The translations under genes were made by a program, and so were the position numbers. 32,000 bases of DNA, taken from Candidatus Thorarchaeota archaeon (GTDB lineage Archaea > Asgardarchaeota > Heimdallarchaeia > Hodarchaeales > Hodarchaeaceae). The notes beneath the pieces are model-generated. The model was not told the origin of the DNA. It saw nothing but the letters and a program-made list of their open reading frames with translations, and searched no databases. The DNA is taken from assembly GCA_048882505.1 (NCBI GenBank), contig JBHLRO010000007.1, positions 90,001 through 122,000 on the forward strand, given 5' to 3'. Numbering within the stretch: the first letter of the stretch is position 1; every line of letters starts with the position of its first letter. Of this stretch, positions 1 through 32,000 are shown one piece after another.

Positions 1-902
1 TTAAGATTTATATTAAATTCTCCTACTTCAGATTTTACTAGCTTGATTCCATCTGAGAGAATGAGGCCTCCTTTTATGGTAATTCTCTTGGCGGAGTGGT
101 TGGTGAGCTTCCAAAAGACCTTATTGTTCGCGGATCCGATATATCCTGACTGATCCAACAAACTAGTTTCAATCTGAAGGGCCAACTTAGGGGATTGTAG
201 ATGAAAACCACTTACAGTTTTTGCTTCTCTATCCACGAGAATATCCAAGAAATCCGAGGAATTGTCCAATTTAAAATGATATTTAAAAACAGACGAACCA
301 TCAATTTTGTGGATGTCAGGTGATTGCTGAATAGGACGGTCTAGTCGAGCATACCAATTTCCCTTGTTTATAAACCGAGAAAAGAATGAAGAGGTAAGAA
401 TTGGAGGAATATAAGACTCCATAAGTACAGATGTTTCAGGAAACCAATTAAATCCAGTACGCTTGTATAGGGGCATCGCCTTGAGATTTCCACCCCATGT
501 ATGAAGATCTAAATGTGTTCCCTTCAGTCGTGTAACTAGTTCGGTTGCACATAACAAGAGTGCCTTTCCAAAACCCTTCCCTTGGAACTTCGGATTCACA
601 CCGAATAAACCCACATAAAACGATGTCGGATCATTAAAGTTTACGTGAATGGTGCAGATACCCACAATCTGGTTGTCAACAAATGGCACCAGACGAGCTA
701 TGGCCTCCTCTCGGCCAAACGCATCCATAACACGTTCGACGGTAAATGGATTACCATGCGTAAATCCGCCTGGCCAGCTTTCCGAATCATCAAATGAATT
801 CAGGCAATCTGCAAGTTTGGATGCGTTATCTCTGTTGAGATCCATGTCTGAGATAATAAAATCCTTATAATCCCATCTAGATGGGATTTCTGATATGGTC
901 AT
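1..902 (-). CDS. GNAT-family N-acetyltransferase with long C-terminal extension (runs off the window edge; not in the ORF track)
   Basis: Hand translation from ATG 902 (GGAGA RBS upstream) is open to position 1: MTISEIPSRWDYKDF...YVGLFGVNPKFQGKGFGKALL...HLDLHTWGGNLKAMPLYKRTGF. This has the acetyl-CoA motif A (QGKGFG) and the N-x-x-A-x-x-L-Y-x-x-x-G-F motif. Confidence 0.85.
   Translation of the reverse strand, partial: MTISEIPSRWDYKDFIISDMDLNRDNASKLADCLNSFDDSESWPGGFTHGNPFTVERVMDAFGREEAIARLVPFVDNQIVGICTIHVNFNDPTSFYVGLFGVNPKFQGKGFGKALLLCATELVTRLKGTHLDLHTWGGNLKAMPLYKRTGFNWFPETSVLMESYIPPILTSSFFSRFINKGNWYARLDRPIQQSPDIHKIDGSSVFKYHFKLDNSSDFLDILVDREAKTVSGFHLQSPKLALQIETSLLDQSGYIGSANNKVFWKLTNHSAKRITIKGGLILSDGIKLVKSEVGEFNINL
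869..888. repeat. Perfect 20-bp palindrome AATCCCATCT|AGATGGGATT inside the 5' end of the GNAT gene
   Basis: Read directly from the sequence; positions 869-878 are the exact reverse complement of 879-888. Confidence 0.9.
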
Positions 903-1101
903 GAAATATTTCTCCGAATAACATGTACGGAAGATCAGAAGAGGGAGAGGGGTTGTTTGAGGGCAATGCAAATAGTTCTAATATTGTCTTTTAAATTTGA
1001 GATTCGGGCAAACGTGGTTTTTTCCAGATATAGGAATTGAATTCTTGAAGGTTTTTAAACCACCCATTTTTTTAAAGATCTATACCTAGGAAGGTGTCAA
1101 A

Positions 1102-1908
1102 GTGGAACCGCTAGTCCGTGAGTTTTTTTGTGTACCACCCGTAGAAATTCCAAAAACGAAAAAAATTACCGTTCTAGCAAAAAGAGGTTATTTCGAGATT
1201 TCAGAAAATAGAATTGTCTATACGGTTTCCCGAAAGACATTAGAATACATAACTCTGGAACCAGAAACAGGGACCGGAAGAATGCAATCCTCCGAGATTC
1301 TTGGGGATCTTGACCCTATGCTCTTGCTGTACACATTAACAAAAGAGAAAACTGAACTATGTTTTTTCCCTAAAAGTAGTGAGAGCAATCAGTTTTTGAT
1401 GGATTTTATTTTCGGTGACCTCCTACCTTTTCCGCATAGTTCATACCCAAATTTCTACTTATTGAAACGGTTTGTCCCAAATATTTACGAAGAGTTCTAC
1501 AGATTGGCTGCGGATTTGGAGGATCCGATATCAACTACAATGGCGACATTTGAAAACAACGTGTTCCTTCCATTTAAACAAAAGGTTATTTCTGCTCAAA
1601 CCTTGAAAGAAGATCGGGCAAAGGTGGCAATAGATATTACTACTAGGGAATTTCCGCGATTTATAGGCCGTCACGGCGATCTTCAAAAAATTCTAAATAT
1701 ACGTTCGGAACAGATATCTGAGTTCCAGCAGATATCGATGGCTTTAATTTCCCCTTTCCTCCGCAAAATTCGCATGATATCGACTTTGAAGGAGCATCTG
1801 GAATCAGTGCCGTTAAAGAAAAAAGAGGGAGCATCAATTAAGCTAAGACCTCTAGTATTAGATCCATCCGCTTTAGTAGAACTTCTTAATCCCTTGGTAA
1901 AACCCTAG
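1102..1908 (+). CDS. Hypothetical protein (268 aa)
   Basis: Long ORF with GTG start, GGAAGGTG RBS, T/A-rich TATA-like element at about 1052-1059 and protein-like composition; no motif recognised. Confidence 0.75.
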   Translation: MEPLVREFFCVPPVEIPKTKKITVLAKRGYFEISENRIVYTVSRKTLEYITLEPETGTGRMQSSEILGDLDPMLLLYTLTKEKTELCFFPKSSESNQFLMDFIFGDLLPFPHSSYPNFYLLKRFVPNIYEEFYRLAADLEDPISTTMATFENNVFLPFKQKVISAQTLKEDRAKVAIDITTREFPRFIGRHGDLQKILNIRSEQISEFQQISMALISPFLRKIRMISTLKEHLESVPLKKKEGASIKLRPLVLDPSALVELLNPLVKP

Positions 1909-1912
1909 AGAG

Positions 1913-2650
1913 TTATGTCTGGTATAAATATACTTTGAGAACTTCGAAAAGTTTATCTACAGCTCTGTAGGGGGAGTAGATAGCTGAAAGGTAGGTTATT
2001 CCGAACTTTGAACTCGGAAAGGTCGATTTAAATTCATCCATCGTTTCTGCAAAGCTGGAAAGAAATTCAACAGCGCGTTCTTTAACTGGAGCAGTGATTT
2101 TAAAATTGTTTTTATTTGCTCCATCGCTAAGAAGAGTATCACACTTGTTTACGACGAAGTGAAATATATATTTTGTTTCTAAAGCTTTTTGATCAGCTCG
2201 ATCAGGATCTAGATCTAGAGAATCGAGAAAATAGTTGTAAGAATCCTCCATCGCTGCCCGTTGAACCTCAAATGACTGTTGAGGATCCAAGAGAAACAAC
2301 ATACCGTCGGTTTTAAATATGCGCATTGCTTCGCGCCATTTTCTTCTTAGTTTATAGTCTCCAGGATTGTCGATTGAGAGGATCCTATATCTTCTCCAGT
2401 ATTCCGGATTATACCAGGGATAAATATTGGAGCTCCGTAATCGAATCCTTTTTTCTTCCACGTTGATGTCAAGGGTCTTTCTACTTAAGATCTTCTTAAC
2501 CTTGGTACCCTTCATCCGTTCAATGAGCGTTGTTTTCCCGACTCCCGTGTTACCCAAAACTGTGACCCGGATATCCCGATCGAAAATTTCTCTAACCTCT
2601 TTTACCTCAACGCATCCTATTAAACAATTCCAAATCCAGCAGAACACCAA
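1913..2650 (-). CDS. Small Ras-superfamily GTPase, Arf/Sar/SR-beta-like (start uncertain)
   Basis: G1 GNTGVGKT, probable G2 Thr in SRKTLD, G3 DNPG, G4 NKCD, G5 LSA. Switch II LRRKWR...TDGMLFLLD resembles Arf IRPLWR...TQGLIFVVD. Confidence 0.85.
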   Translation of the reverse strand: MVFCWIWNCLIGCVEVKEVREIFDRDIRVTVLGNTGVGKTTLIERMKGTKVKKILSRKTLDINVEEKRIRLRSSNIYPWYNPEYWRRYRILSIDNPGDYKLRRKWREAMRIFKTDGMLFLLDPQQSFEVQRAAMEDSYNYFLDSLDLDPDRADQKALETKYIFHFVVNKCDTLLSDGANKNNFKITAPVKERAVEFLSSFAETMDEFKSTFPSSKFGITYLSAIYSPYRAVDKLFEVLKVYLYQT

Positions 2651-2654
2651 GCCC

Positions 2655-2662
2655 TATATAAA
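2655..2662 (-). promoter_or_regulatory. Putative TATA box TTTATATA for the GTPase gene
   Basis: Consensus archaeal TATA box on the minus strand just upstream of the ORF. Confidence 0.4.
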
Positions 2663-2835
2663 CGGTTCCAATGGATTTACTCATTCGATGGTCTTATAGT
2701 CTACCTCCAACTAGGGTATTCTAAGAACCGAAATAGGAATAAGAGGAATCGGGCTGATTATGCTCGCTTAAATTGCACAAAATTCCACTTCTGTTGTTCA
2801 TTGCTTTTTAATGATCTCCATTAAGGTGATAAAAG

Positions 2836-3831
2836 ATGAAATATACAAAATTTGGACAAACTGGCCTTACTGTATCCCGAATTTGCCTTGGTATGATGTC
2901 ATTTGGCGACCCCAATGTAAGTCCGTGGGTTTTGGACGTTGATGAATCGCGACCGCTAGTTAAAAAGGCCCTTGATCTTGGGATTAATTTCTTTGATACC
3001 GCGAACGTATATTCAAGAGGTCGTTCTGAGGAAATTACTGGAGAACTCTTGAGGGAATATCGAGACGAGTGTGTTATTGCAACCAAAGTCTTTTTTCCCC
3101 TTAGCGGATTTGGATTGGATCCCAAGCCGAAACCAAACTCACATGGTTTATCACGCTACCATATAATGCGCTCAATCGATGACTCGCTAAAACGCCTGCA
3201 AATGGACTATGTGGATCTATATCAGATCCATAGATTAGACCAATCCTTACCAATAGAGGAGATTCTGAGGACGTTAAATCATTTGGTTGACCAAGGAAAA
3301 GTATTGCACATTGGGGCAAGTTCCATGTATGCGTGGCAATTTGCCAAAAGCCTCTGGCTAGCTGAAAGATATGGCTTGGAATCCTTTCGTTCCATGCAGA
3401 ACCATTATTCGCTCGTATATCGAGAAGAAGAGCGGGAAATGATCCCTTTATGTCGGGATCAGAATATTGCCCTTATACCGTGGAGTCCTCTAGCACGTGG
3501 CTTTTTGACTGGGAAATATTCAGCAGACTCTGAACCAGAATCCAAGCGTTATAAACATGATCGCTATTTACGCTCTCGTTTCTTTAATGATGAAGATTTC
3601 AAAGTAGTAGAACGAGTCCAAGAAGTTGCTAAAGAAAAAGACGTCACTTCGGCACAGATCGCACTCGCGTGGTTATTTGCCAAAGAACACATCACTGCTC
3701 CAATCTTGGGAGCAACCAAAGTTGAACACATTGAACAAGCTGTCGACGCATTGGAAATACAGCTCTCAGATGATGATATACAGAGACTAGAAGAAGTTTA
3801 TGTTCCACACCCCATTATTGGTCATAGTTAG
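2836..3831 (+). CDS. Aldo/keto reductase (aryl-alcohol dehydrogenase/YajO-like)
   Basis: SRICLGMMSFG, GINFFDTANVYS (catalytic D/Y), IATK, DYVDLYQIH, IPWSPLARG, PILGATKVEH; AAGGTGAT RBS. Confidence 0.95.
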   Translation: MKYTKFGQTGLTVSRICLGMMSFGDPNVSPWVLDVDESRPLVKKALDLGINFFDTANVYSRGRSEEITGELLREYRDECVIATKVFFPLSGFGLDPKPKPNSHGLSRYHIMRSIDDSLKRLQMDYVDLYQIHRLDQSLPIEEILRTLNHLVDQGKVLHIGASSMYAWQFAKSLWLAERYGLESFRSMQNHYSLVYREEEREMIPLCRDQNIALIPWSPLARGFLTGKYSADSEPESKRYKHDRYLRSRFFNDEDFKVVERVQEVAKEKDVTSAQIALAWLFAKEHITAPILGATKVEHIEQAVDALEIQLSDDDIQRLEEVYVPHPIIGHS

Positions 3832-4022
3832 TTCAAAAAATAGGCTTTTAATTACATCTACTGGGCTGTGTCTATTGAAATCTCTGCCAAATTGTTTCAT
3901 AATCCTAGTGGAATTATTTCCTTTGGATTATTCATCGTGAACCGGAATTACCATAATCATAAACAAAATAATTTTCGTAAAAAACTTCCTAATGTCGCCC
4001 AGATGACTATGGAAAGAAGGAT

Positions 4023-6032
4023 ATGTCAAAATTTCAGTTAAAGGCCCCCTATTCCCCTAAGGGGGACCAAATCGAGGCAATTGATCAGCTTACAGAGGGA
4101 GTTAAAGCTGGTAAGCCCTACCAAACCCTACTTGGTGTTACAGGAAGTGGAAAGACCTATACAGTTGCTAATGTAATTGAAAGGGTCCAAAAACCTACGT
4201 TGGTAATATCCCACAATAAGACTCTCGCGGCCCAATTATATCAGGAGTTTAAAGAATACTTCCCTGATAGCGCGGTGGAGTATTACGTTTCGTTCTACGA
4301 CTACTATCAACCTGAAGCGTACCTCCCGGTTCCAGATAGGTACATCGAGAAAGATTTCAATATTAACGATGAAATCGATAAGCTTCGTTCCTCTGCAACG
4401 AGAAGTTTACTAGAAAGGGAAGACGTAATCGTTGTAGCCTCGGTTTCCTGCATATATGGTTTAACAAAACCCGAATTTTACAAAGGAATGAGTCTGGCCC
4501 TGACAAGAGGGATGATGATTTCTAAAGAAAGGATTCTAGGGCGGTTGATAGAAAGTGCCTATGAACGCGACGACCTCGACCTTTCTCGTGCCAAGTTCCG
4601 CGCGAGGGGTGACGTTATTGACGTCTGGCCGGCCTACGAAGATCGTCAAGCAATAAGGATAGAGCTTTTTGGGGATGAGGTGGAACGGATCGCCAAGATT
4701 CACCCCGTTTCGGGAAAGGTTATAGCAGAATTGGAACGAGCTTTTATCTTTCCAGCCAAACAGTACGTTCGTCCTCGTTCGGAAGTGATTAGGGTTCTTG
4801 GAGAGATCCGAAGGGAACTTAAGGGACGGTTAAAAGAATTAACAAAACAAGGAAAACTCGTCGAGGCCCAACGCCTCCAACAGCGCACGCAATACGATTT
4901 AGAACTCATAGAGGAAGTGGGTCATGCCCCTGGGATGGAAAACTATTCTCGATACTTTGATGGTCGAACTGAAGGTGAACCTCCTTCTACCCTGTTTGAT
5001 TACTTTCCAGATGATTACTTATTGGTGATCGACGAAACTCATATGACCATTCCCCAAATTGCGGGTATGCTGGAAGGTGACAGGGCAAGAAAAAGGAATC
5101 TTGTGGATTATGGCTTTCGTCTCCCGAGTGCGTACGATCACCGCCCCTTAAGTTTTCAAGAATGGGAAGAACGTCAAGGCCAGACTATTTTCGTGTCTGC
5201 GACACCAGGCCCGTATTCCCTAAAGAAATCGGGGATGGAAAATGTTGTTGAGCAAATTATAAGGCCAACAGGTCTGCTAGACCCTGAAATTCAGTTGGTA
5301 TTAAATAATCCTCATCATATAGATCATCTTGTAGTTGAAATTCGGAAAACCACCGCCAGTGGCGAAAGAACTTTGGTTACAACACTAACTAAACGGGGGG
5401 CGGAGAATTTGGCTGACTATTTTGATGAAATTGGGATCCGTGCTCGGTATTTACACAGTGAAATCAAAACTCTTGAACGTACTGATCTACTCCGCTCATT
5501 GCGATTGGGCGACTTTGATGTATTAGTGGGGATCAATCTACTACGCGAAGGGTTAGATCTTCCAGAGGTTTCCTTAGTAGCGATTCTGGACGCAGATAAG
5601 ATGGGCTTTCTTCGTAATGAAAGATCTCTGATTCAAACAATTGGACGTGCGGCCCGTAATGCCGCTGGACGTGTCATTTTTTATGCAGATCGAGTTTCTG
5701 AATCAATGGAACACTCTATTGCCGAAACGAAGCGAAGACGCAGAAAACAGCTTGAATATAATAAGAAAATGGGAATCATACCTGAAACTGTTAAAAAAGA
5801 AATTCGCGCTCCTCTTATAGAAATGAAAACGTCTTTCTCTAAACTCAAGGAGGAGAAGATACCTGCAGCTGAACTTCCCGAGTATCTTAAGGCATTAAAG
5901 CAAGAAATGCAAATTGCTGCCAAAAATTTGGAATTTGAAAAAGCGGCAGAAATTCGTGATTTAATTTACGAATTGGAGAATCCTCAGCCAAAGAAGATAC
6001 CCAAGATTCTTGATAGAAAGGTATCAGGATAA
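4023..6032 (+). CDS. uvrB: Excinuclease ABC subunit B
   Basis: LLGVTGSGKT Walker A, SHNKTLAAQL, YYDYYQPEAY beta-hairpin, DETH, GINLLREGLDLPEV, QTIGRAARN and C-terminal UVR domain (LEFEKAAEIRD). Confidence 0.98.
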   Translation: MSKFQLKAPYSPKGDQIEAIDQLTEGVKAGKPYQTLLGVTGSGKTYTVANVIERVQKPTLVISHNKTLAAQLYQEFKEYFPDSAVEYYVSFYDYYQPEAYLPVPDRYIEKDFNINDEIDKLRSSATRSLLEREDVIVVASVSCIYGLTKPEFYKGMSLALTRGMMISKERILGRLIESAYERDDLDLSRAKFRARGDVIDVWPAYEDRQAIRIELFGDEVERIAKIHPVSGKVIAELERAFIFPAKQYVRPRSEVIRVLGEIRRELKGRLKELTKQGKLVEAQRLQQRTQYDLELIEEVGHAPGMENYSRYFDGRTEGEPPSTLFDYFPDDYLLVIDETHMTIPQIAGMLEGDRARKRNLVDYGFRLPSAYDHRPLSFQEWEERQGQTIFVSATPGPYSLKKSGMENVVEQIIRPTGLLDPEIQLVLNNPHHIDHLVVEIRKTTASGERTLVTTLTKRGAENLADYFDEIGIRARYLHSEIKTLERTDLLRSLRLGDFDVLVGINLLREGLDLPEVSLVAILDADKMGFLRNERSLIQTIGRAARNAAGRVIFYADRVSESMEHSIAETKRRRRKQLEYNKKMGIIPETVKKEIRAPLIEMKTSFSKLKEEKIPAAELPEYLKALKQEMQIAAKNLEFEKAAEIRDLIYELENPQPKKIPKILDRKVSG

Positions 6033-6070
6033 GTTTAGAGCTGCCCTGTATTTAGGCCCGATAGAATCCG

Positions 6071-6655
6071 CTAGATTGTATATGGGATTAGTTCGTTCCT
6101 AATGTAGATTGAAATTTCGGCTGCCATCTTAGATAGCATAGCGTGAGCTTTTGGGGATGATCCCAGCTTTGAAATGACATTCAGAACAATCGCATTAATT
6201 AGGTCAACAAGGAAAAATTCGTTAAAGATCTCTTCCAACCAGTGTAAGAAAAACATCTGAAAAGGGGGAAACCTCTGAGAGGTCATCCAAATAGCATTAG
6301 CTTGACCCAGTTGATAAAGTTGCCTCATCATTTGGAGGCGCAGAAATCGGTTTTTGCCAAAATGGGAATGATAATCTTGGGCTCGATCTTGTACGGGTTG
6401 ACGAAGGTTGGTCAATTCTACAGTTAGTTCTCCCGAGATTCCCCTGATTTTTTCTGTCAAGTCAAATCGTATTAAATAGGCTTGTTCAATTGAATCGAGC
6501 AAACTTTTTAGTAGCTTCTTTAAATCTCGAATCAAATCACCTGTAGTATCATCAGCATTTTCAAAAATACACCCTCCAAACAAAATTAAAGGTTCGCGAG
6601 TTTGGTATTTTGTTTGATAGTACAAGAAAGCATGTGGCTCTTCAACTATTCCCAT
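6071..6655 (-). CDS. Hypothetical protein (194 aa, largely helical)
   Basis: ORF fills the space between uvrB and lpdA; no recognisable motif. Confidence 0.65.
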   Translation of the reverse strand: MGIVEEPHAFLYYQTKYQTREPLILFGGCIFENADDTTGDLIRDLKKLLKSLLDSIEQAYLIRFDLTEKIRGISGELTVELTNLRQPVQDRAQDYHSHFGKNRFLRLQMMRQLYQLGQANAIWMTSQRFPPFQMFFLHWLEEIFNEFFLVDLINAIVLNVISKLGSSPKAHAMLSKMAAEISIYIRNELIPYTI

Positions 6656-6811
6656 GGCTATGAAAAAAACGAGTGTCCACCTATTTCAATATTCCCGAAT
6701 TCCCTTCCTCACCGAAACTGACAGATGGATCATATTCAGCGGGCAAATACTAGATATCCCGGTTCCGTTTATTGATTGATATGCTGAAATCGGCTATGAT
6801 ATATTAATTTC

Positions 6812-8230
6812 CTATATATGGATTGCTCTACCCAGTGCATCTAGTGTGGCCTCCTTAATCGTCTCATTAAGGACTGGGTGCCCATGTTCTACCTTAATTA
6901 GATGTTCTGCTTCCATATGATTTGCCACTGCTAGCGCAGCCTCAGCAATCAACTCTGTAGCTTGCGGGCCGATGATATGCACACCAATAATAACCTTTGA
7001 CTCCTTATCCAAAAGTACTTTAACAAAGCCTCGATTTTCACCAGTAATAATTGCCCTACCAGATCCTACAAAGGGAACCTTACCTATTAAAATGGATTTG
7101 TACCTTTTTAATGCCTCTTCTTCCGTAACACCCACCGAAGAAACCTCAGGATCGGTAAAGATTACGCTCGGGATTGCGTTATAGTCCATCTCGGAATTGT
7201 GACCGAGGATGTTTTCTGCCGCCACTTCGCCTTCATGATACGCAGTATAGGCCAGCATGGGAGAAGGAACGCCCTGGACAACGTCCCCTATCGCATAGAT
7301 TCCAGATACATTTGTTTCCATTCTGTTGTTGACGATAACGCCCCGATCATAAGCCACGCCCGTTGAGTCGAGACCCAGCCCTTCAATAACGGGCGCTCGG
7401 CCGATCGATACCAGGACATAATCCGCCTCTTGGTGGTGCTCGGTTCCACTACTATCTATAAAACTTACCCGTTTATTCCCCGATGGCGTATCGGAGATTC
7501 GAGTGACGCGTGATCCCGTATGACACTTAATGCCTACCCTTGTAAAGGCATCTTCGAGTTCTCTACTCAAATCGTGATCCTCCATGGGGATTAAACGCGA
7601 CAACATCTCGATAATTGTGACATCTGTTTCTTCAAAACAACGAAAAATGCACGCAAATTCCCCACCAATGACTCCTCCCCCAATTACTATCAAACTCTTC
7701 GGAATAGCATTTAGTTCCAAAACGCTTTCGCTCGTAAGAACTTTGGCTCCTTCAATTCCAGGTATCGGAACAAACGCTGGTTTACTACCAGATGCTATGA
7801 TGATCCCTTTTTTTGCGATAACACGATAAGCTTCCTCAATCCCATACCCTTTAACTTCAACGGTTCTGGCATCAATGAAACTTCCCTGCCCCTTTATGAC
7901 TGTAATACTGTTCTTTTCCATCAAGAACTGAATCCCTTTAACCATCCGTCGAACAATCAATCGCTTACGTTTCTGGATTTTCTGGAAATCGACACCTAAA
8001 TAGTCCGCCTTTAAACCAAATCTTGAGATCTGCCTCAGGGCCTTACATTTTTTTGCTGACTCTACCAAAACTTTGGTAGGAATACAACCTCTATTCACGC
8101 AGGTTCCCCCAAGATCTGCCTTTTCCACAAGAACCACCTGAGCATTTAACTGGGCCGCTCTAATTGCAGCCACATATCCACCTGGACCGCCCCCTATGAT
8201 AATGATGTCCGTTTCAATTTCGTCAGCCAT
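6812..8230 (-). CDS. lpdA: Dihydrolipoamide dehydrogenase (E3 / GCS L protein)
   Basis: GGGPGGY FAD motif, GGTCVNRGCIPTK redox disulfide, GGGVIG NAD motif and C-terminal HPVLNE His-Glu pair. No N-terminal HMA domain or C-terminal CC, so not MerA. Confidence 0.95.
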   Translation of the reverse strand: MADEIETDIIIIGGGPGGYVAAIRAAQLNAQVVLVEKADLGGTCVNRGCIPTKVLVESAKKCKALRQISRFGLKADYLGVDFQKIQKRKRLIVRRMVKGIQFLMEKNSITVIKGQGSFIDARTVEVKGYGIEEAYRVIAKKGIIIASGSKPAFVPIPGIEGAKVLTSESVLELNAIPKSLIVIGGGVIGGEFACIFRCFEETDVTIIEMLSRLIPMEDHDLSRELEDAFTRVGIKCHTGSRVTRISDTPSGNKRVSFIDSSGTEHHQEADYVLVSIGRAPVIEGLGLDSTGVAYDRGVIVNNRMETNVSGIYAIGDVVQGVPSPMLAYTAYHEGEVAAENILGHNSEMDYNAIPSVIFTDPEVSSVGVTEEEALKRYKSILIGKVPFVGSGRAIITGENRGFVKVLLDKESKVIIGVHIIGPQATELIAEAALAVANHMEAEHLIKVEHGHPVLNETIKEATLDALGRAIHI

Positions 8231-8990
8231 CCAATCACACCATCACAATTTCGACGAGACGAGTGCGTTTGGAATCGTTTAAATGCATTCTTTATCTATA
8301 TTACCGCTACATTGCACACTTCCAGCCATGAACCCCTACGTGTTCATGAGTTGGAGGTTATTCACACAAGTCGGATTGAAAACCCGATGTTGCTATAGTC
8401 TACGTTTGTTATCGTGATTCGCCGCAATTTGATGGTTTCGGTCTAAAATTGCCATAAAATGAGCAAGAATGACCATTTCGGATAAAAAGACTGATTGATC
8501 CTCCCAAGATACGTGTAATCCCTCTAGTTTTCACCTACCACAGAAGGGATTTAAAGATATATCTAACGCCCGAAGCAACTCAATACTACTTGACATGCCC
8601 AAAATAGTCTCTTGGTGGTTAAATGGGATTATTTGCCTAGCCCCGAAGATTTTAGGAAACATTATAAAGGTTGGCTGGATATTACCTTGATCGGGTCTTT
8701 GAAAATGGTCGAAAAACGATTCTCTACCACGGCCGTCTATTGATGGAACTACTCAACAATAAAACGAGTTAAATCATACCTAGAAGGCTTTGAACAACTT
8801 ATATATTTCCAGAACATCCCTTTTGATAGACGTACAAAGGAGTGTGAGTCGGGAAATCCATATTGCCATAAAAGAACACTTTAATACTACAGACTGTAAT
8901 TCTTTTACATAGAAAAGAAAAGGTTGAAATTTGATATAAAGGGACGTACCCGCTCCAACCAGGGAATATATATCTCTAAGGTGGATTAAA

Positions 8991-9776
8991 ATGGATTACG
9001 ATGATTTTAACAAGGACGATGATGATGAAATAGACGAGAAAGACGAACTTAAAAGGGAACTTAAAGAAGAGATTAAAAGAGAGATAAGGGAGGAGCTAGA
9101 AGAGGATGAATTCCTTAAACCGCCTGATCCTCCTAGACCACCACGTCCCCGAAGACGACCACGTCCGCGTCGTTCAATTCGTGTTGATGCTGACGAATGG
9201 GATTCCTGGGGTGAAAGGTTTGGCGATACGTTGGAGCGATATATAGGCGGTATATTGGATTCAATAGGAGATACAATTGATAGATCGATTGGTTCGCTTT
9301 TTCAGGCTTCCCCATCTCGTCGATCACGAAAATATAGGAAAATGCATCCAGATTTTGTGCCCGAGGAAGAACTCGAGGAATTCTATAATAAGGGAGCCGC
9401 TATCAGTGGAGCCGTAGCAGATCCCACCAGATTGCGAATGTTAAAAGAACTTGAAAGAAAGGCTCTCCGGCAGAAGGACTTGTCCGATCGAACAGAGACA
9501 AGAGGTGGAAATTTCAAGCACCATATCACAATCCTCATGGATGAGGGGCTAGTCCGTCAGGAAGGAGTCCGAGAACGGTACTTGTTAACATATGCAGGAC
9601 GTGAAGCATTAAAACTTGTAGAATTCCTATATGCTAGAGCAAAAAGAAGGATTCCTATTCCTATCACGGACTCAGATGAGGATGTCGACGAACAAGACCT
9701 CTATCCAGATGATAAACAATCTGGAAAAGATTGGGATGTAGATGACAAATCTGACTTTGGTGATGAGGTGAAATAA
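8991..9776 (+). CDS. ArsR-like winged-helix transcription regulator with acidic/Pro-Arg low-complexity extensions
   Basis: AVADPTRLRMLKEL...GNFKHHITILMDEGLV...YLLTYAG wHTH signature; AAGGTGGA RBS. Confidence 0.8.
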   Translation: MDYDDFNKDDDDEIDEKDELKRELKEEIKREIREELEEDEFLKPPDPPRPPRPRRRPRPRRSIRVDADEWDSWGERFGDTLERYIGGILDSIGDTIDRSIGSLFQASPSRRSRKYRKMHPDFVPEEELEEFYNKGAAISGAVADPTRLRMLKELERKALRQKDLSDRTETRGGNFKHHITILMDEGLVRQEGVRERYLLTYAGREALKLVEFLYARAKRRIPIPITDSDEDVDEQDLYPDDKQSGKDWDVDDKSDFGDEVK

Positions 9777-10448
9777 ATGCGGAGTTTATCTTTGGGCGAA
9801 GAATTTTTTGAATGGACCGGAAAGAAAGAAGTATTGAAAACCCCCTATTGGAAGGTAACCATTACAAGTTCCGCCATCGTAGTTTCAGTAAATGAAGATT
9901 TAAAACCCCGCGGCATAGTCATATTGGGAAAGGTGGAAGCAATTGCAGATACCATGGTACCGACTTCGGAAGGAGCATTTGGTAACACGACTATCTTTAA
10001 CGGTACAAATTTGGTAATTCTTGGGCTTACGATTGATGATGTAAAGGACTCTCTTTTCAGCAGAGGTTATACATCTGAATCTACGCACGAATGGAGAGAG
10101 AATGCGCAATCCATGATAAGGAAACTACAGAGAAGATTCAAATCGAATGATTTCCATTTCGACCTCGACGGTAATGAAGACTTTGATTACGTCGTTTACG
10201 GAAGGCGTAACTTCCTCCTTGTAGGAGATTCGAAAAAGTTCGTGGTTATCCATCGCAAACAGATCGCAATACGGAGTGGTGAGGAAAAATTAGTGCAGAT
10301 CGATCCCATTGAGGGCATTCTTGTAGCAAACAAGAATGGTGTTTTAAACATAGGCGGTTATTCCACGACCTTCAATCTCGGAGGTTTGCTTAGTGAGCTC
10401 GGTCTCCATATTGCATCATCTGTGCTCGATCATGTACTATGGGATTAA
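9777..10448 (+). CDS. Hypothetical beta-rich protein, directly abutting the wHTH gene
   Basis: TAAATG junction with the upstream gene; 223-aa ORF; no motif recognised. Confidence 0.8.
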   Translation: MRSLSLGEEFFEWTGKKEVLKTPYWKVTITSSAIVVSVNEDLKPRGIVILGKVEAIADTMVPTSEGAFGNTTIFNGTNLVILGLTIDDVKDSLFSRGYTSESTHEWRENAQSMIRKLQRRFKSNDFHFDLDGNEDFDYVVYGRRNFLLVGDSKKFVVIHRKQIAIRSGEEKLVQIDPIEGILVANKNGVLNIGGYSTTFNLGGLLSELGLHIASSVLDHVLWD

Positions 10449-10511
10449 TCTATCCAATAAGCTTTATTCCCCCAGAGTACTAGGTGAGGAGACCGTTATT
10501 AAGATACAGTA

Positions 10512-11342
10512 TTAGGAGACGGTCATTAACTCCCTCCTGATTTGTTCCAAATTCACAGGATGAATAGTTCTGGCGTAATCAGCGGGGAGGGATTTTCGAG
10601 GTTCAGATAGACATTCTTCAAGCGTGATCCCTGGAAATTGACCTCCAGGAATTCCGGTATCGATTTGTTCTCGCACTAGTTTCCTTATGGACTCAAGGTA
10701 ACTTATATCGCTCTGGATCTTTTCTTTCCCACAAACAGGTCCGTGTCCTTGTACAATGATGTCAACATCCATTTTCTGGATTTTATGTAGGGATTCGAGC
10801 AGCTTTTTACAATCGTATTTTACAAAGGGAAGCTCTATGACTACATCCCCCGCAAAAAGGACCTTCCGTTGTGGGAGATGCACAATACTAGAATCAGATG
10901 TATGTCCAGGCATATGATACAGGACCAAAGGGATTTCACCAACTGAAAGACGGAGGGTTTCCATGTAGGTTTTCGTTGGAAAGACCTGATATGTATTCTT
11001 TAGGCTCGGAAAACTCTTTTTGGCAGATCTCAAAAGTTCTGTACCCTGTTCCTTCATCAAAGAAAGCGTTTTTTCATGAGCAATTATCTCTACAGACCCG
11101 AAAAATTGATTACCCCATACATGGTCGGCATCCGAATGAGTATTTATGACCCCGGTGATAACCAATCCCCTTTTCTCCAAAACCTCTCTTATTTTCTTGG
11201 TATCTTCAGGAAATAGAAGAGTATCAATCACAATAGCTTCTTTTTTTGAATAGACAGCTCCCGCAACGACTCCTCCCTCATCGATCGATATTGAGGGATG
11301 CTTTCCAACGAACCTCATAACATTTTCAGGTAACACTCCCAC
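10512..11342 (-). CDS. MBL-fold metallo-hydrolase (cyclase/glyoxalase II-like)
   Basis: AIVIDT, INTHSDADH (variant HxHxDH), PGHT, FAGD, QGHG; GTG start with GGAGG RBS. Confidence 0.9.
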   Translation of the reverse strand: MGVLPENVMRFVGKHPSISIDEGGVVAGAVYSKKEAIVIDTLLFPEDTKKIREVLEKRGLVITGVINTHSDADHVWGNQFFGSVEIIAHEKTLSLMKEQGTELLRSAKKSFPSLKNTYQVFPTKTYMETLRLSVGEIPLVLYHMPGHTSDSSIVHLPQRKVLFAGDVVIELPFVKYDCKKLLESLHKIQKMDVDIIVQGHGPVCGKEKIQSDISYLESIRKLVREQIDTGIPGGQFPGITLEECLSEPRKSLPADYARTIHPVNLEQIRRELMTVS

Positions 11343-11373
11343 GAATCTAGCCTCCTGGTGAAATTATATGAGA

Positions 11374-12081
11374 TTAACACTCCTTACAGCAACAATTGCT
11401 CAAGGAAGGATTTTGCCCCCCCGAAATTCGGGCTTTTAACGCCTCGGGACTAAAGATCTTACGGGCATGGTCGAGAGCTTCATGAAAGGAGAGAATTTCT
11501 AATGAAGGATCACGGGGGACATCTTCACGCGATAGATAGAAATTAATTGAGGGACATTGGTCAACAGCCGAGGTTTGTCCTTTACATTCACGCTTATAGC
11601 TCACGATTAGGTCAAGTTTAGGATTAGTTTTCACATTTGGATCAATTACAATGGAAATGGGTTTTTTTTTCTTATGATCGACTGTGGATATAAGCGTCTT
11701 GGCCCCAAATGTATATGCTACCCCCAAGGCATCCACAGCGCACATAGCATATCCTGATCCGATCCCTTCAACTTCTATTTCATATATTGATTCAATAGGA
11801 GAAATTGGGTAGGCTCCGATTAACCTGTTATGCTTATCGAATCCCAGCATATCGCTCTCTATAACATGATTTAGATAACTAGTTTCCTCAAATTTCTTCC
11901 ATAATTTATCCTTGATCCATTCAAAAGATTTTCCTTGCAGTAAATAACGCAGAACTTTGAGATGAATCGAAAATACAGCATTGATTTGATCATCATTCAA
12001 TGAGGATCCCATAGCGTCAATTCCATTATTCTCTTTTCTGAATTCAGTTAACCTTGAGAAATTAAACTGTCTTGCTACCAC
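11374..12081 (-). CDS. merB: MerB-like organomercurial/organometallic lyase with Cys-rich C-terminal tail
   Basis: LIGAYP, YAMCAVDAL (matches MerB Cys96-x-x-Asp99, WCALDTL) and QCPSINFY (matches the Cys159 region); ends in NCCCKEC. Confidence 0.8.
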   Translation of the reverse strand: MVARQFNFSRLTEFRKENNGIDAMGSSLNDDQINAVFSIHLKVLRYLLQGKSFEWIKDKLWKKFEETSYLNHVIESDMLGFDKHNRLIGAYPISPIESIYEIEVEGIGSGYAMCAVDALGVAYTFGAKTLISTVDHKKKKPISIVIDPNVKTNPKLDLIVSYKRECKGQTSAVDQCPSINFYLSREDVPRDPSLEILSFHEALDHARKIFSPEALKARISGGQNPSLSNCCCKEC

Positions 12082-12150
12082 ATTTCATTTCTTCTTAGAT
12101 TTCTTACGAATTTGATCCCATCTACTACTCGACACTGATTGGTTATTTGG

Positions 12151-12166
12151 CTCCTAGGTGTAGGAG
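12151..12166. other. Short hairpin CTCCTA-ggtg-TAGGAG between the CopZ-N-like and MerB-like genes
   Basis: 6-bp inverted repeat read directly; function unknown. Confidence 0.3.
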
Positions 12167-12173
12167 ACGTTGC

Positions 12174-12782
12174 CTACTCTTTTTTTTCATTTTTTATTAT
12201 AGCGTTGCTGTAGGCCTCTGCTTCGTCTATAAGAGCAGGTGCAATATTTAATCGTTCAGCTTTCGCCCATTCGATGACTTCTTTGATCCATGACCCACAA
12301 CATCGACCTGCTGGGTTGGTAATCTTGCAATCTTTCCCCTGATTGGCTCCGGTAAAATCTTGGATATCTTGAAGTGAATCACAACATTTTGTGATCAGCA
12401 GCTCATGAAGGATTTGTTTTTCAAGAACTCCCGTGCAATAGCACATTGGACGGCCTTCGCTGCGAATTGCCATCTTATGCATAACAGCGACTCGTAGTTC
12501 TTGTTGGGAGAAGTAGTTCTTGGTGACATTGTTGAAGTAAACAATAGGACATTCGCGCTCCTTACAGAAATAAAACCCCTTTTCAGTAAGGTATGACCAG
12601 TAAATGGGATGGACATGATTCGTCATTGTTATTCGACGAAGCCGAATCCCTTTTGTTCCTGAAAGAGGGCAGAACGGTTCATCCTCGATAATTTCATCTT
12701 GACCATTTGTTGTCTGAAAAGAGAGCAGTTCCCCACTAACTGACTTAACAGATTTCGTACTATTGCCCATCTTTACATCCAC
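12174..12782 (-). CDS. CopZ N-terminal-domain-like Zn/[2Fe-2S] metallochaperone (BFD-like)
   Basis: FCPLSG, FYFCKERECPIVYF, MCYCTGV and DCKITNPAGRCC match the Zn and [2Fe-2S] motifs of the Archaeoglobus fulgidus CopZ N-domain; GTG start with GAGGT RBS 8 nt upstream. Confidence 0.85.
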   Translation of the reverse strand: MDVKMGNSTKSVKSVSGELLSFQTTNGQDEIIEDEPFCPLSGTKGIRLRRITMTNHVHPIYWSYLTEKGFYFCKERECPIVYFNNVTKNYFSQQELRVAVMHKMAIRSEGRPMCYCTGVLEKQILHELLITKCCDSLQDIQDFTGANQGKDCKITNPAGRCCGSWIKEVIEWAKAERLNIAPALIDEAEAYSNAIIKNEKKE

Positions 12783-12810
12783 TTGGATTTACCTCACGCG
12801 ACATCGGGAG

Positions 12811-13065
12811 TTATGTTGCTTTAATGGGTTGTCGCTTTAGCACAATTGCACTATATCCTGTTTCATCCACTGCATCTCTCAGGTCACCATCACTTACCGT
12901 ATCTAAGGCAAGTATTTTTCCTCTTCCTGATTCCCAACCTGTAATATTTACTTTTAATACTCCTTGAATATCAGACAATTCTTCTGCGATATCCATTACA
13001 CATGATTCGCATGTCATTCCTTCTATTTCTAAAGTGATTTTTACCATCTTTTCTTCGATATTCAT
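12811..13065 (-). CDS. Stand-alone heavy-metal-associated (HMA) domain protein (CopZ/MerP/NmerA-like)
   Basis: IEGMTCESC metal motif and terminal GY. The start is placed at ATG 13065 (GGAG RBS) rather than the track's 13101. Confidence 0.9.
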   Translation of the reverse strand: MNIEEKMVKITLEIEGMTCESCVMDIAEELSDIQGVLKVNITGWESGRGKILALDTVSDGDLRDAVDETGYSAIVLKRQPIKAT

Positions 13066-13144
13066 TTTTTTTGTCTCCTTTGATGAGTAATCAGGGCTCA
13101 AATATCTGTTTGAAGATTTAAAGCCAAATATGTGCTATTTAGAC

Positions 13145-13180
13145 ATTCATCAAAATGAATTTATATAAATTACGATTCAT
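13145..13180. promoter_or_regulatory. Putative promoter/operator of the HMA operon: ATTCAT-N4-ATGAAT, palindromic TATA (AATTTATATAAATT, 13158-13171) and a third ATTCAT at 13175-13180
   Basis: Inverted repeats read directly; they overlap the TATA box and the probable minus-strand transcription start. Confidence 0.55.
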
Positions 13181-13272
13181 AAATCCAAATAGTTGATTTG
13201 TTGAAATCATCCGTGGATTCTTCTGAGACAGAACAGCCATAGTCAAATTCGAGAAATTTTTCGCAATTTTAT

Positions 13273-13284
13273 TTTATATAAATT
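13273..13284 (+). promoter_or_regulatory. Second TATA element TTTATATAAATT (identical to 13160-13171), probably for the ArsR gene
   Basis: Exact 12-nt direct repeat upstream of the ArsR gene. Confidence 0.4.
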
Positions 13285-13336
13285 CTCATGGGTTTATTTT
13301 TAAAGAAATTCGGAAACGTATCTAGATAGATATCCC

Positions 13337-13356
13337 TTCTTCCCGCTTGGGAAGAA
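13337..13356. promoter_or_regulatory. Inverted repeat TTCTTCCC-gctt-GGGAAGAA in the ArsR leader
   Basis: Perfect 8-bp stem with 4-nt loop, about 25 nt before the ArsR start. Confidence 0.4.
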
Positions 13357-13382
13357 CATCTGAAATATAGGAATTGAATTCT

Positions 13383-13766
13383 ATGATAACAGAATCCATG
13401 AAAAAACATGATATGCGCGCACAATCTGATAAATCCTCTAGAATATCATTTTTCGCAATGATTGCCGACCCCATTCGTCATACAATCGTAACAGAACTTT
13501 TATCTAAATCCGAACGTTCGGTTAATCAACTTGTAGATACACTCAAGAAACCTCAGACGTTGGTCTCATACCATCTAAGATGTTTACGAGAATGTGGATT
13601 ATTAACTAGCCAAAAATCCCCAAAGGATGGAAGAAAAATCATTTACTCTCTCCATGATCAAGATCTTATCTTGAATTTATTTGCCCTTGCAGATGACTTC
13701 CTCAAGGATCACGAAATCTGCTTAGGCCACCCCTCTTGTCAAATCAAGGAGAAAAACTCAAAATAG
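13383..13766 (+). CDS. ArsR/SmtB-family metal-sensing repressor, CmtR-type (alpha4 CxxxC plus C-terminal Cys)
   Basis: FFAMIADPIRHTI, QTLVSYHLRCLRECGLL (cf. CmtR HLSCLRGCGLV), GRKIIYSL and C-terminal HEICLGHPSC. Alternative TTG start at 13374. Confidence 0.9.
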   Translation: MITESMKKHDMRAQSDKSSRISFFAMIADPIRHTIVTELLSKSERSVNQLVDTLKKPQTLVSYHLRCLRECGLLTSQKSPKDGRKIIYSLHDQDLILNLFALADDFLKDHEICLGHPSCQIKEKNSK

Positions 13767-13892
13767 GTTCCCATCTTTTAAAGGCTAATATTCTCTTTCC
13801 ATGTCAATTATAGACATCGCTATAAATCAATAACCACAAAATCCCGTCTAGATCACAAAAGGCTGATTAAAGCAATCCCAATCCAGAACCAA

Positions 13893-14444
13893 TTAAGAAG
13901 AAAATCCATCGTGGCTCGCGTGCTCGACAAAATAGGTAAGAATATCACGGATATTCACAACCCGCAATGGATCCTCACGGATGATTGCATAACTGTAATC
14001 TCCAAGATACATATGATGTAGTGCATGAGCTACAGAGTCTGTCTTTTCTAAAATAACTGGATTTTTCAGCATAGCGTCTTTAATGGGTTTATCAATATCT
14101 ATGGGGGACTCATTACATACACGGACTACTAGAGAGCGTTCGGTAAAGATCCCAACTATCTTGTCATCATCATCGACAATAACTACTGAACACTTGCGGT
14201 TTTCACGCATCTTGTTGATCACTTGTCGAACTGGCATATCAGGGGGAACCTGGAAAGCAATAGATCGCTCGCCGCCAATTTCTGTAAGTTTATCCTCGGC
14301 GATCGCCCTACCAAGTTCGTCCTTATACTTGTCACCAGATTTCGTACGCCAGAGGTGTGAAATATCGGTCCCGCAATTAATACACTCCGTTGAACCCTCG
14401 ATGTTGGAATAACGACATTGGGGGCAGATTATGGCAGGAGTCAT
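13893..14444 (-). CDS. Double zinc-ribbon plus CBS-pair protein
   Basis: CPQC...CINC at the N-terminus, then CBS features (SVVIVDDDDKIVGIFTERSL, SVAHALHHMY); GAGG RBS. Confidence 0.85.
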   Translation of the reverse strand: MTPAIICPQCRYSNIEGSTECINCGTDISHLWRTKSGDKYKDELGRAIAEDKLTEIGGERSIAFQVPPDMPVRQVINKMRENRKCSVVIVDDDDKIVGIFTERSLVVRVCNESPIDIDKPIKDAMLKNPVILEKTDSVAHALHHMYLGDYSYAIIREDPLRVVNIRDILTYFVEHASHDGFSS

Positions 14445-14515
14445 AAGTATTCCTCAAAACTTTGATGCTCATTTTAATTGAAAGAGTTCTAATATAGTTT
14501 ATCCTAGTGTAATTA

Positions 14516-15550
14516 CTATTCCACTACCCACGTTTCTCCTTGTTCCATGAGATCCTGAACTGATTGCTTTGTACCGTTCTTGGCCGTTTTTACTTGTTCG
14601 TCAAGCATGCTGTCATAAGTAGGTTTTTCAAGCGCCCTAAAAACCCCGATCGGTTCGGGAAAGTTGGGATACCGCATTCGAGAAAGGAAAAAGGCCAATG
14701 TTGACTCTCGGGCATATTCATCGTGGTACAAAAGATCTTTTTCTGAAAATCCCGTATCCTTAAACTTAATGACTTTAGGTTGAAGTCCATGTAAGAAAAT
14801 ACCTTTGTCTCGGTCTTTTCCAAATACCATTGGTTCTCCGTGACGCAATTCAAGAATATTATCATATCGAAGTTCTTTGTCAGTGGCAAACGCGAAGGCG
14901 CCGTCATTAAAAATGTTGCAGTTCTGATAAATCTCGACGAATGCTGTCCCCCGGTGTTCTGCTGCACGTCTGAACGTTTCCTGCATGTGTTCACCATATT
15001 GATATATGGTTCGTGCTATAAAAGTTGCCTCCGCTCCTAAAGCCCATGATATTGGGTTGACAGGATAATCAATGGTACCACTGGGCGAGGATTTTGTTTT
15101 CTTACCCAATTCACTCGTAGGGGAATATTGGCCCTTAGTTAGACCGTAAATTTTGTTGTTAAAGAGCAGAATCTTAATATCTACGTTCCGTCGCATGGCG
15201 TGCATCAAATGGTTTCCACCGATCCCAAGGCCGTCTCCGTCGCCAGTTATTACCCAAACAGAAAGATCGGACCGAGTAATTTTCAGACCTGTAGCGATCG
15301 TGGGGGCCCTACCATGAATGGTGTGCATACCATAAGTATCCATGTAATAAGGGAACCTAGAACTGCACCCAATTCCACTAATAAAAACGATTTTCTCTTT
15401 CCGAAGATTCAATTTTGGAAGAATTTTCTTCATGTATGCGAGAATGCCATAATCTCCGCACCCAGGACACCACCGAACATCCAGATCAGAGGCAAAGTCC
15501 TTTGATGTATATAATGGTATGGTAGAATTATGTGTTGATGATTCAGTCAT
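14516..15550 (-). CDS. korB: 2-oxoacid:ferredoxin oxidoreductase beta subunit
   Basis: WCPGCGD, SGIGCSSR, HGRA, GDGD...NN TPP motif, YGLTKGQYSPT, QNCNIFN. Confidence 0.95.
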   Translation of the reverse strand: MTESSTHNSTIPLYTSKDFASDLDVRWCPGCGDYGILAYMKKILPKLNLRKEKIVFISGIGCSSRFPYYMDTYGMHTIHGRAPTIATGLKITRSDLSVWVITGDGDGLGIGGNHLMHAMRRNVDIKILLFNNKIYGLTKGQYSPTSELGKKTKSSPSGTIDYPVNPISWALGAEATFIARTIYQYGEHMQETFRRAAEHRGTAFVEIYQNCNIFNDGAFAFATDKELRYDNILELRHGEPMVFGKDRDKGIFLHGLQPKVIKFKDTGFSEKDLLYHDEYARESTLAFFLSRMRYPNFPEPIGVFRALEKPTYDSMLDEQVKTAKNGTKQSVQDLMEQGETWVVE

Positions 15551-15553
15551 TGT

Positions 15554-17434
15554 TCAGTTATCTCCTATTATTTGAAGAATCTTGTCATAAACTTCGTCTG
15601 TGTGAAATGGTCTCCCCTGGACTTTATTGATCCCTATAGCTTGAACATCTGGAAAGCGGGCACGGACCAGAACCAATAGCTGACCGAGATTTAATTCCGG
15701 TATAACGATATGTTTGTAGGCTCGTAGAACCTCTCCGAGGTTTGAAGGGAATGGATTGATAAATCGCAGGTTAGTATCTGCCACATCATAACCCTCTTCC
15801 CGTAACCTCGTCCCCACCGTGTGTGTTACCCCAAATGTGGATCCCCAGCTTAAAATAAGGAGATCCCCTTGTTTTGGCCCGTTTACTTGCTGAGGCGGGA
15901 TTTCTTGGGAAACTCTATCTACCTTTTCAGCTCGTGTCCGAACCATACGCTCATGATTCAACGGATCGTAACTTACATTTCCTGTTTCGGGATCCTTCTC
16001 TAGACCCCCAATTCGATGCTCCAGGCCTGGAGTCCCAGGGATAGCCCAAGGTCTCGCAAGGGAATCAGGATCCCTCTGCCCGTAGGGGAGGAAGGGAATA
16101 TTCTGATACGCGTCTTTAGTGGGATGATCGAAAACGAAACCTGGATATGTACTCAGTCTGGGGATTTTCCACGGTGCTATGTTATTGGCCAGATATCCGT
16201 CTAGAAGCAGGACGACTGGGGTCATGTACTTCATTGCAATTCGAATGGCCTCAATTGCCATATCGAAGCAATCGCTTGGAGTTTGAGGAGCCAATACAGG
16301 GGCGGGGGATTCCCCATTTCTACCGTACATTACCTGTAATAGGTCGGCCTGCTCATTTTTGGTGGGCATCCCCGTGCTTGGACCGGCCCGTTGAACATTA
16401 ACCACTATAAGTGGAAGTTCAGTCATAACAGCAAGCCCAAAAGCTTCTGATTTTAAACAAAAGCCAGGACCTGACGTTCCAGTTATTGCAATGCTCCCAC
16501 CGAACGCCGCTCCAATAGCCGCACCAATCGCTGCAATTTCGTCTTCTGCTTGAAATGTTCGAATCCCAAATCCTTTATGGTTAACCAATTCGTGAAGAAG
16601 ATCGCTGGCGGGAGTAATGGGATATGCTCCGTAAAAGATCTCTTTCTTTGCAAGTTGAGTCGCAGCAATAAAACCCAACGCTAATGCCTGGGTTCCCGAG
16701 ACGTATCTATAAAGCCCTGGTGTCATTTCGGCTTGTGGAACTTGATATTGAACCTTCCAAAACTCATTGGTCTCCCCATAATAATAGCCAGCCTTCAAGG
16801 TTTTTATATTTGCTTCCACAATAGCCGGTCGCTTCTTAAATTTCGTTTCCACCCATTCTATTGTAGGCTCCAATGGACGATCGTACAACCACGAGATAAG
16901 CCCTAAGGCGAAAAAATTGCGAGTCAAGTTTACTTGCTTTGTTTTGAGACCAACTGATGCGACGGCTTCCTCATTCAATGAAGTGATCTTAACTGGATAA
17001 AGACGATATTTATCCAAAGAACCGTCTTCGAGAGGATTGGAGGAATAGCCAGCTTTTGAAATATTATTTTTTGTAAAAGTATCCTGATTGATGATTAATA
17101 TTCCATTAGGCTTCAAATCTGAGACGTTCACCTTCAGCGCAGCAGGATTCATGGCCACAAGGGCGTCTAGAGCATCTCCGGGAGTATAAATCAATGATGA
17201 TGAGAAATGTACCTGAAATCCTGAAACACCAGCCAGAGTGCCAGATGGTGCTCTAATCTCTGCAGGAAAGTCTGGAAGCGTGGAAACGTCATTTCCAAAG
17301 ATCACAGAGGCGGTTGTAAACTTCAATCCTGCTAGCTGCATCCCATCTCCACTGTCGCCTGCGAGTCTGATAACGACTTGATCTAGTTGTTTCGTGGTTT
17401 TATCCACATACGAGCTTTCTTTTACTTTTTCCAT
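15554..17434 (-). CDS. korA: 2-oxoacid:ferredoxin oxidoreductase alpha subunit (fused gamma-alpha)
   Basis: AGDSGDGMQ, FPAEIRAP, YPITPASD, QAEDEIAA, TSGPG, QRAGPSTG, HRIGGLEK. Confidence 0.95.
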   Translation of the reverse strand: MEKVKESSYVDKTTKQLDQVVIRLAGDSGDGMQLAGLKFTTASVIFGNDVSTLPDFPAEIRAPSGTLAGVSGFQVHFSSSLIYTPGDALDALVAMNPAALKVNVSDLKPNGILIINQDTFTKNNISKAGYSSNPLEDGSLDKYRLYPVKITSLNEEAVASVGLKTKQVNLTRNFFALGLISWLYDRPLEPTIEWVETKFKKRPAIVEANIKTLKAGYYYGETNEFWKVQYQVPQAEMTPGLYRYVSGTQALALGFIAATQLAKKEIFYGAYPITPASDLLHELVNHKGFGIRTFQAEDEIAAIGAAIGAAFGGSIAITGTSGPGFCLKSEAFGLAVMTELPLIVVNVQRAGPSTGMPTKNEQADLLQVMYGRNGESPAPVLAPQTPSDCFDMAIEAIRIAMKYMTPVVLLLDGYLANNIAPWKIPRLSTYPGFVFDHPTKDAYQNIPFLPYGQRDPDSLARPWAIPGTPGLEHRIGGLEKDPETGNVSYDPLNHERMVRTRAEKVDRVSQEIPPQQVNGPKQGDLLILSWGSTFGVTHTVGTRLREEGYDVADTNLRFINPFPSNLGEVLRAYKHIVIPELNLGQLLVLVRARFPDVQAIGINKVQGRPFHTDEVYDKILQIIGDN

Positions 17435-17467
17435 TATATTATTGCCATCCGATGCATGTATCGTGCA

Positions 17468-17947
17468 TTAAGCTCCTTCTCGAGTACCAGGGGGACTCAT
17501 ACCAGGTAGAACCGTAAATACACTATCCGCGTAATAGTCAATTAAATAATATATGAAATCTCGGGCAGCTACTACGCCGATCAGCTTTCCTTTCTCCATG
17601 ACCGGCATGTGATCGTACTTTCCTCCCTCGTACATCGTCATTACGAGTTTAGATATTGAATCAGTACTTTCAATGGTAGTGAAATCGACCTCCATAATCG
17701 AACTGGCGAGGGCATCCTCCCTTAGTTTGCCGGCTGCTGCCCATCTTAATATTGACCTTTCCGTGATTAATCCTTGAATCTGCTCTTTAGAATCGACTAA
17801 GCATACATAATCTGTCTCTCGTTCCTTGAGCGAGTCTAAAGCGTCCCTTATTGTTGCTGTTTCAACATTTAGGGTTCTTAGTTTTGTTCGAATCAGCCTA
17901 GAACACTGATCTATCTTAAAAAGCTTAATTATGTCCTGATCTGACAT
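17468..17947 (-). CDS. CBS-pair protein, first gene of the kor operon
   Basis: YVCLVDSKEQIQGLITERSI and HMPVMEKGKLIGVVAARD. The likely start is ATG 17947; the track extends to 18106 through AT-rich promoter-like sequence. Confidence 0.85.
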   Translation of the reverse strand: MSDQDIIKLFKIDQCSRLIRTKLRTLNVETATIRDALDSLKERETDYVCLVDSKEQIQGLITERSILRWAAAGKLREDALASSIMEVDFTTIESTDSISKLVMTMYEGGKYDHMPVMEKGKLIGVVAARDFIYYLIDYYADSVFTVLPGMSPPGTREGA

Positions 17948-18162
17948 GGTCTGTCCCACGATTAGAAAATAAAATGCATTTGATAAAATTTTTTCTGATA
18001 TATTCGTTGCAATTGACGAATTTGCAAACCACCGAAAAAGAGCCCTCTGTAATCGAGTAACAGAGGGATTTTTTCTATCATCCTTCAAGGAAACGTTAAT
18101 TATCAAGTAACTAATAATAAGACAGAATAAGTTCTATCACGAAAGTTTATCTGGCCGTTGTA

Positions 18163-20430
18163 TTGGGATTCGGAATGAACTGGAATATTCTGCTTGCCTA
18201 TTTCAATTCATTTATGGCGGCAATCGGTACAGGAATTACTTTTACTGCCTTCTCCGTATTTATCACGCAAACTTTGGGTTTACCAAATCTTGTCCTTGGG
18301 AATCTGTTTACAATTGCAGGATTAGCCTCAACGATCTTCGTATTTCCTTCTGGCTACCTAGCCGATAAGTACCGGAGAGACATTCTCATTCGGTTATCGG
18401 TACTTTTTCTATTTATGGGCCAGATATTGCTTATTACATCAACAACTCTAATCGGTTCTCCAGAAACCGCGTTAATTGCTTTGATAGCGAGTCGTTTTCT
18501 TGATGGTATGGGGTGGGGATTATCTGGACCAGCTGCCCAAGCTCTTATAGCTGACAGTCTTGAAGCCGGTAATAGATCACATGTATACGCACGGATGCAT
18601 TTTGTGAACCTTGGGGCATCTGCCATTGGCCCTTTTCTAGCTATTGGACTAACATTAATCTTTGGTGATACCTGGGCCATCGGAACTCTTCAGAATTTGA
18701 TCATAATAGGTGCTATTGCATCTATATTTGGAATTCTCTCGTTGGGACTCATGAGCGATGATCAGGCGGTAACTTCAAGACTGGAAATCCCCTCCCAAGA
18801 CAAGCAGATAGAGAAAGAACCAGTAATTGCCACGGTGTTCGGTCGAGAATTCTCATACGATGTTGTCATTCCGAGTGTTATCGTAATTTCGGGGATAATT
18901 ATAGGATTTGGTGCTGGTGCAACCGTGGCGTTCTTTCCCGTGCTTTTCGCAGATCCTCACATTGGTTATGGATTAAAACCTTTGTTTACTTACACAATTA
19001 TGGGCATAACCAGCCTTGTAACCGGATTTGCTGGAATTATGGCCCAGAAATTGATACAGAAGACAGGTAGGATCGGCAGTATGTTTTTGGTTCAAGGCCT
19101 AGCTATATTGTGTCTCCTTGGGTTAGTCATTAATCTCGTTTTGTATCAAGGAGGTACTATTCTCTTTGAAACATCAGTGCTTATACTTGTCTTCTTTTAT
19201 ATATCACGTAATTCGTTGATGAATGCTAGTGGCCCAATTTCTCGATCAATCGTTATGGACGTAGTTCCCTCCAAGGACAGGGGAAAGTGGAATTCGTTAG
19301 AAACATTGGCTTGGGGCATGTTCTGGTCTGTTTCAGCCTCTATTGGTGGATTTGTTGTCGATACGTTGGGTTTTTTGTACGTATTCGTATTTACCGCGAC
19401 ATTATACTCCATAGCAACCCTAGTATTGCTCACAATTAGAAAGCGTGTTCCTAAGGAGTCTGTTTTATCCCGTACATATCAGATTGGAAGACTTTCAACC
19501 CGTAATCGTGTTGTTATGTCATCTAATACTTTGAATGGCAGTCTAAAACCTGCAGATCATGCGGGTCAATTAAAACAGGAGACTATCTCTTTTTATGCCA
19601 ATGTTTCTCAAGGAGGAGTCGGATTAATCTGTTTACAGCCTGCTTATATCTCTAATTCTGGTAAACAGACTGTGAATCAGTTGGGAATCCACGAAGATTA
19701 TTGTATTCCACGTTTACAGGAATTAGTGGAGCATGTGCACCAGGATGGCGCTTTAATAGGAATTCGTATCACGCATGCCGGAGCAGCAACGCGAAGGTCA
19801 ATAACTGGGTCGGAACCGTTATCAGCTTCCAGCATTCAAATACCTGGTTATGATCCTCCTCGCGCGCTTGAATCTGGGGAATTACTGGAAATCAGACAGG
19901 AATTTGTGAATGCCGCCCATAGGGCCGTCGTTGCCGGTTTTGATGTAATCGAACTGTCATCATTTTTCGACCCAAATCAAGTACCAGATTTGTTTACTCA
20001 GTTTCTTTCTCCTAAATTTAATAAACGAACAGATAAGTACGGTGGATCATTTGGAAACAGAATGCAGTTTCCTTTGGAAGTAATAAAAGATATAAAGTCA
20101 TCCCTTCCCCCATCCGTGATGTTAGCGTTTTATGTTTGTGTTCCTACGCACGAATTGGTATTGGATGAACTTATTGAATTCGTTGGCTCTCTTTGCTACT
20201 CGGGAATTGAGATCCTGGGCTTAGATTTTGTAGATCGGTTGATAGAACAAGAAGAATCTATCGAATTAATAAAGAGAATACGAAAAGAATTTCCTGCTTT
20301 AGCCCTAATTTTTAGCGGGGATTTTGATGTGAGAAGCGGAGAAAACGCCATTAAAAAAGGTCAGGCCGATCTAATTGGCTTTGAAACTTTGCTTCAACGA
20401 GACGCTTCATTTCCCAATGCTTTACGATAA
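18163..20430 (+). CDS. MFS transporter fused to a degenerate NADH:flavin oxidoreductase (Old Yellow Enzyme) TIM-barrel domain
   Basis: About 430 aa of hydrophobic helices with MFS motif A (SGYLADKYRRD, QKTGRIG), then OYE landmarks IGRLSTRNRVVM, GGVGLI, THAG, AGFDVIE, QFLSPKFNKRTDKYGGSFGNRMQF and ADLIGF in one continuous ORF. Alternative ATG at 18175. Confidence 0.9.
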   Translation: MGFGMNWNILLAYFNSFMAAIGTGITFTAFSVFITQTLGLPNLVLGNLFTIAGLASTIFVFPSGYLADKYRRDILIRLSVLFLFMGQILLITSTTLIGSPETALIALIASRFLDGMGWGLSGPAAQALIADSLEAGNRSHVYARMHFVNLGASAIGPFLAIGLTLIFGDTWAIGTLQNLIIIGAIASIFGILSLGLMSDDQAVTSRLEIPSQDKQIEKEPVIATVFGREFSYDVVIPSVIVISGIIIGFGAGATVAFFPVLFADPHIGYGLKPLFTYTIMGITSLVTGFAGIMAQKLIQKTGRIGSMFLVQGLAILCLLGLVINLVLYQGGTILFETSVLILVFFYISRNSLMNASGPISRSIVMDVVPSKDRGKWNSLETLAWGMFWSVSASIGGFVVDTLGFLYVFVFTATLYSIATLVLLTIRKRVPKESVLSRTYQIGRLSTRNRVVMSSNTLNGSLKPADHAGQLKQETISFYANVSQGGVGLICLQPAYISNSGKQTVNQLGIHEDYCIPRLQELVEHVHQDGALIGIRITHAGAATRRSITGSEPLSASSIQIPGYDPPRALESGELLEIRQEFVNAAHRAVVAGFDVIELSSFFDPNQVPDLFTQFLSPKFNKRTDKYGGSFGNRMQFPLEVIKDIKSSLPPSVMLAFYVCVPTHELVLDELIEFVGSLCYSGIEILGLDFVDRLIEQEESIELIKRIRKEFPALALIFSGDFDVRSGENAIKKGQADLIGFETLLQRDASFPNALR

Positions 20431-20449
20431 GAATCGATAAAAACATAGG

Positions 20450-20839
20450 TCAACTGGTACAATACGTTTCATATTCGTCAGCATTCATCAATTTCGCAAG
20501 ATCCTCTTCCAAGTTTGATGGCCGAACGCGGACAAGCCATGCACCATAAGGATCTGAATTAGTCAATTCCGGAGAGTCCTCAACCTCGTCATTAACCTCC
20601 ATGACTTCTCCTGATATTGGCGAATGGACATCAGATACAGCTTTTACTGATTCAATTGCTGCAAACACTTCTCCCTGGGTTATTGTATCCCCGACTTCAG
20701 GAAGTTCAACCATGACGACATCCTTTAAAGCTTGTTGGGCAAAATCCGAAATCCCAATCAAACATGTTCCATCATCTTCAACTCTGCACCATTGGTGCTC
20801 CTTATAGTATTTTGCAGACTTATCGTATTCATAAGACAT
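20450..20839 (-). CDS. gcvH: Glycine cleavage system H protein (lipoyl carrier)
   Basis: EHQW, GISDFAQ, ESVKAVSD lipoyl lysine, SPISGEV, NSDPYG-W; GGAG RBS. Confidence 0.95.
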   Translation of the reverse strand: MSYEYDKSAKYYKEHQWCRVEDDGTCLIGISDFAQQALKDVVMVELPEVGDTITQGEVFAAIESVKAVSDVHSPISGEVMEVNDEVEDSPELTNSDPYGAWLVRVRPSNLEEDLAKLMNADEYETYCTS

Positions 20840-21589
20840 TACAACATTCTCCTTGGAAAACCTTCCTGGTCATCTAATGATAGGACGCTAGAAAGTTGTA
20901 AATCGGATAAAATCCTTTTTTTTTAAGTCTATTGGCGCGAGACCTATATCAGTGGTAATCCATTTCATTATAGTGATAAAATAGTCGAATAGAGAAAACT
21001 TAGTTTAATTCTGTCCGATATCGGAATTAAAAATCCAGAGGTTTAATCTTAATGGCTGGCAGCATGCCATCCATCTTTTCTGAATTCTAGGATTGGATCG
21101 AATAATGTCTTTTCTTTCTCAATAAGAATAGCCACGGAATTACCAGAAAAGCTAATCCTTCACAGAACTAGCGGGACGAGGTATGTCAAAACATATCAAA
21201 AAATCGAAAGTTTAAACTTACAAAATTCACCAATAGGAATTCAATGACTTTGGGGCCATTTTCCGCCTTACGAACACAAAATTGGAGTGGTGTCGATTCC
21301 AAATTATCATATGAGTTTTCCAATTTAAATAATTTAATTCATAATTATCGTTATTTATCGCAAATAAAAAATGAATCGTTCGTTGATCGCTTATTCACTC
21401 CAATGTGTTCACGAAATAGTTGTCAGGGGCGGATGGACCAATTAACAATAATAAATTCCGGAAAAAAACGAAAAAAGAGAAAAAGGTCAAGTGCCATACG
21501 AGTACACGGAATTTCCTATATCTTATACCAGAGGAAATCCCTATAAATAGCTCAGAAGTGCTCGACAGTCTCTTAAATTGGGATTATTT

Positions 21590-22231
21590 ATGAGTACACA
21601 AGTATATGAGTTGAATGATGAAAGTCAAGCTTTTCGTAACGAAGTTGTTGAAGAAGAGGGGGGCCACCACCTTAAGAGCTGCTTTCAGTGCTCATCCTGC
21701 TCTTTAGCGTGTCCTGTGGCCGAAGTTGGTGTTGATCTGCATCCTCGTCGTGTTATTCGCCAGATTCTTTTTGGCTTAAGGAAAGAGGTTTTACAAAGCC
21801 CGGAAATTTGGAAATGTGTCGGATGTTTTGAATGTACAGACATGTGTCCCCAGAACGTGCGTTTCACAGAGGTGATAGAGGCCCTCCGACGGATAGCCAT
21901 TCGTGATTCTAAGCATGATAATAAGAATCACCGAATAACATTACCCAAGGAAGCGGTTTTAAAACACTCTTTTGATAAAAGGTTCAAGGAAAGCGTATGG
22001 TTATGGGGACGGACTTGGGAACCTGGAATGATCGGTCGGTACTTCTTATATGGACGGGGTTTCCCCTTTGGGGCCTTGATTGGATTTAAGTATCTATCAA
22101 TGATTCTAAACTTACTTGCCAAATTTAAAATTGAATTCCTCCCGCCCCGAACTGGAGAGACACGCAAAGAAGTTCGACGTATTTTCGCAAGAGCCAAAGA
22201 AATACAGAACGGTAAGGGGTCTTCATCATGA
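21590..22231 (+). CDS. hdrC: Heterodisulfide reductase subunit C-like 2x[4Fe-4S] protein
   Basis: CFQCSSCSLACP and CVGCFECTDMCPQ. ATG 21590 (track start TTG 21578); TATA-like CTATAAAT at about 21541. Confidence 0.9.
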   Translation: MSTQVYELNDESQAFRNEVVEEEGGHHLKSCFQCSSCSLACPVAEVGVDLHPRRVIRQILFGLRKEVLQSPEIWKCVGCFECTDMCPQNVRFTEVIEALRRIAIRDSKHDNKNHRITLPKEAVLKHSFDKRFKESVWLWGRTWEPGMIGRYFLYGRGFPFGALIGFKYLSMILNLLAKFKIEFLPPRTGETRKEVRRIFARAKEIQNGKGSSS

Positions 22232-23127
22232 AGATAGCGTACTATCCTGGTTGTTCATTGCATAAGATGGCAAAGGAATATAATAAATCTACATACAAAG
22301 TTTCTAAAGCTCTTGATCTCGAGCTGGAAGAACTAGAGGGGTGGAATTGCTGCGGAGCAATGGAAGTTAGCGCTATTGATCCCCTGGCTGCTGATGGCAT
22401 TGTAGCGCGTAATTTGGCCTTGGCCGAAACTCAGGGCTATAACGATCTCATGGCGGTCTGTCCAGCCTGCTCTCATAAATTAATCTCAGTCAATCGAAAA
22501 ATGGAACTTAATGATGCGAAGGCAGAGGAGATTAATTCGCTTCTGGACCGTTCGTATACTCCTGGTGCAGTGAATCCAATCCATTTTCTGCAGGTTCTCA
22601 AAGACAAAATCGGTTTAGATAAAATAAGGCAGAAAGTTCTTCCAGGAAATCCGCTTGAGGGAAAAAAAGGAGTATCTTACTATGGATGCCTCTGTACTAG
22701 ACCAGGGGACGTCATTCAGTTTGAGGATCCAAACAACCCAACGTTTATGGATGATATTCTTCGCGTAATCGGAGTTGAAGTTCCACATTTTCCCATGAAA
22801 ACCAAGTGTTGTGGAGCCACGCAACTCATGGTGAACAAACCCTTGGTTGAAAGTCTTACAGGGAATATCTTATTAAATGCCCATGATGTAGGTGCTGAAT
22901 TTGTTGTCGTCGCCTGCCAGATGTGTGCACAGGCCTTGGATGGCCAACAGAAGCAATCTCTCAAGCGTGTAGAAGCCAAGAATGTTAAGCTTCCTGTGCT
23001 ATACATATCTCAAGCCTTGGGTATTGCGATGGGTATGAGCTACGGTATGTTGGGTTTGGGTTCCAATTTCGTTTCGCCCAAAAGGCTTCTTGCGCGTAAA
23101 TCAAACGGAGGCACAGGAACAAAATGA
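22228..23127 (+). CDS. hdrB: Heterodisulfide reductase subunit B
   Basis: YYPGCSL, WNCCGA, CPAC, YYGC, KCCGA, ACQMC (two CCG domains); ATGA overlap with hdrC. Confidence 0.93.
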   Translation: MKIAYYPGCSLHKMAKEYNKSTYKVSKALDLELEELEGWNCCGAMEVSAIDPLAADGIVARNLALAETQGYNDLMAVCPACSHKLISVNRKMELNDAKAEEINSLLDRSYTPGAVNPIHFLQVLKDKIGLDKIRQKVLPGNPLEGKKGVSYYGCLCTRPGDVIQFEDPNNPTFMDDILRVIGVEVPHFPMKTKCCGATQLMVNKPLVESLTGNILLNAHDVGAEFVVVACQMCAQALDGQQKQSLKRVEAKNVKLPVLYISQALGIAMGMSYGMLGLGSNFVSPKRLLARKSNGGTGTK

Positions 23128-24260
23128 CATTATCAGGCCAATCTCCCTCTGGGTTTCTTCCATTGGATACATCCGATCCGATGTCTGTTATTTATGCATG
23201 TTATCAATGTGGGTCGTGTACAGGGGTATGTCCTCTACGTAAAGTCTCACAATACAATCCACGTGCCATCATTCATGCTTCTCTTCTGGGCCACTCTTTG
23301 TCAGAGGATGATCTAACCGATTGCCTGACTTGCCGTCAATGCTACGAAGTTTGCCCTCAACAAATTGATTTTCCTCTCTTTATCCAAAGTCAACGGGCCC
23401 AGCTTGGGGTTAACGAACAGAACTTCGCCCATCATAACATCTTCAATCTTCTCCAAGATATGCAAAGTAAAAATAGTGAGAAAGGGATGGAATTCGAGTA
23501 TGAAGGAGATCTCAATCCTGAAGGGAATATTGCCTATTTTCCTGGTTGTATTGATTTGTTTGATCGTTTACTAGACCTTGAGCAAGTGGACTTCCATCAG
23601 ATAGGTCAAAGCGCAATCAACCTTATCAATAAGGCTGGAATAGAGCCAAACCTTGTTTCTCTGAAATGTTGCGGCCATGATGCCTTTTGGAGCGGAGACA
23701 ATGAATCTTTTAAGAAAATACGTTCCTATAATGAGAAGATCCTAAAAAAATCAGGAATAGCCATCCTCATTTTGTCATGTGCCGAATGCTACTATTCATT
23801 CAAAGAACTATATCAGCTTGACAACATCACAATCCAGCATATTTCAGAATTTATTGTAAAAAATTCTGATAACTTCTCAAAAGGAGATATGGAGCCCGCA
23901 ACCGTAACCTATCACGATCCATGTAGATTGGGACGCTATTTGGGTGAATATGACAATCCTCGTGAGGCTATCAAGGGTATCGATGGCATTACGTTTACCG
24001 AACTCCCAAAAAATCGTGGTTCTACTCAATGTTGTGGAGTTTCGGCATGGATGAAGTGTGATGACAAATCGAGATATCTTATGCTTCAAAAACTAGAAGA
24101 AGCAACAAAGACAGGTGCGTCTACGCTAACAGTATCCTGTACTAAGTGCTTTGCTCATTTAAACTGTGTTCTGCACGATAAAAAACCACAACACAATTTT
24201 GATATTCAGATCAAGGAGCTGGGAACCCTTGTGGACGAAGCAATCCCGCGGGTGAAATAA
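23124..24260 (+). CDS. HdrD-like fused HdrC-HdrB (Fe-S)-binding protein
   Basis: CYQCGSCTGVCP, CLTCRQCYEVCP, then YFPGC, KCCGH, SCAEC, YHDPCRLGR, QCCGV, SCTKC; ATGA overlap with hdrB. Confidence 0.88.
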   Translation: MTLSGQSPSGFLPLDTSDPMSVIYACYQCGSCTGVCPLRKVSQYNPRAIIHASLLGHSLSEDDLTDCLTCRQCYEVCPQQIDFPLFIQSQRAQLGVNEQNFAHHNIFNLLQDMQSKNSEKGMEFEYEGDLNPEGNIAYFPGCIDLFDRLLDLEQVDFHQIGQSAINLINKAGIEPNLVSLKCCGHDAFWSGDNESFKKIRSYNEKILKKSGIAILILSCAECYYSFKELYQLDNITIQHISEFIVKNSDNFSKGDMEPATVTYHDPCRLGRYLGEYDNPREAIKGIDGITFTELPKNRGSTQCCGVSAWMKCDDKSRYLMLQKLEEATKTGASTLTVSCTKCFAHLNCVLHDKKPQHNFDIQIKELGTLVDEAIPRVK

Positions 24261-24262
24261 TC

Positions 24263-27200
24263 ATGGTTACCATTACGCAGGAAATTCCTCAATCTTCAAC
24301 GAAACTGGGATCTGTTTTAGTCATTGGTGGAGGAATCGCAGGTATCCAAGCATCACTGGATCTAGCTGAGCAGGGATTCCTGGTTTATTTAATGGAAAGT
24401 AACCCCTCCATAGGGGGTCGGATGGTTCAGTTAGATAAGACTTTTCCTACTCTTGATTGCGCTATGTGTATTCTGGGCCCCAAATTAGTTGATGTAGAAC
24501 GCCATCCGAATATTAAACTCTTGACTTATTGTGATCCCATTAGCTTAGCAGGAGAACCTGGAAATTTCGAAGTGCGCTATTTAAAGAAAGCACGGTATGT
24601 TGATGAGGAAAAGTGTACCGGCTGTGGAGTATGTCAAGATAAATGTCCTGAATGGATTTATGATGATTTCAATGCTGGCTTGACTAGAAAAGATAAACGC
24701 GGCCGAATTCGTCAAGGCCGTAAAAATATCTCAATCCCATTTCCTCAGGCCGTTCCGAAAATTGCTTACCTTCAACGTGATACTTGTCGGTGGTTTACTA
24801 AGGGAAAATGTCAAATCTGCCTAAAATTATGTGGCCCCGGAGCAGTGGACTACGAACAGAAAGACGAGGAAAAGACCATCAATATCGGTGCAGTAATCGT
24901 TACAACGGGATTTGATCCATTTGATGTTAGAACACTCCCGAGTCTTCACTTTGAGGACTTTGCCAATGTTGTAACAACACTCCAATTTGAACGTTTGCTC
25001 AGCGCAAGCGGCATCACAGAGGGAGAAGTTATTCGGCCTTCAGACGATGAACATCCAAAGAAAATCGCTTTTCTACAATGCGTGGGGTCACGGAATACAA
25101 CCCTAAACAGAGATTATTGCTCTGCTGCCTGTTGTATGTTTTCGGTAAAAGAAGCGATAATGGCAAAGGAACATGACCCTGATGTCGATGCTTATGTTTA
25201 TTATATCGATATCAGAGCCTTTGGGAAGGGATTTGAAGAATTTTATAAAAGGGCAAAAGATGAATTCGGAATTAAGTTTATTAAGTCACGTATCAGAGAA
25301 CTTAGAGAAATCTCAGGAAATAAGAACCTTATCATAAAGTATGAAGATTTTTCAGGACCTAATCCTGTCATAAAAGCAGATGAAATGGATATGGTTGTTC
25401 TTTCAACTGGATTAGATCCATCGTCCCGAAGGAAATTTTTAAACTCATGTCTAAGTCTTGAGCTTGATCGTTACGGATTTGTCCAAACAAATCCGTTGAC
25501 ACCTCTAGAAACAAATCGAGCAGGGATTTATGTTTGTGGGGTAGCCTCAGGGCCCAAAGATATCCCTGATACCGTTGCCCAAGCGAGTGGTGCGGCAGCA
25601 AAAGCAGCTATCTTCTTAAAAGAGGTGAGAGGAACTGAAATTGAGGAGGTCAAACTTCCGCCGCCAATCCCAGTTAGTTCGATGGATGAACCTCGTATCG
25701 GGGTTCTCATTTGCCATTGTGGACATAATATAGCTTCTGTTGTTGATGTCGAAGCGGTCGCGGAATACGCCAGATCATTCCCAAATGTGGTATTCGCAAC
25801 AGATCCCATGTATGCATGTGCAGCCGATACTCAGGTCTTAATTCGAGAAGCCATCCAAGAACATCAACTAAATCGTGTTATCGTGGCCTCGTGTACCCCA
25901 AGAACTCATGAGCCCCTTTTTAGGAGCACTCTTAAGGAAGTTGGACTAAATGAATTCTTGTTTGACCTGGTGAATATTCGAGAACAGGTGTCGTGGGTCC
26001 ATCCTGACGCGGGAGAGATGGCGACCGAAAAGGCGAAAGACCTTGTGCGTGGGGCTATTACACGGGCCAATCGTTTGGAACCCCTATTTAAGGAGAAAAT
26101 AACGATTATCCAGAAATCCCTGGTGATCGGGGGTGGTGTCGCAGGTATGACGTGTGCCCTTGATCTGGCACGAGCAGGATATCCCGTATATTTGATGGAA
26201 AAAGAAGATCAACTGGGAGGGGAGCTCCTTAGAGTCCCTGATCTTCATAATGGATTAAAAGGACCAGAAATTGTCGCTAACCTCGAAACCCAAGTTCGGA
26301 ATGAACCTAATATCACTGTATTTACAAATGCAAGGCTAGAGGATGTACGTGGAACTGTGGGTAACTTCAAAGCTTTAGTTCAAGGTACAGAAATTGATTT
26401 TGGTGCTGTCGTTCTCGCCACAGGAGCAAAGCCTTTTGAACCACACGGCTATTACCACTACGGTATAAATCCCAACGTTATCACCCAACGAGAACTGGAA
26501 ACGCATTTTGATGAATTTTCCCCCAATACGGTTGTAATAATCCAATGCGTCGGAGCCAGAGAACCAGATCCCCCCAGAACTTACTGCAGCCGTATTTGCT
26601 GTACTACTGCAATTAAAAACAGCATTCGAATTAAGGAACGCAACCCCAACACCAATGTGATAATTCTCTACAAAGATATCCGCACATACGGCACCCTAGA
26701 AGAACTATATCGGAAATCACGACAATTAGGGACGATATTCATTCGTTACACTGATGAAGATACCCTGCAGGTAAGTGAGAAGGGAGAAATTGAAATTTAC
26801 GATAATATGCTAGGAGCCAAGATACGAATCAACCCGGACCTAATTGTTCTGAGTACTCCGCTAATTCCAAATCCTAATGAAGACCTTGCCCAGACATTCA
26901 AAGTACCTCGAGGTAATGATGGATTTTTCTTGGAAGCGCATGTAAAACTTCGTCCTATCGACTTTGCCACCGAAGGTGTATTCTTAGCGGGCACTGGACA
27001 TTATCCGAAATTTTCTTCGGAGGCAATTTTCCAAGGCAGTGGAGCTGCTGTTCGAGTCATGGCTTTATTATCACAAGGCTACATTCTTTCTGAGGGTGCC
27101 ATCTCTGAAGTTGATCAGTCCATCTGCCGTGGCTGTGGGCGCTGTGAGCTTGTCTGTCCGTTCAATGCTATCCAAACGGAGGTCAAGTTAATAGATCTAG

Positions 27201-27388
27201 AAACTCAAACAATCCAGACGATTAAAGCAAGCATAAATCCGGCTGTATGCAAAGGATGCGGCATTTGTGTGGTCACTTGCCCTGTTAGTGCCATCACAGT
27301 GAAACATTTCCATAAAGAAACCATTGAAGCCCAGGTGAAATCCATTCTTCTGAAACCAGAGGAACTAGTTGCCGAGGAAATATCCTAG
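24263..27388 (+). CDS. hdrA: Large heterodisulfide reductase subunit A with tandem-duplicated FAD modules
   Basis: GGGIAG and GGGVAG FAD motifs, DKTFPTLDCAMC, two CVG-x-R...YCS-x-x-CC motifs, CHCG...SCTPRTHE, and inserted and C-terminal ferredoxin motifs. Confidence 0.95.
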   Translation: MVTITQEIPQSSTKLGSVLVIGGGIAGIQASLDLAEQGFLVYLMESNPSIGGRMVQLDKTFPTLDCAMCILGPKLVDVERHPNIKLLTYCDPISLAGEPGNFEVRYLKKARYVDEEKCTGCGVCQDKCPEWIYDDFNAGLTRKDKRGRIRQGRKNISIPFPQAVPKIAYLQRDTCRWFTKGKCQICLKLCGPGAVDYEQKDEEKTINIGAVIVTTGFDPFDVRTLPSLHFEDFANVVTTLQFERLLSASGITEGEVIRPSDDEHPKKIAFLQCVGSRNTTLNRDYCSAACCMFSVKEAIMAKEHDPDVDAYVYYIDIRAFGKGFEEFYKRAKDEFGIKFIKSRIRELREISGNKNLIIKYEDFSGPNPVIKADEMDMVVLSTGLDPSSRRKFLNSCLSLELDRYGFVQTNPLTPLETNRAGIYVCGVASGPKDIPDTVAQASGAAAKAAIFLKEVRGTEIEEVKLPPPIPVSSMDEPRIGVLICHCGHNIASVVDVEAVAEYARSFPNVVFATDPMYACAADTQVLIREAIQEHQLNRVIVASCTPRTHEPLFRSTLKEVGLNEFLFDLVNIREQVSWVHPDAGEMATEKAKDLVRGAITRANRLEPLFKEKITIIQKSLVIGGGVAGMTCALDLARAGYPVYLMEKEDQLGGELLRVPDLHNGLKGPEIVANLETQVRNEPNITVFTNARLEDVRGTVGNFKALVQGTEIDFGAVVLATGAKPFEPHGYYHYGINPNVITQRELETHFDEFSPNTVVIIQCVGAREPDPPRTYCSRICCTTAIKNSIRIKERNPNTNVIILYKDIRTYGTLEELYRKSRQLGTIFIRYTDEDTLQVSEKGEIEIYDNMLGAKIRINPDLIVLSTPLIPNPNEDLAQTFKVPRGNDGFFLEAHVKLRPIDFATEGVFLAGTGHYPKFSSEAIFQGSGAAVRVMALLSQGYILSEGAISEVDQSICRGCGRCELVCPFNAIQTEVKLIDLETQTIQTIKASINPAVCKGCGICVVTCPVSAITVKHFHKETIEAQVKSILLKPEELVAEEIS

Positions 27389-27416
27389 ATAATTAGTAGA
27401 AAATGGTAGAATCCCT

Positions 27417-27851
27417 ATGACTGAAGCACAAACCCTATCTATGCAAAGTAGATTTGAACCCAAGATCATTGTGTTCGCCTGCAACTGGTGTTCATATGCA
27501 GGCGCCGACATGGCAGGTGTCTCCCGTTTTACATATCCAGTAAATGTCCGTATCGTTCGAGTTATGTGTACAGGACGGATCGACCCGTCGTTTATTATTA
27601 AAGCATATCTGGACGGCGCAGATGGGGTACTTGTTGCAGGTTGTCATCCAGGGGATTGCCATTATCTTGAAGGAAATCTACGAGCTAAGAAACGTATAGA
27701 CAATACGTTAGAAGTGTTGAAAATTCTTGGATGGGAAGTAGATCGATTAAGATTGGAATGGATATCAGCTAGTGAGGGCAAGCGTTTCTCCCAAGTGATG
27801 ACTCAATTCACTGATCAGGTTCGGGCGCTTGGAGCAATTTCCCTTGAATAA
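27417..27851 (+). CDS. mvhD: MvhD-type [2Fe-2S] hydrogenase/Hdr iron-sulfur subunit
   Basis: FACNWCSYAGAD, RVMCTGRID, GCHPGDCHY, LEWISASEG. Confidence 0.95.
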   Translation: MTEAQTLSMQSRFEPKIIVFACNWCSYAGADMAGVSRFTYPVNVRIVRVMCTGRIDPSFIIKAYLDGADGVLVAGCHPGDCHYLEGNLRAKKRIDNTLEVLKILGWEVDRLRLEWISASEGKRFSQVMTQFTDQVRALGAISLE

Positions 27852-28065
27852 GTCCCAACTGTTCTTTTATATCCATGGTTTTTAATGGAAGAAATCATTT
27901 TTCGAAGAAATATCTTCTAAATACTTTCAAAAGAAATCAAAGGATGCGAAGTACAATCGCTTTCGCTTGGTTCTTCTCTTTTATTAGAGACTTTGCTCGT
28001 CAAAAACAATGGAACTGAATGATGCCGTCTTTGAAAGTCTTTATTGCTATGTGGTGTTCATAAAG

Positions 28066-29526
28066 ATGCGTATACTCCTTGTTGTTCCTCCTGGTTTGGA
28101 TGGGAATTATATTACCAAGTATCACGCTTCTTCTTTTCTGAATTTCACTGCACCCCCTTTGGGGCTGGCCTACATTGCCGCCGTGTTAGAAAAAAACGGT
28201 TATGACCCTCAAATATTAGATTGCAAGGCACTAGGATTAACTTTTCAAGAATATAGGCGCTTCGTAAAACGAATAGATCCTGATTTCGTTGGGATACAAG
28301 TTTTAACCGTCAATATCTATGATGCATTACGATCGGCCCAAATCTCAAAGGAAGAAGGAGTCAACTACGTGGCATTTGGAGGATATCACCCAACAAATAT
28401 GCCCGAAGAATGTCTTGAAATGAGTAATGGTAATGTAGATGTTGTATTTCGTGGTGAAAGCGAATACTCCATTCTTGAATTCGTAAATTGCATTGAAAAT
28501 GGCAAAAACTGGCACGAAGTCCCCGGAATATCCTATAAAAGTGGGAAAAGCGGAGACACTGAAGTAATAAAACATAATCCCCAACCTCCATTAATCAAAG
28601 ACATCGATAGTTTGCCTTTCCCAGCCCGACATTTGCTCCCTATGGATCGTTATCGCGTCTTTGGTACGTCCTTTCCAGCTACTACCTTGGTTACTTCACG
28701 TGGTTGTCCGTATAAATGCGATTTTTGTGCCGTTACCGCTTTTTATAATGCACGATGGCGACCCAGATCACCTCAAAATATTAGAGAAGAGATGGAACTG
28801 ATACGTGATGATTTTGATCTAAAAGCGGTTGCCTTTGTCGATGACCTCTTCTTCATGTCCAGAAAACGGATCAATCGAATTTGTGAGGAGTTTCTTCGAG
28901 AAAAATTGGATGTTTACTGGGGAGCAACCACCAGGCCCGAAAAAAGCGATTTAGAGCATTTGAGTTTGATGAGAAAGGCGGGATGCAGACTTGTGTTTGT
29001 TGGAGTGGAGTCAGGCGATCAGACCATCCTAGATAACATCACAAAGGACACCACTGTTTCTCAAATTGAAAAATTCTTTGTAAACATTAAAAAATCAAGA
29101 ATGGATTCGTTAGCATCCGTCTCTTTTGGTTTTCCAGGGGAGACCCGTGAAACAGTGATAAATACCGTTAATTGGGTTACTGATGTCTTGGACCCTTCCC
29201 TTGCGGTCTTTACCGTCGCGACGCCGTATCCTGGAACGCGATTCTATCATCAAGCTTTAGCAGAAGGCTGGATCAAGGAAAAAGATTACAGTAAATATAA
29301 CTTATTTACTCCTGTCATGGATACTACCGGATTAACCCGCGAAGAACTAAAAGAACTCACCAAATGGGCTTACAAGAAGTTTTATCTTCGCGTAAGCAAA
29401 GCTATGCAGAACACAGCTCGTGAATTTCGATATTCACTTGAGAGTTATGGTCTTAGAATGTTTTTGAAGAATTCTATTTTCTTTGCAAAAGGCCTTGTGA
29501 ATATGCGGCAGATCGCTGCCCTGTAA
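28066..29526 (+). CDS. B12-binding-domain radical SAM protein (class B methyltransferase-like)
   Basis: PPLGLAYIAAVL, GGYHPT, TSRGCPYKCDFC, GVESG, GFPGET, TPYPGT. ATG 28066 with GTGGTG RBS (track start 28009). Confidence 0.93.
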   Translation: MRILLVVPPGLDGNYITKYHASSFLNFTAPPLGLAYIAAVLEKNGYDPQILDCKALGLTFQEYRRFVKRIDPDFVGIQVLTVNIYDALRSAQISKEEGVNYVAFGGYHPTNMPEECLEMSNGNVDVVFRGESEYSILEFVNCIENGKNWHEVPGISYKSGKSGDTEVIKHNPQPPLIKDIDSLPFPARHLLPMDRYRVFGTSFPATTLVTSRGCPYKCDFCAVTAFYNARWRPRSPQNIREEMELIRDDFDLKAVAFVDDLFFMSRKRINRICEEFLREKLDVYWGATTRPEKSDLEHLSLMRKAGCRLVFVGVESGDQTILDNITKDTTVSQIEKFFVNIKKSRMDSLASVSFGFPGETRETVINTVNWVTDVLDPSLAVFTVATPYPGTRFYHQALAEGWIKEKDYSKYNLFTPVMDTTGLTREELKELTKWAYKKFYLRVSKAMQNTAREFRYSLESYGLRMFLKNSIFFAKGLVNMRQIAAL

Positions 29527-29622
29527 CCCAAATCAGATCCTTTCTAAGGATTTTTGAATCTTACCTGAAACTTTGCATGTTATGGGCAAAAATAGCTTGA
29601 TTTAAGGGGACTTGATTACCAG

Positions 29623-30093
29623 ATGAACCGTTTGCTCTGTAATAATATGCTCAATTACCTGATATGGGCGGATCAAAAGGTTTTTGTGTTTATAGATCAA
29701 CTAAATGAAAAGGCACTCGATTTTAGATTACAACCAAACGGAATTTCTATCCGAGAAACCTTGATTCATATTGCAGAGGATCATTGGGAATGGTACCAGG
29801 ACTTACGTAAAAACTATGACAAGAATATCCCGAATTTCCGAAAAATGACTCCAAATGCGCTGAGGGATCGTATTTTTAAAAATAATGCGAGATGGCTAGA
29901 GATCTTTAACAATCCCTCACAAGAATCATGGATAATAACCCGAAACGGGAAGAACAGAACTATGTCGATTGATGAGCTTGTTTTTCACATTTGCAATCAT
30001 GCTACCTATCATCGTGGCCAATTAGCGATGAAATTGCGTTTATTGGGTAAAGATATCCCCTATCTCGATTATGTACCTTATAGATTCGAGTGA
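29623..30093 (+). CDS. DinB/YfiT-family protein
   Basis: SIRETLIHI and FHICNHATYHRGQL His motifs. Confidence 0.9.
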   Translation: MNRLLCNNMLNYLIWADQKVFVFIDQLNEKALDFRLQPNGISIRETLIHIAEDHWEWYQDLRKNYDKNIPNFRKMTPNALRDRIFKNNARWLEIFNNPSQESWIITRNGKNRTMSIDELVFHICNHATYHRGQLAMKLRLLGKDIPYLDYVPYRFE

Positions 30094-30151
30094 TCATTAT
30101 TCTCCTTCTCATAGCAGAAGCTAGGGACTTCTTCGGAAGAGTCGTGTTTTG

Positions 30152-30490
30152 ATGGATACTTCTGGATGGCAAGCTGATCTTCTGTTATCTGCACTGGAAA
30201 AGAAAGAAAACACTTAGGAAAGTGATCCAAATCGAGAATTCCAATCACCCTCTAGCATGGCGAGAAAGATCAACGAGTCCCATTAACCAGTGCATTGCAA
30301 TTGTTTGGGCCCTTAAACTGAAGGGCGTTGAAGTTTTCTGTTTGTTTATCCAGATATGGGGTATGGTTGGTTAAATCCCCGCGAAAACTACGCTATATTG
30401 GTTCAAAACTATCGATGGTTTGTATATCGTCTCCTTAGCGAAGAACTCGACTTCTACAAGGATGATGAAAGTATTCCCCTGGAATCCTGA
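30152..30490 (+). pseudogene. Possible decayed gene (protein-like fragments in two frames)
   Basis: Fragments MDTSGWQADLLLSALEKKE and YPDMGYGWLNPRENYAILVQNYRWFVYRLLSEELDFY lie in one frame, separated by four stops and bridged by an open alternative frame; family not recognised. Confidence 0.25.
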
Positions 30491-30541
30491 GGTAATTTAT
30501 GAGATCGCAAGGTATCGCAATAGATTAGGATGTAGCTCATC

Positions 30542-30573
30542 GATAGGATGAAACTGCGATTGATAATCCTATC
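30542..30573. terminator. Inverted repeat GATAGGAT-N16-ATCCTATC just past the FNR-like stop
   Basis: 8-bp stem 15 nt downstream of the minus-strand gene end; may simply be chance. Confidence 0.3.
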
Positions 30574-30587
30574 CCTAGCAACTAGTG

Positions 30588-31394
30588 TTAATCCCACCTT
30601 TCTTTCTTTATTCGCTTCTTATTTACTCCGATATCACAGATGTGTTTAATCATTCCGGCAACGAAGGCGGGAGTCCCGCATAAGTAAAACATTGACTTAT
30701 CTATGTCGAAATTTGCTTTATTTAGTTCATTTCTAATATCTTCTAAACCAAATCTCCCTCGAGAACCAGCCCAAGCTGAATTTTCATCTTCTCTAGTTAA
30801 AGTAATCACTAATCTAGCGTCTCTTGTTCCTTGGACGAGTTTAGGAAGTTCTTCTTCGAAAATGATATCTTTTTGCGTCCTGCAGGAATAGAAAAGCGTA
30901 ACTTTGTTAGGTAGTTCGTTATCATGGATGTATTCCAAAATACACTTTAGAGGAGTAACCCCTGAACCACCACCAAACATGAAAAGCTGTTCGCTTTCTG
31001 GATTTCCCGGTTCCCATACAAAATTGCCATAAGGACCTCGAAACGGTATTTCATCCCCGACTTTGCGATCATTTAACCACTTGCTAACAGTTGGTTCTTC
31101 GGTTTGTCGAACCGTTAGATCGAAATATCCTCCCTCTTTCATAGCACGTGTTGGAGAAGAACTTATCGAATATGCTCGAGGGATAATTTTGTCATGTTGT
31201 TCAATATAGGGACGAACCATGACAAATTGTCCCGGATTAAATCTAAAAGGAGCCTGGTCTTCAGTTAGTGAGGGGGTCACAATCCGTATAGTTTGAGTGT
31301 CTGGCGTTTCCCTTATCATCTCTGTCACAATCCCCACAGTATCAACCATATATCTAGGTTTCTTTTTTATTGGTTTTGTTACTGTAGTTGTCAT
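30588..31394 (-). CDS. Ferredoxin-NAD(P)+ reductase-like FAD-binding oxidoreductase
   Basis: FNPGQF, RAYSISS, VSKWL, GPYGNF, GGGSGVTP, YLCGTP and C-terminal aromatic ERWD. Confidence 0.92.
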   Translation of the reverse strand: MTTTVTKPIKKKPRYMVDTVGIVTEMIRETPDTQTIRIVTPSLTEDQAPFRFNPGQFVMVRPYIEQHDKIIPRAYSISSSPTRAMKEGGYFDLTVRQTEEPTVSKWLNDRKVGDEIPFRGPYGNFVWEPGNPESEQLFMFGGGSGVTPLKCILEYIHDNELPNKVTLFYSCRTQKDIIFEEELPKLVQGTRDARLVITLTREDENSAWAGSRGRFGLEDIRNELNKANFDIDKSMFYLCGTPAFVAGMIKHICDIGVNKKRIKKERWD

Positions 31395-31427
31395 CTATTC
31401 GACGCTTCCCATGAAAAAATCCTAAGA

Positions 31428-31748
31428 TTACTCTATATCAAGTTTCTCAACGATAGTATCAATGAGGCGCTGTTCATGTGCCGTTATTACTCCATTAGCT
31501 TTTGCCTGTTCTATCACTGAATCGATCACAGGTCGCAGCAATTGATGCATGACATCATAGAAATCCTTGTCGTCCATCGGCGCCTCAAGAGTCTGCATAA
31601 CCTGAGGTTCTAACTTTAACTTCCATTCTCCCAACTTATCAATTATTGCTTTTTCTTCTGGGGAAATGGTTCCCCAGCTTTTCGCGATCTCAAAACATGA
31701 ATCTATTGTCAATTCTAAAATTGCAAGGATCTCAGATTTTTTTCTCAA
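31428..31748 (-). CDS. Small helical hypothetical protein with TerB-like C-terminal motif
   Basis: TTG start with GGTGA RBS; NGVITAHEQRLI resembles the DG-x-I-x-x-x-E motif. Confidence 0.7.
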   Translation of the reverse strand: MRKKSEILAILELTIDSCFEIAKSWGTISPEEKAIIDKLGEWKLKLEPQVMQTLEAPMDDKDFYDVMHQLLRPVIDSVIEQAKANGVITAHEQRLIDTIVEKLDIE

Positions 31749-31908
31749 AGTCTCACCAGCTTAAACTAAATTAATATCCTACGAAGTTATACTTGAGTAC
31801 GGAGATGTCTCTCTCTATCATTTCGTTTCTGATTGCGGTTTTAATAACCTTTTATGCGTGGACAGGAGTTGATTTAAAATCATGATTTAGTGAAGTTCGG
31901 GATTACCC

Positions 31909-32000
31909 TTGGATATAATTCCTTTAGCTGCTGAATCACTTGGGACTAGGGCGACATGTATGCTCATCCACACTGAGGATCAGGTTATTCTATTTGATCC
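31909..32000 (+). CDS. UPF0282-like archaeal MBL-fold protein, N-terminus only (truncated by window)
   Basis: Hand translation from TTG 31909 gives MDIIPLAAESLGTRATCMLIHTEDQVILFDP, matching the family N-terminus (IIPLAAESLG-x-R...DP) as I recall it. Confidence 0.75.
   Translation, partial: MDIIPLAAESLGTRATCMLIHTEDQVILFD

Follow-up and report, generated by a model that had tools for sequence, protein, structure and literature searches.

The gene studied here, which lies in a window of 32,000 nucleotides (the whole stretch of archaeal DNA that was analysed), is a genuine in-frame fusion of an MFS carrier with a barrel of the Old Yellow Enzyme (OYE) fold. The barrel is under purifying selection and still functional, and its alignment to solved OYEs indicates that it is probably not a working flavoenzyme. 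The reading that we favour, and consider probable though well short of certain, is that this dead barrel acts as a non-catalytic accessory, and probably regulatory, module on an uncharacterised MFS carrier.

The original prediction had described one uninterrupted open reading frame at 18163-20430 on the forward strand, and this is what the DNA holds: 755 codons counted from a TTG, without interruption. Given that every homologue begins at MNWN in the alignment, the ATG at 18175 is the likely start and the protein is 751 aa long, as is the database copy P0002; residue numbers below follow the longer frame. The landmarks named earlier proved exact, with R426 of RKRVPK at nt 19438 and E432 of ESVLSRTYQ at nt 19456, and the proposed Pfam check, once run on the 18163-20430 protein, placed MFS_1 and Oxidored_FMN both far above their cut-offs. 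The features are as follows.

18175 to 20430, forward strand: whole gene, MFS carrier and OYE-like barrel; 751 aa from the ATG at 18175, also open from the TTG at 18163.
18175 to 19437, forward strand: MFS domain by Pfam, residues 5-425 (ORF numbering), with 12 transmembrane helices in the AlphaFold2 model.
18352 to 18381, forward strand: MFS motif A, G64-Y-L-A-D68-K-Y-R71-R72-D73, between TM2 and TM3, from alignment.
19438 to 19455, forward strand: linker RKRVPK, residues 426-431, after TM12; conserved and short.
19456 to 20427, forward strand: TIM barrel of the OYE fold, residues 432-755, in which the flavin-binding and catalytic positions are degenerate.
19639 to 19641, forward strand: P493, aligned with YqjM A60 where strand 2 ends; P in 24 of 24 members.
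19765 to 19767, forward strand: R535, where YqjM has its FMN-contacting Gln (Q102); 23 of 24 members have R.
19957 to 19989, forward strand: remodelled loop after strand 4, S599-D609, which replaces the OYE H-x-x-H-G-Y and carries a 5-residue insert.

Around the junction (19400-19500), contigs of sequencing runs X1, X2 and X4 bridge the two parts with no insertion or deletion, and the contig of X2, which comes from a different study, covers 19279-19805 without differences. Run X1 is possibly the source sample of this DNA. The search of Asgard genomes for the same architecture yielded approximately 38 full-length homologues (51-59% identity, PF07690 plus PF00724), all of them from Asgard MAGs or genomes, and the same open frame occurs in 14 of 22 species genomes that belong to this GTDB genus. 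A stop or frameshift at the junction was looked for among the relatives, and no member has an internal stop. The chance that assembly or gene calling has merely united two separate genes is negligible, as contigs from two studies span the junction and show no indel, the fusion is found in some 38 independent assemblies and the closed genomes CP070695.1 and CP070760.1 carry the same fused frame; no point in favour of such an artefact was found, and for practical purposes it is refuted. A split form was sought and not found. A 401-aa ORF that follows the MFS-only gene at locus L003 was considered as a split-off barrel and rejected, being unrelated to OYE and having no Pfam match.

In the carrier part, MFS_1 (PF07690) matches residues 13-347 (E 1.4e-36, 126.6 bits against a cut-off of 33.4). 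The AlphaFold2 model places helices at 7-37, 42-69, 72-95, 100-132, 138-167 and 173-194 in the N-terminal half and at 232-255, 273-301, 303-329, 335-367, 370-401 and 404-422 in the C-terminal half, the two six-helix halves being joined by the loop 195-231. Among 24 members, G64, A67, D68, R71, R72 and D73 of motif A are invariant, as is G156-P157 in the TM5 stretch ASAIGPFLAIGL; this G-P pair is reminiscent of antiporter motif C (G-x-x-x-G-P-x-x-G-G), of which the G-G pair is absent. Twelve helices and motif A are shared with the MFS antiporter/efflux models (TIGR00900, TIGR00880, and PF05977 MFS_3/EntS-like), and TIGR00880 and TIGR00900 are matched weakly by all 29 aligned MFS domains, with the NCBIfam matches of H+ antiporter/DHA type far under their curated cut-offs (e.g., 24-31 bits against 131-320). 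A profile of the MFS domain gave no match to solved structures at E 0.001. By its sequence, the carrier would be a secondary-active MFS protein of an uncharacterised, mainly archaeal subfamily with weak affinity to H+ antiporter/efflux-type models, for which transport direction and substrate are both matters of inference.

The linker region is conserved, with P430, E432, S433 and L435 invariant in the 24 members. Because the barrel lies downstream of TM12 of a 12-helix carrier and follows a positively charged linker, it is taken to be cytoplasmic, in agreement with the original prediction. Nine MFS positions are conserved in fused forms and changed in MFS-only ones, five of them cytoplasmic and none extracellular; they were considered as a docking surface and set aside, being too few and the MFS-only rows too closely related.

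The barrel itself is recognised by Oxidored_FMN (PF00724) at residues 440-646 (E 7.5e-36, 124.5 bits against a cut-off of 27), in a match that spans only profile positions 7-214 of 342, compared with positions 1-341 and 272 bits for a canonical Asgard OYE. That a full barrel is present, as had been claimed, is borne out by the family profile, which aligns to YqjM (1z41) at 15-321 of 325 positions (E 1e-42). Eight strands are present when the barrel is modelled with AlphaFold2 (pLDDT 81.6, pTM 0.86), and a Foldseek comparison of this model against the PDB gives TM 0.82-0.85 to OYEs including TsER, YqjM and XenA, all 50 of the best matches listed being OYE-family enzymes. Structure prediction had been proposed as a means of seeing barrel-transporter contacts; it returned a confident barrel fold, but the full-length model (pTM 0.62) has no reliable domain orientation, and a complex prediction with the MFS domain and the barrel as a pair (score 0.00) speaks neither for nor against contact.

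The barrel appears to descend from a YqjM-like Old Yellow Enzyme of about 330 aa. With YqjM, TsER (CrS) and TOYE (1z41, 3hf3, 8uaj, 3krz) it shares the (beta/alpha)8 barrel and the N-terminal hairpin (TM 0.82-0.84), and it retains the scaffold motifs NRxV in strand 1, HAG after strand 3, AGFDxxE in strand 4 and LSPxxNxRxDxYGG. An exhaustive profile search with the barrel family covered 1.84 billion cluster representatives; among the best 150 of 19,666 matches there was one family cluster (475 bits) and no stand-alone copy of the family barrel, with canonical OYEs reaching at most 205 bits. MFS carriers joined to canonical OYE domains may still occur elsewhere in nature, further down that list. 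A single origin of the family's barrel is suggested by these sequences. The nearest non-family matches among the best 150 of 19,666 (P0163, P0165 and P0214, about 200 bits) are stand-alone 330-aa archaeal-type OYEs from metagenomes, which resemble the family in length and in an 'xAYIS/xSYIS' pattern in strand 2, but still have H...HG(F/Y), Q and GR as motifs and are without a fused transporter; one cluster member is named Bathyarchaeota. A 245-aa fragment, P0161, scored 248 bits over the C-terminal half of the barrel profile. Several candidates were rejected as relatives: P0162, among the top rows of the exhaustive search, consists of canonical OYEs in tandem; the degenerate stand-alone OYE P0207 is unrelated and lies next to an isc operon, in surroundings that look bacterial; and the long OYE-containing frames of genomes G086 and G081, from another Heimdall-type family, combine a FadH-like OYE with FAD and SCP2 and include no transporter. 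The fused gene is the sole PF00724 match in its 94.5%-complete genome.

Although the scaffold is kept, the fused barrel differs from YqjM, TsER and TOYE, which are soluble enzymes, not only in sitting behind a membrane carrier but also in lacking His/His(Asn)/Tyr and the FMN-contacting Gln/Arg, in having Pro at A60 and a 4-6 residue insert after strand 4, and in its shorter C-terminus. In a residue table in YqjM numbering, 24 aligned family members were set against the 12 nearest canonical relatives, and the latter retain H, Y/F, Q and R at the catalytic/flavin columns. The OYE His/His/Tyr catalytic set is absent from all 24 members. The positions of H164, H167 and Y169 are S599, F602 and D609 in the fused protein; across the family the first is S in 21 of 24 and otherwise A, the second holds a hydrophobic residue or T in place of His/Asn, which no member has, and the third is D/N/S/G. 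The insert, which varies from 4 to 6 residues across the family, follows the H167 position in alignments to both TsER/CrS and YqjM. At the Q102 position, Q is found in 11 of the 12 canonical relatives; at that of A60, whose backbone NH contacts the flavin in YqjM, these relatives have H/S/A and others. Where YqjM has R215, the Arg that follows strand 5, the family has A or S (A655 here) and lacks any Arg up to two residues to either side, the phosphate-binding Arg after strand 8 (R308) is R in 11 of 24 members (T742 here), and the C26 position, Cys/Thr in OYEs, is variable (T456 here). What is retained is H105, the Gly with which strand 7 ends and, in roughly half of the family, G-R after strand 8, and the barrel may hold a weak or altered phosphate/ligand site.

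We regard the barrel as a putative pseudoenzyme because the side chains for FMN binding and for hydride and proton transfer have been lost. It had been proposed that the barrel either modifies the transported substrate or gates transport as a flavin/redox sensor. Both proposals need a bound FMN, and given that the FMN-holding residues, together with the catalytic ones, are almost all replaced across the family, neither is supported; gating of transport by the barrel survives as a possibility, though not as a flavin sensor. A neighbourhood rich in flavin and Fe-S enzymes had also been pointed out. Kor, Hdr and FNR-like genes are present, but they offer no evidence for a redox role, as a context made up of Kor, CBS, GcvH and Hdr is common only to this gene and the closest species (G070), and the other species differ; the neighbourhood was rejected as such a sign. 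In those species the gene sits between a cyclophilin and a nitroreductase, a divergent cyclophilin being a recurring neighbour and the nitroreductase often lying downstream. No partner gene conserved in all the loci compared was found.

Selection on the barrel is evident from the comparison of this genome with G070, which yields dN/dS values of 0.109 in the barrel and 0.099 in the MFS part. The barrel is intact in 14 species, whose barrels are 45-52% identical to each other save one pair at 88%, and 37 of its columns are invariant in 24 members. Identity to this protein is 43-49% in the barrel and 55-66% in the MFS part. The barrel is, on the other hand, an accessory that is not essential to the carrier: in close relatives that consist of the MFS part alone, the protein stops precisely at the linker (e.g., P0045, '...RNRAPSEAKDL'), and one of them occupies the orthologous position at L003. 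In the MFS tree, MFS-only forms are nested among fused ones with at least three state changes, and a single fused clade was rejected by the AU test (p 0.0015), for a group that was defined after the tree was seen. Conservation of the barrel faces in the family is 0.66 for the C-terminal (catalytic) face and 0.77 for the N-terminal face, a comparison that does not discriminate, because the canonical OYE control gave the same pattern.

Several explanations of why the barrel is kept have to be weighed against each other. It is unlikely that it remains an enzyme, with a rebuilt active site that uses a non-canonically bound flavin or none and chemically alters the substrate on its way in or out through the carrier, so that vectorial transport is joined to chemistry. 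The strong purifying selection (dN/dS 0.11) would agree with this, as would a set of family-invariant residues, P493, A494, R535 (23 of 24), H538, E597 and P661, at the C-terminal ends of strands 2-5; furthermore, MFS-enzyme fusions are known, such as bacterial LplT-Aas, whose model NF006386 weakly matches 5 of the 29 MFS domains. However, every canonical catalytic residue and most flavin contacts are lost, and close relatives manage without the barrel. The OYE active site is built by loops that include those after strands 4, 6 and 8, and in this family these loops are among the least conserved (0.43-0.62 column identity). Moreover, the short linker enters the barrel via the N-terminal hairpin, which in published OYE structures closes the barrel face opposite the active site, and an entry at this point speaks against direct channelling from the carrier. 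At the other extreme, a functionless relic in the course of being lost would account for the vanished ancestral chemistry, for the several close relatives without a barrel and for a barrel that diverges faster than the MFS part, but it was already disfavoured by a dN/dS about equal to that of the MFS part. Neither the absence of stops in 14 species, despite barrel identities that mostly lie so low, nor the invariant columns fit such decay, and we judge it very improbable.

The barrel might alternatively be an oligomerisation scaffold that holds two or more carriers together, an idea to which we give about the same low credence as to the rebuilt enzyme. Its closest solved relatives, YqjM, TsER and TOYE, belong to the YqjM-type OYEs, which are obligate dimers or tetramers, and the family has a conserved '...ALR' tail with a nearly invariant L754 that recalls, without aligning to it, the C-terminal Arg finger with which YqjM reaches into its partner subunit. 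Against this, the C-terminus of the family does not extend as far as in YqjM but stops near YqjM position 321, so that nothing in the family aligns with the Arg finger R336. Our preferred reading stays that of a non-catalytic accessory module that faces the cytoplasm: the barrel would retain the OYE scaffold and have given up its catalytic chemistry, and its role would most likely be regulatory, with binding of a small molecule or a protein modulating transport, although a part in oligomerisation is also conceivable. A more specific version, in which a new pocket at the former flavin site (R535, H538, P493 and E597) binds a cytoplasmic metabolite that switches the carrier on or off, can be entertained as a speculation, somewhat less improbable than the scaffold. 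If true, it would describe a transporter with a built-in pseudoenzyme sensor that arose in the Hodarchaeales, the archaeal order thought to be closest to eukaryotes.

Both parts of the protein belong to well-known superfamilies, and the fused pseudoenzyme barrel is an undescribed accessory domain in the literature searched. The earlier statement that no characterised fusion of the two is known held up, as no description of an MFS-OYE fusion was found there, nor one of an OYE-derived pseudoenzyme. Yeast glucose sensors Snf3 and Rgt2 are MFS proteins with C-terminal signalling tails (PMC12740885). Together with LplT-Aas (NF006386) they follow the same principle, in which an MFS core gains signalling or coupled chemistry from a soluble part attached to it in the cytoplasm, but their modules and organisms are unrelated, none is derived from OYE and no homology is implied. 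The fused family is restricted to a single genus-level clade within the Hodarchaeales, which limits its wider importance unless the barrel represents a new kind of transport regulator. In this case a secondary transporter would have acquired a flavoenzyme barrel as a non-catalytic appendage, which selection has since maintained, and the relatives without a barrel are natural controls that make its role testable. In the databases, homologues are labelled either plainly as 'MFS transporter' or as '2,4-dienoyl-CoA reductase-like', and the latter annotation can be corrected, as it implies a redox activity that the protein probably lacks.

The region 18163-20430 (+) is a single open frame of 755 codons counted from a TTG, and residue numbers here follow that count. 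Given that the conserved MNWN forms the N-terminus of all homologues in the family alignment and that P0002, the copy in the database, is 751 residues long, the real start is most likely ATG 18175. The original prediction of an uninterrupted MFS carrier joined to an Old Yellow Enzyme (OYE)-like barrel was borne out, with both Pfam families matched in this one frame and both junction landmarks found to be exact.

Features of the fused gene
Residues 13-347: MFS_1, Pfam E 1.4e-36
Residues 440-646: Oxidored_FMN, Pfam E 7.5e-36, profile positions 7-214 of 342 only
From nt 19438 (+): linker RKRVPK
From nt 19456 (+): ESVLSRTYQ, barrel start

The full-length AlphaFold2 model (pLDDT 77.8, pTM 0.62) contains 12 long helices in two halves and then the barrel; the barrel modeled alone has eight strands (pLDDT 81.6, pTM 0.86) and matches solved OYEs with TM scores of 0.82-0.85.

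Three lines of evidence establish that the fusion is real, including two of the checks proposed with the original prediction, junction coverage and a search of Asgard MAGs. Among 5.8 billion protein clusters, a search revealed approximately 38 full-length homologues (737-780 residues, 51-59% identity), each with both Pfam families, and all named ones come from Asgard MAGs or genomes labeled Hodarchaeales, Hodarchaeota or Heimdallarchaeota, two closed chromosomes included. Within the GTDB genus of the window, 14/22 species genomes have a full-length barrel match in an open frame of 718-804 residues, and none was found outside this genus among 400 genomes of the phylum; the family is limited to one genus-level clade. 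Contigs from public runs span the junction (19400-19500) with zero insertions or deletions, one of them, from a different study, covering 19279-19805 with no differences. Against these homologues, genus genomes and indel-free contigs, an artefactual fusion has a negligible probability. In a contig from sequencing run X4, 226 bases of the MFS part (18992-19219) give way to diverged sequence of equal length, probably reflecting either a recombinant allele or a related strain that co-occurs. As the original prediction held, no characterized MFS-OYE fusion is known: the literature search found no published description of such a fusion or of an OYE pseudoenzyme, and the architecture was not seen among ESM Atlas neighbors.

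By fold and ancestry, the barrel is a YqjM-like OYE; a profile of 24 family barrels aligns with YqjM (1z41) over positions 15-321 of 325 (E 1e-42). The roles of the relevant OYE positions in holding the isoalloxazine, binding the substrate carbonyl and donating a proton are established from YqjM, TsER and OYE1. They were mapped by the profile alignment to YqjM and by alignment to Thermus CrS (counts with n = 24).

OYE positions in the fused protein and its family
YqjM H164: S599; family S or A
YqjM H167: F602, then a 5-residue insert; family hydrophobic or T
YqjM Y169: D609; family D, N, S or G
YqjM Q102: R535; family R in 23/24
YqjM A60: P493; family P in 24/24
YqjM R215: A655; family A or S, with Arg absent within +/-2 positions
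YqjM R308: T742; family R in 11/24 only
YqjM C26: T456; family variable

At the same aligned columns, H, Y/F, Q and R are conserved in the nearest canonical relatives. The barrel family retains H105 as well as the NRxV, AGFDxxE and LSPxxNxRxDxYGG scaffold motifs, and the phosphate-binding Arg is present in less than half of the members. Judged from these replacements across 24 members, the flavin-ring, carbonyl-binding and proton-donating residues of solved OYEs are absent from the barrel family, and by the chemistry that defines OYEs the barrel would fall outside their family. The fused gene is the sole PF00724 match in its genome (94.5% complete).

The barrel is nevertheless still in use. 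A comparison of the window genome with G070, its closest species (90% protein identity), gives dN/dS values of 0.109 in the barrel (dS 0.59) and 0.099 in the MFS part (dS 0.40), 37 barrel columns are invariant and no member carries a stop, all of which makes a decaying relic highly improbable. The reading with the best support, probable with some reserve, takes the barrel as a non-catalytic accessory domain attached to the carrier at its cytoplasmic side. The short conserved linker connects to the barrel's N-terminal hairpin, which in published OYE structures caps the face opposite the active site, and this geometry argues against direct hand-over of substrate from the carrier into the old active-site face. 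As an accessory domain, the barrel might bind a ligand or protein and so regulate transport, or might oligomerize in the manner of YqjM-type dimers. As a reading of its own, an oligomerization scaffold seems unlikely, and an enzyme with a rebuilt active site is an equally doubtful proposition. Conservation of the two barrel faces follows the same pattern in this family as in canonical OYEs. Yeast Snf3/Rgt2 (PMC12740885) and LplT-Aas are functional parallels, being MFS proteins with an added cytoplasmic module, although unrelated in sequence.

The profile was also searched exhaustively against 1.84 billion representatives; among the best 150 of 19,666 matches, the barrel family forms a single cluster at 475 bits and the top canonical OYE follows at 205 bits, and no stand-alone copy of the degenerate barrel was found. 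Two proteins score in between: P0161, a fragment of 245 aa, matches the profile's C-terminal half, and P0162, which ranked second among non-family matches, was rejected as a stand-alone family barrel, being a 569-aa tandem of two canonical OYE barrels. The closest canonical sequences among the matches listed are 330-aa metagenome enzymes, with one cluster member named Bathyarchaeota. A stand-alone 324-aa OYE homologue (P0207, L010:5001-5975), next to the IscR-IscS-IscU-IscA-HscB-HscA operon of a 104-kb metagenome contig, has likewise lost the His/His/Tyr set, carries R at the Q102 position and looks like an independent instance of OYE degeneration. Another Heimdall-type family has FadH-like proteins of ~795 aa (L011:583-2979 (-), L012:281-2662 (-)) in which a canonical OYE barrel is joined to an FAD/NAD(P) domain, with an SCP2 sterol-carrier domain at the C-terminus.

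The carrier itself is a member of an uncharacterized MFS subfamily. Motif A (G64...D68-K-x-R71-R72-D73) is present, TM5 contains a G-P that does not vary, matches to H+ antiporter/multidrug-type models are weak and far below cut-offs, and sequence search reached no solved structure for this domain. It may be an efflux-type carrier, though this is a weak guess. More remote MFS-only relatives, at 36-41% identity, come from Cloacimonadota and from other Heimdall-type archaea, all uncharacterized. Close MFS-only relatives (55-62% identity) terminate right at the linker and are of two kinds. One, at locus L003, takes the orthologous position beside the same divergent cyclophilin and shares its downstream nitroreductase, PALP and BcrAD genes with locus L001; a 401-aa ORF following it is unrelated. 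The other is a paralogue lying tail to tail with the fused gene at L013 and in genome G077. In two species (L013:1970-5598 and L008:1-1895) the 426-aa paralogue (P0053 clade) is paired in this way; nitroreductase and PALP border the pair at one end and a cyclophilin at the other, and the two may be a functional carrier pair with and without the barrel. Evidently, the carrier can work without the barrel. In the MFS-domain tree, MFS-only members are nested among fused ones with at least three state changes, and the AU test rejected a single fused clade (p 0.0015), a test weakened by the group having been named after the tree was seen. Since the barrels make up a single tight family, the simplest history is one gain and then several losses.

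Around the fused gene lie a divergent CBS-domain gene, KorAB-type 2-oxoacid:ferredoxin oxidoreductase genes, a convergent gcvH and an Hdr/MvhD cluster, with an FNR-like gene farther off. The flavin- and Fe-S-rich setting of the original prediction is therefore present, but it does not serve as a clue to a redox role because the arrangement recurs in the closest species alone and five other loci differ. There, a cyclophilin-type peptidyl-prolyl isomerase (~156-176 aa) sits directly upstream of and divergent from the fused gene, or from the MFS-only gene in the case of L003.

Cyclophilin genes at the five loci
L001:5361-5834
L002:5377-5847
L003:5477-5947
L009:2186-2716
L013:5773-6243

A nitroreductase lies downstream in 4/5 of these loci and ~5 kb away in the fifth, L002, whereas in the window the CBS-domain gene takes the place of the absent cyclophilin. 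In genome G060, an IS605 OrfB-type transposase fragment (L009:6769-7500) follows the fused gene downstream at a distance of ~1.6 kb. Within the window, a lone gcvH stands head to head with a cluster of HdrC, HdrB, HdrD-like, HdrA (1041 aa) and MvhD genes (20450-27851), and a lone dihydrolipoamide-dehydrogenase-like gene is located at 6812-8230.

Follow-up and report, generated by a model that had tools for sequence, protein, structure and literature searches.

Conserved linkage of a glycine-cleavage H-protein gene and an Hdr operon in a genus of Hodarchaeales: protein-bound lipoate as a candidate disulfide substrate

The locus described here raises the question of whether lipoate bound to a glycine-cleavage H-protein could be the disulfide used by an Hdr enzyme in the Hodarchaeales, the Asgard order regarded as closest to eukaryotes. 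The glycine cleavage system is itself a later mitochondrial enzyme. Among the energy genes of Asgard archaea, those for Hdr complexes rank with the most highly expressed, and the disulfide substrate of these complexes was explicitly given as unknown (PMC11291895). Partnership of a lipoyl protein with Hdr is not a new idea: GcvH was proposed as disulfide carrier for HdrB in Culexarchaeia by Kohtz et al. 2022 (PMC9723716), and the Hodarchaeales locus varies that theme. The best explanation for the locus as a whole is that the lipoyl arm of GcvH#1, the H-protein encoded there, is the thiol/disulfide partner of the Hdr enzyme, a reading that we hold tentatively and with slightly less confidence than its negation.

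The window is the whole 32,000-nt stretch of DNA that was analysed. The initial annotation described gcvH head-to-head with hdrC-hdrB-hdrD-like-hdrA-mvhD, and all of these genes were found in that arrangement (Table 1). Profile matches of the window ORFs gave no gcvT, gcvP, mcr, mvhAG or fdh, as had been claimed. Neighbouring hdr genes share 4 bp or are spaced by 2-28 bp, which indicates a single operon. The intergenic stretch between gcvH and hdr measures 189-660 bp in relatives. In the window it contains a 100-aa ORF (21244-21546) without family match, whose only homologue, found in the closest relative (G016), is 79% identical versus 92-98% for its neighbours; this ORF is probably not a gene.

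Table 1. Features of the window discussed in the text.
Feature	Position	Strand	Basis
gcvH paralogue #1, canonical-type glycine-cleavage H-protein	20450..20839	-	TIGR00527, PF01597, lipoyl-lysine K66
Divergent intergenic region, presumed promoters of gcvH and hdr operon	20840..21577	.	35% GC
HdrC-like 2x[4Fe-4S] subunit	21578..22231	+	TIGR03290 83 bits; Fer4_17/Fer4_8 matches
HdrB-like subunit, two CCG domains (non-cubane Fe-S cluster sites)	22228..23127	+	PF02754 x2
HdrD-like, fusion of HdrC-type ferredoxin and HdrB-type 2xCCG	23124..24260	+	Fer4 and two CCG domains
Fused "type II" HdrA, 1041 aa	24263..27388	+	NF040770 977 bits
MvhD, [2Fe-2S] electron-transfer subunit	27417..27851	+	PF02662 177 bits
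CBS protein, 2-oxoacid:ferredoxin oxidoreductase (OFOR) beta and alpha, CBS protein	13893..18106	-	TIGR03710 638 bits, TIGR02177 253 bits
Stand-alone dihydrolipoyl dehydrogenase (Lpd)	6812..8230	-	TIGR01350 506 bits

The operon is predicted to encode a soluble, non-methanogenic Hdr-type flavin enzyme composed of an HdrC/HdrB module, a fused HdrD-like module, a single-chain pseudo-dimeric type II HdrA and MvhD. The HdrB-like protein aligns over its full length to methanogen HdrB (residues 1-271 with HdrB of PDB 8RVV and 8RVU, E 2e-36) and keeps both CCG motifs, while transmembrane prediction gave no segment in the HdrC-like subunit. In the HdrD-like protein, the sole CCG subunit found in every cluster variant, the ferredoxin ligands (C26/29/32/36 and C67/70/73/77) and the CCG cysteines (C142/182/183/219 and C267/303/304/339/342) show no change across 21 sequences. 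The gene annotated initially as hdrA does code an HdrA, but not a simple one: the fused protein aligns in three stretches to PDB chains 8RVU_a and 5ODC_A, and its halves align to each other. The second half (473-1032) has an N-terminal Fe-S domain and a C-terminal 2x[4Fe-4S] domain and is devoid of Cys197 and of the inserted ferredoxin; equivalents of Glu356 and Lys409 are retained in both halves. MvhD orthologues, 68-80% identical, are present in all cluster variants. The CCG and ferredoxin Cys ligands and the lipoyl-lysine of the H-protein are all intact.

The HdrB, HdrC, HdrA core and MvhD of the window are homologous to those of the MvhADG-HdrABC complex of hydrogenotrophic methanogens (PDB 5ODC, 8RVU), sharing the Cys ligands, the Glu356/Lys409 equivalents, the two CCG motifs of HdrB and the two [4Fe-4S] motifs of HdrC. 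Methanogen HdrA is a single-module homodimer of ~650 aa, whereas the 1041-aa fusion joins two unlike modules into a pseudo-dimer; the methanogen operon has MvhA and MvhG, whereas the hdr operon of the window has no hydrogenase genes and carries the HdrD-like module in addition. Methanogens use CoM-S-S-CoB together with Mcr, but a search of the genome (94.5% complete) gave no match to PF02249 (mcrA), and CoM-S-S-CoB is therefore an unlikely substrate. With the type II HdrA/HdrD/MvhD clusters of ANME and methanogens (PMC9012536; PMC12054007) the locus has in common an HdrA above 1000 aa with two thioredoxin-reductase modules, the complementary loss of the N-terminal domain and Cys197 between its halves, a Glu/Lys pair at the flavin in both modules (PMC12054007), and an HdrD-like protein and MvhD in the same cluster. 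The nearest HdrD-like homologues outside Hodarchaeales are those of Bathyarchaeia, Alkanophaga and ANME. The halves of ANME HdrA3/4 follow the reverse order, no FdhB or molybdopterin-oxidoreductase partner genes were found in the window or in related loci, and gcvH neighbours a type II cluster only in the Hodarchaeales genus. A variant found in relatives (variant C), with a full-length QmoC-like membrane protein at the end of the operon hdrD-hdrAA-mvhD, has the Qmo domain inventory of sulfate reducers; unlike QmoABC, the window cluster has no membrane subunit and is led by a CCG protein, and no APS reductase was seen beside it. The Ehe cluster of Culexarchaeia (PMC9723716) likewise has a GcvH gene among Hdr genes in a non-methanogen; it combines a membrane group-4 hydrogenase with HdrBC, SdhA and CdhA in a different phylum, in contrast to the soluble type II HdrA/HdrD/MvhD found here.

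The 129-aa product of gcvH#1 scores 150.4 bits against TIGR00527 (cut-off 115.85), 163.9 against NF002270 (cut-off 117) and 148 bits against PF01597. The lipoyl-lysine, within IESVKAVS (ESVKA motif), is invariant in 18 orthologues, and the orthologues beside the hdr cluster in relatives are 66-93% identical. Short tree branches, the equivalog score and a single clade-specific residue (Cys26) give it the look of an ordinary H-protein; in the tree it groups with operonic GcvHs, its nearest relatives outside the orthogroup being encoded in ordinary bacterial gcvT-H or gcvH-PA-PB operons. The description of the gene as a lone gcvH is accurate for the window, which has no gcvT or gcvP, but not for the genome, where a count of paralogues gave four GcvH-family genes and located gcvT on contig C11 and gcvPAB on C36, neither being the gcvH#1 contig. 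GcvH#2 is encoded between gcvPAB and gcvT and groups with the operonic gcvH of other Heimdallarchaeia (support 92/91), which points to an H-protein already available by vertical inheritance. In three related genomes (G007, G009, G011), which encode gcvT and gcvPAB, GcvH#1 is the only canonical-scoring GcvH and may well serve glycine cleavage as its working H-protein, a role that would suffice to explain its existence.

The canonical score, the ESVKA motif, the operonic relatives and the three genomes with no other canonical-scoring GcvH would also fit if GcvH#1 adjoined hdr through a shared amino-acid-fermentation/energy-conservation regulon and a divergent promoter region, the Hdr enzyme using some other disulfide. 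OFOR genes, which are ferredoxin-reducing and belong to amino-acid catabolism, would suit such a regulon: 6 of 15 related loci have them no more than 10 kb from gcvH#1, a frequent rather than constant neighbourhood. So would the availability of Lpd. The Lpd about 12 kb from gcvH is a true dihydrolipoyl dehydrogenase as first assigned (TIGR01350 cut-off 409, while the MerA model stays below its own cut-off), and 19 of 21 genus relatives have an orthologue, although G016 is the only one with it near gcvH. It is a possible partner for protein-bound lipoate; with Lpd in nearly all genomes, the enzyme needed to re-oxidise the H-protein is already there, which counts against the lipoyl arm as the partner of Hdr. 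The distribution of the genes speaks otherwise. GcvH#1 and the hdr cluster co-occur in 19 of 22 genomes of the genus and neither was found in the remaining three (G006, G008, G010). The two sister-family genomes of the order also gave neither, so that an order-wide survey of 24 genomes has both in the same 19, neither in five, and one without the other in none. G010 (87% complete) retains gcvT, gcvPA and #2-type and #4-type GcvH: it is the Hdr cluster, rather than the genes for glycine cleavage, that GcvH#1 follows across genomes. Co-regulation alone also leaves unexplained the constancy of CCG-domain neighbours, which are the HdrD-like protein and p717, a membrane HdrE/D-like second CCG protein that flanks gcvH#1 in G012, G007 and G002 and is the first operon gene in G009 and G011. 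With GcvH#2 already at hand as H-protein, we regard the regulon as unlikely, if still a serious contender to the lipoyl arm being the partner of Hdr.

A GcvH#1 orthologue lies 0.2-5 kb from hdrD-hdrAA-mvhD in 16 loci of 15 genomes, which all come from one GTDB genus of Hodarchaeales and are thus kin rather than independent observations; a metagenome contig found via a protein collection has the same linkage. The informative genomes of the genus all show the adjacency, which beyond the window recurs at 15 loci in 14 other genomes with ~56-76% protein identity. Outer neighbours have been replaced: the MFS-OYE flank is kept in 1 of 15 related loci and the B12 radical-SAM gene in 0 of the 11 extending past the cluster. 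Retention of the adjacency at this identity with such turnover is more than chance would give. The linkage also persists through at least four cluster arrangements, with hdrCB present, with extra 340-aa HdrA-like genes or with hdrCB replaced by the QmoC-like membrane subunit; p717 is inserted in the cluster of G009, and in G021 gcvH is co-directional and placed after mvhD. The synteny that the initial annotation suggested examining is conserved in the informative genomes of the genus and ends at the genus boundary. That annotation had named as refuting its reading a non-conserved adjacency together with a single canonical GcvH serving gcvTP encoded elsewhere; the first half fails, and the second finds a match in the three genomes named above, where GcvH#1 is the sole canonical-scoring copy.

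The genomic linkage of gcvH and hdr is well supported. It might be an adjacency inherited within a young clade with no functional meaning, since every positive locus falls in one genus, in the sister family and in other Heimdallarchaeia gcvH is part of a gcv(T)H-PA-PB operon and not linked to hdr, and homologous clusters elsewhere have no gcvH: no GcvH-fold gene was found within 10 kb of the clusters of five Bathyarchaeia, four of which encode GcvH elsewhere, nor of the HdrD-like loci of Alkanophaga, ANME-1 and Methanosarcinales. The low identity between loci, the replacement of flanks on both sides, the rebuilding of the cluster at least four times with gcvH flipped once and still within 5 kb, and a pattern of joint loss that neutrality does not predict make this improbable. 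Conserved adjacency together with joint presence and absence supports a functional link between GcvH#1 and the Hdr module.

Two CCG modules, an HdrA flavoprotein and a genetic tie to a GcvH-fold lipoyl protein, with dihydrolipoyl dehydrogenase as a possible means of closing the cycle, recall the sHdr-LbpA system (shdrC1B1AHC2B2-lbpA) of Hyphomicrobium denitrificans and Thioalkalivibrio (Cao et al. 2018, PMC6067878), in which LbpA is essential for sHdr; the same work puts E0' of lipoamide at -0.29 V. The parallel drawn initially holds only as an analogy, although neither an sHdr cluster nor LbpA is present. Membership in sHdr-LbpA was rejected, and that GcvH#1 plays the LbpA part in sulfur oxidation is hardly credible: the carrier is a canonical GcvH, the fused HdrA has ferredoxin domains and is accompanied by MvhD, whereas sHdrA is ~350 aa without such domains and without MvhD, the window ORFs include no DsrE/TusA, sLpl(AB), LipS1/S2 or LipT, no lipoate ligase or lipoyl synthase genes accompany the cluster, unlike sHdr-LbpA loci, and the host is an anaerobic peptide fermenter rather than a sulfur oxidiser.

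We return to GcvH#1 as the partner of the Hdr enzyme. From gene context it is plausible that its lipoyl arm is the dithiol/disulfide substrate of the HdrB/HdrD sites. Gene content, intact cofactor motifs, operon structure, conserved linkage and co-occurrence across genomes are observations; which disulfide is used, which way electrons flow and between which partners, and any contact between the proteins, are inferred. In the likely catabolic direction, the P and T proteins of glycine cleavage would yield dihydrolipoyl-GcvH, to be re-oxidised at a CCG site, most likely on the HdrD-like protein because it is the invariant CCG subunit. Its electrons would meet at the HdrA flavin(s) those of reduced ferredoxin, supplied for example by the often adjacent OFOR, and would leave through MvhD. 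The acceptor could be a hydrogenase: the two [NiFe]-hydrogenase genes of the genome lie 13-21 kb downstream of the cluster, just outside the window, with large-subunit genes at 131.3-132.6 and 138.1-139.4 kb of contig C7, inside other Hdr modules. In relatives with a QmoC-like subunit it could be the membrane quinone pool. The reverse is equally allowed, with lipoyl-GcvH reduced and re-oxidation by Lpd then giving NADH, as proposed for sHdr. Against the proposal, standard potentials put the lipoyl disulfide about 150 mV below CoM-S-S-CoB, which would leave little driving force for bifurcation from H2. That a bifurcating or confurcating Hdr complex of Hodarchaeales has H-protein-bound lipoate as its physiological "heterodisulfide" is a possibility that we place on the doubtful side.

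Comparative support is unusually clean for hypotheses of this type, combining a whole-order survey, joint presence and absence, and linkage through several rearrangements. Were the proposal false, the locus would be a useful warning that a neighbourhood conserved in a single genus is not evidence of function. The genus-wide gcvH/hdr neighbourhood makes protein-bound lipoate a testable candidate for the disulfide of this Hdr, and the locus offers a clonable candidate pair, the H-protein and a five-gene soluble complex. If true, the proposal would name the compound on which Hdr acts, as reductase or oxidase, in Asgard archaea without CoM or CoB synthesis, a substrate called unidentified (PMC11291895), and would carry the lipoate-Hdr partnership of aerobic sulfur oxidisers (sHdr-LbpA) over to anaerobic flavin-based electron bifurcation. 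Glycine and 2-oxoacid oxidation would then be wired directly to ferredoxin/H2 or quinone flow, bypassing NADH, and the glycine cleavage system would be tied to hydrogen-evolving syntrophy.

The source genome (G000) is an archaeal MAG of 4.3 Mb with 94.5% completeness, and the window spans positions 90001-122000 of its contig C7. Outside the window it encodes a G1P dehydrogenase, FttA and a Ras-family GTPase, a profile that fits an Asgard archaeon. ORF calling combined with profile searches confirmed the gene list of the initial annotation (see table; the product of the window gcvH is named GcvH#1 and its paralogues GcvH#2 to GcvH#4). All proteins of the hdr cluster are predicted to be soluble. 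Both CCG motifs are retained in the HdrB-like protein, whose entire length can be aligned to the HdrB subunits of Mvh-Hdr complexes of known structure, while the HdrD-like protein has two CX2CX2CX3CP and two CCG motifs that are invariant across 21 homologues. An ORF of 100 aa (orf100) in the 738-bp intergenic region was rejected as an operon member and is probably no gene.

Features of the window and GcvH-family genes of G000 (C, contig; L, examined locus with local coordinates; positions without prefix are those of the window)
Feature	Location	Strand	Description
lpd	6812-8230		passes the Lpd equivalog cut-off
MerB-like lyase region	10512-13766		metallo-beta-lactamase-fold protein, MerB-like lyase, zf-CopZ, HMA protein; divergent from an ArsR regulator; no merA
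MFS-OYE	18163-20430		one 755-aa ORF, MFS transporter fused to an Old-Yellow-Enzyme-like domain
gcvH (GcvH#1)	20450-20839	-	window copy; above GcvH equivalog cut-off; divergent from hdr operon
orf100	21244-21546		rejected
hdrC-like	21578-22231	+	in tightly packed hdr operon
hdrB-like	22228-23127	+	in same operon
hdrD-like	23124-24260	+	in same operon
hdrAA (HdrA, 1041 aa)	24263-27388	+	fused double hdrA, in same operon
mvhD	27417-27851	+	last gene of hdr operon
B12-binding radical SAM gene	28009-29526		HpnJ/BchE-like (below cut-offs); 158 bp after mvhD
GcvH#2	C11		canonical; between gcvPAB and gcvT in relatives
GcvH#3	C23, L013:311-778		divergent; ESNKW motif; under GcvH equivalog cut-off
GcvH#4	C36, L014:6673-7143		divergent; ESEKW motif; #4-type proteins have 156-206 aa across genomes

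The fused HdrA was aligned to PDB entries 5ODC and 8RVU, and half against half. The two HdrA modules fused in it differ from each other. The first, residues 18-454, is an HdrA core that has no N-terminal domain but contains the Cys194/Cys197 motif together with the ferredoxin insert. In the second, residues 473-1032, the N-terminal Fe-S domain precedes another flavin module, from which Cys197 and the insert are missing, and a 2x[4Fe-4S] domain lies at the C-terminus. The residues corresponding to Glu356 and Lys409 are conserved in both halves. Comparative genomics has described such fused ("type II") HdrA proteins in ANME and methanogens (PMC9012536, PMC12054007). Relative to the ANME HdrA3/4 fusions (Chadwick et al. 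2022), however, the halves of the window protein are in reverse order: Cys197 without an N-terminal domain is found in the N-terminal half and the converse combination in the C-terminal half. With an HdrA pseudo-dimer in one chain and CCG modules of two kinds (HdrCB and HdrD-like), the complex is presumably asymmetric. A second type II paralogue (46-47% identity) is absent from G000 and occurs in some relatives (G006:C1:1270554-1273523; G008:C24; G017:C107; G005:C2); in G006 its reading frame is interrupted by three stops (one TGA and two TAA).

The initial annotation proposed, from the divergent gcvH-hdr arrangement, that the lipoyl arm of GcvH is a possible substrate of the HdrB/D sites. Close orthologues of GcvH#1 (66-93% identity) and of the HdrD-like protein (56-97%) are encoded within 0.2-5 kb of each other on one contig at 16 loci from 15 genomes. 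Four other genomes with both genes were uninformative, either because of contig ends (G005, G011, G017) or because the record is stitched (G015). The same arrangement was found in one metagenome contig retrieved through a protein collection. The adjacency is kept within the GTDB genus and was not found at the homologous loci examined outside it. Across loci the invariant core is gcvH with hdrD-hdrAA-mvhD; variant A (the window type) has hdrCB as well, and variant B adds two HdrA-like flavoproteins of 340 aa. Variant C lacks hdrCB and ends with a full-length QmoC-like protein (about five predicted membrane helices, 166 bits); it is present in at least five relatives (e.g., L017:16311-17531; L112:1363-2595) as a Qmo-like membrane-anchored version of the complex. 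In G021 gcvH is found 3′ of mvhD on the same strand.

The constant neighbours of gcvH#1 are CCG-domain genes. They include the gene for a 717-aa protein (p717), which is the first of the operon in G009 and G011 and flanks gcvH in G012, G007 and G002. In p717 a QmoC/HdrE-like membrane domain with five helices is fused to a Fer4+CCG module of the TfrB/HdrD-like type (L018:12329-14482); in G000 p717 is encoded on a separate contig (C4:65926-68091). The outer neighbours are swapped: the MFS-OYE fusion, common only to G000 and its closest relative G016, is retained at 1 of 15 loci, the B12 radical-SAM gene adjoins the cluster at none of 11 related loci, and OFOR (2-oxoacid:ferredoxin oxidoreductase) genes are present at 6 of 15. 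The hydrogenase maturation gene hypF directly follows gcvH#1 in G009 (L018:17605-19992), where its identity was judged from position and ORF length alone. Of two metagenome contigs (coordinates L111:5305-7689, L112:8551-10935), one likewise has hypF directly 3′ of gcvH#1, and the other has it a few kb downstream. Comparison of the divergent intergenic regions of 14 loci revealed no common palindrome; conservation is restricted to close relatives and AT-rich TATA-like stretches.

The collection holds 24 genomes of the order. GcvH#1 and the cluster are jointly present in 19 of them, neither was found in G006, G008, G010 and two sister-family genomes, and no genome carries only one of the two. 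In G010 (87% complete, 20 contigs), gcvT, gcvPA and genes for #2-type and #4-type GcvH proteins are still present. When all species genomes were scanned with a motif-based search, HdrD-like homologues (34-46% identity) turned up in Bathyarchaeia, Alkanophaga, ANME-1 and Methanosarcinales; Bathyarchaeia have the whole cluster type. No GcvH-fold gene was detected by BLAST or profile HMM within 10 kb of these homologues (0 of 30 loci). A complete lack of GcvH in the Bathyarchaeia with a homologous cluster would have weakened the lipoyl-GcvH idea; four of the five genomes encode GcvH elsewhere, which makes this comparison neutral.

The gcvH of the window was initially regarded as a lone gene, which does not hold for the genome: G000 encodes four GcvH-family proteins, all with the lipoyl-lysine. 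The window indeed lacks gcvT and gcvP, and gcvT and gcvPAB are found as one copy each on other contigs. An E2-Lpd2-LplA operon is located on C11. The gene for GcvH#3 is divergently paired with that of a 367-aa LplA-type lipoate ligase (L013:1028-2131), which looks like a dedicated carrier/ligase pair. Every genus genome examined has a #4-type gene some 3 kb 5′ of gcvPAB (L014, L106-L108), and GcvH#4 may derive from the operonic H-protein by divergence or else be a separate lipoyl carrier. The lpd gene, about 12 kb from gcvH, encodes a true dihydrolipoyl dehydrogenase, as had been supposed; this proximity is shared with G016 alone. Its alternative assignment as MerA, suggested by the MerB-like, CopZ, HMA and ArsR neighbours, was discarded because the MerA model scored below its own cut-off.

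Phylogenetic analysis places GcvH#2 with the operonic GcvH proteins of Heimdallarchaeia (92/91), in whose other families a canonical gcvH lies inside a gcv(T)H-PA-PB operon immediately 5′ of gcvPA. GcvH#3 and GcvH#4 form a deep clade of their own. Short branches mark the clade of GcvH#1, which stands apart as the sister group of bacterial GcvH proteins of the Anaerolineae/Clostridia type (98/85). A bacterial origin, favoured by the tree, is not claimed because a single archaeal GcvH clade is not rejected by the AU test (p = 0.12).

We tentatively favour lipoyl/dihydrolipoyl-GcvH#1 as the thiol/disulfide partner of a CCG site in the complex encoded by the cluster. This reading is based on the linkage, the joint loss, the recurrent CCG-gene neighbours, the absence of mcrA in a search of G000, and the precedents of sHdr-LbpA (PMC6067878) and of the Culexarchaeia proposal (PMC9723716). 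Complex prediction of the HdrD-like protein with GcvH#1, each supplied as an alignment, gave a score of 0.00, which speaks neither for nor against binding. The main rival, rather unlikely in our judgment, gives GcvH#1 a working role as H-protein in glycine cleavage, its link to the hdr operon being one of co-regulation only. Its nearest relatives below the orthogroup (57-58% identity) are encoded in ordinary bacterial gcv operons, and G007, G009 and G011 (96-99% complete) have only GcvH#1 and GcvH#4. Comparison of clade-specific residues gave no sign of specialisation: Cys26 alone is specific to GcvH#1, at a position hydrophobic in all other groups, and Cys127 is also found in GcvH#2 and bacterial GcvH proteins. 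Neutral inherited synteny, which the restriction of the adjacency to one genus would suit but the exchange of outer neighbours would not, is improbable. A true sHdr system is very improbable: the carrier is a canonical GcvH and no LbpA, HdrA is a fused protein with ferredoxin domains, and MvhD is present.

A partnership between lipoyl proteins and Hdr is established for sHdr (PMC6067878), and the lipoyl-GcvH/Hdr idea was published for another phylum, Culexarchaeia (PMC9723716). New here are the carrier, a canonical H-protein, its partner, a type II HdrA/HdrD/MvhD complex, the lineage, Hodarchaeales, and comparative evidence spanning the whole order; no report of a gcvH-hdr linkage in Heimdallarchaeia/Hodarchaeales was found in the searchable literature. 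The only two [NiFe]-hydrogenase genes of G000 are located 13-21 kb downstream within two further Hdr modules (G000:C7:131336-144060, 13-26 kb downstream), one of which abuts the gcvH-linked cluster in G004 (L021:749-4399). Lipoamide has an E0′ of −0.29 V (PMC6067878), which would be about 150 mV below CoM-S-S-CoB using the value implied in PMC9012536. This difference makes it plausible that dihydrolipoyl groups and reduced ferredoxin would be confurcated to H2 at low H2 pressure or, in the QmoC variants, to quinone, as would fit a syntrophic peptide fermenter.
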